DNA of 64,000 nt from Deltaproteobacteria bacterium. Lineage in GTDB: Bacteria > CG2-30-53-67. The stretch is from the NCBI GenBank assembly GCA_013151235.1, contig JAADIO010000016.1, positions 1 to 64,000 on the forward strand. Direction: 5' to 3'. The translations under genes were made by a program, and so were the position numbers. The notes beneath the pieces are model-generated. The model was not told the DNA's origin, made no database searches, and saw only the letters and a list, made by a program, of their open reading frames with translations. This document shows, piece after piece, positions 1 to 64,000 of this stretch (positions are counted from its first letter, which is position 1; each line of letters begins with the position of its first letter).

Positions 1-245
1 AAGAGTTCGGGGCATTGTTGTGCCTCATCGAGGATGAAATGCCTTTGCAATCTGTTGAGGGCATCCTGAGGATCCTGGGAAACCCGCGCCAGATCGGACG
101 GCTTTTCCAGATCCAGGTATTCCCAGCCGGTCAGGGCGGACCTGATGAAGGTGGTCTTGCCGCATTGCCGCGGTCCGAGGACACAGACGATGGGAAAGGT
201 TTTCAACAACCGACGCAGACGTCCTGTGAAGTGCCGCTCAATCAT
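1..245 (-). CDS. AAA+ ATPase (AAA_14/DUF4143 type), 5' part only, runs off the window edge
   Basis: Manual translation MIERHFTGRLRRLLKTFPIVCVLGPRQCGKTT...FILDEAQQCPEL: Walker A GPRQCGKT, Walker B ILDEAQ; not in the ORF track. Confidence 0.85.
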   Translation of the reverse strand, partial: MIERHFTGRLRRLLKTFPIVCVLGPRQCGKTTFIRSALTGWEYLDLEKPSDLARVSQDPQDALNRLQRHFILDEAQQCPEL

Positions 246-360
246 ATATGCATTATAGAATTGAAATTTCTAATTTGCAACCATTTATTTGGTGCCCCGA
301 CACAGCGGAAGCGGAGCTCCCCTATCTCTCCGGGAACCCTTGAATAATACTTCTCTTTTC

Positions 361-502
361 GTAACTACACAGGTCACCTCTCTTTTTCCGCATGACTGCG
401 TTATTGCGGTGCTCAAATCCTCGACGTATGAAAAATACGCCTCCGGTTTTGCGCTCCTTACGCCTTGTCCTGCGGAGAAATAGAAGCAACCTGAGCAGTT
501 AC
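361..502. repeat. Palindromic MITE/REP-like element, family A (empty copy)
   Basis: Imperfect terminal inverted repeats GTAACTACACAGGT...ACCTGAGCAGTTAC; near-identical copy at 43862-44102, divergent inverted copy at 17781-17924. Confidence 0.85.
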
Positions 503-610
503 CTCTTTTCAAGATTCCAATCTTCTCCTTGAAAATCGGGAAGGGTTCCGATATGTTCTGCAATATCATCCGTCAATCCCGTGAATAATCCGTACGTCGG
601 AGACCGGTTC

Positions 611-3277
611 ATGCCGAAGTCTGAAACCCTCTACCTGATCGACGGGAGTTCCTACATCTACCGCGCTTTCTACGCCATCCGGAATCTCTCCAATTCGCAG
701 GGAATGCCGACGAACGCCGTCTACGGCTTTACCCGGATGCTGATGAAGGTGATTGCCGAGAAGAAGCCCGACTATGTAGCCGTTGCCTTTGATGCGAAGG
801 GCCCCACCTTTCGACACGAGTTCTATCCCGAGTACAAGGCGAACCGCCCGACCATGCCCGAAGAGCTGCAACCCCAGATCCCTTATATCAAAAGGATGGT
901 GGAAGGGTTTGCCATCCCTTCCATCGAGCGGGAGGGGGTCGAGGCCGATGATCTCCTGGGAACCCTGGCCCGGATCGGAGAGGAAAAGGGACTGGAGGTG
1001 GTTCTCGTCTCCGGGGACAAAGACCTCCTCCAGCTGGTCACCCCGAAGGTCCGTGTCTACGATACGATGAAGGAAAAGGTCTTCCGTGAGGAGGAAGTAA
1101 AGGAAAAGTTCGGTGTGGAGCCTGCCCGGGTGATCGAGGTGATGGCCCTCATGGGGGATTCCTCGGACAATGTGCCGGGAATCCCGGGGGTCGGGCCGAA
1201 AACGGCGGTCAAGTTGATTCAACAATATCACGACGTGGAGGGAGTCCTGGCGGAGGCCGGATCGATCCGGGGGAAGATGGGGGAGAAGATCCGGGAGAAT
1301 GCGGAATTGGCCCGGATCAGCCGGAAACTGGTCACCATCGACACCGCTCTGCCCGTCGATCTTGACCTCAATGCCTTCCGTTATACCGAACCGAAATTAG
1401 AAGATCTCATGGACCTCCTTCGCGAGCTGGAATTTACAACGCTCCTGCAGGAATTTTCCGGAGGGGGCAAGAGGAAGCAGAAGGAGTACCGGACGATCCT
1501 CGACCGGAAGGACCTCGACACCTTCCTGGCCCGCATCCGAAAGGAGAAGGAGGTCTCCTTTGATCTGGAAACGACGGCGCTTGATCCGATGCGGGCGAAG
1601 ATCGTCGGGGTCTCATTCTCCGTACAGGAGGATGAGGGGGTCTATGTTCCGGTGGCCCATACCGTTGACGCACCACAACAACTTTCCCTGCAGGAGGTTC
1701 TGGAGACGCTGGCTCCTCTCCTGACCGATCCTTCCATCCGGAAGATCGGGCAGAACATCAAGTATGACCTGCTGGTCCTGGCAAATGCCGGGGTGGAGCT
1801 TTCCGGGATCTATTTCGACACCATGGTTGCCTCCTACCTGATCAACCCCTCCCGGACGACGCACAATCTGAACGATCTCGCCCTGACCTATCTTAATCAC
1901 AAGATGATTACCTATAAAGAAGTGACCGGTACGGGAAAGAAGGCGATCGGTTTTGCCGAGGTCCCGGTCGAGCAGGCGACGGACTATGCCGCGGAGGACG
2001 CCGAGATCACCTACACCCTTTATCAGCGGCTGGAGCCGATGCTTTCCGAGAACAATCTTGAAACCCTCTTTCACGAGATCGAAATGCCGCTGATTCCCGT
2101 CCTGGCAAGGATGGAGCGGGCCGGGGTGAAGGTGGACGCCGATTTTTTGGCCTCCATGTCCGGTGAGATCCGAACGGATCTCGACCGCCTGATTACGAAG
2201 ATCTATGATTTGGCCGGTGAGGAGTTCAACATCAACTCCACACAGCAGCTTGCCCGGATTCTCTTCGAAAAACAAGGGATCAAACCGATCAAGAAAACCA
2301 AGACCGGGTATTCGACCAACATGGAGGTCCTGCAACAGCTTGCCGGGGAACATGAACTGCCCCGAGAGATCCTGGAGTACCGATCCCTGGCCAAGTTGAA
2401 ATCGACCTATATCGATGCACTGCCCAGGCTGATTCATCCCGAAACGGGCCGGGTCCATACCTCCTTCAACCAGACGGTGACGGCTACCGGGCGGCTTTCC
2501 AGCTCAGATCCGAATCTTCAGAACATCCCGATCCGGACCCCGCTCGGGAAAAAGATCCGGGAGGCCTTTGTCGCAGAGCCGGGGCATATGCTCGTCTCCG
2601 CCGACTACTCGCAGGTGGAGCTTCGGATCCTGGCCCATCTCTCGGGAGATCCGACCCTGATCGACGCCTTTCAAAAGAACGAGGATATCCATACAAGGAC
2701 GGCGGCGGAGATCTTTGACCTTCCGCCGGAACGCGTAACGGAAGAGATGCGCCGGGATGCCAAGACGGTCAACTTCGGGATCATCTACGGTATGGGGCGG
2801 TACGGACTTTCCCGGCAGTTGGAGATCCCTGTCTACGAGGCGGAGCGATATATTGAAAGTTATTTTGCCCGTTATCCCGGTGTCAAGGCCTACCAGGACC
2901 GATTACTGGAAGAGGCCCGGAAGACCGGTTACGTGACCACTCTCATGAACCGCCGCCGGCCCATTCCGGAACTGGCCGGATCGAACAAAAACCGTATCGC
3001 CATGGGAGAACGGACGGCGATCAATACGCCGATCCAGGGGAGTGCCGCCGACATCATCAAGGTGGCCATGATCCGGATCGATGAAACCCTCCGGCGGGAG
3101 AAGATGCAGGCAAGAATGATCCTCCAGATCCATGATGAACTGATTCTCGAGGTTCCCGAAAACGAACTGGATCGGGCCGGAACCATGCTACGGGAGGGGA
3201 TGGAGGGGGTGGTTAACCTGAAGGTGCCGCTGCGGGTCGATCTGGGGGTGGGGAAAAACTGGCGCGACGCACATTGA
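611..3277 (+). CDS. polA: DNA polymerase I
   Basis: LIDGSSYIYRAFYA 5'-3' exonuclease start, DYSQVELR motif A, KTVNFGIIYG motif B, QIHDEL motif C. Confidence 0.98.
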   Translation: MPKSETLYLIDGSSYIYRAFYAIRNLSNSQGMPTNAVYGFTRMLMKVIAEKKPDYVAVAFDAKGPTFRHEFYPEYKANRPTMPEELQPQIPYIKRMVEGFAIPSIEREGVEADDLLGTLARIGEEKGLEVVLVSGDKDLLQLVTPKVRVYDTMKEKVFREEEVKEKFGVEPARVIEVMALMGDSSDNVPGIPGVGPKTAVKLIQQYHDVEGVLAEAGSIRGKMGEKIRENAELARISRKLVTIDTALPVDLDLNAFRYTEPKLEDLMDLLRELEFTTLLQEFSGGGKRKQKEYRTILDRKDLDTFLARIRKEKEVSFDLETTALDPMRAKIVGVSFSVQEDEGVYVPVAHTVDAPQQLSLQEVLETLAPLLTDPSIRKIGQNIKYDLLVLANAGVELSGIYFDTMVASYLINPSRTTHNLNDLALTYLNHKMITYKEVTGTGKKAIGFAEVPVEQATDYAAEDAEITYTLYQRLEPMLSENNLETLFHEIEMPLIPVLARMERAGVKVDADFLASMSGEIRTDLDRLITKIYDLAGEEFNINSTQQLARILFEKQGIKPIKKTKTGYSTNMEVLQQLAGEHELPREILEYRSLAKLKSTYIDALPRLIHPETGRVHTSFNQTVTATGRLSSSDPNLQNIPIRTPLGKKIREAFVAEPGHMLVSADYSQVELRILAHLSGDPTLIDAFQKNEDIHTRTAAEIFDLPPERVTEEMRRDAKTVNFGIIYGMGRYGLSRQLEIPVYEAERYIESYFARYPGVKAYQDRLLEEARKTGYVTTLMNRRRPIPELAGSNKNRIAMGERTAINTPIQGSAADIIKVAMIRIDETLRREKMQARMILQIHDELILEVPENELDRAGTMLREGMEGVVNLKVPLRVDLGVGKNWRDAH

Positions 3278-3370
3278 CATTTGCCGGAAAATCTGAAAGA
3301 ATATTTATTTCCGGAAAGATTTCCCCGGCCCACAATCTGGAGCCGGGATTTTCTGTTACAGGAGGGATAG

Positions 3371-3895
3371 GTGAGAGGAACAACGATTTTGTCGGTCCGA
3401 AAGGACGGTCGGGTGGCGCTGGCCGGAGACGGACAGGTGACCGTGGGAAACACCATCCTTAAACAGAGGGCGAAAAAGATCCGGCGGCTCTACAAGGACC
3501 GGGTTCTCGTCGGCTTTGCCGGGGCCACGGCCGATGCCTTTACCCTTTTTGAAAAGTTTGAGGCCAAGCTCGATCAGTATAGCGGGAACCTGACCCGCTC
3601 CGCCGTGGAGCTGGCCAAGGACTGGCGAACGGACCGTATCCTGCGAAAGTTGGAGGCGATGATGATTGCCGTCGACCGGGATCATTCCTTTATCCTCTCC
3701 GGCAACGGTGACGTGGTGGAGCCCGATGACGGGATCGTGGCCATCGGTTCCGGCGGTGCTTACGCCCAGGCGGCGGCGAGGGCCCTGGTGCGGCACACCG
3801 AACTCACGGTGTCGGAGATCGTGAAGGAGGGGATGACCATCGCCGCGGGCATCTGTATTTATACCAATGAAGAGATTACCGTAGAGGAACTCTGA
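3371..3895 (+). CDS. hslV: ATP-dependent protease peptidase subunit HslV
   Basis: TTILSVRK...AGDGQVT, GSGG motif; adjacent to hslU. Confidence 0.97.
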
Positions 3896-4019
3896 TGGCT
3901 TCGTAAAAAGTTCGTCTGCTGCGTTTATCAGGTTTTGCTTTCATTGCGACGTACAAAAAAGTACGTCTCACTCATCAAAACCTTCGCGCCTTGCATCCGC
4001 AACTTTTTACTTTGCCGTC
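3894..4019. repeat. Palindromic MITE/REP-like element, family B (empty copy)
   Basis: GATGGCTTCGTAAAAAG...CTTTTTACTTTGCCGTC ends, central GACGTAC-AAAAAA-GTACGTC hairpin; homolog at 9970-10169. Confidence 0.8.
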
Positions 4020-4085
4020 TCATATGTAGACTTCTTGTGACACCATTAACCTTGGGGACAGGAAACAGAGGAAGGTGAAGAAAAT

Positions 4086-5453
4086 ATGTCGGAATTGACC
4101 CCCAGGCAGATTGTTGCCGAGTTGGATAAATATATTATCGGGCAGGCGGATGCGAAGCGGGCCGTGGCGATCGCCATCCGGGACCGGTGGCGAAGGCTCC
4201 AGCTTCCCGAAGAGCTGCGGGAGGAGGTCCTCCCCAAGAACATTATCATGATCGGTCCCACCGGTGTCGGAAAGACGGAGATCTCCCGCCGCCTCGCGAC
4301 ACTCACGAAGGCGCCCTTCATCAAGGTGGAGGCCTCGAAATATACCGAGGTCGGCTATGTGGGACGTGACGTCGAATCGATGATCCGGGACCTGACGGAG
4401 ATCGCCGTCAACATGGTCCGCTCGGAGATGGCCGAGACGGTACGGGAGCAGGCCGTCCGGAACACGGAGGAAAAAATCCTCGATCTCCTGCTTCCCCCCC
4501 TGCAGCGCTCCGGCGCCACTTCGGACGGCCGGATCGAGGTGACGGGGGATATGAACGAAGAGGAGCAGCAGGGAAAGACCCGGGAGAAACTGCGGGAGAA
4601 ATTGCGGGCAGGCAAGCTCGACAGCCGGATGGTCGATATCGAGCAGAGCGAGTCCGCCGGATCCCCGATGGTGGAGATTTTTACCGGTTCCGGAATGGAA
4701 GAGTTCAACATCAAGGATATGCTCGGCAATTTTTTCCCTAAGCGGAAGAAGCAGCGCCGGACCACCATTGCCGAGGCCCGCCGGATTCTCGAAGAGGAAG
4801 AGGCCCAGCGTCTCGTGGATATGGAAAAGGTGAAAGAGGAGGCCCTCCGGCGGGTTGAGAATTCGGGGATGGTTTTCATCGACGAGATCGACAAGGTGGC
4901 CGGCCGCGAGGGGAGCGGTGCCGCCGGTCCTTCGGTTTCACGGGAAGGGGTACAGCGGGATATTCTCCCCATCGTGGAAGGTTCCACGGTAACGACCAAG
5001 TACGGGATGGTCCGAACCGATCATATTCTCTTTATCTCCGCCGGGGCCTTCCATGTGGCAAAACCGTCGGACCTGATCCCGGAGTTGCAGGGGCGCTTTC
5101 CGATCCGGGTGGAACTGAAGTCCCTCGGCAAAGAGGAATTTATCCGGATCCTGACGGAGCCGAAAAACGCACTCATCAAACAGTACCGGGCAATGCTCAA
5201 AACGGAAGGGTTTGATCTGACCTTTTCCGACGATGCCATTGAGGAGATTGCAAAGGTGGCGACGGAGGTCAATGAGCGCTCCGAAAATATCGGTGCACGC
5301 AGACTCTATACCATTATCGAACGGCTCCTTTCGGACATCTCTTTTGACGCCCCCGATACCGACCCGAAGGAGGCGGTCATCGACCGAGCCTATGTGCAGC
5401 AGGGGCTCAAGGAAATCGTTGGGGACGAGGATCTTTCAAAGTACATCCTGTAG
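4086..5453 (+). CDS. hslU: ATP-dependent protease ATPase subunit HslU
   Basis: [35 protein letters not shown]. Confidence 0.98.
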
Positions 5454-5506
5454 GATCCAAGGGGTCAGGTGGAACCTCACAGACTATTCATCAGAGAGTA
5501 AAGGCA

Positions 5507-6391
5507 ATGGAAAAACTCCTTCGGACGGCGGAAGTCCTCATTGAGGCGCTTCCCTATATCCGGAATTTTCAAGGGAAGACCATCGTTATCAAATACGGCG
5601 GTAACGCCATGGTCGACGAGGAGCTGAAACGGAACTTCGCCCTTGATGTCATCCTCATGAAATCGGTGGGGATCAACCCGGTGATCGTTCATGGAGGCGG
5701 CCCCCAGATCGGGCGGACCATGGAACGGATGGGAAAGATCCCCCGCTTCGTCAACGGCCAACGGGTGACCGATGAAGAGACCATGGATATCGTTCAGATG
5801 GTCCTCGGCGGCAAGGTCAACAAGGAGATTGTCTCCCTGATCAACAACAACGGCGGCACGGCTGTGGGCCTCACCGGGAAAGACGGGAAGATGATCCGGG
5901 CGAAGAAGCTTGTGGTCACCACACCCTCGCCGGAAACGGGAGCGCCCGAAATCATCGATCTCGGCAAGGTCGGCGAGGTAGAATCGATTGATCCGTCGAT
6001 TCTCCATGTCATCACCGCGTCGGGCAGCATCCCCGTCATTGCCCCGGTGGGCGAAGGAGAAGGTGGCGACTCCTACAACATCAATGCCGATCTTGTTACC
6101 GGGAGCCTGGCCGCCGCCCTGGCCGCGGAAAAACTGATTCTCCTGACCGATGTGGAAGGGATTCGGGACGCCTCGGGTATGCTGGTGCCGACGGCGACGA
6201 AAAAGAATGTGGAGCAGATGAAGCAGGAGAAGGTGATTACCTCGGGGATGCTGCCCAAGGTGGAGGCCTGTTTTGAGGCCCTTGCCGGAGGCGTGAAGAA
6301 GACCCATATTATTGATGGCCGGATCCGGCACGCCGTGCTTTTAGAGGTCTTTACCAAAGGCGGTGTGGGGACGGAGATTGTTGCCGAATGA
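5507..6391 (+). CDS. argB: Acetylglutamate kinase
   Basis: [31 protein letters not shown]. Confidence 0.97.
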
Positions 6392-6404
6392 AGGAGGAGG
6401 CGGG

Positions 6405-7595
6405 ATGGCCTCAGTCCGGGATGATGTCATGAAAATCACGGAAAAATATATTATGGAGACCTACGGCCGTTACCCGGTGACGCTGGTCCGGGGAGAGGGG
6501 TGCCGCGTCTGGGACAGTAATGACCGGGAATACATCGATTTTCTCTCCGGTCTGGCCGTCAACAGCCTCGGCCATTGCCACCCGGCCGTTGTGTCGGCGA
6601 TCCGGGAACAGGCGGGACAGTTGATCCATGTCTCCAATCTCTACCACATTGCGCCCCAGGCGGAGCTGGCGAAGCTGCTTGTGGATCACTCCTTCGCGGG
6701 CAAGGCTTTTTTCGCCAATAGTGGCGCTGAAGCGAATGAAGCGGCGATCAAGCTGGCCCGAAAACATGCCAAAGACCGGGGGGAGCCCGACCGGTGTGAG
6801 ATTGTCTCCATGATCCAGTCCTTCCACGGACGAACCCTGGCGACGGTGACGGCGACCGGGCAGAAGAAGTTTCATCAAGGATTTGAACCGCTGGTGCCGG
6901 GTTTTCACTATGTTTCCTTTAATGATATTTCCGCTGTCGAAGCGGTTGTAACGGAGAAAACCTGTGCCGTCCTGGTGGAGCCGGTCCAGGGAGAGGGGGG
7001 AATCCATATTGCGGCGGAAGGATATCTGCCGGCCCTGAAAAAGCTCTGCCGCGACCGGGGAGCGCTGCTCATCTTCGATGAGGTACAGTGCGGCATGGGA
7101 CGGACGGGCAAGTTGTTCGCATACGAACATTTCGATTCCGCCCCCGACATCATGACCCTGGCCAAGGCCCTGGGCGGCGGCGTCCCCATCGGAGCGATGC
7201 TGGCAACGGACGAAGTTGCCGGGAGTTTCGTCCCCGGAACCCACGCCTCGACCTTCGGCGGGAATCCCTTGTCCTGTGCGGCCGGTGCAGCCGTGATGAA
7301 GACGCTGCTCTCTCCCGGGTTTCTCGATACCGTCAACGCCCGGTCCGGTTACTTTGTAGCCTGTCTGGAGGATCTGAAGCGTCGCCACACCGTGATCCGG
7401 GAGATTCGGGCTCTGGGCCTCATGATCGGGGTGGAGCTGGAACTCGATGGGGTGGCGATCGCCCGGGAGTGTCTGGAACGGGGATTCCTGATTAATTGTA
7501 CAATGGGAAATGTCCTCCGTTTTTTGCCGCCTCTCATCGTTTCTCATGAAGAAATCGACGCCTTGATTGCGCTATTGGATCAGGTCCTGCCGTGA
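6405..7595 (+). CDS. argD: Acetylornithine aminotransferase
   Basis: NSGAEANEAAIK, FHGRT, DEVQCGMGRTG, AKALGGG; arg operon context. Confidence 0.95.
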   Translation: MASVRDDVMKITEKYIMETYGRYPVTLVRGEGCRVWDSNDREYIDFLSGLAVNSLGHCHPAVVSAIREQAGQLIHVSNLYHIAPQAELAKLLVDHSFAGKAFFANSGAEANEAAIKLARKHAKDRGEPDRCEIVSMIQSFHGRTLATVTATGQKKFHQGFEPLVPGFHYVSFNDISAVEAVVTEKTCAVLVEPVQGEGGIHIAAEGYLPALKKLCRDRGALLIFDEVQCGMGRTGKLFAYEHFDSAPDIMTLAKALGGGVPIGAMLATDEVAGSFVPGTHASTFGGNPLSCAAGAAVMKTLLSPGFLDTVNARSGYFVACLEDLKRRHTVIREIRALGLMIGVELELDGVAIARECLERGFLINCTMGNVLRFLPPLIVSHEEIDALIALLDQVLP

Positions 7596-7648
7596 GAATT
7601 CCAACTGTGTGATGGGTATGCCGATTGCGGAAAGACAGGGGGTATCGA

Positions 7649-8581
7649 ATGAAAAAAGATCTACTTTCCATTCATGATTTGAGCCGTGAGGAAATCGAAC
7701 TTATCCTGGAGCGTTCCTCCGACCTGAAACGGAAGCGGAATGAAGGAGTCTCCTATCAGCCCCTTCAGGGGAAATGTCTGGGGATGATCTTCGATAAGTC
7801 CTCCACCCGAACCCGGGTCTCCTTTGAGGTGGGAATCTACCAGTTGGGCGGTTATGCCCTTTTCCTGAGCAATCGCGATATCCAGCTCGGGCGGGGGGAG
7901 ACCATCGCCGATACGGCCCAGGTCCTCTCCCGCTACATCGACGGGATCATGATCCGGACCTACCGGCAGTCCGATGTGGAGGAACTTGCGGCCGTGGCGG
8001 ACATCCCGGTGATCAACGGGCTGACCGATCTGCTTCACCCGTGCCAGGTCCTGGCCGACCTCTTCACCGTCCAGGAACGGTTCGGATCTTTTGAGGGCTT
8101 GAAAGTGGCCTATGTGGGGGATGGGAACAACATGGCGAATTCCTGGCTTTATGCCGCGGCGAAACTGGGCCTCGCGATCTCCATCGGCTGTCCTGAGGGA
8201 TACGCACCGGATGACGGCGTTCTGTCGGAAGCACGGGAGGACGCCCGCGCCTCGGGTTCCCGCATTGTTGTCACCCACGACCCGGTGGAGGCCGTCACCG
8301 ATGCACAGGTAATTATTACCGATGTCTGGGCCAGCATGGGACAGGAAGAGGAGTACGAAAAGCGGTTACGGGATTTTGCCGGCTATCAGGTGAATCGGAA
8401 ACTTGCGGAACATGCCGATCCGACCTATCTTTTCATGCACTGTCTGCCCGCCCATCGCGGTGAAGAGGTGGCCGCGGATGTAATCGACGGGTCCCACTCC
8501 ATTGTCGTGGATGAGGCGGAAAACCGGTTACATACCCAGAAGGCGGTCATGGAACTTTTGATGGGAGAACAATCAGGATGA
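7649..8581 (+). CDS. argF: Ornithine carbamoyltransferase
   Basis: STRTR, HPCQ, SMGQE, HCLP. Confidence 0.97.
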
Positions 8582-9792
8582 GTGAAAAGATCCGAAAGGT
8601 GGTCGTCGCCTATTCCGGAGGATTGGATACCTCCGTGATCGTCCGGTGGATCCGGGAGACCTACCGGTGTGACGTGGTAACCTTCACGGCCGACCTCGGT
8701 CAGGAGGAGGAATTAGACGGGATCGAGGAGAAGGCGAAAAAGACGGGGGCCGTCAAAGCCGTGATCTCCGATCTTCGGGAGGAGTTCGTCCGGGATTATG
8801 TCTTTCCGGCCCTGCAGGCCGATGCCGTCTATGAAGGGCTCTATCTCATGGGGACCTCCCTGGCCCGGCCGTTGATCTCAAAATATCTTGTGGAGATCGC
8901 CCGGGCCGAAGGGGCGGACGCCATTGCTCACGGAGCGACGGGGAAAGGAAACGACCAGGTGCGATTTGAGCTCTCCGCCTATGCCTTGAATCCGGAGATC
9001 AAGATCGTGGCCCCTTGGCGGGAATGGGACCTCAATTCCCGTGAGGCTCTGATCGCCTATGCCGAAAAGCACGGGATCCCCGTGCCGGTGACCAAGGCCC
9101 GCCCCTACAGTACCGACCGGAACCTTTTTCACATCAGTTTCGAAGGGGGAGTATTAGAGGATCCCTGGGAACCGCCGCCCGAGGAGATGTTCGTCCTGAC
9201 CGTTGCCCCGGAAACCGCCCCCGACGAGGCGGAAAAGATTATCATCGATTTTGAAAACGGGATTCCGACGGCGCTCAATGGCCGGAACCTGTCGCCGGCG
9301 GAACTGCTGACTGAAGCGAACCGTCTGGGGGGAAAGCACGGCATCGGTCGCCTTGACATGGTGGAAAACCGTTTCGTCGGGATGAAGGCCCGGGGAGTGT
9401 ATGAGACACCGGGCGGGACCCTCCTTCATGTCGCCCACCGCGCCATGGAGTCGATTGCCATGGACCGGGAGGTCATGCACCTGCGGGACAGCCTGATCCC
9501 GAAATTTGCCGAACTGGTCTATAACGGTTTCTGGTTTTCACCGGAAATGGAGATGCTCTTGAAGACCATCGAACAATCCCAGCGGGGTGTGACCGGCACG
9601 GTCCGCCTGAAATTGTACAAAGGAAACTGCATCGTCGAGGGAAGAAAGTCGCCGAACTCCCTCTACAATCCGGAGTTCGCGACCTTTGAGGCCGACGAGG
9701 TTTACAACCAGAAGGATGCCGAAGGGTTTATCCGGCTCAACGCCCTCCGGCTCCGAATCCGTAAAATGTTGGAAGAAAGGGAGAGACCATGA
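8578..9792 (+). CDS. argG: Argininosuccinate synthase
   Basis: [32 protein letters not shown]. Confidence 0.98.
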
Positions 9793-9971
9793 AGATCAAC
9801 GTGGAAAAAGCACTTGTGGAATTTACCCCGGAGACCGATGAGGAAACGGCATCTCTCGAGAAGGTCTGGAATCTGATCGTCGACTGTGTAAAGGCCAACA
9901 AGAAACTTGTGCCCGTCGGAGAGTATGTGCCGGCGAAGCGAAAGCTGGCACGGTTTGCCATCGAAGACTGA
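9789..9971 (+). CDS. Small hypothetical protein (60 aa), translationally coupled to argG
   Basis: ATGA overlap with argG stop, GGAG RBS, globular-looking sequence. Confidence 0.75.
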
Positions 9972-10169
9972 CGGTTTCGTCAAAAGGTCCGTTTGCTTGT
10001 TACGCCTTCGGTGTGCCCCGTTTCAGATTAATTTTTGCCGCCGTTGGCGGCCCACACATTAAGGTCTCTTGAGGTTATCAGGTTTTGAGTTCGCTGCGGC
10101 GTACAACAAAGTACGTTTCACTTCTCAAAATCTTCGCGCCTTGCATCCGGGCCTTTTGACTGTGCCGTC
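9970..10169. repeat. Palindromic element family B carrying a 72 bp nested insert (10003-10074)
   Basis: GACGGTTTCGTCAAAAGG...CCTTTTGACTGTGCCGTC ends; aligns to 3894-4019 apart from the insert. Confidence 0.8.
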
Positions 10170-10188
10170 CCGAGTCGAAAGCAAGAAG

Positions 10189-10578
10189 CTAAAAACGCCA
10201 GCGGACCAGGTCGGCATGCAGGTTCGTCGGTCTCTCCGCTTTTCCGGACCTTCCGGCGTCCGTCTGTAATGTGGGAAGCCCTACGGTAATCCGGTCTTTG
10301 TCGATCTCCACCAGGGACCGCGAGGTATCATAGACGCCATAGGCAATTCCCGCCAGCGCCCCGACAAACCCCCCATAGGCCACATTCTCCCAGTGACCAC
10401 TCTTGTTGTTGGTTGTCAGCAGGAGAAGCCCCCCGAGGAAGGCGCCCGTCAGCGAACCGTATACGGTGTCCCTTAAAACAATCGGCATGGTATCTTCCTC
10501 GGCGGCGGCCGGGCGCAGGGGGAGAAGGGTGACAACAAGCATCAGCGCGACGAAAAGTGCAATCATACGATTTTTCAT
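10189..10578 (-). CDS. Hypothetical exported/membrane protein with glycine-rich hydrophobic hairpin
   Basis: Signal peptide ending AAA, GSLTGAFLGG and GGFVGALAG segments, C-terminal WRF; AGGAG RBS. Confidence 0.7.
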   Translation of the reverse strand: MKNRMIALFVALMLVVTLLPLRPAAAEEDTMPIVLRDTVYGSLTGAFLGGLLLLTTNNKSGHWENVAYGGFVGALAGIAYGVYDTSRSLVEIDKDRITVGLPTLQTDAGRSGKAERPTNLHADLVRWRF

Positions 10579-10742
10579 GAATCGTTCTCCTTGCAGAATT
10601 CAGGGTTGTTAAGGAAGCTTTGTTGAGACTACAATAATCCCACCCGAAAAATCAAGAGATCTCTGAGTAAAAAAGGGGGAAGGCCGACAACCGTGGAGGC
10701 CCTGTGCAGAGCCGACCGGGTTTTATGAACCGCAGGGGGTTC

Positions 10743-11405
10743 TCAGGGGGTGGAGTGGGGGATCTTTTCCATGGTGATGCAAAAGGGGAGGAGAAAATCC
10801 ACATCTTCCTTCCCGGCGAAGATCCGTCGGATCCGGAAGGTCAGTTCCTTGGCCTGCCGTGCACCCGGTTCAGGTCGTTTGAAGAGAAGGAGCCCTCGAA
10901 TATGTTCTCCCGGCTGCAGGGTGATATAGCTTCGTAACAGCATCTTTTCCATTCCATCCAGCCGATGTTCGCTTCCCGGAGTGCCGTAAAGGGCTTGATA
11001 GAAATCATCATATTCAAGCTGAAAGAGAGGCCACCCCTCAAGCATGAGGGAAAATGCGGCCGAGGGGTTGAAACTGATTGCACCGTTTGAGCGATTTTCC
11101 ATGATGAGGTAGAAGGCAATCGGTTCCTTGTGTTTCGGGTAGAGCCCGGCAAAGGGGTTGTCGAAATTCCACCGGCGGTCAATGTCCGAAGGAACATCAA
11201 GAGTCGCAAAGGGAAGAGGCATCAACGCTCCCCATATTCCGTGGCCTTCGAAGGTGACGGCCTTCCCGGAGGGATCAAGATGTGAGGCCGGCTCCGGAGC
11301 GGGAGTGACCGACATCCGGTAGAGGCGTGCATCGGTTTTGCAGCCGGTTGCAGCGATCATGAAGAGAAGAGCAATCAATAGATCACGGAACAAGGTTGTT
11401 TTCAT
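10743..11405 (-). CDS. Hypothetical lipoprotein
   Basis: Signal peptide with lipobox-like ATGC. Confidence 0.7.
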   Translation of the reverse strand: MKTTLFRDLLIALLFMIAATGCKTDARLYRMSVTPAPEPASHLDPSGKAVTFEGHGIWGALMPLPFATLDVPSDIDRRWNFDNPFAGLYPKHKEPIAFYLIMENRSNGAISFNPSAAFSLMLEGWPLFQLEYDDFYQALYGTPGSEHRLDGMEKMLLRSYITLQPGEHIRGLLLFKRPEPGARQAKELTFRIRRIFAGKEDVDFLLPFCITMEKIPHSTP

Positions 11406-11494
11406 AATGCATAAATATGCATTGAATCGGTATCATGGTCAAGAGGAAAAACGACCGGACTTCCCCCGATTTTCCAGATGGGGAACAACATCTC

Positions 11495-12637
11495 TCAATA
11501 CATCTCATATTTGACCAGTCGCCCTTCCAGTCCGCCGTTCTTCAGCGGTTTCTTCCAGGAAGGCTTGAGCCCGATTTTCTTGATCATTTCCCGGTTGCCG
11601 AAGTAGAGATAGGCGCTGGTGCCCCGGCAGCGCTGCTTCAGAAAATCCCCGAACTCTTTGTAAAAATTTCCCAGGTCTGATTCCTTCCCGAGGCGGATGC
11701 CGTAAGGAGGATTGCAGACGAGGACAGCGTTCCGGATCTCTTCGATCTTGCGAAAATCACGACAGCGAAGATCGACCCCTTCATGGCCGGGGAGCGTCAC
11801 CAGGTTCTTTCGTGTCGCCGCAACGGCCTGTTTTGAACGGTCCCCGGCAAAGATCAACCCCGGCGGCAAGGGCCGAATTTTCCTGTCCATCTCCGCCTTT
11901 ATTTTTCCCCATGCGGCCGTCTCGAACTCGGGGAGGGACGCAAAACCGAAGTGCTTTCGCAGAAAACCGGCCGGAATCCGGCAGTAGGCCATCAAGGCCT
12001 CGGTGATCAGGGTCCCGGAACCGCACATGGGATCGTAAAGCGCCCGCTCTCCCTCCCAGCCCGACATCCGGATGATCGCCGCCGCCACCGTCTCCTGCAT
12101 GGGCGCCTCCACCGAGGCCTTCCGGTAACCCCGACGGTGAAGAGATCCGCCGGAGGTGTCGAGGCTGATCGTCGCCCGGTTCCGGTGGATGTGCAGGCTG
12201 AACCAGACGTCCGGAGTTTTGGTCTCGACATCGGGCCGTCTGCCGCAGGTCTCCCGGAAAAAATCGGCAATTGCGTCCTTCAAACAGAGGGCTGCATACC
12301 GGGAGTGACGGATACGGCTGTCCGAGACATTTGCAAAGACGGCAAAGGTCTCATCGGGGGAGAGGAAATCGGACCATCGGATCGACCCGGCCGTCTTGCG
12401 AAGATACTTCGGGCTGTGACAGTCGAAGGTGAGAAGGGGCGCCAGGATCCGGGTGATTATGCGTGCGCCGTAGTTGATCCGGAAAAGATCGGCTGTATCC
12501 GCCTTGAAATAGATCCCCCGGTAGGCCGGTTGGATTTCCCGGGCGCCCAGCGCCGCAATCTCCCGGCTTCCCGCGTCTTCCAGACCATCGGCGATCTGAG
12601 CGAAGTAGCGGTGAGTTTTCCGATAGGTGTACATCAT
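11495..12637 (-). CDS. THUMP-domain RNA methyltransferase (RlmL-like)
   Basis: SLHRRGYR, APMQET, DPMCGSGT, NPPYG; start overlaps upstream stop (ATGA). Confidence 0.9.
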   Translation of the reverse strand: MMYTYRKTHRYFAQIADGLEDAGSREIAALGAREIQPAYRGIYFKADTADLFRINYGARIITRILAPLLTFDCHSPKYLRKTAGSIRWSDFLSPDETFAVFANVSDSRIRHSRYAALCLKDAIADFFRETCGRRPDVETKTPDVWFSLHIHRNRATISLDTSGGSLHRRGYRKASVEAPMQETVAAAIIRMSGWEGERALYDPMCGSGTLITEALMAYCRIPAGFLRKHFGFASLPEFETAAWGKIKAEMDRKIRPLPPGLIFAGDRSKQAVAATRKNLVTLPGHEGVDLRCRDFRKIEEIRNAVLVCNPPYGIRLGKESDLGNFYKEFGDFLKQRCRGTSAYLYFGNREMIKKIGLKPSWKKPLKNGGLEGRLVKYEMY

Positions 12638-13614
12638 TTCTCTTTTGCCGCCGCCCGCTGCCGGAAATGGAACCAGGTTTCGAAGAGTCCGGCACCACAG
12701 AGAAGAAGGATCAGGGTTGGCTGCAGAAGAAAAATGATATAGATTACACCCTTGACGATTCTCGGCAGGCGGGTCCGCTGGAGAAAGAAGGTGAGGATCC
12801 CGTATCCCTGGATCAGGTAGGCCAGCAGGAAGATAAGGGCGATGTTGAGCCCCACCCATTTCAGGTACGGGATCTTCAGAAGATAGAGCATCCCCGAGAG
12901 GATAAGTCCCCAGACCCAGCCGAAGGGAATCGTCAGTTCCTCCAGGGGGGGGACATGGGAGCGATCGAGTCCGAGGTACCCCGCCAGGTGCAGGGGGACC
13001 AGCAGGTTCAGGCAGACGATGGAGAAAGCATTCATGAAGATCAGGGCCGGATAGGCGACCTTCACGAAGGCGATCATCCCCTTCAGCCCCTGTTCATACT
13101 GCATCTTCTGCTCCGGTGTGAGTTGAAACCGACGGGCATTCTCCTGCGCGGCCAGCCGCAGGGATTCGCTCCCTTTGGCGAGAAGGGCGGAAAAATCCAT
13201 CCCGGAATAGGAGAGGTAAACGGCCCCGGCGGCAATGATCAGAAGGGTAGAGACCAGGGAGGTTGAGTAGAGCAGTCCCATGGCAGGGATTTTTTTCCGT
13301 AGTCCGTCGCCCAGCAGAATACCGACCACGGCAAACTGCGTCACGAAGATCAGCAGGACCGGAAGATTAAAGAGAAGAAGAATGAAGCCGGCACTCAGGG
13401 CCGCAACAGCCACCCCCAGGGGATTGCCGTAGCGCCAGGTGGTGAGAACGAGAAAAATAGGGGAGAGGATCATCGGAAGGATGGCCAGGAAAAAGAAGGC
13501 CGGCGAGATCTCCACCACCAGGAAGGCGGAGAAAAAGAACGTGGTTCCCAGAACGGCCTGAGGCAGCCAGGTGCGGGGAGAGGCAAAGATCTTCTGGAAA
13601 TAGGGATGACCCAT
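12634..13614 (-). CDS. DUF2232/YybS-family membrane protein
   Basis: Multiple TM helices, YLIQG and GLFETWFHFR-type C-terminal motif. Confidence 0.8.
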   Translation of the reverse strand: MGHPYFQKIFASPRTWLPQAVLGTTFFFSAFLVVEISPAFFFLAILPMILSPIFLVLTTWRYGNPLGVAVAALSAGFILLLFNLPVLLIFVTQFAVVGILLGDGLRKKIPAMGLLYSTSLVSTLLIIAAGAVYLSYSGMDFSALLAKGSESLRLAAQENARRFQLTPEQKMQYEQGLKGMIAFVKVAYPALIFMNAFSIVCLNLLVPLHLAGYLGLDRSHVPPLEELTIPFGWVWGLILSGMLYLLKIPYLKWVGLNIALIFLLAYLIQGYGILTFFLQRTRLPRIVKGVIYIIFLLQPTLILLLCGAGLFETWFHFRQRAAAKEK

Positions 13615-13620
13615 CCGCTT

Positions 13621-14493
13621 TCAACCTCCACGGACGGCAAAGGCCATCCGTTCCCATCCGGCAAGATCTTGGACGACTTCAATCGTATGGAACCCGCCGG
13701 CATTTTTCAGCAGATCCCGTACCTTCGCCCCCTGCCCCTCACCGATTTCCAGGGCCAATCGCCCCCCCGGCCGGAGAAGGGTTCCGGCCTCCCGAATCAT
13801 CCTTTCAATCAGAGACAGTCCGTCCGGTCCGGCAAAAAGGGCGGCATGAGGTTCGTAGTCTCGGACCTCCGGCTGAAGCTGTTCCCGCGTCGTCTCGGGA
13901 ACATAAGGAAGATTTGCAACGATCAAATCCGCCCGGTATTCGACCGTTAAAGCCGACAACAGATTTCCCCGAAGTGCCTGGAACCGGTCCGACACACGAT
14001 GGCGTGCCGCATTTGTGCAGGCCACACGGAGCGCTTCTCCGGCAAGGTCGATGGCCAGGACTGTTGCTCCGGGTCTTTCACAGAGGAGGGTCACGGCGAT
14101 ACAACCGCTGCCGGTGCCGACATCGATAGTCCGGCGAAGGCAATCGGTGCGCTTTAAGATCTCTTCGACGAAGAGCTCCGTTTCCGGCCGGGGAATCAGC
14201 ACATCCGGATTGACCGTAAAGGATCGGCCGAAGAATGAGACCTCCCCTTCAATATATTGCAGCGGTTCCCGTTTCCCGCGGCGTTCCAGCAGAGACCGGT
14301 AACGGTCCTCTTCTTCAACCGATAAGGATGGACCCTCCAGATAGAGGGAGAGCCGGGGTCTTCGAAGGACAAAGGCAAGCAGTTCTTCAGCATCATGATG
14401 CGGGTTCGGTACCCCGAGATTGCGGAGATAGGATGCTCCCCGGGAGAGAAGATCACAGAGCAGCACCTGACTACTTCGCACAGCGGCCGGCAT
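13621..14493 (-). CDS. prmC: Release factor glutamine methyltransferase
   Basis: REPLQYI, VLIPRPETE, DVGTGSG, ANLPY; downstream of prfA. Confidence 0.95.
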   Translation of the reverse strand: MPAAVRSSQVLLCDLLSRGASYLRNLGVPNPHHDAEELLAFVLRRPRLSLYLEGPSLSVEEEDRYRSLLERRGKREPLQYIEGEVSFFGRSFTVNPDVLIPRPETELFVEEILKRTDCLRRTIDVGTGSGCIAVTLLCERPGATVLAIDLAGEALRVACTNAARHRVSDRFQALRGNLLSALTVEYRADLIVANLPYVPETTREQLQPEVRDYEPHAALFAGPDGLSLIERMIREAGTLLRPGGRLALEIGEGQGAKVRDLLKNAGGFHTIEVVQDLAGWERMAFAVRGG

Positions 14494-14512
14494 CGATATA
14501 TTCCTTCCCTGA

Positions 14513-15580
14513 TCAGGCCTCTTTCAAAGCCTCCGCTTCCATGGTTGTCGTCAAGACATCGATCATTTCATCAAGCCCCCCTTCCAGGATCGCCTCCAGC
14601 TTGTGCAGGGTCAGCCCGATCCGATGATCGGTCACCCGGTTCTGGGGAAAGTTGTAGGTACGGATCCGTTCACTCCTGTCCCCGCTTCCCACCTGAGACT
14701 TACGGTTCCGGGCGATTTCATCCTCCTGCTCCGCCTGAAGCCGGTCCAAGAGCCGTGCCCGGAGGACTTTCAGCGCCTTGGCCTTGTTCTTCAACTGGGA
14801 TTTCTCGTCCTGGCAGATCACCACTAACCCCGAGGGGAGATGGGTCACCCGGACGGCGGAATCGGTTGTATTTACGCTCTGGCCCCCGGGTCCGGAGGAG
14901 CGGAAGACGTCGATCTTCAAGTCGCTGGAATTGATTTCCACCTCTACCTCTTCCGCTTCGGGCAGGACCGCAACGGTGACGGCCGAGGTATGGATGCGGC
15001 CGCCCGTCTCGGTGACGGGAATCCGCTGTACCCGGTGGACGCCGCTTTCATATTTCAGACGGCTGTAGGCTCCGTGCCCCTCGATGAGGGCGATAATCTC
15101 TTTCAGACCTCCGACGCCCGTTGGGTTGCTGTTCATGATCTCCACACGCCAGCCGGCATTTTCCGCATATCGACTGTACATCCGGAAGAGATCCGCCGCA
15201 AAAAGGGCCGCCTCTTCACCCCCGGTTCCGGCGCGAATTTCCAGAAATATATTCTTGTCATCATTCGGATCCTTAGGCAGAAGGAGCAGTTTCAGTTCTT
15301 TTTCCAGCGTTTCCTGCCGACCTTGAAGTTCTCCGATCTCGAGTTCCGCCATCTCCGTCATTTCCGCATCGCCCCCGGACTCCGCAAGAACCTCTTTTGC
15401 TGCGGCAAGATCATCAAGGACCTTCCGATAGGCCCGGTATTTTTCGACAATCCCCGTAAGCCTTGAATGCTCTTTGGCCAGCGGCTGAAACTGTTTCTGA
15501 TCGGAAATCACCTCCGGGTCACTCATTTTTCGTGTGATCTCATCGTATCTGCTTTCCACTTCTTTGAGTTTTTCCAACAT
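14513..15580 (-). CDS. prfA: Peptide chain release factor 1
   Basis: PVT anticodon-mimic motif, [16 protein letters not shown]. Confidence 0.98.
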
Positions 15581-15820
15581 AGCGTAACTCTTATTCGTTG
15601 TCTTTTCCGGGTCGGAGATTTTATCGAGAAAAGTCAATCCCGACAAGGAACGTGTATGCAGCAAGGAAGAAGGCTTATGCCTGCACTTGAAGGACGGACA
15701 CTTTGCAAAGAAGAGTCCGACGATGGATCTTCAAAAAGGAAAGCAGCTAACGACCGGGAAGGATCCGTGGAATCATGGATGGTACCGGAAACGAAAGATA
15801 TCCTCAGGTTGCGGAAAATA

Positions 15821-16021
15821 TTACTTCAAGCCGTATTTCTTCTTGAACTTTTCCACGCGACCTTCCGTATCGACGATTTTCTGCTGTCCTGTATAGAAAG
15901 GATGGCAGTTGGAGCAGATCTCAACCTTCAGGTCTTTCTGGGTGGATCGTGTTTCAATAACGTTCCCGCAGGTACAGGTAATCGTCGTCTCTTCGTACTT
16001 CGGATGGATCTTGTCTTTCAT
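15821..16021 (-). CDS. rpmE: 50S ribosomal protein L31, zinc-binding type
   Basis: [13 protein letters not shown] and [10 protein letters not shown]. Confidence 0.97.
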
Positions 16022-16131
16022 TTTCAAGCCCTTTCATGAACATCTAAAATCTGCATTATAGGCTTTCAGAGGGAAAAATCAAGAAGAAAATGATGTTCGA
16101 ATTGAAAGAGTCCCTGCTACCAGGATCGGAA

Positions 16132-17679
16132 TCACTCCCACTCAATGGTGCCGGGGGGCTTGGAGGAGATGTCGTAGGTAACACGGTTGACGCCCTGGAC
16201 CTCGTTGATAATCCGGTTGGAGATCCGGGAGAGCAGGTCGTAGGGGAGCTGGACCCAGTCAGCAGTCATGCCGTCCTTGCTATTCACGGCACGAATGGCG
16301 ATGACATGATCGTAAGTTCGTTCGTCACCCATAACACCGACCGTCTTAATCGGGAGCAGAACGGCAAAGGACTGCCATATCTCCCGGTAGAGACCGGCCC
16401 CCTTGATCTCTTCGATCACAATCGCATCCGCCCGGCGGAGGATGGAGAGACGTTCCGCTGTGATCTCCCCCAAAATCCGGATTGCCAACCCCGGACCGGG
16501 GAATGGCTGGCGGTAGATGATGTCCGACGGGAGGGAGAGTTCCACTCCGACAAGACGAACCTCGTCCTTGAAGAGTTCCCGGAAGGGTTCGACAAGTTTC
16601 AGTTTCATCCGTTCCGGAAGCCCGCCCACATTGTGGTGGCTTTTTATCGTTGCAGACGGCCCCTTGAAGGAGATGCTCTCAATCACATCAGGATAGAGTG
16701 TCCCCTGCGCCAGGAAATCAACCTGCCCGATTTTGGCGGCCTCTTCCTCGAATATCTGAATAAACTCGTTGCCGATAATCTTCCGCTTCTTCTCCGGATC
16801 GGTCACACCGGAGAGTTTTTCGAGAAATCGTTTCGAGGCATCAACAGCCTGCAGGTTGATGTGAAACTCGTCCCGGAAGGTCTTCACCACCTTTTCCGAT
16901 TCGCCGAGACGCATGAGGCCGTTGTCAACATAGATGCAGGTTAGCCGGTCGCCGATCGCTTTGTGGATCAGTACCGCCGCCACGGAGGAGTCGACGCCGC
17001 CGGAAAGGGCGCAGAGAACACGGCCACCTCCGACCCGCTCCCGAATCTCGGCAATGCTCTGTTCCACGAAGGAATGCATCGTCCAGCTTGGTCTGCAACC
17101 GCAAATTCGGTAGACGAAATTCTTCAGGATCTCTACCCCGCCGGGAGTATGGACCACCTCGGGGTGGAACTGAAGAGCATAGAATCTGCGTGAGTCATCG
17201 GCCATTGCCGCCACAGGCGAATTATTGCTTTCGGCAATTGCTACAAATCCGGCAGGGGGGGAATCAATCCGGTCTCCGTGACTCATCCAGACACGAAGGC
17301 TTTCCTCCAACCCTGCAAAGAGATCCCCTCCTCCTTCCTGCCGAACCGTTGCGGCGCCATATTCCCGGCGGGCGGAGGGCGTAACCTCTCCCCCGAGCTG
17401 ATGCGTCATGAGCTGCATGCCGTAGCAGATCCCGAGGACCGGGATCCCCATCTCGAAGATCCCCCTATCAGGGAGAGGAGCCGACTCTTCCAGGACACTG
17501 GAAGGCCCGCCGGAGAGGATCAGGCCGGAAGGAGCAAAGGCCTTGATTTCTTTAAGGGATTCGTTGCAGGGGCGGATCTCGGAGTAAACATGCAGTTCCC
17601 GGATTCGCCGGGCGATAAGCTGAGTATACTGGGATCCGAAATCGAGGATCAGAATTTTTTCCTGTTGGCGAGTGGTCAT
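16132..17679 (-). CDS. guaA: GMP synthase (glutamine-hydrolysing)
   Basis: [29 protein letters not shown]. Confidence 0.98.
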
Positions 17680-17780
17680 TTATTATCCGGTTCTTCTCCC
17701 ATTTGTGAACTTAAGATAAGGACTTGAGATTCTCGCTCATAGAAATGTGCAGACCGGGGATCTGCGGTGAAGTTCAGCCC

Positions 17781-17924
17781 GTCACTGCTCAGGTTGCCCA
17801 GCTTCTTTCGCAGGGCAAGACGCGGGGAACGCAGACTCGGAAGCGTAGATATGTAATACGCTGAGGATTCGAGCGCTGCAAAAGTACCGCCATGCGGAAA
17901 AAAGAAAGGAAGCTTAGCCGTGAG
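17781..17924 (-). repeat. Divergent copy of palindromic element family A between guaB and guaA
   Basis: GTCACTGCTCAGGTTGC...CGCAGGGCAAGACGC...GAGGATTCGAGC...CATGCGGAAAAAAG aligns with the reverse complement of 361-502. Confidence 0.7.
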
Positions 17925-17926
17925 AC

Positions 17927-19423
<1,497 letters not shown>

Positions 19424-19639
19424 TCACGCAAAACCCACCATCATATATTCAAATGTTTCTAAGAGACGAGGAAAATTAACACAGCTTCCCACCTCCGTCA
19501 AGGAGGAAATCATCAGAAGTTTCCCCAAAAACAGCCACTTTGCAGGTCCAAGTTTTTGAAAAGAATGAGGAAGATCGTTTTGTAAGGTGTCCGGGGTGTT
19601 TTCTGTGAGGTTCACGGAAGTCCTGGGAGGGCTTTTCCC

Positions 19640-19668
19640 TTGACATCATTCGGCAAGGTTGATATTTT
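19640..19668 (+). promoter_or_regulatory. Putative sigma-70 promoter of ileS operon
   Basis: TTGACA-17 bp-TATTTT. Confidence 0.4.
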
Positions 19669-19754
19669 CCGATTCAGTTTAAAAAACAAATTGTTGACGG
19701 ATTTTTTCCTGATTCACGAACAGTCTCCCTTCATGTAAGGCAGTAGATGCTCCC

Positions 19755-22556
19755 ATGGATTACAAAGATACTCTGAACCTCCCCTCCACAACCTTTCCCA
19801 TGAAGGCGAACCTGACCCGGCGCGAACCGGAACTTCTCCGCCGATGGGAGGAGATGGATCTCCACGGAAAGATCCTGGAAAAAAACAACGGAAAACCGGT
19901 CTTCACCCTTCACGACGGCCCCCCTTACGCCAACGGCAATATCCATATCGGCCATGCCCTGAACAAGATTCTCAAGGACATCATCATCAAGTACAAGAGC
20001 ATGAAAGGGTACTATGCCGAATATGTTCCCGGCTGGGACTGCCATGGTCTTCCGATCGAACTGCAGGTCGATAAGAAACTCGGATCGAAAAAGAAGGCGA
20101 TGACCCAGGTCGAGTTCCGGCGCAAGTGCCGGGAGTATGCCGACCGTTTCGTCGGAATCCAGCGGGAGGAGTTCAGGCGGTTGGGAGGCATCGGGGCGTG
20201 GGATACTCCCTATCTGACCATGGACTACCGCTACGAGGGGGCGATCATACGGGAGTTCGGCCGGTTCGTTGAACAGGGAGGGGTCTACAAAGGGAAGAAA
20301 CCGATTCACTGGTGCGCCTCCTGCCGGACGGCCCTGGCCGAGGCCGAGGTGGAGTACGCCGACGAGGAGTCTCCCTCCGTTTATGTCCGGTTTCCTCTGG
20401 AAGAGACGGTGGGTGAGCGGATTCCGGCCTTGAGCGGGAAAAAGGTCTTCGTCGTCATCTGGACGACCACCCCCTGGACCCTCCCGGCCAATCTGGCCGT
20501 CTGCCTCCATCCCGATTTCACCTATGTTGCCGTGGAGACGGAGAAGGGTGTGCTGATCGTTGCGAAAGAGCGCCTGAAGGTCTGCATGGAAAGCTTCGGG
20601 ATTGAAGAATGCCCGGTCCTTGCAACCTTTGCCGGGCGTGATCTCGAAGGCTTGCTCGCCCGGCACCCCTTTGAAGAGCGGGATTCCCTCCTCATCGTCG
20701 GAGATCACGTGACCCTGGAACAGGGAACCGGCTGTGTTCACACGGCACCGGGCCACGGCGAGGATGATTACAAGATCGGGATGCGATACGATCTTGACGT
20801 CTATACCCCGGTCGATGACCGGGGCTGTTTCACCGACGAGGCCGGCCCCTTTGCGGGGCAGTTCGTCTTTAAGGCGAACGGCCCGATCACGGAACTTCTG
20901 GCCGAAAGAGGTCATCTCCTGGCCTCGGAGAAGGTGGAACACTCCTATCCTCACTGCTGGAGGTGTAAAAAGCCGATCATTTTCCGGGCCACGGCCCAAT
21001 GGTTCATCTCCATGGAGGCCAACGATCTTCGAAAACGGACCCTCGATACGATTCGCAATAAGGTCGACTGGATCCCGGCCTGGGGAGAAAACCGGATCTA
21101 TGCCATGGTGGAGAACCGGCCCGACTGGTGTATCTCCCGGCAGCGGAGCTGGGGGGTTCCCATTGCCGTCTTCCAGTGCAGTGCCTGCGGGGAGTATCTC
21201 CTCGATGCCTCCGTGATATACCACGTGGCGGGCCTCGTTGAGAAGGAGGGGGCCGATATCTGGTTCGACCGGGAGGCGAAGGATCTCATGCCGGCCGGGA
21301 CGGTCTGCCCCAAGTGCGGTGAGGACGATTTTGAAAGGGAGCAGGATATTCTCGACGTCTGGTTCGACTCCGGCGTCAGCCATACCGCCGTGATCGGCGC
21401 GCGGGAGGGGCTTTCCTATCCCGCAGATCTCTACCTTGAGGGGAGCGACCAGCACCGGGGGTGGTTTCACAGCGCCCTCCTGACAGCTCTCGGCACCGGG
21501 AAGGAAGAACCGTTCCGCGCCGTTCTGACCCACGGCTTCGTGGTCGACGGCAACGGCAAGAAGATGTCCAAGTCGGTCGGCAACGTGATCGCCCCGAAGA
21601 GCGTGATTCAGCAGAATGGTGCCGAGATCCTGCGGCTCTGGGTTGCCGCCGAGGACTACCGGGACGATATCAAGATCTCTTCGGAGATCTTAAAAAGAAT
21701 GGTCGAGGCCTACCGGAAGATCCGGAACACGGCCCGCTTCATCCTGGGGAACTTAAGCGACTTTGATCCCGAAGTCGATGCCGTATCCATAGAAAATATG
21801 CCCGAACTCGACCGATGGGCCCTTCATCAACTGAACCGGCTGATCGAACGGGTGGACAACGCCTACGGGCGCTACGCCTTTCACACGATCTACCATACCC
21901 TGTACAACTTCTGTACCGTGGAGCTTTCCGCCCGGTATCTGGATATCCTCAAGGATCGGCTCTATGTTCTGAAGGCCGATGCCCCGGGGCGTCGCGCCTC
22001 CCAGACGGTTCTCTGCCGGATCATCACGACCCTCACCCGCCTGATGGCGCCGATCCTGAGTTTTACCGCCGAGGAGATCTGGGGAATGATTCCGGGAGGA
22101 TCGGGGGAGGAATCCGTCTTTTTGAGTGATTTCCCCGCGGCCGACCCCGCTGCCTGCGATGATGAACTGGCCGCCCGCTGGGAGGAGATCTTCACCGTCC
22201 GGGGAGAGGTTTCCCGGGCACTCGAAGAGGCGAGGCGGGCCAAGGTGGTGGGACTCTCCCTCGAAGCGGCTGTCGATCTCTATCTTGCGGAAAAATGGAG
22301 GGATCGGCTCGCCCCTTATGAGGCACAGCTCCCGGAGATTATGATTGTCTCCGCCGTTACGCTCCATTCCCTGACGGAGACCGCCGCCGAGGCACAGCCC
22401 GAAGGGGAAGTCGCTGGAGTGAGGGTCCGGGTACGGCCTGCGGAAGGTGAGAAGTGCGGACGATGCTGGAACTTCAGTTCCACCGTGGGGGAAGATCCCG
22501 GTCATCCCGATGTCTGCCGTCGATGTGCAGGAGTTCTGCGGGAATTGGGGGGTTAA
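19755..22556 (+). CDS. ileS: Isoleucine--tRNA ligase
   Basis: HIGH and KMSKS motifs, WTTTPWTLPAN, C-terminal zinc finger. Confidence 0.98.
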   Translation: MDYKDTLNLPSTTFPMKANLTRREPELLRRWEEMDLHGKILEKNNGKPVFTLHDGPPYANGNIHIGHALNKILKDIIIKYKSMKGYYAEYVPGWDCHGLPIELQVDKKLGSKKKAMTQVEFRRKCREYADRFVGIQREEFRRLGGIGAWDTPYLTMDYRYEGAIIREFGRFVEQGGVYKGKKPIHWCASCRTALAEAEVEYADEESPSVYVRFPLEETVGERIPALSGKKVFVVIWTTTPWTLPANLAVCLHPDFTYVAVETEKGVLIVAKERLKVCMESFGIEECPVLATFAGRDLEGLLARHPFEERDSLLIVGDHVTLEQGTGCVHTAPGHGEDDYKIGMRYDLDVYTPVDDRGCFTDEAGPFAGQFVFKANGPITELLAERGHLLASEKVEHSYPHCWRCKKPIIFRATAQWFISMEANDLRKRTLDTIRNKVDWIPAWGENRIYAMVENRPDWCISRQRSWGVPIAVFQCSACGEYLLDASVIYHVAGLVEKEGADIWFDREAKDLMPAGTVCPKCGEDDFEREQDILDVWFDSGVSHTAVIGAREGLSYPADLYLEGSDQHRGWFHSALLTALGTGKEEPFRAVLTHGFVVDGNGKKMSKSVGNVIAPKSVIQQNGAEILRLWVAAEDYRDDIKISSEILKRMVEAYRKIRNTARFILGNLSDFDPEVDAVSIENMPELDRWALHQLNRLIERVDNAYGRYAFHTIYHTLYNFCTVELSARYLDILKDRLYVLKADAPGRRASQTVLCRIITTLTRLMAPILSFTAEEIWGMIPGGSGEESVFLSDFPAADPAACDDELAARWEEIFTVRGEVSRALEEARRAKVVGLSLEAAVDLYLAEKWRDRLAPYEAQLPEIMIVSAVTLHSLTETAAEAQPEGEVAGVRVRVRPAEGEKCGRCWNFSSTVGEDPGHPDVCRRCAGVLRELGG

Positions 22557-22646
22557 AAACTCTACATACTTACGTATCCCCCCTTGCTCCTCTCTTGCAA
22601 GTGGGGGTAAGATCATCCATCAAATATTTCAGGCAAAGCGCATTCT

Positions 22647-23150
22647 ATGACCGACTCCCTTAGACGACTCCTCCTCATCGCCCCCCTGACGGTCCTTGTC
22701 GATCAGACAAGCAAACATCTCGTCATGACGGGCATGCGCCTCGGTCAGTCGATTCCCCTCCTCAAGGGGTATCTGAGGTTGACCTATATCCGCAATCCCG
22801 GCGCCGCCTTCGGATTTCTCTCCACCTCGTCGGAGGCCTTCCGGGTTCCATTTTTCCTCGGCATCTCCTTTCTGGCCATCACCGTCGTATTGATTTTCTA
22901 CCTGCGAAGCGCACAGGGGAATACGCTGCTCCAGGTCGGACTCTCCCTCGTTCTGGGCGGGGCCGTGGGAAACCTGATCGACCGCTTCCGTTTTCACGAG
23001 GTCGTCGACTTCATTGATCTTTATTTTCGGCAATACCACTGGCCGGCCTTCAACGTGGCCGACTCCGCCATCAGCGTCGGGGTGACAATCCTCCTGATCG
23101 ATGCAGTCCTCACCGGCCGGATGGAAAAACAGAACCCGGAGGGTACCTGA
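22647..23150 (+). CDS. lspA: Lipoprotein signal peptidase
   Basis: DQTSK, NPGAAFG, GNLIDR, VVDF, FNVAD. Confidence 0.97.
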   Translation: MTDSLRRLLLIAPLTVLVDQTSKHLVMTGMRLGQSIPLLKGYLRLTYIRNPGAAFGFLSTSSEAFRVPFFLGISFLAITVVLIFYLRSAQGNTLLQVGLSLVLGGAVGNLIDRFRFHEVVDFIDLYFRQYHWPAFNVADSAISVGVTILLIDAVLTGRMEKQNPEGT

Positions 23151-23938
23151 TGCATCCTGTCCTTGTCAGTTTCGGTCCTTTCACCCTCCATACCTATGGA
23201 CTGTTCGTGGCCTCCGCCTTCTTCGCCGCCATTTTCCTCAGCCTTCACGGAGCACGGAAAGAGGGGATCGACCCCGACCGGATGCTCGATTTTGCCTTCT
23301 ACGTGACACTCGCGGCGATCCTCGGCGCCAGGATCCTTTTCATCATCGTTGAATATCCATACTTCCTGGCGGACCCGATCCGAATCTTCAAGATCTGGGA
23401 AGGCGGGCTCGTTTTCTACGGCGGTTTCATCGGGGCGGTGATTGTTGCGATCCTCTACATGAAAAGACATGACATGCCGATCCTCACGGTCGGAGACATC
23501 GTGGCGCCCGCCCTCGCCCTCGGTCAGGCGGTCGGACGAATCGGGTGCCTCTCCGCCGGTTGCTGCTACGGCAAGCCGACCTTGCTTCCCTGGGGAATCA
23601 CCTTCACCGATCCCCGTTCTTTGGTCTCTCCCGACAAACTCGGCATCCCGCTCCACCCCACGCAGCTCTACTCCTCCCTCGGCAACCTCACCCTCTTCTT
23701 TTTCCTCCTTTTCATGAGCCGGAGGAAGAAATTTTCCGGCCAGATCCTTCTTCTCTACGGGATCTGCTATCCCCTTCTCCGCTCCTTCATTGAGATCTTC
23801 CGGGGCGACCCGCGGGGGAGCCTTTTCGGGGGAATGCTCTCTACTTCGCAGTTTATAAGCGTCATCGTCTTTTTGATCGCTCTGACCTTCTATTTCAAGC
23901 TGAGGAAGGGGCATCAGGTGTCAGGCCTTGACAAATGA
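23150..23938 (+). CDS. lgt: Prolipoprotein diacylglyceryl transferase
   Basis: GARILF, WEGGLVFYGG, GRIGC...GCCYG, HPTQLY, EIFRGD. Confidence 0.95.
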   Translation: MHPVLVSFGPFTLHTYGLFVASAFFAAIFLSLHGARKEGIDPDRMLDFAFYVTLAAILGARILFIIVEYPYFLADPIRIFKIWEGGLVFYGGFIGAVIVAILYMKRHDMPILTVGDIVAPALALGQAVGRIGCLSAGCCYGKPTLLPWGITFTDPRSLVSPDKLGIPLHPTQLYSSLGNLTLFFFLLFMSRRKKFSGQILLLYGICYPLLRSFIEIFRGDPRGSLFGGMLSTSQFISVIVFLIALTFYFKLRKGHQVSGLDK

Positions 23939-23947
23939 TATAATTTG
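23917..23947 (+). repeat. REP-like palindrome associated with the RAYT gene (copy overlapping lgt stop)
   Basis: GGTGTCAGGCCTTGACAAATGATATAATTTG, 30/31 identical to the reverse complement of 25613-25643. Confidence 0.85.
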
Positions 23948-23962
23948 TTTGAAAAAGAGATG

Positions 23963-24000
23963 GAACGGAATCCGGAAAACGACTTTTTGCGACTTCATCA
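23963..24000 (+). repeat. Right-end fragment of palindromic element family C
   Basis: GAACGGAATCCGGAAAACGACTTTTTGCGACTTCATCA nearly identical to 46368-46405. Confidence 0.75.
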
Positions 24001-24020
24001 AGGTTCGCTATGTGTCATTG

Positions 24021-24326
24021 TCAGGCACTCTTCTCCAGAACTCTGACCTCCTTCTCAAACTTCTTACCTCTCTTGTCTTTCTCGACTTCAATATCATACT
24101 GTGTCTGGAGGTTCAGTCAGAACCGTTCGGACAGGCCGAAATATCTGGACAACCGGAGATCTGTATCTGTGGAAACGGCTCTCTTGCCGTGAACGATCTC
24201 ATTGATTCTGCGCGGGGGTACACTGATATCCTTCGCCAGACGGTACTGGCTGATACCCATCGGTTTCAGGAATTCTTCAAGTAAAATTTCTCCCGGATGG
24301 ATCGGTTCCAGTTTTTTCCTGCTCAT
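24021..24326 (-). pseudogene. higA: HigA-family antitoxin with internal stop codon
   Basis: IHPGEILLEEFL...RINEIVHGKR...SERF*LNLQTQYDIEVEK: TGA at the Trp of the usual FWLNLQ motif; frame continues to 24021. Confidence 0.85.
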
Positions 24327-24335
24327 GACTCTCTC

Positions 24336-24500
24336 CTAATGATAGTCCGTTATTTCCATATCGTAGGCGTCGCCATTATGCCATCGAAAGCATATTCTCC
24401 ACTGGACATTGATCCGGATACTGCAACACACTTTTCTGTCCCCCGATAGCCGTTCCAAATGATTCCCCCGCGGGACCCTCAAATCCTCCAACCTCTCCGC
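24336..24500 (-). pseudogene. higB: HigB/RelE-like toxin, 5'-truncated relic
   Basis: LEDLRVPRGNHLERLSGDR...SIRINVQWRICFRW...EITDYH; N-terminus replaced by a REP-like copy. Confidence 0.8.
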
Positions 24501-24513
24501 CGTATCATTAGTG

Positions 24514-24534
24514 TCATTTGTCAAGGTCCTGTCC
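24514..24534 (-). repeat. Degenerate REP-like palindrome copy
   Basis: Minus strand GGACAGGACCTTGACAAATGA. Confidence 0.65.
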
Positions 24535-24596
24535 GGCTCGGCACCGGTCGTGTGCCACGATCGGGAAAGAGGGAGAACAAATTTATCGTGACCCAT

Positions 24597-24630
24597 CACA
24601 TCAAATGGTGTCACACATCAAATGGTGTCA
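24597..24630 (+). repeat. Tandem duplication, 2 x 17 bp
   Basis: (CACATCAAATGGTGTCA)2; the last GGTGTCA is the start of the REP-like repeat. Confidence 0.9.
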
Positions 24631-25643
24631 GGCCCTGACAAATGATATAAGCTCCCCGAGCTTTTTGGCTAATTTCTGGTTCCGTTCCATTTCTTTTTCA
24701 AACCTCGACACATTGTGACTGACGGCTGTAGGATGGATCCCCCCAAAAAGGTCGGCAATCTCCTGATTGGGCAGACCACAATATTTTTTGACCAGATAGA
24801 TTGCAACCTTACGGGGAAGATTATTGCGCCCTCCTCTCTGTTCCAGTGAGTTTCTGGAAATACCAAAGAAAGATGAGACAAGCTTCAAGATCTCATCAGC
24901 CTGCGGGGCGGTTCGAAACCGTTTCCGTTCGATAATATCGTGGTCAAATTCTTTGCCGGCAAGGGTCTTCTTCGCCTTCTCGACAAACGCTTCACCCCCC
25001 AGGATCACTTGCCCAAACAGACCGTCAAAAGGATCTTGCCCCATCGTGCACTGTGCTGTTTTCACAAAGGAACGATACGCTCTTCCGGCCTCATTTTCTT
25101 TTGAACTGAAGCGGGACAGGATCCAGCTATACTCCACCCATAAAAACCTTTTCTGCTTATTGACAAATCCCGGATAACTGCTCCACTGATATTCCGATAC
25201 CTCCTTCACGATCCCTGCACGAACAGGATTCAGGTGGACGTATCGACTCAGTTCCAGGAGATAGCTTTCTTTCTCCACAAGGATCGCTTTGTATCTTCCC
25301 TGAAACAGATGGCCGCTGCGATTATATTTTCGATTGACGTATCCGGTATACCGGCTGTTCAGGCCGTGCATCACTTTGAGGAGATTTCCCTGTGGTGTCT
25401 CTATGATCAGATGATAGTGGTTCGACATCAGGACATAGCTGTGGATCAGTATACTGTATCGGTGATGATACTCTTCCAGAAAAGAGAGGAACATTTCCCG
25501 GTCGGAATCCTTGAAGAAAATCTCTTTCTTCTCATTTCCACGGCTGGTCACATGGTACAAGGCACCTGGATATTCGATACGGAGTGGACGTCCCATGAAA
25601 TTAATATACCCGCAAATTATGTCATTTGTCAAGGCCTGACACC
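24624..25643. mobile_element. RAYT-like unit bounded by inverted REP-like repeats
   Basis: GGTGTCAGGCCYTGACAAATGAYATAA at both ends in inverted orientation around the transposase. Confidence 0.75.
24628..25596 (-). CDS. REP-associated tyrosine transposase (Y1 HUH) with C-terminal DnaA_C-like HTH
   Basis: MGRPLRIEYPGALYHVTSRGN, LMSNHYHL (HUH), GHLFQGRY, YVHLNPVRAG, YQWSSY; C-terminal RKVAIYL...EIADLFGG. Confidence 0.92.
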   Translation of the reverse strand: MGRPLRIEYPGALYHVTSRGNEKKEIFFKDSDREMFLSFLEEYHHRYSILIHSYVLMSNHYHLIIETPQGNLLKVMHGLNSRYTGYVNRKYNRSGHLFQGRYKAILVEKESYLLELSRYVHLNPVRAGIVKEVSEYQWSSYPGFVNKQKRFLWVEYSWILSRFSSKENEAGRAYRSFVKTAQCTMGQDPFDGLFGQVILGGEAFVEKAKKTLAGKEFDHDIIERKRFRTAPQADEILKLVSSFFGISRNSLEQRGGRNNLPRKVAIYLVKKYCGLPNQEIADLFGGIHPTAVSHNVSRFEKEMERNQKLAKKLGELISFVRA

Positions 25644-25684
25644 CAAGCTTTGTGACACCCAAGCTTTGTGACACCCAAGCTTTG
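25637..25684 (+). repeat. Tandem repeat, 3 x 16 bp
   Basis: (TGACACCCAAGCTTTG)3, perfect; TGACACC is the REP terminus. Confidence 0.95.
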
Positions 25685-25965
25685 CAAATGCGATGGGGAT
25701 TGTAAATCTAATTCTTTGGAGTGGCGGATAATTTGACCGGGAGATCGACGTGCAACGCGGAAGAGGGTCCGGAAGTCAGAAAGTTTTTCTCCATCTGTGC
25801 AAACTTTTGCCTAATAGTGGAAATAGTTTTCACAATAATGGTAAATTTTTTCCACTTTTCAAAACACATCGTTGTCGCAAGCCTGGGACACAAAGAGAAG
25901 ATTCACAAAAAACACCCATCTTTTCATGTGGTTAAAGCGACGATCATTCAAGATCGACTCTATAA

Positions 25966-25981
25966 TGGTATAAAAATTGCA
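25966..25981 (+). promoter_or_regulatory. Sigma-54 (-24/-12) promoter upstream of PEP-CTERM genes
   Basis: TGGTATAAAAATTGCA, GG-N10-GC spacing. Confidence 0.65.
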
Positions 25982-26131
25982 TTATAGTCAACTTGTAAAC
26001 TTTCCCATTCGCTCATTACTTTCGAATGATGCATCTACTTTTTTTGCTAACTTTGAGCTGGATTTTTGCTCCATGTATCATACACTGTTAACTCTCTGTT
26101 TCTTCATATAACGCAGGCAACTCGACCTTTT

Positions 26132-26215
26132 GTGCCTATTCGGCTTTCTCCTGCTGGGCTCCGGCCTCTTCCGGCTGTCCGCCTGCAGGCGCAACTGTTT
26201 CCGGAAGCTCAATAA
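26132..26215 (+). pseudogene. Relic PEP-CTERM/VPLPA-like sorting-signal fragment
   Basis: GTGCCTATT (VPI), then shifted frame GFLLLGSGLFRLSACRR; no upstream ORF. Confidence 0.45.
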
Positions 26216-26256
26216 GACCCACCACAAAACTACTCGCTGTTTGGGAGGGTGAATCA

Positions 26257-26880
26257 ATGGATCGACACAACATCTTCTTTTATGTTCTGGTCTTTTTTTG
26301 TATCTCCGTTATGCCTGCTCATGCAACACTGATCGATATCGGAGGCGGCCTGATCTATGATGACGTCCTCGACGTCACATGGCTTCAGGACGCAAACTAT
26401 GCAAAAACATCCGGGTATAACGCAGACGGCCTGATGACCTGGTCGGAAGCCCAGGCCTGGGCCGGGGGGTTGTCTTATTATGACTCGGTCCGGGATGTTG
26501 TGTTGGATGACTGGATACTTCCGACTACACCGGGAACAATTAACGGACCTCTGAACGAAGGTGATTTGGGCCATCTCTACTTTGAGGAGGGAGTCACACC
26601 TGCAACACCAGGACCATTTGTCAACTTGCAGGCCGGCAAATACTGGACGGACACTCCCTATTCCCTAGACCCGAACAAGGCATGGGGATTCGATTTTGTC
26701 GTCGGTGGGCCCTGTGTAAGCGCTATAGACGAAAGAACGTCCATCATGCCTTACCGTCCTCGTAAGCCGCCTTTTCATGGTCCCATCACTCCGGAACCCT
26801 CATCATTCATCCTGATCGGAACGGGACTGTCCGGATTACTCGTCTTGACAAAAGGGAAAGCAAAACACCACAAACCATAA
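26257..26880 (+). CDS. PEP-CTERM sorting domain protein (DUF1566/Lcl-like body)
   Basis: Signal peptide AHA, LIYDDVLDVTWLQDANYA, C-terminal TPEPSSFILIGTGLSGLLVLTKGK. Confidence 0.9.
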   Translation: MDRHNIFFYVLVFFCISVMPAHATLIDIGGGLIYDDVLDVTWLQDANYAKTSGYNADGLMTWSEAQAWAGGLSYYDSVRDVVLDDWILPTTPGTINGPLNEGDLGHLYFEEGVTPATPGPFVNLQAGKYWTDTPYSLDPNKAWGFDFVVGGPCVSAIDERTSIMPYRPRKPPFHGPITPEPSSFILIGTGLSGLLVLTKGKAKHHKP

Positions 26881-26928
26881 CCATATTCCAATCCCAAGCC
26901 TGACTTGAAAATCGGTGGAGAGAAAAAA

Positions 26929-27648
26929 ATGATGAAGAGAATCCATCCGTTGGAATTTAATGATATCGAATTCATAAAACAACAGAACAGGTTCCATCTT
27001 TTTTATATCCCGATGATTATTGTGCTGACCATTTATTCATCGAATTCTTTTGCAACGCCCATCGATCCGCCTCCTCATTTGAAAATTATGAATGACAGCC
27101 CAGGATTCTTTGAAGCAGAAATAGACGGAATGATGTCAGGTGCTACGTGGTCCTCGCAAGGTCCATCAACTCAAAACGGCAACATTACCATTTCTGTTTG
27201 GGAATATCTTATACCTGTGGTGGGAGTCAAGTGGCATGCTTGGGGCCAGTTGGAGAAAGTTATATATCGGGATATGTCGGATAGTAATGCTTATCCTGAA
27301 TTCACTTATAATCTGTTTCTCTATGGAAGGCATATGGTTGCGCTTCACAACAATGAAACTGCACCGAACACGAATATATTAGCAACCTATTTTCTAAACT
27401 TAAGAGGAATTTCAAGCAGTCCCTCATTACAAAAAGACAAAGATAGCGTGTTGCACCCTCACATTCCACATAACGACTCAATGCAATTAACTGTTTACGA
27501 TATGGACGATGAAAGCCCAAGTTATCTTTGGCCGGACGGATCAATTTTCAGTGTCGTAAAAATGTATCACACTCCGGAACCATGTTCCATTCTACTTTTT
27601 GGTTCTGGAATTTCTATTTTATTTAGGTTTGTCAGAAAGAAAGGCTGA
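26929..27648 (+). CDS. PEP-CTERM sorting domain protein, low GC
   Basis: SFA-TPI signal cleavage site, C-terminal TPEPCSILLFGSGISILFRFVRKKG; start uncertain. Confidence 0.85.
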   Translation: MMKRIHPLEFNDIEFIKQQNRFHLFYIPMIIVLTIYSSNSFATPIDPPPHLKIMNDSPGFFEAEIDGMMSGATWSSQGPSTQNGNITISVWEYLIPVVGVKWHAWGQLEKVIYRDMSDSNAYPEFTYNLFLYGRHMVALHNNETAPNTNILATYFLNLRGISSSPSLQKDKDSVLHPHIPHNDSMQLTVYDMDDESPSYLWPDGSIFSVVKMYHTPEPCSILLFGSGISILFRFVRKKG

Positions 27649-27798
27649 TAGCGCATCTTCCGCAGTTCAAAATGCAAATTATCCGTATGGTTAGAATTCT
27701 AAATCGTAATGTTTTGATGTTTCTTCGTGAACTTGGCGATCTTGGCGAGAACGGAGCAAATCTTCGGTAAACCGCTCGGGCTCGCAGTCAGCATACCC

Positions 27799-29592
27799 TC
27801 ACAACCCCATCCCCATCTCGATATAGCCGCAGGGGCAGGTATACGAACAGATATGACAGCCGTTGCAACGGGTGTAGTCGGTAAACATCACCTGTCCCAT
27901 GGGCCGGGAGAAATCGTGACGGATGGCATGGCGGGGGCAATAGATCCGGCACTGACCGCAGCTCATGCAGAGCCCGCAGCTCATGCAACGTCCGGCCTCG
28001 GCCACGGCGTCCTCCGGAGCCAATGTCCCGAAGATCTCCTGGAAGCCGTTGACCCGGTCGGAAACGTTTTGTGCCGGCGGCTCGTGACGCGGGGCATCGG
28101 GATAGTAATCGAGGCGAAGATCTCTTTCCCGGATGGGCCGCACCTTCGGCAGGGGACGGTACTCCCGGCCATGAAGATAGGCATCGATCGCCAGGGCCGC
28201 TTTCCGCCCTTCCCCCACGGAACGGGTGGAGATCCCCAGACCGAGGACATCGCCGCCGGCAAAGACCCCTTCGACATTCGTCTCTCCGTTCTTCCGGACC
28301 TCTCCCCAGCCCCATTCGTTTGCCAGTCCCTTCATGTCCCCGGCAAAATCGGGAAGTTGACCGATCCCGGAGATCACGGCCGTGGCCTCGATAAAGAACT
28401 CCGATCCTTCCACGGGCAGGGGGCGCCGCCGGCCGGATGAATCGGGCTCGCCCAATTCCATACGGATGCATCGGACCCCGGCCACACGGTGATTCTTCAC
28501 TTCAATTTCAACGGGAGCGGCCAGAAATTCGATCCGCACCCCTTCCTTTTCCGCCGCAACGATCTCTTCTTCGATGGCCGGCATCTCGGCACCGGTACGC
28601 CGGTAGAGGATCGTCACCTCGGCGCCGCCTTGCCGTCTCGAGACGCGGGCCGAATCGAGCACACTCTGGGCCGATTCGGTATCAAACTGTTCCTCCTCAC
28701 CGGAATCCTTGTGCGCCATCCGGAGGGAGACGTCGATGGCGCTGTTTCCGCCACCGATGACGACCACCTTGTTTCCAAGGTCGATCTCGACTCCCGAATT
28801 GATCCGGTTGAGGTAGTCGGCCGCGGCAAAGACATGGGAGGCATCCTCGCCGGGGATATTGAGCGCCACGCCCCGATGGGCGCCGATCGCCACATAGAGG
28901 GCATCGTATTCACTGCGAAGCTCCCGGAAAGGGAGGTCGACGCCGACCTTGACGTTGGAGCGGAGATTGACCCCCAGGTCGAGAATTTTCCGGATCTCGC
29001 CGTCGAGGACCTCCTCCGGGAGCCGGTAGGAGGGGACGCCGTAACGGAGCATTCCGCCCGGTTTTTCATAGGCATCAAAGAGGGTGACGGGGTAGCCGCG
29101 CCGGACCAGTTGGTAGGCGCAGGAAAGTCCCGAGGGCCCGGCGCCGATCACGGCCACGCTCTGCGGTTTCACTTCCTCCGTCAGTTTCCGTAACGGAAGT
29201 CCCCGTGCGAGGCCGTGGTCCCCGACCGCACGTTCAAAGGCGTTGATCGCCACGGCGCCGTCGGCCTTGTGCTGCCGGTTGCACCCCTTTTCACAGGGAT
29301 GGGGGCAGATCCGTCCATGTACGGCGGGCAGGGGATTCTTGTCCGTCAGTATGTACCAGGCCTCATCCAGGGCCTCATCGACGGGTTTTTTTTGATATTC
29401 CGCACGTGCCACCACGGTAAGATACCCCCGGATATCTTCACTGCTCGGGCATTCCGCCCGGCAGGGGGGCAGTTTCCGTACATAGACGGGGCACTTCCAG
29501 CTTTCACCGCTGGTGACCACCATCTCCGAGGGGGAGGCCTTTTTGTTTTGAATGATTTCAAGGTCCCGGCAAAAAACAGATTCTGCGCCCAT
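27799..29592 (-). CDS. dsrL: Iron-sulfur flavoprotein DsrL (NAD(P)H:acceptor oxidoreductase)
   Basis: KCPVYV..LPPCRAECPSSEDIRG, GRICPHPCE..CNR, GAGPSG, GGGNSAID, YRR, C-terminal CMSCGLC..CP and CNGCHIC..CPCGYIEMG; directly follows dsrB. Confidence 0.9.
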   Translation of the reverse strand: MGAESVFCRDLEIIQNKKASPSEMVVTSGESWKCPVYVRKLPPCRAECPSSEDIRGYLTVVARAEYQKKPVDEALDEAWYILTDKNPLPAVHGRICPHPCEKGCNRQHKADGAVAINAFERAVGDHGLARGLPLRKLTEEVKPQSVAVIGAGPSGLSCAYQLVRRGYPVTLFDAYEKPGGMLRYGVPSYRLPEEVLDGEIRKILDLGVNLRSNVKVGVDLPFRELRSEYDALYVAIGAHRGVALNIPGEDASHVFAAADYLNRINSGVEIDLGNKVVVIGGGNSAIDVSLRMAHKDSGEEEQFDTESAQSVLDSARVSRRQGGAEVTILYRRTGAEMPAIEEEIVAAEKEGVRIEFLAAPVEIEVKNHRVAGVRCIRMELGEPDSSGRRRPLPVEGSEFFIEATAVISGIGQLPDFAGDMKGLANEWGWGEVRKNGETNVEGVFAGGDVLGLGISTRSVGEGRKAALAIDAYLHGREYRPLPKVRPIRERDLRLDYYPDAPRHEPPAQNVSDRVNGFQEIFGTLAPEDAVAEAGRCMSCGLCMSCGQCRIYCPRHAIRHDFSRPMGQVMFTDYTRCNGCHICSYTCPCGYIEMGMGL

Positions 29593-29605
29593 GGTCATTC
29601 CCCTC

Positions 29606-30682
29606 CTATAAGCGGACCTGCGAGGACGTGTTGAAGGTCGTCCGGGCAAAGCGGTAATTATCGATATGGTACTTGGTGAAGGGAAAACCGGTAACCTCGA
29701 AGAACCGCTTCCAGCCGACCCGGTCGATCCACTCGCCGACCCGCTCGTAGGGCTTCGCACCCGCCTTGTAGGCATCGAGGATCCTGCAGACCGCCTCGCT
29801 CACCTCCGGCCACCGGGGGGGATTGTTGGGGAGCCCGTAGGTGGCGAGTTTCATGAAGGAAGGTCCGCTCCGGGTACTCGCCGACTTGCCGCCGACCCAG
29901 ATCGAGAGCGTATCGGCCTCGGCATCACGGATCTCCATGCTCGGACACTGTCCGTGACAGGCCCCGCAGTACATGCACTTCTCTTCGATCACCTCCAGGG
30001 AGTCCCGGCCTTCCACCCTGCGCGGCCGGACCGCCGCAACGGGGCAGATCGCCACCACCTTGGGAAGCTCACAGATCTGCATCTTTCCGTGATCGATCTT
30101 CGGCGGTTTGTGGTGCTGCAGATTGATGGCGATATCCGACTGCCCGCCGCAGTTGATCTGGCAGCAGGAGGTGGAGATCTTGACGCGTTGGGGCAGGCGC
30201 TCGTTCACGAAGTCCTCATAGAGGGTATCCATGAGTGCCTTGACGGCGCCGGCCGCATCGGTTCCGGGGAGGTTGCAGTGCAGCCATCCCTGGGTATGGA
30301 TCACATTGGAGATGGACGGTCCGGTCCCCCCCACGGGGAAACCGAGAATGTCGCGGACCTCCCGGATCAGGGGATCGATATCCTCCTCGCGGGCCAGGAG
30401 AAACTCGATGTTGCACCGGCTGGTGAAGCGCAGATGCCCCTGGCAGTATTTGTCCGCAATCGTACAGATCTTCCGGACCGTATCCACACTCATGGTTCGG
30501 GGGGATCCCGCCCGGACCGTGTAGAGGGCATCCCCGCTTTCCGCCACATGGACCAGCACACCGGGGCGGAGACGCTCATGATACTTCCACTTGCCGTAGT
30601 TTTTGGCCATGAGGGGATGGAGAAACTTCTTGAACTCGGGCGCCCCGTTATCCCGGGGTGCCGTCTTTTTTGTGGTGGTCAT
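29606..30682 (-). CDS. dsrB: Dissimilatory sulfite reductase beta subunit, oxidative-type signature
   Basis: NYGKWKYHE..RPGVLVHVAESG, HTQGWLHC, TSCCQINCGGQSDIAIN, LPNNPPRWPE, FPFTKYHID. Confidence 0.95.
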   Translation of the reverse strand: MTTTKKTAPRDNGAPEFKKFLHPLMAKNYGKWKYHERLRPGVLVHVAESGDALYTVRAGSPRTMSVDTVRKICTIADKYCQGHLRFTSRCNIEFLLAREEDIDPLIREVRDILGFPVGGTGPSISNVIHTQGWLHCNLPGTDAAGAVKALMDTLYEDFVNERLPQRVKISTSCCQINCGGQSDIAINLQHHKPPKIDHGKMQICELPKVVAICPVAAVRPRRVEGRDSLEVIEEKCMYCGACHGQCPSMEIRDAEADTLSIWVGGKSASTRSGPSFMKLATYGLPNNPPRWPEVSEAVCRILDAYKAGAKPYERVGEWIDRVGWKRFFEVTGFPFTKYHIDNYRFARTTFNTSSQVRL

Positions 30683-30698
30683 CGTTGATCCTCCCGCG

Positions 30699-31976
30699 CT
30701 ATGAGATGGTCTCTTCGCCGTCCGGCTCCTTGTTCAAAACAGACGGGGCCTTTTTTTCCTCTCCCGCCATCCTCGGCCGCGTGTACTCTTCGAATTTGAT
30801 ATAAGGGTTGCTGCGCGGCTGATTGACCATCTGCGGATCCGGTTCCAGGCCGATGCCGTCGAGGAAGGTCCCCAGTCCGACCCGGTCGATGAATTCGCCG
30901 ACCCGTTCGTGTTCCATCCCATGCTCCCCCCAGAAGTCCCAGATTCTCCGGACGAGGTCGGTCAGTCTTTCCCAATCCTCCTCGCTCTCCATCTTCATGA
31001 AGGGGACCAGCACCGAACTCATGGTATCCCCGATCTTCAGGCTGCGCTTGCCGCCGATCAGGATCGTCACCCCCCGGTCACGTCCGATCGACAGGGCCCT
31101 GTGCATCACGTTGATACAGTGCATGCAATGGACACAGTTGTCGTCGTCGATTATGATTTTCCGGTCCTTCAGGGTCATACATTGGGTGGGACAGCGTGCA
31201 ATCACCGTATTCATCACCGAGCGTTCTCCCCGCTCGTCAATAAACCTGGCGACCTCTTCCTGGTCCACCTGGATGCCGTCGCGCCAGGTCCCGATGATCG
31301 GCATGTCGGAGCGCTGCATGGAACAGGCACAGTCGTTGGCGCAGCCGGAGAGCTTGAACTTGTACTTGTAGGGGAATTCGGGACGATGAAGTTCGCTGAT
31401 AAAGGTATCGGTAATGTACTTGGTCAGACCGAGGGTATCAAAGCAGGACATCTCGCACCGGGCGGGTCCGACGCAGCAGGCGAGCGTCCGCATGGCCGCG
31501 CCCGAACCGCCGAGGTCCCAGCCCTTCTCCATGAGTTCCTCGCCTGCTTCAAAGGTCTGCTCATTGTCGGAACCAAGCATCAGGATGTCACCGGTCATGC
31601 CGTGGAACTGGAGGATCCCGGCGCTGTGTTTCTCGCTGATATCGCAGAGTTCCCGAAGGGCCGCAGTCGAATAGACCCAGGCCGAAGGTTCAAGAATCCG
31701 GATCGTGTTGAACCGGGCCATGGCCGGGAACTTGTCCACCACGTCCGAGTATCGGCCGATCACCCCGCCGCCGTATCCGTCGAGATTGATCACCGTCCCG
31801 AGCCAGTGATCGGTGCGCGTCTCGTAGGACTCTTCCAGTTGCCCCAGAAGCTGTTTCACGGCCGGCTTCTTTTCGGACAAGTCCTTCAGGTCCGTCACGA
31901 AACTCGGCCACGGGCCTTTTTCCAATTCGTCCAGCAAAGGCGTTTGGATCTCTTCGGGCTCTTTTGTGTCAGACAT
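30699..31976 (-). CDS. dsrA: Dissimilatory sulfite reductase alpha subunit
   Basis: TPLLDELEKGPWPSFV, GYGGGVIGRY, siroheme-[4Fe-4S] CVGPARC and GCANDC, YKFK, CVHCMHCIN, PRSNPY. Confidence 0.95.
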   Translation of the reverse strand: MSDTKEPEEIQTPLLDELEKGPWPSFVTDLKDLSEKKPAVKQLLGQLEESYETRTDHWLGTVINLDGYGGGVIGRYSDVVDKFPAMARFNTIRILEPSAWVYSTAALRELCDISEKHSAGILQFHGMTGDILMLGSDNEQTFEAGEELMEKGWDLGGSGAAMRTLACCVGPARCEMSCFDTLGLTKYITDTFISELHRPEFPYKYKFKLSGCANDCACSMQRSDMPIIGTWRDGIQVDQEEVARFIDERGERSVMNTVIARCPTQCMTLKDRKIIIDDDNCVHCMHCINVMHRALSIGRDRGVTILIGGKRSLKIGDTMSSVLVPFMKMESEEDWERLTDLVRRIWDFWGEHGMEHERVGEFIDRVGLGTFLDGIGLEPDPQMVNQPRSNPYIKFEEYTRPRMAGEEKKAPSVLNKEPDGEETIS

Positions 31977-32118
31977 CACTCACCCCTTCCTTCTTTCCGG
32001 AACCGCTTCACGGATGTGATTTGCATCGCCGGCAAACAAAACTGCGGATCATGGTTTCTCAATCAATAGAAATAGACCAGCATTCATTCAAACATTACTA
32101 TATCTCAATATATTTTAT

Positions 32119-32134
32119 TGTGACGCATATCACA
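32119..32134. promoter_or_regulatory. CRP/FNR-family binding box upstream of dsrA
   Basis: TGTGA-CGCATA-TCACA, perfect TGTGA-N6-TCACA in AT-rich intergenic DNA. Confidence 0.65.
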
Positions 32135-32227
32135 TAAAAAACAATTTCCGCTCATGCCCCAATAATAAGCGATTTAAGCGTTCAAGACTGCATTTTTATG
32201 AGCAAAAGGAAAAACATAAAAGCGCCA

Positions 32228-34060
32228 CTACTCCACCGTGACGCTTTTGGCCAGATTCCTCGGCTGATCGACGTCGGTCCCGCGCAGTACGGCGATGTGG
32301 TAGGCGAGGAGCTGGAGGGGGATGGTCATCAGGATCGGAGAGAGGAAGTTATTCGTTGAAGGGACCCGGAGGGTATGGTCGGCTTTCCCCTCCACTTCCG
32401 GTTCCTTCTGATTCACAAGGGCGATGACGATCCCGGAGCGTGCCTTGACCTCTTCGATGTTGCCTCGGGCTTTTTCAAAGACGCCGTCATGGGGAAGAAG
32501 GGCAACAACGGGCATCTTTTCATCGATGAGAGCGATGGGGCCGTGTTTCATCTCGCCGGCGGGGTAGCCCTCGGCATGGATGTAGGAGATCTCTTTTAAC
32601 TTCAGCGCCCCTTCGAGGGCGATGGGATAGTGAATACCGCGCCCCAAGTAGAGAAAGTCGGTCCGGTCGGCATAGAGCTTCGCCAGCTTCCGGATCGTCT
32701 CTTCCTCTTCGAGGATCTTTTCCACCTGCTGGGGGAGTCTGGCCAGGTCTTCCATTAGGGGAACGGCCTGTTCTTCCGGCATCCCGCCCCGTGCCCGGGC
32801 GAAATAGAGGGCAAAAAGATAGAGCGCAACAAGCTGGGTGGTGAAGGCCTTGGTTGATGCGACACCGATTTCCGGGCCGGCGTGGGTGTAGATCACGCCG
32901 TCGGCCTCCCGGGTGATGGAGCTTCCCAGGACGTTACAGATTCCGACGGTTTTGGCCCCTTTCCCCTTCGCCTCACGCAGCGCTGCCAGGGTGTCGGCGG
33001 TCTCACCCGACTGGGAAATGCAGATCAGGAGGGTTCTCTCATCCACAATCGGATCCCGGTAACGGAATTCCGATGCGATGTCAACTTCCACGGGGGTCCG
33101 GCTCATCTCCTCGATCATGAACTTCCCCACGAGGGCGGCATGGTAGGAGGTGCCGCAGGCGATCATGATGATTTTGTCGATGTCTTTGGCCCCGGCCGGA
33201 GTGAGTTCGAACTGTTCGAAGAAGACCTCCCCCGTTTCCCGGGAGATCCGTCCCCGGAAAGTGTCGAGAATCGCCCGGGGCTGTTCGAAGATCTCTTTCT
33301 GCATGAAGTGTTTGTAGCCCCCTTTTTCCGCCATGACGGCGCTCCAGCGGATTTGCTGAACCTCTTTGGTGACGGGGGTGCCGTCAAGTTTTGTGACGGT
33401 GACCCCTTCACGGCTGAGCAGGGCCATCTCCCCGTCGTCGAGGAAGATCACCTTCCGGGTATGGTTCAGGATGGCCGGGATGTCGGAGGCGAGGAAGTTT
33501 TCTCCCTGACCGAGCCCAAGGACGAGGGGGCTTGCCTTCTTGGCGGCGATGATCCGGTCCGGTTCGTTGCGGTTCATAATCCCCAGGGCGAAGGCTCCTT
33601 CCACCTGCTGCAGGGCTGTCCTCACGGCCTCCACGAGGTCGCCGGTCCCCTCCTTTCGGTATTTCTCGATGAGATGGGCGATGACCTCCGTGTCGGTCTC
33701 CGAGGTAAATACATATCCTTCTTTGGTCAGCGCCCGTTTCAGCTCCAGATAGTTTTCGATGATGCCGTTGTGGACAATGACGGTGTCGCCCGAGCGGTGG
33801 GGGTGGGCGTTCTCCTCGGAGGGTTTTCCGTGGGTGGCCCAACGGGTGTGTCCGATGCCGATGCCGTCTGCGGTGCTGTTCCCCCGGGTACAGGCTTCGA
33901 GATTCCGGATCTTGCCTTCACACCGGTGAATCCTGATCTCGTTGTTCTTGAGATAGGCGATTCCCGCCGAGTCGTAGCCGCGGTACTCCAACCGTTTCAA
34001 TCCGTCGATTACAACGGGTAGGACGTCCTGGCTGCCGATGTAGCCGACGATGCCGCACAT
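32228..34060 (-). CDS. glmS: Glutamine--fructose-6-phosphate aminotransferase
   Basis: [34 protein letters not shown]. Confidence 0.98.
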
Positions 34061-34105
34061 GGGGTTACTCCTTCTCAGTTACCCTTGAAGTTAATATTTT
34101 GCACC

Positions 34106-34166
34106 ACCCTTCGCCCCTTCGATGGCTTCGGCACACTCAGGAGAGCCTGTGCTGAGCTTGCCGAAG
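34106..34166. repeat. REP-like palindromic remnant (CTTCGNCANNCTCAG type)
   Basis: CTTCGGCACACTCAGGAGAGCCTGTGCTGAGCTTGCCGAAG; similar to the interior of the element at 46177-46405. Confidence 0.6.
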
Positions 34167-34178
34167 AGAGCGGGCCGG

Positions 34179-35591
34179 TCATTTCGCCTTCTTCTTTTTC
34201 CGCAGCCTCTCCCGGATCTTTTTCGCGCCGTTCCTGATGATCTTCTGCTCCACCCGGCTCAGTGCGAGGGAGTCTTCCGGCACATCCCGGGTGATGGTGG
34301 AACCGGCCCCGATGAGGGAGCGGTCACCGATGGTGACGGGGGCAATGAACTGGGTGTCGCTCCCGACAAAGACCTGATCCCCGATCGTGGTTGTGTGCTT
34401 GAAGATGCCGTCGTAGTTACAGGTGATGGTCCCGGCGCCGATGTTCACCCCTGACCCCATCCCTGTATCGCCGATATAGGAGAGATGATTGACCTTGGAG
34501 CCTTCCCCGATGACCGATTTCTTGATCTCCACGAAGTTGCCGATGTGGGCCGAAGGGCCGATCTTTGCCCCGGGCCGCAGATGGGCGAAGGGACCGAGGA
34601 TTGCCCCCTCTTCCACCCGGGCTTCAATGAAGTGACAAAACCCCCGGATCTCCACGTTCCGTCCGATTGCCGTGTCGATGATCCTTGTGTTCGGACCGAT
34701 CACCGTCCCCTCCCCGACGGTGGTCTTTCCTTCCAGATAGCAATCGGGATGGATAACGGTATCCCTTCCGATTGTAACATCAAGGCCGATCCAGGTCCGA
34801 GTCGGGTCGATCAGGGTGACCCCCTCCCGCATGTGGCGGAGATTGATCCGATCCCGCAGGACCGCCCCGGCTACGGCAAGCTGATCCCTCGAATTGATTC
34901 CCATGACCTCTTGCGGATCGGCGCAGACCACCCCCCCGACCCTTCTCTGTTCCATCCGTGCAATCTCGATCAGGTCGGTCAGGTAGTATTCCTGCTGAGC
35001 GTTTCGGTCGGTCAGGGAGTCCACGGCAGTACGGAGAAATGTACCATCGAAACAGTAGATCCCGGTATTGATCTCATCGATCTTCCGTTCCGCATCCGAG
35101 GCGTCTTTCTCCTCCACGATCTTCAGGATGTTCCCCGATGGAGAACGGACGATCCGGCCGTACCCGGCGGGGAGATCAACACGGGTGGTCAGCAGGGTCA
35201 CGGCGGCGCCGTTCTCTTCATGATGGAGGAGGAGTTCTCTGATTGTTTCTTCTTTTATGAGGGGAACATCGCCGCAGAGGATCAGCACCGGCCCGGTCGT
35301 TTCTTGCAGATGGGGAACGGCCTGCTGAATGGCGTGGCCGGTGCCTAACTGTTCCGTCTGGAGGGCATAGTCCAGATCGAGTCCGGCCAGGCTTTTCCGG
35401 ACGGCATCGGCCTGGTGTCCCACGACGACAACGATCTTTTCCGCTCCGCTCTTTTTCGCCAGCGCCACGGGGAAGATAATCATGGGACGGCCGAGGAGGG
35501 GATGGAGGACCTTGACGCGGTCCGATTTCATCCGGGTTCCGAGGCCCGCTGCGAGGATAACTGCGGTAACGGTTCTTCCCTGCTCGTTCAT
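34179..35591 (-). CDS. glmU: Bifunctional UDP-GlcNAc pyrophosphorylase/glucosamine-1-phosphate acetyltransferase
   Basis: LAAGLGTRMKS, QLGTGHA, EYYLTD, hexapeptide repeats, GNFVEIK, TCNYDG. Confidence 0.97.
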   Translation of the reverse strand: MNEQGRTVTAVILAAGLGTRMKSDRVKVLHPLLGRPMIIFPVALAKKSGAEKIVVVVGHQADAVRKSLAGLDLDYALQTEQLGTGHAIQQAVPHLQETTGPVLILCGDVPLIKEETIRELLLHHEENGAAVTLLTTRVDLPAGYGRIVRSPSGNILKIVEEKDASDAERKIDEINTGIYCFDGTFLRTAVDSLTDRNAQQEYYLTDLIEIARMEQRRVGGVVCADPQEVMGINSRDQLAVAGAVLRDRINLRHMREGVTLIDPTRTWIGLDVTIGRDTVIHPDCYLEGKTTVGEGTVIGPNTRIIDTAIGRNVEIRGFCHFIEARVEEGAILGPFAHLRPGAKIGPSAHIGNFVEIKKSVIGEGSKVNHLSYIGDTGMGSGVNIGAGTITCNYDGIFKHTTTIGDQVFVGSDTQFIAPVTIGDRSLIGAGSTITRDVPEDSLALSRVEQKIIRNGAKKIRERLRKKKKAK

Positions 35592-36226
35592 GCGGGCTCT
35601 TTTCCTTGGGCGCCGGGCAGACTGCACCGTTCGGCCGGTGTAATCATTCCGGCGGAAATGATCATCTTCAACCCTTCTTCCACGGTCATATCCAATATTT
35701 TAACATCCTTTTCCGGGAAGATAAGAAAAAAACCGGAGGTCGGGTTCGGGGTGGTCGGGATGAAGACATTGACCAATTTCTCGTCGGTGATCTCCCGGAT
35801 CTCGCCCCGGCATTCGCTGGTGAGAAAACCGATGGAATAGATCCCTTTCCGGGGATATTCCACGAAGACCACTCCTTTGAATCGTGCCTGTCCCTGGGTG
35901 AAGAGGGTATCAACGAGCTGTTTGACGAACTTGTAGATGATCCTGACGAACGGGATTTTATCGAGAATCCGTTCGCCGATCTGTCCTAATTTCCGGCCGA
36001 AGAAGTTGCTGGCGAAGATCCCGATGAGGAGAATCAGGCAGGCAAGCAGAAGAATCCCCATCCCCGGGAAATAGATCTTCAGATAGTGCCGGATCGGGTA
36101 GCCGATGAGCTGCTCCACCGGAGGGAGCAGGATCTTCAGGATCCAGTAGGTCAGGCCGAGGGGAAGGGTGACCAGGATCCCCGTAATGAAGTATTTCCTG
36201 AGCAATCTGCGGATCGTTTTCGTCAT
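35588..36226 (-). CDS. DUF502 domain membrane protein
   Basis: YFITG, IPFVRIIY, VEYPRKG, FIPTTPNPTSG. Confidence 0.9.
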   Translation of the reverse strand: MTKTIRRLLRKYFITGILVTLPLGLTYWILKILLPPVEQLIGYPIRHYLKIYFPGMGILLLACLILLIGIFASNFFGRKLGQIGERILDKIPFVRIIYKFVKQLVDTLFTQGQARFKGVVFVEYPRKGIYSIGFLTSECRGEIREITDEKLVNVFIPTTPNPTSGFFLIFPEKDVKILDMTVEEGLKMIISAGMITPAERCSLPGAQGKEPA

Positions 36227-36406
36227 CTGTGAATTCCGCTCCTTCCGGGTCCGACGCAGGATGCGGAATTATAGGCCGACCCCTTGTAACTTTGCAAGTT
36301 TTTTCAGGCGGAAGGGGCAAGAAAGGGGTCACGTGGAGGGGGTGCTTTCCCCCCGCGGGGGAAGAAAAACCGCCCCCGACGGAAACCGGATGGTCGACCG
36401 GGCCTT

Positions 36407-37129
36407 TCAGCGGCCCCGCTTGCGCACAACGGCAAACAATCCGGCCAGTCCGCCTGAGAGGAGCAGGAGAGAGGATGGTTCCGGAACGGGGGAATAACGA
36501 TAAGATGTCAATTCCGGGATCTCGTTATCCGTCCCCTCCAGGAGGGTTCCCGTATTCCCCAGATAAAGACCCGTGAAGAGATCGTTATCATAAGAATCAT
36601 AGTCGGCAAACCGGAAATTCCAGTCGATCGTTCCGTTCTGGTAAAGAATCATCTCAAAATTGTTTAAATAAAAACAACCTTCATCTTCATAAGTCTCCGT
36701 CAGATAATCAAAGATCACGCGGTCGGACAGCGAGTCATCATATCCGTACGCCCCGTAATCATAAGACGACAGATCATCATATGCCGCCAGTAGGTAGGTC
36801 GCGGAAGAATTATCAGCAATCAGATCGTCGACATTGCCATAGCCATAGCCTGTCGGTGTTTCCGTCCAGGAGAGCAGCTCCACGTAACCGTTCGAGTCCA
36901 TGTCGAAGGCGTCGAATGTTTTCCCTCCAAGGGTTACGGGAAAGGGAAGCGCAATCTTTCCGGAAGAATTGTCATCCGCGGAATCGGTCCATGTCAGATC
37001 GGGTCTCTGCCAGTTGTAGGCCGTTTCGGAAATGGTGCCGTCGACGGTATAGGCTTCGACGGCTCCTGCATACAGTCCCGTCGCGAAGAACAGGGAAATA
37101 AGCCATAACAACATCATAAACTTTCTCAT
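36407..37129 (-). CDS. PEP-CTERM sorting domain protein, Asp/Tyr-rich
   Basis: Signal peptide, C-terminal VPEPSSLLLLSGGLAGLFAVVRKRGR. Confidence 0.9.
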   Translation of the reverse strand: MRKFMMLLWLISLFFATGLYAGAVEAYTVDGTISETAYNWQRPDLTWTDSADDNSSGKIALPFPVTLGGKTFDAFDMDSNGYVELLSWTETPTGYGYGNVDDLIADNSSATYLLAAYDDLSSYDYGAYGYDDSLSDRVIFDYLTETYEDEGCFYLNNFEMILYQNGTIDWNFRFADYDSYDNDLFTGLYLGNTGTLLEGTDNEIPELTSYRYSPVPEPSSLLLLSGGLAGLFAVVRKRGR

Positions 37130-37633
37130 TAGTGATCTCCTCTTTCACCGATGGATAAAAAAAGATTCAGATCTCAGCACCGCTGTTATCCGTATATAAA
37201 CATTAGTAACTTCTGACAGGTAAAAGTCGCGGAGAAAATGAATTTTGTTGAGCATAATTTACAGCAAGGGAGGGGCTCTTCCCCGTAACCATTTGTTTTT
37301 ATTAAGAAAAGAATAGGGGAACAGGCTGGTTTTCTTGCGTGGACTCTCTCTTCGGCGGAAGAGCTATCTTCATGTAGCTCCGACCCCTGGTGCATTCAGA
37401 TTTTGCAGTTGATTTTGATCTTAAACTCTGTGCCTGTGTGCCTTTGACACTTTGCCCCCTGGTCTATCCCCGTGACTCTCCTGTTCCCCGTGGTTAAATG
37501 TTTTTGACTTTAGATCTTGCCTTTGCCGAATCCCGATGATCTTCGATTCACCTGTCTCTATGAAAAATCGGGGGAAGTCCTGGAAAGCCATTTCCCTTGA
37601 ATTTCCGAGGTGTATTACCTATACTGCCTCCTT

Positions 37634-38272
37634 ATGAAGGGAAAGCTGATCACTTTCGAAGGAATTGAGGGGTGCGGCAAGACGACCCAGGTCGATCGGA
37701 CCTGCCGCTGGATGGAGAGTCAGGGACGCCCCTTTCTCCGAACCCGGGAACCGGGGGGGACCGGAATCGGCCGACAGATCCGGAAGATCCTCCTCGATAC
37801 GCGGAACCGGACCCTCGATGCCATGGCAGAGCTGATGCTCTATGCCGCCGACCGTGCCCAGCATATACGGGAACTGATCCGGCCGGCCCTTGACCGGGGT
37901 GAGTGGGTTCTCTGCGATCGGTTTGTCGATGCCACCCTTGCTTATCAGGGGGATGGCCGGGGGCTGGACCGAAAAACCATCGCCACCCTCAATGAGATGG
38001 CTACGGGAGGGTTGAAGCCGGCGCTGACCCTGCTGATCGATCTTCCTGTTGAGATCGGCCTCTCCCGTGCGATTCGGCGGAATCATCAGGAAGGGGCGAC
38101 AAGGGAAGAAGGGCGTTTCGAGGCGGAAGAGGTTGCTTTTCATGAACGGGTACGCGGGAGTTATCTCCGGATGGCCGAAGCGGAACCGGACCGGTTTCGT
38201 CTCCTCGACGGAACCCAAAGCCCCGACGAGATTCACCGAGGGATCGTATCGTTTCTGAGCCCCTGTCTGTAG
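37634..38272 (+). CDS. tmk: Thymidylate kinase
   Basis: FEGIEGCGKTTQ, REPGGT, CDRF. Confidence 0.97.
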   Translation: MKGKLITFEGIEGCGKTTQVDRTCRWMESQGRPFLRTREPGGTGIGRQIRKILLDTRNRTLDAMAELMLYAADRAQHIRELIRPALDRGEWVLCDRFVDATLAYQGDGRGLDRKTIATLNEMATGGLKPALTLLIDLPVEIGLSRAIRRNHQEGATREEGRFEAEEVAFHERVRGSYLRMAEAEPDRFRLLDGTQSPDEIHRGIVSFLSPCL

Positions 38273-38288
38273 GGGCGTTGAAGAGAGG

Positions 38289-39290
38289 TTGCAGACCGTG
38301 TCTTTTTCAGAAGTGCTGGGCCAAGCGCAGGCGATAGAGGTTTTGCAGCGTGAACGGAGCCATGAACGGATCCCCCATGCCTATCTCTTCTGCGGCCCGG
38401 ACGGCGTCGGGAAAAAACGGACCGCCTTCGCTCTGGCGCAGTCCCTCCAATGTGAGACCGGTGGGGTTGATGGCTGCGGTGATTGTCCGGCCTGCCGCAA
38501 GGTTGCACACGACCGGCATCCCGATGTCCATTTTTATCAGCCCGTCGCCCGGACCAAGGGGGCCATGTCGAAGATTTATATCGATCAGATCCGGGAACTC
38601 CAGGGAGCCATCTCCCTGAAGGCGATGGAGGGACGGAAAAAGATCATGATTGTCGACGATGCGGACCGGATGGTCGATCAGGCCGCCAATGCCCTGCTCA
38701 AGACCCTCGAGGAACCGCCGGGAGATTCTCTCCTGATTCTGATTGCGACCTTCCCGGACCTCCTTCCGTCAACGATTCTCTCCCGGAGCCGGAAGGTCCG
38801 CTTCCGGCCGTTGTCCGACGAGTTGGTGACGCGGGTTCTGATGCGGGAACGGGGAATGACGGAAGAAGGAGCGCGGACACTGGCCCGTTTTGCCCAGGGG
38901 AGTCTTTCCCGGGTTATGGAAGTGGAACCGGAGGATCTTCTCACCCACAGGGAAGAGTTCCTGAAGGAAAGCGGTCGGTGGAAGGAAGGAGACCTGGGCG
39001 CTGTTTTTGATTTTTGCGCACGCTTTGCCAAGAATAGCGGCGATGCCGTAGATTTTATCCACTACCTCCTGGAATGGACAAGGGATCTGATCGCCCTGAA
39101 ACTGCAGGGACCGGAAGGGGTTCTGATCTATCGGGACCGAATCCCCGATCTTGAGGCGGGCTGCCGGGGGACGACAGTAGAGGATCTGCTGGAGCAGTTT
39201 GACCGGCTGCAGGGGACCTTGAAAAAACTGGATCGAAATGTAAATCCGAGGCTGGCGCTGGAGATCGCCTTGAGCCGCCTGGTCGCATGA
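38289..39290 (+). CDS. holB: DNA polymerase III delta-prime subunit
   Basis: HAYLFCGPDGVGK, CGDCPAC, HPD, ANALLKTLEEPP. Confidence 0.95.
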   Translation: MQTVSFSEVLGQAQAIEVLQRERSHERIPHAYLFCGPDGVGKKRTAFALAQSLQCETGGVDGCGDCPACRKVAHDRHPDVHFYQPVARTKGAMSKIYIDQIRELQGAISLKAMEGRKKIMIVDDADRMVDQAANALLKTLEEPPGDSLLILIATFPDLLPSTILSRSRKVRFRPLSDELVTRVLMRERGMTEEGARTLARFAQGSLSRVMEVEPEDLLTHREEFLKESGRWKEGDLGAVFDFCARFAKNSGDAVDFIHYLLEWTRDLIALKLQGPEGVLIYRDRIPDLEAGCRGTTVEDLLEQFDRLQGTLKKLDRNVNPRLALEIALSRLVA

Positions 39291-39358
39291 AGGAGCCCTC
39301 TCCCGTTTCCGGGATGGACCCACCGAGGGAGCGGGACGGCAGCACGGCTGGAGAAAAT

Positions 39359-40513
39359 ATGGCAAAAATTGTAACGATCTGTTTCAAGAACAGCAATAAA
39401 AAATATAATTTCGATCCCGGAGACCTTGATCTCAAAGTCGGCGACCGGGTGATTGTGGAAACGGACAAGGGCCTGACCTGCGGGACCCTTTCCGGCGGGA
39501 TTCAGCAGGTTAGCAGCGATTACCTGAAAAAACCGCTGAAAAAAGTTATACGCGTGGTTGGCGAGAAGGACCTGGAAAGACTGGAGGAGAACCATCAACT
39601 CGAACAGAAAGCCCGAAAAATTTGTCTCGACCGGGTTGCCGCCCGACGACTTCAGATGAAACTGGTCGAGGTGGAGTATCTTTTCGACCGGTCCAAGGTG
39701 ATCTTCTATTTTACGGCCGACGGACGGATCGATTTCCGGGAACTTGTCCGGGACCTTGCCTCTCAGCTTCGGGTCCGGATTGAGATGCGCCAGATCGGTG
39801 TCCGGGACGAGGCGAGGATGCTGGGCGGGGTCGGTCCCTGCGGGAAGGAGTTCTGCTGCCGGTCCTATCTGCAGGAGTTCGAACCGGTCTCGATCAAAAT
39901 GGCCAAGCATCAGAACCTCTCCATCAACCCGGCCAAAATCTCCGGGGTCTGCGGCCGGCTGCTCTGCTGCCTTAGCTACGAAAACAGTTTCTATCACGGG
40001 TTCAAGAAAGGCCTGCCCAAACCGGGAAAAATGATCATGACGGCCGGCGGGCCGGTGAAGGTCCGCACGCATAACGTACTGCAAGGGAGCATAACCGTCA
40101 TGGGCAGGGAAGGGAAAAAGGTCGATCTTGTCGAACCGGACCTGTCACACCTCCGGAAAGGGCTCCCCCTCGAAAGAGACCTTTTTGCCGGGGAAGAGAA
40201 GAAGACGGCGCCCTTTGCTCCTGTACCGGCCGAATCCGGCCCCAAAGAAGTTGCCGATAACGGGACAAAACCGAAACCGAATGCAAAGTCAAAACCAAGA
40301 TCTCGTTTCAAACCGAGGGCCGGACAGTCAAAACCCCGGAAGGCGGCTCCTTCCGAAGGGGAGTCGGACGGCCTTTTAAACAAGCTGAAGAAAATGACGG
40401 GAATACAGAAGGATGAGGAAGAGGGGCGCAAAAAACGTCGGCCGAGACGGCGGCGAAGACGCAGACCCCGGGGGAAAGCCTCTTCCACATCGGGGGGCGA
40501 GAGCAAAAATTAA
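39359..40513 (+). CDS. ricT: PSP1/RicT (YaaT) family protein with long basic C-terminal tail
   Basis: YFTADGRIDFRELV, RIEMRQIGVRDEA, GPCG..CC, KISGVCGRLLCCL. Confidence 0.9.
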   Translation: MAKIVTICFKNSNKKYNFDPGDLDLKVGDRVIVETDKGLTCGTLSGGIQQVSSDYLKKPLKKVIRVVGEKDLERLEENHQLEQKARKICLDRVAARRLQMKLVEVEYLFDRSKVIFYFTADGRIDFRELVRDLASQLRVRIEMRQIGVRDEARMLGGVGPCGKEFCCRSYLQEFEPVSIKMAKHQNLSINPAKISGVCGRLLCCLSYENSFYHGFKKGLPKPGKMIMTAGGPVKVRTHNVLQGSITVMGREGKKVDLVEPDLSHLRKGLPLERDLFAGEEKKTAPFAPVPAESGPKEVADNGTKPKPNAKSKPRSRFKPRAGQSKPRKAAPSEGESDGLLNKLKKMTGIQKDEEEGRKKRRPRRRRRRRPRGKASSTSGGESKN

Positions 40514-40534
40514 TCAAAAGGGAGTTCTTAGTTC

Positions 40535-42430
40535 ATGAAAAACCCTTTCTACCTGACGACACCGATCTACTATGTCAATGATGTTCCCCATATCGGCCAT
40601 GCCTATACCACGACAGCGACCGATGCCCTGGCCCGGTACCGGAGGATGATGGGGGATTCGGTCTTCTTCCTGACCGGCACCGATGAACACGGGCAGAAAG
40701 TGGAAAAGAGCGCCGCCCTCCAGGGGATCTCCCCGAAGGAGTTGGCCGACCGGGTGGTGGGACGATACCGGACGCTCTGGCGGGAGATGACCATTTCCAA
40801 CGATGATTTCATACGGACCACCGAGGCCCGGCACAGGGAGGCCGTGCAGTCCCTCTGGAAGACCGTCGAAGAAAAGGGGGACATCTATCTCGGGGAATAC
40901 GAGGATTGGTACTGCACCCCCTGCGAGACCTTCCTGACGGACCACCAATTAGTGAACGGGGCCTGCCCGGATTGCGGACGTGTTCCCGAACGGCTCCGCG
41001 AGGAGAGCTATTTCTTCCGGATGTCCCGCTACGGCGACCGGCTCCTCGATTTTTATGAGAAACATCCCGACTTTGTCCGGCCGGAATCCCGCCGGAATGA
41101 AATCGTTCAGTTCATCCGGGGAGGGCTTCGCGACCTGAGCATCAGCCGTACCACCTTCTCCTGGGGGATCCCCGTGCCGGGCAACCCGAGGCATGTGATC
41201 TACGTCTGGTTCGATGCCCTGACAAACTACCTGTCGGCCTTGGGGTTCCCGTCGGATCGGGAACGTTTCGAGACCTACTGGCCGGCGAAGGTCCATGTGA
41301 TCGGCAAGGATATCCTGCGGTTTCATGCCGTCTACTGGCCGACCTTTCTCATGGCGGCGGGACTGCCTCTGCCGGAGCAGGTTTTCAGTCACGGCTGGTG
41401 GACGGTGGACGGGGAGAAGATGTCGAAATCGAAGGGGAACGTCGTCGATCCGGGGAAGATGGTCGAGCGGTACGGCGCCGATCCCTTCCGCTACTTTCTG
41501 CTCCGGGAGGTCCCTTTCGGTCTGGACGGTGACTTTTCGGAGAAGGCCCTGGTGGGACGGTTTAATTCCGACCTGGCCAACGACCTGGGGAATCTTTTCT
41601 CCCGGGTGACGACCATGCTCGGCAAGTACTGCGGCGGGAAGGCGGTACGGACCGGCGGAGGCGGGGAACTGCGGGAGAGGGCCGAAGCGGTCCTGGCCGC
41701 GGTGGACGGTCACATGGAAAAACTCGCCTTTCACCTGGCGCTCCAGGAGATCTGGGGGCTGATCAATGCCGCCAACCGCTATGTCGACCGGAAGGCGCCC
41801 TGGACCCTCGCCGGGGATCCCGGCCGTCATGACGAGCTGAATGCCGTCATGTATCATCTCATCGAGACGCTTCGGCTGGTGACCCTGCTGATCTCTCCCT
41901 TCATGCCGGCGACGGCGAAGAAATGCGCCCTGCTCTTCGGGATGACGGAGAAGGATTTCCGGAAGGAGAACCTGGTCTGGGGGAAGACCTCCGATGGGCT
42001 TTCCGTCTCCAGGGCGGAACCGCTCTTTCCCCGGCGGGAGAGGAAACCCGATGTTGCCGTGCCGAAGAAGAAGGAGGTCAAAGCGGAGAAAGAGAGAAAA
42101 AAAGAGCTTCTTACCCTCAAAGAGTTTGCCTGCCTTGATCTTCGTTCCGGGGTGATCCGGGAGGCCGGGCCGGTGCCGGAATCGGACCGGCTCCTCCTGC
42201 TGAAGGTCGATACGGGGGAGACCGATCCCCGCCAGGTGGTGGCCGGGATTGCGGAAAGATACCGGCCCGCCGATCTGATCGGCCGGGAGGTGGTGGTCGT
42301 CTGCAATCTCAAGCCGGCGAAGATTCGGGGGGTGGAGTCCCGGGGAATGATCCTGGCCGTGGAGGGCAAGGATGGACTTGTCCTGGTCGGTTTTGATGAG
42401 AATGTCGGACCGGGGAGGAAGGTGCGGTAA
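40535..42430 (+). CDS. metG: Methionine--tRNA ligase with C-terminal tRNA-binding domain
   Basis: TTPIYYVND.PHIGHAY, YVWFDAL, KMSKS, NLKPAKIRG.ES.GM. Confidence 0.97.
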   Translation: MKNPFYLTTPIYYVNDVPHIGHAYTTTATDALARYRRMMGDSVFFLTGTDEHGQKVEKSAALQGISPKELADRVVGRYRTLWREMTISNDDFIRTTEARHREAVQSLWKTVEEKGDIYLGEYEDWYCTPCETFLTDHQLVNGACPDCGRVPERLREESYFFRMSRYGDRLLDFYEKHPDFVRPESRRNEIVQFIRGGLRDLSISRTTFSWGIPVPGNPRHVIYVWFDALTNYLSALGFPSDRERFETYWPAKVHVIGKDILRFHAVYWPTFLMAAGLPLPEQVFSHGWWTVDGEKMSKSKGNVVDPGKMVERYGADPFRYFLLREVPFGLDGDFSEKALVGRFNSDLANDLGNLFSRVTTMLGKYCGGKAVRTGGGGELRERAEAVLAAVDGHMEKLAFHLALQEIWGLINAANRYVDRKAPWTLAGDPGRHDELNAVMYHLIETLRLVTLLISPFMPATAKKCALLFGMTEKDFRKENLVWGKTSDGLSVSRAEPLFPRRERKPDVAVPKKKEVKAEKERKKELLTLKEFACLDLRSGVIREAGPVPESDRLLLLKVDTGETDPRQVVAGIAERYRPADLIGREVVVVCNLKPAKIRGVESRGMILAVEGKDGLVLVGFDENVGPGRKVR

Positions 42431-42488
42431 TGAAAAGCTGTTCAAACCGTTCAAAAAGTTTCAACCGTTTAAGCGGCAAGGTTGTATC

Positions 42489-43865
42489 ATGTTGATCGAT
42501 TCCCACGCCCACCTGACGATGGACAAATTTAAAGAAGACCGGTCCGAGGTCCTGGCCCGGGCCCATGCGGCGGGGGTTGATACGATCCTCACGGTGGGAA
42601 CCGATCCTTCCGAGTGGGAAGGAGTCTGCGCTCTGGCCCGGATGGAGGGGGCGGTGGAGATCTATGCCGCGCTGGGTCTTCATCCTCATGAAGCTTCCTC
42701 CTGGTCGGAGGCGTTGGCGCAATCCCTGCGGACCCGTTGCGCCGGTGAAAGGGTGGTGGCCCTGGGGGAGATCGGTTTCGATTTTCACTATGATCATTCT
42801 TCCGCGGCGGAGCAGGAGGCCGCCTTCCGGGCGCAGGTCCGCCTGGCGAAAGAACTCTCCCTCCCCCTTGTGGTTCACTCCCGGGAGGCGGAGGCCGAGA
42901 CCATGCGGGTCCTGCGGGAAGAGGGGGTATCCGGAACCGGGGGGGTGATTCACTGTTTCTCCGGCAGCCGGGAGATGGCGCGGCAGGCGCTGGAACTCGG
43001 TCTCTTCATCTCCTTTTCCGGGACTCTGACCTTTAAGAATGCCGGGAACCTTCGGGAGATCGCCCGGGAAATCCCGATCGAGAAAATGCTCATCGAGACC
43101 GACTGTCCCTATCTTGCCCCGCAGCCGGTACGGGGCAAACGGAACGAACCGGCCTATGTTCGTTATGTCGCGGAGGTCCTGGCCGATCTCAAGGGGCTGA
43201 CAGTGGAGGATGTGGCCCGAATCACCCGTCACAACGCGCGGGAACTCTTCTCCATGGGTTCGGCGGACACCGAAGGGAAGATCGCCTACCGGATCCGGGA
43301 TTCCCTCTATCTGAATATTACCAACCGTTGCACCAATGCGTGCGGTTTCTGCGTCCGCAACCACAGTGATTTCGTGAAGGGGCATAACCTCCGGCTGGAT
43401 CGTGAGCCCGGGGCCGCTGATGTGATCCGCTCCATCGGGGACCCGAAGGAGTATCGTGAAGTCGTTTTCTGCGGGTACGGGGAGCCGCTGATCCGTATCG
43501 GACTTGTTAAGGAAGTTGCGGCATGGATTCACGAGCAAGGAGGCCGGGTTCGCATCAACACCAACGGTCAGGGAGACCTGATTCACGGACGGAAGATCGT
43601 GCCCGAGCTGTCCGGTCTGGTCGATGCCTTTTCGGTGAGTCTCAACACGGAAAATGAAGAGAAATACCGGGCCATCTGTCGGCCCCGTTTCGGTTCCGGG
43701 ACCTATGAGGCGGTGCGCGATTTCATCCGGCAGGCCCGGGAGATTGCCGAGGTGAGTGTCACCGTCCTCGATCTGCCCGATGTCGATGTGGAAGCCTGTA
43801 TGAAAATTGCTTCGGAGGAGTTGCAAGTCGGTTTCCGGATGCGATATTATGACGAAGTGGGGTAA
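42489..43865 (+). CDS. TatD-family hydrolase fused to a TatD-associated radical SAM domain
   Basis: DSHAH, GEIG.D, HSREA, HCFSG, ETDCPYL, then YLNITNRCTNACGFC (CxxxCxxC) and FCGYGEP. Confidence 0.92.
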   Translation: MLIDSHAHLTMDKFKEDRSEVLARAHAAGVDTILTVGTDPSEWEGVCALARMEGAVEIYAALGLHPHEASSWSEALAQSLRTRCAGERVVALGEIGFDFHYDHSSAAEQEAAFRAQVRLAKELSLPLVVHSREAEAETMRVLREEGVSGTGGVIHCFSGSREMARQALELGLFISFSGTLTFKNAGNLREIAREIPIEKMLIETDCPYLAPQPVRGKRNEPAYVRYVAEVLADLKGLTVEDVARITRHNARELFSMGSADTEGKIAYRIRDSLYLNITNRCTNACGFCVRNHSDFVKGHNLRLDREPGAADVIRSIGDPKEYREVVFCGYGEPLIRIGLVKEVAAWIHEQGGRVRINTNGQGDLIHGRKIVPELSGLVDAFSVSLNTENEEKYRAICRPRFGSGTYEAVRDFIRQAREIAEVSVTVLDLPDVDVEACMKIASEELQVGFRMRYYDEVG

Positions 43866-44102
43866 CGACTCAGGTCACCTCTCTTTTCCCGCATGACTGC
43901 GTTACGCATGCCGTTCTGCAACCATGTTGCAGAACGTCGCGTGTCTCGCTTTATATAATTGTTGCCGCTTTCAGCGGCTATTCAATTAGGGAATCTTGAG
44001 GTATTGCGGTGCTCAAATCCTCAACGTATGAAAAATACGCCTCCGGTTTTGCGCTCCTCATGCCTTGTCCTGCGGGAAAATAGAAGCAACCTGAGCCGTT
44101 AC
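43862..44102. repeat. Palindromic element family A carrying a 97 bp nested insert (43905-44001)
   Basis: Matches 361-502 on both sides of the insert; TA present on both sides of the insert. Confidence 0.88.
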
Positions 44103-44138
44103 GAAGAGGGGTAAGTTCCCGATGCAATCCCATGGCGG

Positions 44139-46172
44139 GTGGAGCGATTCTTCCGGATGAAGAAAAAAAATAAGCCGGGCGACCAGTGGACGATCTATGA
44201 TCTCGATCTTTTCGCCTTCGAGAAGATCCTGAAAAAGGCCTCCATCGGCCTCGGTCAGACCCTTTTTCTGCTTGATACGGAGGGGTTCTTCCTGACAGCC
44301 CCCCCCCCGGAACGACCGCCCTTTTGCAAGTATGTCCTGGACCACAAGGAAGGGAGCTTCCGTTGCCGGGAGAGCATGGCCAAAGGGCACAAACGGGTCA
44401 TGGAGGAGGGAAAGTCCTCCATCTTCTCCTGCCATGCGGGGATGGTCAAGGTCACGGCGCCGGTGTGGGTCGACAACCGGATTGTGGCGGTTCTGAACGG
44501 CTGTACCAGTACTCTCCTTCATGATGGCAGTCCTTTTCCACAGAACAAGTTCCGACGCAGTATCCGGGAACTGGACATCCCGGGAACAATCTTCGGGCAG
44601 ATCCGGACGGTTTCCAAGGAACAGGTAACGGCAACCCTTGATCTTCTCGTAGCGATTGCCAACCTGATTGCCGAGACGTCGGCGGAAAATCTTCGGACCC
44701 TCCATCAGGTCGAAGAGGCGACGAAACATATCAAGCATCAGAATGAGCGATTGATCGCTCTCTATGATTTGAACCAGATCCTTCAGAGTCCGTTGTCGCT
44801 CGATGAAAAATTGCTCGTGATCCTCACCTCTCTGACGGCCAACGAAGGGTTCGGGTTCAACCGGGCCATGCTGCTCCTCTTGAATGAAAACATGACCTGC
44901 CTCGAGGGGAAAATGGGGGTCGGACCCTCCAGCCGGAAGGAGGCTCTTTCCGTCAAAAGGCGGCGGACCTACGGGATGGATGAAAGATCCTTTTACGAGA
45001 AAATCCGCCGGCAGGAAATCCGTGTTGGAGAGGAGGACGCCTCCTTTGATGATCTGGCCCGGTCTCTTTCCTTCTCTACCCGGGACAAATCGGTCTACCC
45101 CGTAGCCGCCCTTTTTGGAAAGGGCCCTGTCATCTTACAGAGCCGGGGGGAACGGAAGGTCCCCATAGATCCGGCCTTGAAAAAGGTCCTGGGCAAGACC
45201 CGCAGTTTTCTGGCCATTCCCCTCATTGAACATGAAAGCCCCATCGGCGTGATCCTCACCGACAACCGTTTTTCCGGACGGGCGGTCGGAAAGGACACCC
45301 TCCAGATCCTCAGTGTATTCGCCAACCAGGCGGCGACGGCCATTTCCAATTCAAAACTCTATTCAATCCTGCAGGAGAAGATCTTCCAGTTAGCCGAATC
45401 GAACCGTCAGTTGCACAAGGTGCACTCCCGGATGATGCAGATGGAACGATTTTCCATCATGGGGTCCGTGGCGGCCGGGGTCGCCCATGAAATCAAAAAC
45501 CCCCTGAATGCCATTGTGATCTATCTGGAATTGCTGAAAAAGGAGATTGCCAAGGAGAAGCCGGAAAAAAGCAGGATTTCCGAGAAGCTCAATGTGGTGG
45601 AACAGGAGATCGAACGCCTCTCCGATATGGCAACGGAATTTCTCTCCTACAGCAGCGTGGAGCAGTTGGAAATGAGCCCCATCGATATCAGGATCCTCCT
45701 GCAGCAGGTCCTCCGTTTTATCGGATATCAGGCGAAGGAACAGAATGTGACCATCAAAAAGTCTTTTGCCCGCTCCCTGCCGGAGATCTCCGTCAACCAT
45801 AAACAGATGAAACAGGTTTTCATCAATATTATTTTGAATGCCCTGCAGGCCATGCCGGAACGGGGGGAACTTACCGTCTCGCTGAAAAAGGCTGTCCCAA
45901 AGCCCGGCTGTTTGCAGATTACCTTTGCCGATAACGGGAACGGGATTGCCCCGGAAGTCCGGGAGCATATCTTTGAACCCTTTTACACCACCCGGAAAGG
46001 GGGAACCGGGCTGGGACTCTCCTTTGTGGACAAGGTCCTCAAGGAGCACGGCGGCGAAGTCGAGATTCAAAGTGCACCGAAAAAAGGGACCCGGGTGATT
46101 CTCTATCTTCCTCTGACGGCGCAGGGCTACGGCAGGGTCGATGTCCGGGAGCGAAAAACCACCCCGTTGTAA
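44139..46172 (+). CDS. Sensor histidine kinase with PocR-like ligand-binding and GAF domains
   Basis: PFC..V...C, CHAGM...APV (PocR-like); GFGFNRAMLLL and FANQAA (GAF); AHEIKNPL H-box, NALQAM, GGTGLGL; start may be 44157. Confidence 0.88.
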   Translation: MERFFRMKKKNKPGDQWTIYDLDLFAFEKILKKASIGLGQTLFLLDTEGFFLTAPPPERPPFCKYVLDHKEGSFRCRESMAKGHKRVMEEGKSSIFSCHAGMVKVTAPVWVDNRIVAVLNGCTSTLLHDGSPFPQNKFRRSIRELDIPGTIFGQIRTVSKEQVTATLDLLVAIANLIAETSAENLRTLHQVEEATKHIKHQNERLIALYDLNQILQSPLSLDEKLLVILTSLTANEGFGFNRAMLLLLNENMTCLEGKMGVGPSSRKEALSVKRRRTYGMDERSFYEKIRRQEIRVGEEDASFDDLARSLSFSTRDKSVYPVAALFGKGPVILQSRGERKVPIDPALKKVLGKTRSFLAIPLIEHESPIGVILTDNRFSGRAVGKDTLQILSVFANQAATAISNSKLYSILQEKIFQLAESNRQLHKVHSRMMQMERFSIMGSVAAGVAHEIKNPLNAIVIYLELLKKEIAKEKPEKSRISEKLNVVEQEIERLSDMATEFLSYSSVEQLEMSPIDIRILLQQVLRFIGYQAKEQNVTIKKSFARSLPEISVNHKQMKQVFINIILNALQAMPERGELTVSLKKAVPKPGCLQITFADNGNGIAPEVREHIFEPFYTTRKGGTGLGLSFVDKVLKEHGGEVEIQSAPKKGTRVILYLPLTAQGYGRVDVRERKTTPL

Positions 46173-46176
46173 TTTT

Positions 46177-46405
46177 TGATGGTGTCGTAAAAAGTCACGA
46201 AGCCCTTCGACCCTTCGGCCGGCTCAGGAGAGCCTTGCTCAGGGCGAATGGTGTAAGTTATTGATATTCCGTTCTTGTGGTTCGGCAAGCTTCCGAGCAT
46301 GGTGAGCTTGCCGAACCACATGCTCGGAAAGTTTAATGGACCGTTCGTGGTGAGACTGTCGAACCATGAACGGAATCCGGAAAACGACTTTTTACGACTT
46401 TATCA
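46177..46405. repeat. Composite palindromic element family C
   Basis: TGATGGTGTCGTAAAAAGTC...GACTTTTTACGACTTTATCA ends with nested REP-like hairpins. Confidence 0.8.
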
Positions 46406-46494
46406 TTTTTAATCCACGGGTATTTTTCATTGAGTTGTAGCCTTGAATCCAATATAATAATATAGTTGCATCGTTTCAAATTCAGTGAGAAGCC

Positions 46495-48030
46495 ATGACA
46501 AACCAGACAAATACAGACATCAAGATATACTATTATTTGTTCCTGAGAAACCGGACACTCTTTTTCAGCCTTTTTGTGGCGGTGTTTACAACGGTCTCCC
46601 TGAGCAGCCTTTTCTTCCCCAAGGTCTATGAATCGACTACGGTGATCCGAGCACAGAAGGAACAGCCCAATCCGATCGGAACCGGGAAACTGGTCCGGGA
46701 AGACCCGAGGTCGAACCTGAAAACCCTGGAAGAGATGATACTGAGCCGGACTTCGCTGAATCGTGCCATCAAGGAGATGAAACTGGACGGGGATATTGCC
46801 TCGGTTGAGCAGAGAGAACGTCTCTTGATGTCGGTCCGGAAGCGGGTCAAGATCCGCAGTATCGGAGCGGGTCTTTTTTCCATTGCCTTTCAGGATCATG
46901 ATCCCGAAGGGGCGATGCGTTTTACGCAGACCCTGTCGTCCATCTTTATTGAAGAAAGCCTTGCGCTCAAGCGAAATGAGGCATATTCTTCCGTCGGCTT
47001 TATCAAGAAACAGAAGGATTTATACAAAAAAAAGCTTCAGGCGTCCGAAGAAGCATTGAGGAAGTTCAAACTGGCCCACATTGATGAAATGCCTGGAAAA
47101 GAGAATGCCAGCCTGGTCCAGCTTCAGCGTCTGCGCGATACGCTGGCCTCGACCTCGCTGGAGTTGCAGGAGGACATTCAAAAAAAAGAGCTGATTGCGA
47201 AACAGTTGTCCGGTGAAAAACCGATGGTGGTCTCCATGATGAGCGGAGGGGCGACTTCAACGGTAGACAAGATCAAGGTTCTGCAATTCCAGCTAAGTCA
47301 GCTCCTGGCGAATTATACGGAAAAACACCCTGATGTGATCCGGATTCGTTCGGAAATTGAAAAGCTAAAAAAGGAGGGAAGTGTCCCGGGGGCGAAGAGT
47401 GGACCGGGTCTCCCTCGGTCCGACGAATTTACGACGCTGAATCCGTTGCACCAGAAACTGAAGGAGAATCTGAATAACATCGAGATCAGTATCGGGACGC
47501 TGAAACACAAGGAGCAAATCCTGAAGGGAGAGATCCGGGAACTTGAAAAGAAGGTGCGGAGCATTCCGAATCGTGAAAAAGAACTCGTGGGACTTCAGCG
47601 GGATTATAATGTTAATGAAAAGATCTACCAGATGCTCCTGATGAAACTGCAGGAGGCTCGAATCTCAAAGGCGCTCGAAGTGAATCAGGGAGGAACCCGG
47701 TTCGAGGTTGTCGATCCGCCGAATCTTCCCGTTTTCCCGGTAAAACCGAACCTGCTCCATTTTCTTCTCGCGGGCCTGGCGCTGGGATGTGCCGCCGGCG
47801 CCGGCTCCATTTTTCTCAAGGACTATTTCAATTCATCGACCTGGGGGGTCCGTGAAGCCGAAGAGGTTTTTGGTCTGCCGGTTCTGGCGGCCGTCCCGGT
47901 GATTGAAACAGAGGAGAGTCTGCGAAAGAAAAAACACCGGCGGATCCAGTGGATCCTGGGTTCTTTTTTGTTCCTGCTCTGTGTTGCGGGGACAATCGCC
48001 TTTGCCGTTTTCCATGTGTCAATCCGATGA
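46495..48030 (+). CDS. Polysaccharide chain-length determinant / co-polymerase (Wzc membrane part, PEP-CTERM locus type)
   Basis: Two flanking TM regions, PKVYEST, YTEKHPDV, LQRDYNVN..IY, FEVVDPP..P..PVKP. Confidence 0.88.
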   Translation: MTNQTNTDIKIYYYLFLRNRTLFFSLFVAVFTTVSLSSLFFPKVYESTTVIRAQKEQPNPIGTGKLVREDPRSNLKTLEEMILSRTSLNRAIKEMKLDGDIASVEQRERLLMSVRKRVKIRSIGAGLFSIAFQDHDPEGAMRFTQTLSSIFIEESLALKRNEAYSSVGFIKKQKDLYKKKLQASEEALRKFKLAHIDEMPGKENASLVQLQRLRDTLASTSLELQEDIQKKELIAKQLSGEKPMVVSMMSGGATSTVDKIKVLQFQLSQLLANYTEKHPDVIRIRSEIEKLKKEGSVPGAKSGPGLPRSDEFTTLNPLHQKLKENLNNIEISIGTLKHKEQILKGEIRELEKKVRSIPNREKELVGLQRDYNVNEKIYQMLLMKLQEARISKALEVNQGGTRFEVVDPPNLPVFPVKPNLLHFLLAGLALGCAAGAGSIFLKDYFNSSTWGVREAEEVFGLPVLAAVPVIETEESLRKKKHRRIQWILGSFLFLLCVAGTIAFAVFHVSIR

Positions 48031-48069
48031 TTTCATGTTTTGAAACTTAACATGTGAGTACCGCTGCTC

Positions 48070-50139
48070 ATGTATACTGCATTTTACGGATTCAAAGAAA
48101 AACCCTTCAAACTTGTACCGGATCCCCGTTTTCTCTATATGAGCGAAGCACATAAGACGGCTCTGAGTCATCTACAATACGGGATCGAGGACCGGAACGG
48201 TTTCGTTGTCATTACCGGGGAGGTGGGGTCCGGCAAGACCCTCCTGCTCCGGGTCCTGATGAACAGTCTGCCGGCGAGCACTCAGGTGGCCCGCGTCATC
48301 AACACGAATTTCAATGCGCAGGAGTTGCTTGAGCATGTCCTCAATGAATTCGGTGTGGAGGTGGAGAGTCGGAAAACAAAACCCCAGCTACTCTCCATGC
48401 TGACGCGTGTTCTGCTGACGGCCTTCGCTGAGAAAAAAGAAGCGATCCTGGTGATTGATGAGGCTCAGAATCTCAGTATCAATGCCCTGGAAGAGTTGCG
48501 GATGATCTCGAATCTTGAGACCAACACGGAAAAGCTGGTGCAGATCGTCATGGTCGGACAGCCGCAGCTTCGACACAAACTGAATCTCCCCATATTAGAG
48601 CAGCTGAAACAGCGGATCACCGTACAGTATCATCTCGGTCCGCTAAACGAACAGGAGTGTGCAGGCTATGTGAACCATCGGCTCAAAGTTGCCGGGGGGG
48701 CGCCGATGGATCTTTTTGCTCCGGAAGCACTGAAGCTCATTTATGACTATGCCGGAGGCATCCCGAGGTTGATCAATGTCATCTCGGATGCTGCACTCCG
48801 CTTAGGCTATGTGGAAGGAACGAAGAGGCTGGATGAAAAGCTCCTCCACAGTGTCATGGAAGAGTTGCAGGAGATCGGTGATGGAGCGCCGCGGGCAGCA
48901 ACGCAGCCTCGACAGGTGATGACGACGGTACTGGATCAGAATGCCGTGGAACTGAACAGAAAGTTTCAGGACCTCTACAACCGGATGCAGTCCGTCTATG
49001 CCGGGAAGGGAGAGGAGAGTCTGCTCCTTTATGAACAGTTGTTGAATGTTGAAAAGGAGCAGGACCCGAAGAAGCAGGCCACATTAAAGGCGCGGGAGGA
49101 GATGCTCTTTTCCCGGGAACAGGAGATCCACCGGAAACTCCTTGAGGTTTCCACCCGCCTCAACGAGGTCAATGCCGTCAAAGAAAGTCTGGAAGAGAAA
49201 AAGATCGAGATTCAGAACAAGGTCCTGGAAGTTGATCAGCAACTTCGCAGGATGCGGGAATGGAAGTCGGAAATGTCTTCCTCCTCTGCGGCCGGGTCGG
49301 CCGATCAGCTCCTGAAGCAGAAAATGGAAGCGTTGGAAGGCATCCAGCAACGTCTGCAGGAACGAGAAACCGACCTGAACGATAAGATGGAAGAACTGCG
49401 AAGTATCCTCCAGGAGCTGGAGCAGAAAAAGGTCCTTCTGGACCACCTGGGAAGCGAAAGGCCGATGGAGGAGCGTTTGAAGGACCTGGAGAAACAGCAG
49501 GCCCTGGTACGCCGGAAGGCGGAGGAGCTAATGAGCCGGCTGGGATTTCTCGAAAAGGAGATCCGGACGGAACGAAAGGAAAAAGCACAGGGGCCGCCCC
49601 CCGGGGGTTCCTCCTCAAACATGCAGGGTATACAGGATCAGGAGTTTCGGAAAGACCTGATTCATCGTGTGGAACGGTTGAAGTCCGATATTGATACTCT
49701 CGGTTTTCAGAAAAAGCTTTTTCATGCTTCAACGGAAAAAGACGACAAAATTCAGTCCCGACTGGAAAAAATCGAACGGCAATTTTCTTCTCTTCAGAAA
49801 AAGGAGGAACGCCTGCTGAGCAAGATTGAGAATATCCAGGAGAGTTCACGGCTTTTAGAGAACAAGACATTCGCCGTCGACGAGATGACGGAAAAGGTAA
49901 CCCGGCGGGACAGACTGCTGGAAAAGAAGCTCGGTGAGTTGTACAACCTGATTTTGGCGATGGAGAGAAAGGACCCGCTCTTTCCGGCCCAAGAGGTCCG
50001 GTCGGCCTTACCCGTTTTGGCGGGGGAGGACGGGGTTGAAAGGACGGCTGGGCTGTCCGGAGCCGAACCCGCCGGAAAGGCTTCGGCGCCGGGCCGACGG
50101 TTCAATATGCTCATCCGTGAAATTTTGAAAGGATCGTAA
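48070..50139 (+). CDS. ExeA-like AAA ATPase (PEP-CTERM system-associated type) with long coiled-coil C-terminus
   Basis: MYTAFYGFKEKPF..PDP.F, TGEVGSGKT, IDEAQNL, VGQPQL, GIPRLIN; then about 400 aa E/K/Q/L-rich. Confidence 0.88.
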   Translation: MYTAFYGFKEKPFKLVPDPRFLYMSEAHKTALSHLQYGIEDRNGFVVITGEVGSGKTLLLRVLMNSLPASTQVARVINTNFNAQELLEHVLNEFGVEVESRKTKPQLLSMLTRVLLTAFAEKKEAILVIDEAQNLSINALEELRMISNLETNTEKLVQIVMVGQPQLRHKLNLPILEQLKQRITVQYHLGPLNEQECAGYVNHRLKVAGGAPMDLFAPEALKLIYDYAGGIPRLINVISDAALRLGYVEGTKRLDEKLLHSVMEELQEIGDGAPRAATQPRQVMTTVLDQNAVELNRKFQDLYNRMQSVYAGKGEESLLLYEQLLNVEKEQDPKKQATLKAREEMLFSREQEIHRKLLEVSTRLNEVNAVKESLEEKKIEIQNKVLEVDQQLRRMREWKSEMSSSSAAGSADQLLKQKMEALEGIQQRLQERETDLNDKMEELRSILQELEQKKVLLDHLGSERPMEERLKDLEKQQALVRRKAEELMSRLGFLEKEIRTERKEKAQGPPPGGSSSNMQGIQDQEFRKDLIHRVERLKSDIDTLGFQKKLFHASTEKDDKIQSRLEKIERQFSSLQKKEERLLSKIENIQESSRLLENKTFAVDEMTEKVTRRDRLLEKKLGELYNLILAMERKDPLFPAQEVRSALPVLAGEDGVERTAGLSGAEPAGKASAPGRRFNMLIREILKGS

Positions 50140-50187
50140 GCAATTGCCCCGGGGATGCCCCGGTGGGTGGAGAGAACAGAGGTTGTA

Positions 50188-51813
50188 ATGGAAATTCAAG
50201 GATTGCTTCAGGATGTGTCGGTTTCGGCACTTCTCCTGCAGGCGGAATCGGAAGAACAAACGGGTGTCCTCTATCTGAAAGGAGAGGGGATGATCGGTGA
50301 AGTGGCTTTTGAAAACGGACGGATCTATGCGGCCGCTTCTCCTTTTGTCCGGGAACGGATCGGACAGCGGTTGATTCTCGAAGGGGTCATCCGTCCCGCC
50401 GATCTCTATCAGGCACTGCAGGATCAGGAAAATCACCCCAAACATGCCTTGGGAGAACTTCTGGTGGAACGGGGACTCCTTCCTCCGGAACGTCTTCAGG
50501 AGTTCCTGACCTTCCAGATCGAAGAAGCCGTCCTCCATCTCGCCATGTGGCAAAAGGGGCGTTTTACTTTTGAACGGCGTTCCCGGCGAAAGAAGCATCC
50601 GGTGGGACTTTGTCCGGGTAAAATTCTGGAGCAGAAGGAACGTATGATGAAACTGAAAGAAGAACTCCCCCGCGGGGTGATGGAGTGGGTGGAAAAGTCT
50701 CCCGATTCATGCCTTTTCCACCGATTCCAGTCCGATATGGAAAGAACCTTCTCGCGGGCGGAACGGTTTGAGCCCCGGATTATCATTCTGCTGGTTGAAG
50801 GAGATTCGCGGATGCGGATGATGGTCCACGATGAACTGGTGAAACACAATTTCAGCATCAAGGGGGCCGGGAATGTCACGAAGGCCCGGGCACAGATTGA
50901 CCACCTGCTGGAACAGGGCTACAGCCCGATCGTGGTGACCGATGTTGATTTTCCGCACCGGAAAAAAGAGATGCAATTAGAAGGTCTCTCTTTCATGGAG
51001 ACCCTGCATCAGGAACATCCGGAGATTCCCATTCTGGTTTCCACCTCGTATCCAATTTCAAATCTGCGTAGAAAAATCCTCTTTTCAGGCGGGATCTTCT
51101 GCCTGGTGAAACCGGACCTGGACGTCCTTTCCTCTCGAAATTTTGAGCAGGTCTTCCAAGCCTATATCCGGGAGTTAGGATATTGCCTCGATCTCAGTAT
51201 CCAGCAATATTATCAGCAGTATTATCGGGAGCGGGCGGAGATCCTCCGCGATGATCTGATGGAAAATCTGATGAATGCCCGTGCGGAAATCAATCGTCTC
51301 GGGAGTCACTCGATTGAAGAGACAAAGATCCATGATCTCTACTACCGGGTGAGTGATCTACTGGTTCGGCAGGGGAATGTGGACCATGCCATTGAGGAGG
51401 TCCTGAAATTTTTGGCGGAGCGGTTCGACCATGTGGCCCTCTTTCTGTGGGGCAAGAAGTATCTGAATGGTTATCTGGGCCGGTCGAACCTCCGGGCGGA
51501 TTTCGGAGAGACGGTGGCCAAGGTCTCCGTGGAACACGGCCGGATCCCCTTTCTCGTCGGCCTGAACAAGAAAACTGTTTTTACCGGCCCACCGCCGGAA
51601 GAGGATTCCTACCGTGAGTTTCTGGATCGTTTTCTCCCGGCTCCCCCTTCCTGGCAGCTTCTCTATCCGTTGGAAGTTCTGGGAAAGGTCGTCGCCCTGT
51701 GGTATGCGGACCGGGAGCAGGGAGAGGCATCTCTTCAGGAGACCCGGGTGCTGGTCGCCCTGGTGAATCTGATTGCCCTCTCCTTGAAAATGGATATTGA
51801 AGGTGTCGCGTAA
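50188..51813 (+). CDS. DUF4388/PatA-like protein with MshEN-like motifs and a receiver-like domain
   Basis: MEIQGLLQD...TGVL...W..G.F.F; RIGQRLILEGVI and LGELLVERGLL motifs; LLVEGD...VVTD...LVKP. Confidence 0.75.
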   Translation: MEIQGLLQDVSVSALLLQAESEEQTGVLYLKGEGMIGEVAFENGRIYAAASPFVRERIGQRLILEGVIRPADLYQALQDQENHPKHALGELLVERGLLPPERLQEFLTFQIEEAVLHLAMWQKGRFTFERRSRRKKHPVGLCPGKILEQKERMMKLKEELPRGVMEWVEKSPDSCLFHRFQSDMERTFSRAERFEPRIIILLVEGDSRMRMMVHDELVKHNFSIKGAGNVTKARAQIDHLLEQGYSPIVVTDVDFPHRKKEMQLEGLSFMETLHQEHPEIPILVSTSYPISNLRRKILFSGGIFCLVKPDLDVLSSRNFEQVFQAYIRELGYCLDLSIQQYYQQYYRERAEILRDDLMENLMNARAEINRLGSHSIEETKIHDLYYRVSDLLVRQGNVDHAIEEVLKFLAERFDHVALFLWGKKYLNGYLGRSNLRADFGETVAKVSVEHGRIPFLVGLNKKTVFTGPPPEEDSYREFLDRFLPAPPSWQLLYPLEVLGKVVALWYADREQGEASLQETRVLVALVNLIALSLKMDIEGVA

Positions 51814-51849
51814 AGGATGTCTCGTCTTGCATATGGAAGGATGTGAAGG

Positions 51850-53589
51850 GTGACGGAAAAAAATCAGAAACAGAAGATCGGCCAACTCCTGCGGGAGCTG
51901 AAAGTTGTCGACGAAGAGCAGCTTTCCCGTGCGCTGGAAGAGCAGAAACGAACCCGGGAACGGCTCGGTTCCGTCTTGATCAAGATGGGGTTTCTGACCT
52001 CGGAAGATCTCGACTATCTGTTGGCCCGGCAGTATAACGTTCCCTTCATCAGCCTGGAACAATACCGAATCGACACGCATGCGGCTCACCTCATTCCCGA
52101 AAAATACTGTCGGGAACACAACGTGGTCGCCGTGCAGCGGAACAAAAACCTCCTCAGCGTGGCCATGGCCAACCCACGAGACATTGTCGTGATCAATGAG
52201 CTTTCTTTTATTACCGGTCTTAAAATCGCTCCCGTGGTTAGTGCTGAAATCTCGATCCTCCGGACGATTGATGCTCTCTTTAAAAAGAAGGTCGTGGAAG
52301 AGACATCCCTGGACTGGGAGACGGAATTGTCCGCGAAGGAAGAGGTTGATATTGAAATCATCCGGAGCGAGGATGAACCGGCCGACATTGAAGACATTAT
52401 CTCCTCCTCAGAAGAGGCGCCCGTTGTCCGGTTGGTGAACCTGGTTCTTTTGGCGGCGCTCGACAAAAAGGCGACCCATGTTCATATCGAACCGCTTATG
52501 GACACGCTTCAGATCCGGCTTCGGATCGACGGAGTCCTGACGGAACTAACCACTCCGGCGAAAAAACACCACATCAATATCATCAACCGCTTGAAGATCT
52601 TAAGCACCCTGGATATTACGAAGCACAATCTTCCCCAGGAAAACTATTTTCAGATCCGGTCCCGGGGACGGTTCGTCGATGTCAAGGTGTCGACCTTTCC
52701 CACCCGTTACGGGGAGAGCATGGTCTTAAGTCTCCATGCCCAGTATCAGAAGACTCTCGATCTGGAATCTCTGGGGATGCATCCGGATGTTCTCCAGGCG
52801 TACAAACAACTGGTGAGCGCCAAACGGGGCTTTGTCTTGGTGGTGGGCCCCAACAACAGTGGGAAAACCTCCACGATTTATTCCACCTTGAATTATTTAA
52901 ACCAGCCGGAAAAGAGCCTCTATACCTTTGAGAACCCGATCAAGAACCTGATCGAAGGGATCTTCCAGGGACAGCCGAATGAAAAAGCGGGGTTTTCCTA
53001 TGCCGAGGGAGTTCGTGCCATCCTGGCCCAGGATCCCGACGTCATGATGTTGGGGGATATGAATCATGCCAAGGCGATTGGACACTCCCTTCAGTCCTCC
53101 CTCTCCCGCACCCTTGTGCTGGGACGGCTCAACTACAACGATGCGGCCGGTGCCGTTCTACACCTTCTCGATATGGGAATCCCTCCCTTCCTGATTTCCC
53201 AGGCGGTTACCGCCGTGTTGAGTCAACGGATGGTACGGCGAATTTGCCCCCACTGCTCGGAAAGTTATCTCCCTCCGGGAAAAATTATTGAAGAGATCAA
53301 AGATCATGCGGGAAGCAAGGAGGTCATCTTTTACCGTGGAAGCGGTTGCCGGGATTGTGGCGAGACCGGCTATCTGGGAACGGTCGGCATTTTCGAACTG
53401 GTCCGCATGAATGAGGAGATGCGTCGAATGGTACTGGAACGGGCCGGGCGGGATGAACTCCTTGCCGCCATTCGGCGGGCGGGGACCGTTACGCTCTATC
53501 GGGACGCTCTGCAGAAGGTTCTGAGCGGGCTCACCACCTATGAAGAGATCCTCAATATAGCGGATCTTGAAGGAATACGAAAAAAGTGA
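51850..53589 (+). CDS. GspE/PilB-family protein with degenerate ATPase motifs
   Basis: MshEN N-terminus, APVVRLVN, HIEP, RIDGVL, GPNNSGKT, QDPDV, CPHC/CRDC. Confidence 0.85.
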   Translation: MTEKNQKQKIGQLLRELKVVDEEQLSRALEEQKRTRERLGSVLIKMGFLTSEDLDYLLARQYNVPFISLEQYRIDTHAAHLIPEKYCREHNVVAVQRNKNLLSVAMANPRDIVVINELSFITGLKIAPVVSAEISILRTIDALFKKKVVEETSLDWETELSAKEEVDIEIIRSEDEPADIEDIISSSEEAPVVRLVNLVLLAALDKKATHVHIEPLMDTLQIRLRIDGVLTELTTPAKKHHINIINRLKILSTLDITKHNLPQENYFQIRSRGRFVDVKVSTFPTRYGESMVLSLHAQYQKTLDLESLGMHPDVLQAYKQLVSAKRGFVLVVGPNNSGKTSTIYSTLNYLNQPEKSLYTFENPIKNLIEGIFQGQPNEKAGFSYAEGVRAILAQDPDVMMLGDMNHAKAIGHSLQSSLSRTLVLGRLNYNDAAGAVLHLLDMGIPPFLISQAVTAVLSQRMVRRICPHCSESYLPPGKIIEEIKDHAGSKEVIFYRGSGCRDCGETGYLGTVGIFELVRMNEEMRRMVLERAGRDELLAAIRRAGTVTLYRDALQKVLSGLTTYEEILNIADLEGIRKK

Positions 53590-53601
53590 ACAGGGGAAAA
53601 G

Positions 53602-54423
53602 ATGCGGAGTATTGAAGAAGGATTGGAAAAGGCTCGACGGGAACGGAAGGGGACACAGGTCGAGGGGAATCATGCCTTCCTTCAGGAGTGGCAGGGACGG
53701 TCGATCGATCGATCAAAGTTGAGCGCCTATCTTGTTTCCCTCCTGGAACCGAAGTCTCTGGCTGCGGAACAGTTCAAACGTCTTCGTACTTTAATCCTTC
53801 GGAAAATGAAAAGCCGGATGGAAAATACGATTCTTGTGACAAGTGCCGTCCAGGGAGAAGGGAAGACCACGACGGCCCTGAATCTGGCGATCTCCGTCGC
53901 TCAGGGGATGAATGAAACAGTCCTCATGATCGATACTGATCTGCGAAAACCGGGGGTCCACACCCACCTGGGGATTGAGGCGGAGCGGGGACTCGTTGAT
54001 TACCTGCGGGAAGAGTGCGACCTGCCCGAACTTTTGGTCAAAACGGAAGTCCCCAAGTTGACGATCCTTCCCTCCGGTACACCTCCTGAAAACCCTTCCG
54101 AACTGCTGGCCTCCAACCGGATGAGTCAACTGCTGCGGGAGGTCAAGGGACGTTATGACAATCGGTTTGTCATCCTCGACACTTCTCCGATCAATGTTTT
54201 TACGGACACATCAATTCTGGCGCCCCAGGTGGAGGGGGTCCTCCTTGTGATCAAGGACGGCGAAACCCCCCGCGATTACGTACATCGTGCGATTATGCAA
54301 TTGGAGGGCACGAATCTTCTCGGGTTGATCCTGAATCAGTTCTCCGCGCCGGAATCCCTCAAGGATACCTATTACTATTATTATGATTATGATTACGATC
54401 GTTCGGACAAGTCCCGATCGTAA
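53602..54423 (+). CDS. BY-kinase (CpsD/CapB-family tyrosine autokinase)
   Basis: AEQFKRLRT, GEGKT, DTDLRKP, ILDTSP, C-terminal Tyr cluster DTYYYYYDYDYD. Confidence 0.93.
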   Translation: MRSIEEGLEKARRERKGTQVEGNHAFLQEWQGRSIDRSKLSAYLVSLLEPKSLAAEQFKRLRTLILRKMKSRMENTILVTSAVQGEGKTTTALNLAISVAQGMNETVLMIDTDLRKPGVHTHLGIEAERGLVDYLREECDLPELLVKTEVPKLTILPSGTPPENPSELLASNRMSQLLREVKGRYDNRFVILDTSPINVFTDTSILAPQVEGVLLVIKDGETPRDYVHRAIMQLEGTNLLGLILNQFSAPESLKDTYYYYYDYDYDRSDKSRS

Positions 54424-54470
54424 AGGAGCGGCTGTACAAGACGTCCGTTTTGCAAAGAAGCCGTTCAGGA

Positions 54471-54716
54471 TTAGAACCCCATTTGTTCTTTTCTGGCCAG
54501 AAGAATTTCCTCGTTTTCCTCGTGATCAGGGTCCGGCACACAGGCCTCAACGGGGCAGACCTCGGCACACTGGGACGCTTCATGAAATCCCTTGCATTCG
54601 ACGCATTTTTCCGGATCGATCACGTAGGTCGGGTCCCCCTCGGCAATGGCGCTGACGGGACAGACCGCTTCACATTCCCCACAGGCGACGCATTCATCGT
54701 TGATTCGATAGGCCAT
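54471..54716 (-). CDS. 2[4Fe-4S] ferredoxin (YfhL-like)
   Basis: CVACGECEAVCP and CVECKG.....CAEVCPV. Confidence 0.93.
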   Translation of the reverse strand: MAYRINDECVACGECEAVCPVSAIAEGDPTYVIDPEKCVECKGFHEASQCAEVCPVEACVPDPDHEENEEILLARKEQMGF

Positions 54717-54903
54717 CTTGAGTTCCTCCCTTGAAAGATTTCCGGCATCATCAAAAGTCTCTCCGCCTGCTGCGTTTATGAGTCCGCATTGAGCTTCGAA
54801 GATGTTCCTATGTAATGACAGAGATTCCCGGACCTGTCAAGCATTCTCCGATTTTTGCGGGTTTTCTGTTGCCGAAAGCCTGCAAGACCGACGGACAATA
54901 AGG

Positions 54904-54932
54904 TTGACAGAAAATCAAGGAAACTTTATACT
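54904..54932 (+). promoter_or_regulatory. Putative sigma-70 promoter
   Basis: TTGACA-17 bp-TATACT. Confidence 0.6.
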
Positions 54933-54990
54933 TTCTGCGCAGTAGTTGGACGGAATTGATCCCGGACGATGCGGGGGAAGGGAGAAGGAA

Positions 54991-55734
54991 ATGAGGCAGA
55001 TGCGTGTACTCTTTGCAGTCATGGGGCTGTGCTTTCTCATCAGCCTGTCCCAGGCCGAGGCGGCAAATCCGCGGATATCCTTTCAGGAGAAGGATTACAA
55101 TTTTGGAACGGTGAAAGAAGGAACGGAGGTGACCCATGAATTCAGTTTTCGTAACGGGGGAGACGCCGATCTGGTCATCACCGATGTCAAGACCTCCTGC
55201 GGATGCACGGCGGCGGTGACTTCCGCCAAAACAATTGCCTCGGGAAAGAGTGGGACGCTGAAAGTGACCTTCAACTCCCGGGGGCGCCGGGGACACCAGA
55301 CCAAGACGATTACCGTTTATTCCAATGATCCCGGACAACCCCGGGCGGCGGTCCGGCTGGAAGGTGAGGTGGATGCCGGAGATCAGCCGAAGATCTTTGT
55401 GAACCCCATGCGTCTCGATATCGGGGTCGTCCCCCCCGGGGAGTCGGTGGTACGGGAACTCTCGGTCAGTAACAAGGGAACGGCGGAACTCGTCCTGGAA
55501 AATTTCGTCGGGCGAAACAGCGTCGCCGTGGAAACAACGGGTGGCGCAAAGATCGAACGGACGGTGAAACCGCAGAAGACGGTCAAAATCCGGGTAATCG
55601 TCACACCGAAGAAGAGAGAAGGCGTCTACCAGGGCTATTTGCAGATCCGAAACAATTCCCTTCGTCGTATTGTTACGGTCCCCGTCTACGGTTACGTCAG
55701 CGATAAATACGAATTGAAACCGCAGTACCGATAG
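54991..55734 (+). CDS. DUF1573 (Ig-like) domain exported protein
   Basis: Signal peptide, YNFGTV, F.F.N.G...L.I..V..SCGCT, SNDP; second Ig-like repeat. Confidence 0.85.
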   Translation: MRQMRVLFAVMGLCFLISLSQAEAANPRISFQEKDYNFGTVKEGTEVTHEFSFRNGGDADLVITDVKTSCGCTAAVTSAKTIASGKSGTLKVTFNSRGRRGHQTKTITVYSNDPGQPRAAVRLEGEVDAGDQPKIFVNPMRLDIGVVPPGESVVRELSVSNKGTAELVLENFVGRNSVAVETTGGAKIERTVKPQKTVKIRVIVTPKKREGVYQGYLQIRNNSLRRIVTVPVYGYVSDKYELKPQYR

Positions 55735-55737
55735 GGT

Positions 55738-56733
55738 ATGGCACTTTTTGACCTCCACAAACGTCGCATCAACTATCTTCGCATCTCCGTGACCGACCGG
55801 TGCAATCTTCGATGCCTCTACTGTGTGCCCGACCGTGAACGATCCTTTCTTTCCAGGGAGGAGATCCTCCGTTATGAAGAGATCCTCCGGGTGGCATCTT
55901 TTGCCGTCCGGGAGGGAATTACGAAGATCCGTATTACCGGCGGGGAACCTCTGATTCGTCGCGGTGTCGTCGATCTGATCGCCCGTCTTCACCGCATCCC
56001 CGGCCTTGTGGAGATCAGCCTGACCACCAACGGCATCCGCCTCAAGGACCTTGCCCGTCCCCTTTATCTCGCAGGTGTGCGGAGGATCAATATCAGCCTT
56101 GACACCCTGAACCCGAAGCGGTTCCGCCGGATCACCCGGCAGGGGGCAATTGATGAGGTCTTCGCCGGAATCGCCGCTGCGGAGGCGGAAGGATTTTTTC
56201 CGATCAAGTTGAACATGGTCGTCATGAAGGGGGTCAATGACCATGAAATCCCCGAGTTTGTCCGCTTGGCCCGGGAGTCCCCCTATCACATACGTTTTGT
56301 CGAATTGATGCCGATGGGGCTTTGCCCCGTCCCCCGGCATTCCTTTCTTCCCGCCACCGAGATCCTGGACGCGGTCCGATCTCATGCCGATATCTCGCCG
56401 GTGCCCCCTCATCCCTATGAAGGTCCCGCCGTTCGTTACCGGATTCAAGGGGGCAAAGGAGAAATCGGGATCATCAGTCCTTTGAGCAACCACTTCTGCG
56501 GTTCCTGCAACCGTCTGCGGTTGACCGCCGACGGACATTTACGGAGCTGTCTCTTTTCGGATCGGGAGATCCATCTCAAGCCGGCCCTGCGAAACGGCCG
56601 GGATAACGCAGCGATCGAGAAACAGCTCAAGATCCTTTTTCAGCAGGCCCTTCACGCCAAGCCGGCCGGTCATATGATTCGTTCCGATGATTCCGCAGGC
56701 CTCGCCCGGACCATGACGGCCATCGGCGGCTGA
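55738..56733 (+). CDS. moaA: GTP 3',8-cyclase
   Basis: YLRISVTDRCNLRCLYC, TGGEP, FCGSCNRLR, C-terminal IGG. Confidence 0.97.
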   Translation: MALFDLHKRRINYLRISVTDRCNLRCLYCVPDRERSFLSREEILRYEEILRVASFAVREGITKIRITGGEPLIRRGVVDLIARLHRIPGLVEISLTTNGIRLKDLARPLYLAGVRRINISLDTLNPKRFRRITRQGAIDEVFAGIAAAEAEGFFPIKLNMVVMKGVNDHEIPEFVRLARESPYHIRFVELMPMGLCPVPRHSFLPATEILDAVRSHADISPVPPHPYEGPAVRYRIQGGKGEIGIISPLSNHFCGSCNRLRLTADGHLRSCLFSDREIHLKPALRNGRDNAAIEKQLKILFQQALHAKPAGHMIRSDDSAGLARTMTAIGG

Positions 56734-56806
56734 TCGGGAAGAGATTGTCATCGCCCGCCCGTAATCAATGGCGTTCACTGTATTTCCCGCAGGAGAAAAA
56801 AGGCGG

Positions 56807-57589
56807 ATGCCCGACATCGAGATTCAGGGCCAACGAATCCACTACCTGGACCGGGGGAAGGGAGAGGTCGTCTTCATGCTCCACGGGCTGGCCGGGTCCT
56901 CCCGCTTCTGGGAGGATACCCTGAACGTTCTTCCGGAGGGGTTTCGGGGGATTGCGCCGGACCTGCCCGGGTTCGGAGACTCGGAAAAGCCGAAACGGAG
57001 ATACAGCTGTTCCGATCATCTTGCGATGATGCAGGGATTGGCGAATTTCCTCGGGCACAAACCACTTTTTCTTGTGGGCCATTCCATGGGCGGGGTGGTG
57101 GCGCTCTTGTGGACACTGAATATGCCGGAGACCGTCCGGAAGATGATCCTGGTCAATGTCCCGGTCTCCGGAGGACGCGCCCTCCATGGACGGGGAAGAA
57201 TCGGTGCCGCCCTGCCGGGTCTGGCTGCCGTACAGATCGGGCTCCATCTACCCCCGGTCTTGTGGATGCTGCGCAAATTTCTGCGATACTATTATGTTCT
57301 CGATCCCCGTTTCACAAAAGACGCAAGAAAGGCGCCCCTCTACAGTTTATGGGGAAACGCCAGGGCATTGAAAAGACTCGATCTTTCTCCCCGGTTGTCT
57401 GAAATCAAAGTCCCGACCCTGGTGATCGGCACCCGGAAAGACGGAATCGTCCGCCCTTCGGAATTTGAAAAAACGGCCCGGAAAATTCCCGGCTCCGAAG
57501 CAGTCTGGATCGACGGGGCCGGCCATTGTCCCACGTTGGAACGGCCGGAGGAGACTCACAGGATGATGATGGCGTTTCTGAAATCGTAA
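56807..57589 (+). CDS. Alpha/beta fold hydrolase
   Basis: HG, DLPGFGDS, GHSMG nucleophile elbow, GH. Confidence 0.9.
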   Translation: MPDIEIQGQRIHYLDRGKGEVVFMLHGLAGSSRFWEDTLNVLPEGFRGIAPDLPGFGDSEKPKRRYSCSDHLAMMQGLANFLGHKPLFLVGHSMGGVVALLWTLNMPETVRKMILVNVPVSGGRALHGRGRIGAALPGLAAVQIGLHLPPVLWMLRKFLRYYYVLDPRFTKDARKAPLYSLWGNARALKRLDLSPRLSEIKVPTLVIGTRKDGIVRPSEFEKTARKIPGSEAVWIDGAGHCPTLERPEETHRMMMAFLKS

Positions 57590-57618
57590 AACAGTATGGT
57601 AAGTGAAGGAGTTTAGAG

Positions 57619-58662
57619 ATGAACGAAAAGGTCGCCGTCATCGGCGCCGGAGCCTGGGGAACCACCCTGGCCAATCTCCTTGCTAAAAAGGGAATAAACG
57701 TTTCCCTGTGGGTCTTTGAAAAGGACCTTGCGAAGAGGATGGGGGAAGAACATGAAAACCGGCTCTATCTTCCCGGCGTCCTGCTGTCGGAACGGCTTGT
57801 CCCCTCCTCCTCTGTGGAAGCGGTTGCGCACGGATGCCGAACTTTTTTGCTGGTGACTCCTTCCCACGTAACGCGGAAGGTGATCCGGGCCTTTGCGCCC
57901 TCTCTTCCCGACGATGCCCTGGTGATCAGCGCCGGCAAGGGGATAGAAAATGAGACCCTCATGACCCTGTCGGAGGTCCTGCCCGCGGAATTGCCGCAAC
58001 TCCCGAAGTCGAACTTCGCCTATCTTTCGGGACCGAGCTTCGCCCGGGAGGTTGCCGCCGAACTTCCCACGGCGGTCTCCGTGGCATCGAAGGACCGCAG
58101 GACGGCCGAGGTGGTACAGCAGCTCTTCTCCACCCCCTACTTCCGGGTTTATACCACACCGGATGTGGTCGGCGTGGAGCTGGGTGGCGCCGTGAAGAAC
58201 GTCATGGCCATTGCCGCGGGCTTAAGTGACGGCCTTGGGTTCGGTTATGATACGAGGGCCGCTCTCATCACCCGTGGATTAAATGAGATGTCCCGTCTCG
58301 GCACAACCCTTGGGGCGCTGCCGCGCACCTTCATGGGGCTGGCCGGGCTGGGGGATCTCGTCCTCACCTGCACGGGAGATTTGAGCCGGAACCGGACGGT
58401 GGGGCTGAAACTTGCCGAAGGCAAGACGATGGAGGAGATCGTCAGCACGACCCGGACTGTTGCCGAAGGGATCCGGACTACCCGGTCGGTTCATGACCTG
58501 GCTGCACGGGAGGGGGTGGAGATGCCGATTACCCGGCAGGTCTACCGGATCCTCTACGAAGGGATCGACCCGAAGGATGCCGTACGGGAATTAATGAGCC
58601 GGGACCCGAAGGATGAACTGGAAGAGGAGGAGGATCGAAAACGGATGGGGTGGAGTTCATGA
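57619..58662 (+). CDS. gpsA: NAD(P)H-dependent glycerol-3-phosphate dehydrogenase
   Basis: GAGAWGT, KGIE, SGPSFA, GAVKNV, GLGDLVLTC..SRN. Confidence 0.97.
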   Translation: MNEKVAVIGAGAWGTTLANLLAKKGINVSLWVFEKDLAKRMGEEHENRLYLPGVLLSERLVPSSSVEAVAHGCRTFLLVTPSHVTRKVIRAFAPSLPDDALVISAGKGIENETLMTLSEVLPAELPQLPKSNFAYLSGPSFAREVAAELPTAVSVASKDRRTAEVVQQLFSTPYFRVYTTPDVVGVELGGAVKNVMAIAAGLSDGLGFGYDTRAALITRGLNEMSRLGTTLGALPRTFMGLAGLGDLVLTCTGDLSRNRTVGLKLAEGKTMEEIVSTTRTVAEGIRTTRSVHDLAAREGVEMPITRQVYRILYEGIDPKDAVRELMSRDPKDELEEEEDRKRMGWSS

Positions 58663-60296
58663 CACCGGGTGAGGTCTTTCGGATTTTCATGGGGATTTTC
58701 GGCGGCGTGGGGCTCTTTGTCTACGGAATGAAACGGACCGCCGGCGGTCTCCAGAAGGTCGCCGGAAAACGGATGCGTGACATCCTGAGCAGTCTGACCG
58801 ACACCCCCGTCAAGGGGACCGTCATCGGTGCCCTCATGGCGGCCACGATTCAGTCTTCCAGCGCCACCACGGTCATGCTCGTCGGTTTTGTGAACGCCTC
58901 TCTCATGACGCTGACCCAGGCCATCGGCGTGGTCTACGGCGCAAACATCGGGACCACCTTCACCGTCCAGTTGATCGCCTTCCGGCTGGCCGACTACTCC
59001 CTTCTCCTTATCGGGACGGGGGTCCTCCTCTATGTCTCCAAGCGGAACCGGCTTGTTCAGTATCTCGGGCAATCCATCCTGGGCTTCGGTTTCATCTTTC
59101 TGGGGCTGAAGATCCTGTCCGAGACCACACTTCCCCTTCGTTCCTATCCCGGCTTCGTAGATGCCATGGTCTCCATGGGAGCTTACCCCCTCTTCGGGAT
59201 CGTCGTCTCCGCTGTTTTCACCGGGATCATCCAGAGCAGCGCCGCCACCATCGGCATTGCCATGGTCCTCACCAGCCAGGGGATCCTCGATCTCAGTGCA
59301 GCGATTCCGATATTTCTCGGCGCCGACATCGGGACCTGCAGCACGGCACTGATCTCCAGCATCGGATCGAATCGGGAAGGCAAACGGGTCGCCGTGGCCC
59401 ATCTCCTTTTCAACCTGATCGGGACGATGCTCATTTATCCCTTCATGGGACAGTTCCATGATCTGATCCTCTGGGTCTCCAACCCCTTTACCTCGAGCGT
59501 CTCCCGGCAGATCGCCAACGGGCACATGCTCTTCAAGCTCCTCGATACGCTGGTCTTTCTGCCCCTGACGGTCCCCTTCCGAAAACTGATTATCTTCATG
59601 CTCCCCATCGTCCCGGAACTTGAACGGGCCTTCCGGGTCCGTTACATCGATGAGCAGGTCCTTGACACCCCGGAAATCGCCCTGGGCGAGGCCTACAAGG
59701 AGGCGGAACGGATGGGGTACCGGGTCCTGGAGATGCTGAAGACATCCATCATCGTTTTCCAGGAGGATGATGATTACCTCCGGCAGAAGCTCAAGAAGAT
59801 GGACAATGAGATCGACTTCCTCGATGATGCAATTACCCGCTATCTGACCACCCTTTCCCAGGGTGACCTGACGGTCGAGCAGTCCCAGCGGGAGGTCTCC
59901 CTCCTCTATTTTGTGGATGATCTGGAGCACATCGGGGACCTGATCGACAAGAGTCTCATGGAACTCGCGAGGAAGAAGATCGATCTCCGGCTGAGCTTTT
60001 CTCCGGCGGGCGTACAGGACATCATCCGGATGCACCACCAGGTATGTACGCACCTGCAACAGGCAATCCGGTCCTTTATGGAAGACGATGATGGCCTGGC
60101 CCGGCAGCTCCTTGATGCCTCGTCCCGCATCGAACAGCTGGAAGCCGATCTCCGTCTGGCCCATGTCAAGCGGCTCCACGGAGGACTTCAGGAGACGATC
60201 GATACCAGCTCAATCCACCTCGACGTGATCAGCACTTTCAAGCTGATCAGTGCCCACACCGCCAATATTGCACAGGTTGTCTCCGGAGAGGTCTGA
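58659..60296 (+). CDS. Na+/Pi cotransporter family protein with PhoU-like C-terminal domains
   Basis: Two QSSSA/QSSAA repeats, GANIGTT, DLEHIGD. Confidence 0.93.
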   Translation: MTPGEVFRIFMGIFGGVGLFVYGMKRTAGGLQKVAGKRMRDILSSLTDTPVKGTVIGALMAATIQSSSATTVMLVGFVNASLMTLTQAIGVVYGANIGTTFTVQLIAFRLADYSLLLIGTGVLLYVSKRNRLVQYLGQSILGFGFIFLGLKILSETTLPLRSYPGFVDAMVSMGAYPLFGIVVSAVFTGIIQSSAATIGIAMVLTSQGILDLSAAIPIFLGADIGTCSTALISSIGSNREGKRVAVAHLLFNLIGTMLIYPFMGQFHDLILWVSNPFTSSVSRQIANGHMLFKLLDTLVFLPLTVPFRKLIIFMLPIVPELERAFRVRYIDEQVLDTPEIALGEAYKEAERMGYRVLEMLKTSIIVFQEDDDYLRQKLKKMDNEIDFLDDAITRYLTTLSQGDLTVEQSQREVSLLYFVDDLEHIGDLIDKSLMELARKKIDLRLSFSPAGVQDIIRMHHQVCTHLQQAIRSFMEDDDGLARQLLDASSRIEQLEADLRLAHVKRLHGGLQETIDTSSIHLDVISTFKLISAHTANIAQVVSGEV

Positions 60297-60342
60297 AAAA
60301 TGAAAATTCACCCGCAGGAAAAAAACCGGAAAGGAAGAGTGC

Positions 60343-61104
60343 ATGGACCCCGATGAGTTGAAGAAATTGCTCCAGGAGATCCGAAAGGGAAAGATGAGTG
60401 TAACCGAAGGGATGAAGCGTCTGCGGGATCTCCCTTATGAGGATCTCGGTTTTGCCCACATCGATCATCATCGGGCACTCCGCCAGGGGAGTCCGGAAGT
60501 GATCTTTTGTGAAGGAAAAACGGAGAGCCGGATTGTGCAGATTGTGGAGCGGATGCTGGCACAAGGGTATGACGTGTTGGCGACGCGGGCCTCTCCGTCC
60601 ATCTACCGGGAGATCCGGAAACTCGACGGGAAGGCCCGGTATTACACAGACTCCCGTACCATCGTGATCCGGCGGAAAAAGAAACGCCTTGTGGGAAGCA
60701 TCCTGATCCTTTCCGCCGGGACCTCGGACATCTCCGTCGCCGAGGAGGCGGCCGTCACGGCCGAGACCCTGGGGAGCCGGGTGGAGACCCTCTACGACAT
60801 CGGCGTCTCGGGAATCCACCGCCTCTTCGACCAGCGTGAAAAGATTATGTCCGCCCGGGTCCTCATTGTTGTTGCCGGAATGGAGGGGGCACTGGCCAGC
60901 GTTGTCGGAGGGCTGGTCGATAAACCAATCATCGCCGTTCCCACCAGTATCGGATACGGTGCGAGTTTCGGCGGGATTGCCGCCCTGTTGGGGATGCTCA
61001 ACTCCTGTGCCGCAGGCGTGGCCGTCGTTAACATCGACAACGGTTTCGGTGCGGGGGCCATGGCACACCGGATCAACCTCCTCGGAAAGAGTCCATCGAG
61101 TTAA
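60343..61104 (+). CDS. larB: Nickel pincer cofactor biosynthesis protein LarB (PurE-like)
   Basis: DHHRALRQG.PEVIF, AGTSD, AGMEGAL, PTSIGYGA, VNIDNGFGA. Confidence 0.92.
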   Translation: MDPDELKKLLQEIRKGKMSVTEGMKRLRDLPYEDLGFAHIDHHRALRQGSPEVIFCEGKTESRIVQIVERMLAQGYDVLATRASPSIYREIRKLDGKARYYTDSRTIVIRRKKKRLVGSILILSAGTSDISVAEEAAVTAETLGSRVETLYDIGVSGIHRLFDQREKIMSARVLIVVAGMEGALASVVGGLVDKPIIAVPTSIGYGASFGGIAALLGMLNSCAAGVAVVNIDNGFGAGAMAHRINLLGKSPSS

Positions 61105-61237
61105 AGACTGTATGACCTGCGCCCAGCTGGAACCGAAAGATATTTACGACAAAGTCCTTCGGTGGACAGACAAAAGGGCCTTCCGCTATTTGTGCTGAAG
61201 GCCCTTTCCGACAGATGGTTCCCGACTGCCGTTGTTC

Positions 61238-62161
61238 TCAGATCTTTGCGAGCCACTCGGGGTGCTTGCTGTTTTTCCCGTGGACCGCCTCGAAGTAGCT
61301 CGACTGGATTTTCCGTGTCACCGGTCCCGGCTTGCCTTCCCCGATGGTCCGCCCGTCGATCTCCCGGATCGGGGTGATCTCGGCGGCGGTGCCGACAAAG
61401 AAGGCCTCGTCGGCGATGTAAAGCTCATCCCGGGTAAACCGTTCCTCCGTAACCTCAAGGCCCGCTTCCTTTGCGAGCGTCATCACCGATTCCCGGGTGA
61501 TCCCCTCAAGAATCGAGGTCAGAGGAGTGGTCTTGATCCGTCCTTTCCGGACGATAAAGATGTTCTCTCCCGGACCTTCAGAGACATACCCCTCGGTATC
61601 CAGCAGAAGTGCCTCATGATAGCCGTGAGCAATCGCCTCCCTCTTGGCGAGCTGGGAGTTGATATAGGAACCGCAGGCCTTGGCCTTGGTCATGGCGGTA
61701 TTGACATGGGTTCGGGCGTAGGAGGAGACCATGACGCGGATCCCGTTTTTCAGCCCATCTTCCCCGAGGTAGGTCCCCCAGGGCCAGGCGGCGACGGCAA
61801 CCTGAATGGGATTGTCCTTGACGTAGAGTCCCATGTCCCCGTAACCGATGAAAACGAGAGGACGGATGTAGCATTCGGTGAGGCCGTTGACCCGGACCGT
61901 ATCGAGGTTTGCTTCGAAGAGTTCGCGGTTCGTGTAGGGGATCTCCATCTGCATGATGTGAGCCGAGGCGAAAAGGCGATCCACATGCTCCTGCAGGCGG
62001 AAAATGGCCGAGCCGCCGTCGATTTCGTAACAGCGGATCCCTTCGAAAACTCCCATGCCGTAATGGAGGGTGTGGGTCAGGACATGGACATTCGCCTCCG
62101 ACCAAGAGATGAATTTCCCGTCCATCCAGATTTTTGATGCTTCCTGAATCATTGCTTTCAT
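61238..62161 (-). CDS. ilvE: Branched-chain amino acid aminotransferase
   Basis: [40 protein letters not shown]. Confidence 0.96.
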
Positions 62162-62309
62162 TCTCCTGCAGAGAGTTACAAGTAAAATAAGTTATAAGAT
62201 TCTTTCGGGCCTGTCAATCATTTTCAGGTTTGTGCAAATGGATTGATTGACAGGTATTTATAACTCATTGTAAAATAATAAAAAGTAATAAATTTATTTC
62301 GGATTTTTC

Positions 62310-63245
62310 ATGATTTCGATCGCATTATCATTCCTGGTTTTCCTTGCGGGGTTTCTTACCGGGATTCCGGCGGGGTACTGTGTCCCGCCCGGAGGAGTGA
62401 GACTGCATCTTGATGAACACTACACCGGAGAGATTTCTCCTCCCGTAAAGTCCTTCCATTCAACGGTTCCGGTTGTCGAACGTCAGGGAACAGGCTCAGA
62501 ACTGGATGGGTTTTCCCCGGAATTGCCCGTCCCATTTCATCCGGGTAGGACTCTTCTCGTCCTGGTCGGGATGACACTGTTCACGACCGTTTTTGTCCTG
62601 CGCCGGAAGAGTGCCGAAAAGAAAACTTATACTCAAACGTCATCCGCCATGCATGAGCCGGCGTGCCCGAAAGATCCTTTCCCTGAACGTCCGGACATAC
62701 CGGAGAATTACTTAACCCTTTCCATGATTCGCTGTGATGGCGCGAAAAGAGGGAAGGTTAACCGGGACCGCTTGATGGTTCTTCTGGAATCGGTTCGTGA
62801 TTCTTACGATTATTCCCGGTTGATCTACCGGATGGGAAGGCTCGGAATGAAGGAGGCCCTGCCCCGGATTCTCGGGGAACTGGCCCATCCCGATGCATGC
62901 GTCCGCAGGGCGGCTGCCGCAGCGCTGGTCCATTTGAAAAGTGATGGTGTTGAGGAGCGGATGATCAACATGGCCGGAGGAACCTCTCCCCATGTCCGCA
63001 GAGCGGCCCTGCTCGTCCTTTCCCGCATCGGTTCGGCACGATGTTATGAGGTTGTGCGTCAATCGAACTGGGATTTCGAACCGGAGGTACGAGAGGCTGC
63101 GGCCATTGCCCTGGGGCGGCTGCAGGTTCCCGATGCTGAATTTGATCTGCATCAGATCCTGGGCGATTTTGAAGAGTCGGTCAGAAAGCGGGCGGTCCGG
63201 GCTTCGGAACAGTTCTATGGGAGATTGCAGCAGAAAGGCGGATGA
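62310..63245 (+). CDS. Membrane-anchored HEAT-repeat protein
   Basis: Signal peptide, internal TM followed by RRK, repeats VRRAAAAAL / VRRAALLVL / VREAAAIALG. Confidence 0.8.
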   Translation: MISIALSFLVFLAGFLTGIPAGYCVPPGGVRLHLDEHYTGEISPPVKSFHSTVPVVERQGTGSELDGFSPELPVPFHPGRTLLVLVGMTLFTTVFVLRRKSAEKKTYTQTSSAMHEPACPKDPFPERPDIPENYLTLSMIRCDGAKRGKVNRDRLMVLLESVRDSYDYSRLIYRMGRLGMKEALPRILGELAHPDACVRRAAAAALVHLKSDGVEERMINMAGGTSPHVRRAALLVLSRIGSARCYEVVRQSNWDFEPEVREAAAIALGRLQVPDAEFDLHQILGDFEESVRKRAVRASEQFYGRLQQKGG

Positions 63246-63256
63246 CGGGAGTTCGG

Positions 63257-63406
63257 TTAGCGGCCGGATCGGTTTCCGGAATTCCGGATCTTCCGGAGTC
63301 CCTTCCGCAGCAGGATGATTACGATCCCGCCCAAGACGACGACCCGGGCAATTGTTCGTATCGCCACCCCGAACACCTCCCGATCAAGAATTTGCTCCAA
63401 CGCCAT
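63257..63406 (-). CDS. Small single-TM protein (49 aa), below ORF-track cutoff
   Basis: GGAGG RBS, MALEQILDREVFGVAIRTIARVVVLGGIVIILLRKGLRKIRNSGNRSGR. Confidence 0.6.
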   Translation of the reverse strand: MALEQILDREVFGVAIRTIARVVVLGGIVIILLRKGLRKIRNSGNRSGR

Positions 63407-63438
63407 GTTCCCTCCTTTTGCAGTCTGCCGGAACGGCT

Positions 63439-63789
63439 CTATCGGCGGGCCGGTCCCTCTCGCGGCGTATTGTTCTGAGTACCCTCGTCCCGAACGATTC
63501 CTTCGATCTCAAAGATTTCTCCCCACATGTGAAAACCGACCCGGTCTTTCAAGACCTTTCCCCGGAACCGGACAGGAAGATTGTCTTTCCGGAAGGGAGC
63601 GGGGAGATTGACCGGATCATAGCGCCGGCCATCCTTGCTCACGATCCCGTAGAATCCACCCTCCAGAGAGATATACCGGATCGTCCCCGGGATCATCGTT
63701 TCTTCCCTGGGACAGGCAACCAGGAGAAAGGACAGAAGCCCGAAAAGGATCAGGGTCTTTTTGATGTTGTCGGCAATCATTTCCGGCAA
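63439..63789 (-). CDS. Hypothetical lipoprotein
   Basis: Lipobox LVAC, GTIRYISLEGGFYGI...Y.P.NLP; start uncertain. Confidence 0.75.
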   Translation of the reverse strand: MPEMIADNIKKTLILFGLLSFLLVACPREETMIPGTIRYISLEGGFYGIVSKDGRRYDPVNLPAPFRKDNLPVRFRGKVLKDRVGFHMWGEIFEIEGIVRDEGTQNNTPREGPARR

Positions 63790-64000
63790 TCTCTTTTTCC
63801 TTGATTTTTTCTTCCTGAATCATTCATGATATTTCTTCCATCAATAGCGCGTTCCGGAGTGGAAAGCAAGTTTTTTGCCGGGTCTGTCCCTATACGGAAC
63901 AGATTACGGAGTATCATGACAGGGAAGCGTAAGAATGAATAAACGAAAAAAAGTGGGCAAAAACAATCCCCCTATGTCCCTTGCCGCTCTGAGTCTTGCG

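Follow-up and report, generated by a model that had tools for sequence, protein, structure and literature searches.

Organization of the Locus

The window analyzed here (64 kb of a 100,552-bp contig) contains dsrA, dsrB, and dsrL set between housekeeping genes, ileS-lspA-lgt on one side and glmU-glmS on the other (Table 1). The three genes are tightly packed, with 16 nt between dsrA and dsrB and 13 nt, containing GAGGGG, between dsrB and dsrL, gaps that leave no room for dsrD. An earlier sequence-only reading of this DNA had described this packing and the missing space for dsrD, and both are borne out by the open reading frames. One codon ahead of the dsrA ATG, an in-frame GTG at 31979 extends the ORF to 30699-31979; a sequence identical to the 425-residue DsrA that begins at the ATG, the end coordinate given in the sequence-only reading, is present in the protein collection. 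Likewise, a longer dsrL ORF from 29775 overlaps dsrB, and the start used by relatives aligns at 29592.

Table 1. Features of the dsr locus and its immediate surroundings, in window coordinates.
Feature	Position	Strand	Description
glmS	32228-34060		Upstream of dsrA on the same strand, as is glmU
glmS-dsrA spacer	31977-32227	-	251 nt, AT-rich, from glmS stop to dsrA start
dsrA	30699-31976	-	425 aa from ATG at 31976; alpha subunit, oxidative-type lineage by best trees
dsrB	29606-30682	-	358 aa; beta subunit, dissimilatory-type sulfite reductase
dsrL	27799-29592	-	597 aa; iron-sulfur flavoprotein NAD(P)H:acceptor oxidoreductase of type DsrL-2
Two convergent ORFs downstream of dsrL	26905-27648 and 26257-26880		C-termini with PEP, a hydrophobic stretch, and basic residues, in that order

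The spacer upstream of dsrA likely holds a promoter belonging to the triad itself, a prediction drawn from one sigma-70-like site at 32124-32097 (a consensus scan only) and from a ribosome-binding stretch, GGAAGGGG, read directly from the sequence. In composition and codon usage the triad is native, with GC3 values of 0.73-0.81 that resemble those of glmS (0.77) and metG (0.79). Directly next to the triad is a low-GC island that includes genes for a REP-associated transposase and a HigB toxin. As for the flanks, glmS lies where the sequence-only reading had placed it; the PEP-CTERM gene that it named on the other side is a motif reading, since the only match to the Pfam PEP-CTERM model, on the ORF at 26257-26880, is weak (E 0.0022) and falls under the cut-off.

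Family Membership and DsrB Signature Motifs

All three proteins are assigned by NCBIfam models. DsrA scores 483.8 bits against TIGR02064 (curated cut-off 392.85) and DsrB 473.1 bits against TIGR02066 (curated cut-off 341.5), both whole-protein equivalog matches, and DsrL scores 579.8 bits against NF009410 (cut-off 516) and carries the Pfam domains Fer4_20 and Pyr_redox_2. Over residues 12-409, DsrA can be aligned to its A. fulgidus counterpart (3mm5_A), and the cysteine clusters are in place. Compared by eye and unscored, the motifs CCxxxxxC, CxxxC, and CxxCxxC of DsrA are kept relative to 3mm5_A, as are HC, CCxxxC, and CxxCxxCxxxCP of DsrB relative to 2v4j_B and 3mm5_B; these cysteines are those of the siroheme-[4Fe-4S] and ferredoxin-insert motifs of the solved DsrA and DsrB.

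Three DsrB motifs had been read as typical of the oxidative enzyme. All three are present, although they differ in value. The informative one is SCCQINCGGQ--SD, which carries a 2-residue deletion. The deletion form SCCxINCxxx--xD occurs in 14/14 sequences of the window's clade, in 48/48 canonical oxidative sequences, and in 0/15 from small-ORF-linked loci (n = 15; Acidobacteriota, Planctomycetota, Gemmatimonadota, and others), which, unlike the window, have a conserved ORF of 72-81 aa between dsrB and dsrL, called dsrD in the literature. Those 15 all read ACCLNMCGAVH[CA]SD instead, and the solved reductive enzymes of D. vulgaris (2v4j_B) and A. fulgidus (3mm5_B) similarly lack the deletion and have a form of the ACC[LIA]NMCGAVH[CA]SD type; the criterion separating SCCxINCxxx--xD from ACC[LIA]NMCGAVH[CA]SD was derived from the present census together with the sequence-only reading. 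By comparison, HTQGWLHC is a single residue away from the reductive forms (L versus V/I), and FTKYHID, found exactly in 7/15 of the small-ORF-linked sequences, is non-diagnostic.

Phylogeny of DsrAB

In a careful DsrA tree of 67 sequences, the window pairs with locus L001 (support 99/95), which is also the closest locus by DsrA (79%), within a 16-sequence clade (100/99) that joins 26 canonical oxidative sequences (99/94). The clade is made up of MAGs of Nitrospirota, Nitrospinota, Thermoleophilia, and Magnetococcales. In an equally careful DsrB tree (55 sequences), the split uniting the window clade with the canonical enzymes receives 98/99. The reductive side of this reference set consists of the 15 small-ORF-linked loci and cluster representatives, with no classical named DsrAB of Desulfobacterota, Bacillota, or archaea. 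For DsrB, the AU test rejects a union of the window clade with the small-ORF-linked, reductive-side group (p 0.00485) and retains a topology in which the canonical and reductive-side groups unite and the window clade lies outside both (p 0.172). For DsrA, neither the union of the window clade with the reductive-side group (p 0.371) nor that of the canonical enzymes with it (p 0.28) is rejected. Given these non-rejections, and given that the root of a paralog-rooted DsrA tree lands within the window's clade, this clade may have diverged ahead of the split between the canonical oxidative and the small-ORF-linked groups. The best trees and the DsrB deletion argue for the oxidative-type lineage proposed in the sequence-only reading, with a sister group that is unsecured by DsrA alone.

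The closest named proteins to the window DsrA and DsrB belong to clusters P0003 (86.1%) and P0543 (91.3%), which together contain four NCBI accessions named 'Nitrospirae bacterium ...'. Going by shortened names and accession prefixes, P0003 and P0543 may represent the CG2_30_53_67 population.

Type of DsrL

Löffler 2020 (PMC7596348), in the text available, defines type 2 DsrL by features that include a YRR motif in the NAD(P)-binding domain. The window DsrL has YRR at residues 330-332 (ILYRRTG), together with two C-terminal CxxCxxCxxxCP motifs. YRR is present in 13/13 members of the window's DsrL clade and 15/15 small-ORF-linked DsrL proteins versus 4/28 canonical ones. In a quick tree of 57/59 DsrL sequences (two truncated ones omitted), the window falls in a 13-sequence clade (99) inside a 28-sequence DsrL-2 branch (100), opposite 28 canonical sequences and L047 (100). 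This clade holds exactly the taxa that the consulted portion of Diao et al. 2023 (PMC10591310) assigns to the DsrL-2A/2B subclusters, and the gene order agrees; the same source proposes DsrL-2A/2B beside oxidative DsrAB as an indicator of oxidative metabolism. By motif and tree, then, the protein is classified as DsrL-2, and use of NADP(H) is predicted from this placement. That this is the YRR-bearing, NADP-linked type 2, as opposed to the DsrL-1 found in classical sulfur oxidizers, had escaped the sequence-only reading. The window DsrL also has a 27-aa insert that is missing from the DsrL of L002, and it lacks three residues (SAR) in the helix following GGGNSAID that are present in 6/6 aligned relatives.

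A Triad Separated from its Partners

A six-frame tblastn search of the 64 kb with 21 accessory queries from related loci (DsrC, E, F, H, M, K, J, O, and P, the small ORF at the dsrD position, a DsrT-like protein, and a cytochrome) found no dsr gene beyond dsrA, dsrB, and dsrL. The single match with E <0.1 was the ferredoxin part of DsrO against the DsrL C-terminus (E 2.6e-4), and the next best had E 0.16. In this search of the 64 kb, dsrEFH and dsrC were not found, and dsrD is absent by the small-ORF query from L007 (best E 2.3). No partner gene lies in the 27.8 kb that flank the triad on one side, nor in the 32 kb beyond its other end, in agreement with the earlier remark that dsrC, dsrEFH, and dsrMKJOP are missing beside it. 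The suggestion that the triad relies on partners elsewhere is likewise supported, and split units are published (PMC7596348 and PMC10591310, as far as their available text goes).

The layout itself had been presented as unusual. Within the clade, dsrA-dsrB-dsrL follow one another directly in 13/13 other loci with a scorable gene after dsrB, and rdsrABL-2 units apart from dsrC, dsrEFH, and dsrMKJOP are already described in the accessible parts of Löffler 2020 (PMC7596348), Diao 2023 (PMC10591310), and the FCR-1 paper (PMC11950176); the view of the layout as unusual is not supported. The sequence-only reading had itself named such a split in relatives as what would speak against it, and these published units have it. 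Its idea of a second, switchable set likewise coincides with a proposal in print. The available text of PMC7596348 and PMC10591310 describes Nitrospirae bacterium CG2_30_53_67 (GTDB candidate phylum CG2-30-53-67) as having, like the window, oxidative-type dsrAB followed directly by a DsrL-2 gene, with dsrTMKJOPCEFH elsewhere in the genome and unjoined to rdsrABL-2, and as carrying a second, reductive dsr set, for which direction switching is proposed. The window triad is real and ordinary, and adds one case to a layout already described in related bacteria. Because arrangement, likely meaning, and switching hypothesis are all in print, the general picture is unchanged.

Other relatives differ in degree. 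Clade loci with partners, L002 among them, share with the window the DsrAB clade (DsrA 76-79%, DsrB 80-86%), the DsrL-2 clade, a dsrL directly after dsrB, and YRR; unlike the window, they continue within 0.2-7 kb with a DsrT-like gene, dsrMK(JOP), dsrC, and dsrE. Across the clade, dsrEFH, dsrC, or dsrMK adjoin dsrABL in L001, L002, L004, L005, L006, and L007. In the Magnetococcia, the published descriptions seen of cultured FCR-1 and of 'Ca. Magnetaquicoccus inordinatus' UR-1 place a dsrABL unit apart from dsrMK, dsrJOP, dsrC, and dsrEFH, as in the window, and Magnetococcales loci L010 and L014 similarly have dsrABL by itself, with 4-7 kb of sequence on either side, yet their host phylum is another, their DsrA is just 61-64% identical, and their DsrL insert is longer (about 52 aa). 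The canonical dsrABEFHCMKLJOP(NRS) cluster of the A. vinosum type, to which 37/82 of the DsrA copies examined belong, shares a DsrL partner and, by best trees and the DsrB deletion, the enzyme lineage. It differs in having dsrEFH after dsrB and dsrL between dsrK and dsrJ, whereas the window has A-B-L only; its DsrL is type 1A (24/28 without YRR), and its DsrA is 46-55% identical to that of the window. The small-ORF-linked loci resemble the window in a YRR-bearing DsrL-2 close after dsrAB, but their order is dsrAB-(small ORF)-dsrL-2 ... dsrC-dsrT-dsrMKJOP, and their DsrB motif and their DsrAB and DsrL clades are separate from those of the window.

Proposed Function and its Alternatives

A reductase that the best trees and the DsrB deletion place in the oxidative-type lineage is encoded here together with a YRR-type DsrL and without dsrD. 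We consider it reasonably probable that the triad is an intact three-gene operon for a reverse, oxidative-type rDsrAB with DsrL-2 as its dedicated electron partner; we infer the catalytic direction, the specificity for NADP, and the presence of partner genes elsewhere. By analogy with characterized relatives, DsrC, encoded elsewhere with DsrEFH and DsrMK(JOP), would bring in sulfur in persulfide or trisulfide form, rDsrAB would oxidize this DsrC-bound sulfur to sulfite at its siroheme-[4Fe-4S] center, and the Fe-S clusters and FAD of DsrL-2 would pass the electrons on to NADP+. In favor of this reading are the family scores and cysteine ligands, the best trees and the DsrB deletion, the placement of DsrL, the partner genes beside dsrABL in clade relatives, cultured FCR-1, and the native composition. 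Weighing against it are the lack of dsrC, dsrEFH, and dsrMK in the 64 kb, the sister group left unsettled by DsrA, the DsrA root within the window's clade, and the three residues missing from DsrL.

A tentative but serious alternative gives the genome two Dsr sets, the triad here and a reductive dsrAB-dsrD-dsrL elsewhere, where a shared dsrTMKJOP-C-EFH would also lie, with direction switched by which DsrABL is expressed. This reading is compatible with an oxidative role for the window copy and alters instead the lifestyle of the organism. Two sets are reported for Nitrospirae bacterium CG2_30_53_67 in the consulted text of PMC7596348, PMC10591310, and PMC11406059, the window DsrA and DsrB are close to P0003 and P0543, and L007, from a Thermoleophilia, holds both kinds of set in tandem; the window IleRS, with no named relative above 61%, fits a little-sampled lineage. 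Yet the 64-kb window gives no sign of a second set, the assignment of P0003 and P0543 draws on shortened names and accession prefixes, and for other clade members (9FT-COMBO-42-15, Magnetococcia) the only set described is an oxidative one.

That the module runs reductively in vivo, with DsrL-2 oxidizing NADPH and DsrAB reducing sulfite, for example in sulfite respiration, detoxification, or disproportionation, appears unlikely. The YRR motif predicts NADP(H), and the text available of PMC7596348 reports strict NADP(H) dependence for Desulfurella amilsii DsrL-2, names NADPH as the donor that sulfite reduction requires, and considers sulfite reduction by rDsrABL-2 possible in principle; the DsrA data, moreover, leave a sister relation to the canonical oxidative enzymes unsecured. 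Against this stand the missing dsrD (a 13-nt gap, and an empty small-ORF search of the 64 kb), the DsrB deletion signature and a DsrB tree that sides with the oxidizers, dsrEFH in clade relatives, and cultured FCR-1, which according to the portion seen of PMC11950176 has dsrABL, dsrMK, and dsrJOP at separate loci, oxidizes sulfide, does not reduce sulfate, and stores sulfur. Very improbable indeed is the reading of the cassette as a remnant, silent or in decay, that no longer has a function. The isolation of the triad from every partner gene, the 3-residue deletion in the dinucleotide-binding helix of DsrL (unique among seven aligned sequences), and the abutting transposase-bearing island would suit such decay, but three open frames with family scores over their cut-offs, conserved cysteine ligands, and native codon usage argue against it, as does an identity of 96-97% to the triad proteins of a relative whose IleRS is at 87%, the opposite of relaxed selection.

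Possible Module Exchange and Significance

These identities also bear on the origin of the locus. Counterparts of the three triad proteins, each on a JGI contig of 75,158 bp, match them at 96.7, 97.2, and 96.2% identity, whereas IleRS from an equally sized (75,158 bp) contig is just 87.1% identical to that of the window; the flanking housekeeping proteins LspA, Lgt, DUF502, GuaA, and GlmS have no partner in their 90% clusters. Recombination could have swapped dsrA-dsrB-dsrL among related lineages as an exchangeable three-gene module, a scenario to which we give little credence. If true, it would mean that an oxidative or reversible branch can be plugged into a resident DsrC/DsrMK core, and it would help explain why rDsrABL-2 occurs so patchily across Nitrospirota, Nitrospinota, Actinomycetota, Magnetococcia, and Desulfocapsaceae. 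Organisms with rDsrAB and DsrL-2 sit at the disputed boundary between sulfur-oxidizing and sulfite-reducing Dsr metabolism, and the accessible text of Klier et al. 2024 (PMC11406059) terms the phyla that have them 'transitionary'. The window, from a lineage with little sampling, contributes another long contig (100 kb of context) and one more case of a catalytic triad standing apart from its partners, and the triad is a clean target for tests of NADP-linked sulfur oxidation.

The dsrABL Genes

The window encodes a complete rDsrAB-type enzyme together with a DsrL of the YRR type, without dsrD and with native codon usage. The three genes lie head to tail on one strand, separated by spacers of 16 nt (dsrA-dsrB) and 13 nt (dsrB-dsrL), the latter containing GAGGGG, and each exceeds its family cut-off: dsrA reaches 483.8 bits against a curated NCBIfam cut-off of 392.85, dsrB 473.1 bits against 341.5 (likewise curated NCBIfam), and dsrL 579.8 bits against 516 for NF009410. 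Aligned with the solved enzymes of D. vulgaris and A. fulgidus, DsrA and DsrB keep their cysteine motifs. An alternative dsrL frame from 29775 is longer and overlaps dsrB; the start in the relatives corresponds to 29592. On the dsrA side, 251 nt of AT-rich sequence carrying a single sigma-70-like site separate the triad from glmS, and the triad probably has its own promoter. No intrinsic terminator was found 3' of dsrL on the minus strand, and Rfam at gathering thresholds and ARAGORN returned no matches across the window. Because GC3 and codon usage of the cassette match those of its neighbours, which are housekeeping genes on both sides, a recent foreign origin from a compositionally different donor was considered but not retained.

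Features of the window, with the dsr genes and their surroundings
Feature	Coordinates	Strand	Remarks
ileS, lspA, lgt	19755-23938		dsrL side of cassette
Low-GC island	23900-27700		3.8 kb, between lgt and dsrL; GC 0.46; GC3 0.39-0.58 against window median of 0.68
Partly palindromic element, 27-31 nt, three copies	23917-23947, 24624-24650, 25613-25643 (inverted)		around HigB and transposase genes
HigB-like toxin gene	24336-24614	minus	low-GC island
17-nt tandem repeat, two copies	24597-24630		near transposase
REP-associated tyrosine transposase fused to DnaA C-terminal HTH domain	24628-25674	minus	low-GC island
Perfect 16-nt tandem repeat, three copies	25637-25684		near transposase
118-aa ORF			within low-GC island
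Two convergent ORFs	26257-26880, 26905-27648	plus	low-GC island; C-termini PEP + hydrophobic stretch + basic residues
dsrL	27799-29592	minus	ORF; start chosen after relatives' start position
Acidic insert in DsrL	28610-28740		residues ~289-325
Site of missing SAR in DsrL	28720-28740		residues ~287-288
dsrB	29606-30682	minus	ORF
dsrA	30699-31976	minus	ATG start; in-frame GTG at 31979
glmS, glmU, DUF502 gene, PEP-CTERM gene			dsrA side, in this order beyond the 251-nt spacer
497-aa ORF	42372-43865		TatD-type DNase domain + radical SAM domain; 59-nt overlap with metG end as called
Exopolysaccharide/PEP-CTERM-type gene run	44139-54423		PocR-domain histidine kinase, GNVR chain-length protein, AAA_22 ATPase, DUF4388 response regulator, T2SSE ATPase, ParA-like ATPase

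Lineage of DsrAB

Database matches to the window DsrA begin at 97% identity and descend through unnamed and 'Nitrospirae/Nitrospirota' MAG proteins, followed by Nitrospinae, Thermoleophilia/Gaiellales and Magnetococcales. In a DsrA tree from a careful search, whose outgroup was formed by seven distant DsrA-like cluster representatives, the window pairs with L001, the nearest of the loci compared (support 99/95). Both belong to a clade of 16 rows (100/99), which joins 26 canonical oxidative rows (99/94), with 18 reductive-side rows apart. The DsrB tree gives the same union of window clade and canonical rows (98/99). Approximately unbiased (AU) tests give a less firm answer: on DsrB they reject a grouping of the window clade with the reductive-side rows that have a small ORF between dsrB and dsrL, here called the small-ORF-linked group (p 0.00485), and do not reject a grouping of the latter with the canonical rows (p 0.172). 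Placement in a DsrA/DsrB tree, which the sequence-only reading had proposed, sets the window with the canonical oxidative rows in the best trees, but the DsrA tests reject neither alternative (p 0.371 and 0.28). When DsrA and DsrB are used to root each other as paralogs, the root of DsrA falls within the window clade and that of DsrB among the small-ORF-linked rows; this rooting was not used as evidence, since the roots disagree between halves joined by a branch of 2.59.

A separate, independent character points the same way as the best trees. The DsrB form SCCxINCxxx--xD, with a two-residue deletion, is found in every window-clade row (14 of 14) and every canonical row (48 of 48); the remaining rows (15 of 15), like the enzymes of D. 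vulgaris and A. fulgidus, have ACC[LIA]NMCGAVH[CA]SD. Among the DsrB motifs first taken as oxidative marks, this one is clean, but two others are weaker: HTQGWLHC differs by a single residue from reductive forms, and FTKYHID is present unchanged in 7 of the 15 rows of the small-ORF-linked group. From these sequences we conclude that the window DsrAB probably branches deep within the oxidative-type lineage or next to it; it certainly does not fall inside the reductive-side group as sampled here. Two window-clade loci, L002 and L008, are classed as oxidative-type rDsrA by Löffler et al. (2020, PMC7596348).

DsrL Type and Sequence Features

In a tree of 57 DsrL rows, from which two truncated DsrL were excluded, the window again pairs with L001 (100), inside a clade of 13 rows (99) whose sister group is formed by the 15 small-ORF-linked DsrL; the joint branch (100) stands apart from canonical DsrL. 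At one alignment column YRR occurs in all 13 rows of the window clade (ILYRRTG in the window), all 15 small-ORF-linked rows, 4 of 28 canonical rows and 0 of 1 in a fourth group, and this motif has been tied to the NADP(H) specificity of DsrL (Löffler et al., 2020, PMC7596348). The window DsrL is assigned to DsrL-2 because of this placement and the YRR motif. By its sequence it falls in the DsrL-2 subcluster of Magnetococcia, Nitrospinota and Nitrospirota 9FT-COMBO-42-15, which Diao et al. (2023, PMC10591310) propose as an indicator of oxidative metabolism after oxidative dsrAB.

Two local features were noted in this protein. Three residues (SAR) are missing from the helix just past the GGGNSAID dinucleotide-binding motif and are kept in six of six aligned relatives, one of them 96% identical; the gap is either a genuine loss of 9 nt in frame or an assembly slip. 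An acidic insert of 27 residues, common to the window and L001, separates the GxGxxA motif from the YRR strand; it is about 38 aa long in the Nitrospinota loci L005 and L006 and about 52 aa in Magnetococcales and Gammaproteobacteria, and missing in L002, L003 and the Thermoleophilia MAG L007. DsrL-1A has an insert of about 32 residues at the same site.

Gene Order in Relatives and Proposed Function

No dsr partner gene was detected in the 64-kb window by tblastn of 21 accessory Dsr queries from related loci against its six frames. The sole match is that of the ferredoxin part of DsrO to the DsrL C-terminus (E 2.6e-4), and no other falls under E 0.16.

For comparison, species-representative genomes were scanned (at least 601 stretches), the 80 loci used being the best 80 of the 588 matches confirmed, and Dsr proteins were placed on them by tblastn mapping and hand-picked ORFs. 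Closer species representatives than these may exist. The census from these best 80 of 588 loci covers 82 DsrA copies, counting that of the window and one from a second set in L007. The order dsrAB-dsrEFH-C-MK-L-JOP is found in 37 of the 82, with proteobacterial names for all but two loci and other-phylum names in none; dsrAB followed by a 72-81-aa ORF and dsrL in 15; direct dsrA-dsrB-dsrL in another 15; dsrAB-dsrC in 2; and 13 were unscored, mainly at contig ends. Besides the window, the window clade comprises L001-L014 and L025 among the best 80 of 588 loci; L004 and L009 were assigned by DsrA, their contigs stopping in or just past dsrB. In all 13 scorable loci of the clade (same best 80 of 588), dsrL directly follows dsrB, and the genes beyond dsrL differ. 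L002 continues at once with a DsrT-like gene and dsrMKJOP; in L001 three genes (cytochrome, CBS, HPP) separate dsrL from DsrT-like, dsrM, K, C and E; L005 and L006 have dsrC, M and K; L007 has dsrEFH; L012 has dsrC only, upstream; L011 carries dsrEFH, J and O on the opposite strand, some 8 kb upstream; and L010 and L014 show no further dsr genes within 4-7 kb on either side. The intervening genes of L001 (14232-17661, between dsrL and dsrM) are multihaem cytochrome-like, CBS-pair and HPP-family membrane genes. The 180-aa gene ahead of dsrM in L001 and L002 (L002 4557-5102) matches Pfam RsbRD_N and is labelled DsrT-like by position.

Such arrangements are already published. For Nitrospirae bacterium CG2_30_53_67, Löffler et al. 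(2020, PMC7596348) describe the rdsrABL-2 arrangement in a genome that also has a dsrABDL-2 set of the reductive kind and, elsewhere, a dsrTMKJOPCEFH cluster, and suggest that one Dsr set serves oxidation and the other reduction; Diao et al. (2023, PMC10591310) restate the arrangement for candidate phylum CG2-30-53-67, which Klier et al. (2024, PMC11406059) list among 'transitionary phyla'. Likewise, Desulfocapsaceae MAGs are described with oxidative dsrAB-dsrL-2 on separate contigs, outside other dsr operons (Diao et al., 2023, PMC10591310). In the cultured magnetotactic coccus FCR-1, reported to oxidise sulphide and not to reduce sulphate, three separate loci carry dsrABL, dsrMK and dsrJOP (PMC11950176); UR-1 is described as having two copies of dsrABL, away from dsrC and dsrFEHJOP. 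The view of the cassette as an unusual minimal module consequently falls, because close relatives routinely show the split arrangement, and the suggestion that it relies on partners elsewhere or acts as a second, switchable set stands as a view already published.

In such a system, sulfur carried on DsrC would be oxidised to sulfite by rDsrAB, and the electrons released would pass through DsrL-2 to NADP+; DsrC, DsrEFH and DsrMK(JOP) would necessarily be encoded outside the window. The same rDsrAB and DsrL-2 enzymes might instead run in the opposite direction, from NADPH to sulfite, which we consider unlikely.

In 15 loci a conserved small ORF (72-81 aa; for example L023 12353-12589 and L007 4192-4437) occupies the dsrD position, after dsrB and before dsrL. 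Pfam DsrD matches only 1 of the 15 members (E 0.0096), and a profile search found no DsrD among PDB sequences, its weak matches there being to winged-helix domains. The neutral name 'small-ORF-linked' is used because neither search confirmed that identity, and 'dsrD' is the literature's label; if DsrD at all, the ORF would be a divergent form. The Thermoleophilia MAG locus L007 (1-12660) carries two Dsr sets in tandem on a single strand, in the order dsrK, a weak dsrJ-like match, dsrA, dsrB, an 81-aa ORF, dsrL, and then a second dsrA, dsrB, dsrL and dsrEFH. Its two DsrAB pairs belong to different clades, and the tandem sets resemble those described in the literature for Gaiellales SURF_19.

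Host Relationships and Genomic Neighbourhood

Of the DsrA and DsrB proteins with names, those closest to the window's (86.1% and 91.3% identity) are called 'Nitrospirae bacterium'. The window proteins may belong to the lineage of Nitrospirae bacterium CG2_30_53_67, a link presumed partly from accession prefixes. Relatives of the window IleRS stand at 87, 79 and 73-70% identity; the first named match is a Nitrospirota MAG at 61%, and those of Geobacter, Desulfacinum and Nitrospinae lie at about 60%. DsrA, DsrB and DsrL are 96.7, 97.2 and 96.2% identical to proteins each on a 75,158-bp JGI contig, and the IleRS from a contig of that size is 87.1% identical to that of the window; from the equal size we infer that all four relatives share one contig. 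The 90% clusters of LspA, Lgt, DUF502, GuaA and GlmS hold the window's own protein alone, and those of DsrA, DsrB and DsrL have 24, 28 and 4 members. This gap in identity between Dsr proteins and flanks may reflect strong constraint on the former or a recent exchange of the cassette.

Within the low-GC island, the palindromic element around the HigB-like and transposase genes looks like the REP sequences on which such transposases act. Farther out, either a fusion or a start-site artefact could explain the TatD/radical SAM ORF. The gene run at 44139-54423, typical of an exopolysaccharide/PEP-CTERM export system, fits with the three PEP-CTERM-type proteins closer to the dsr genes.
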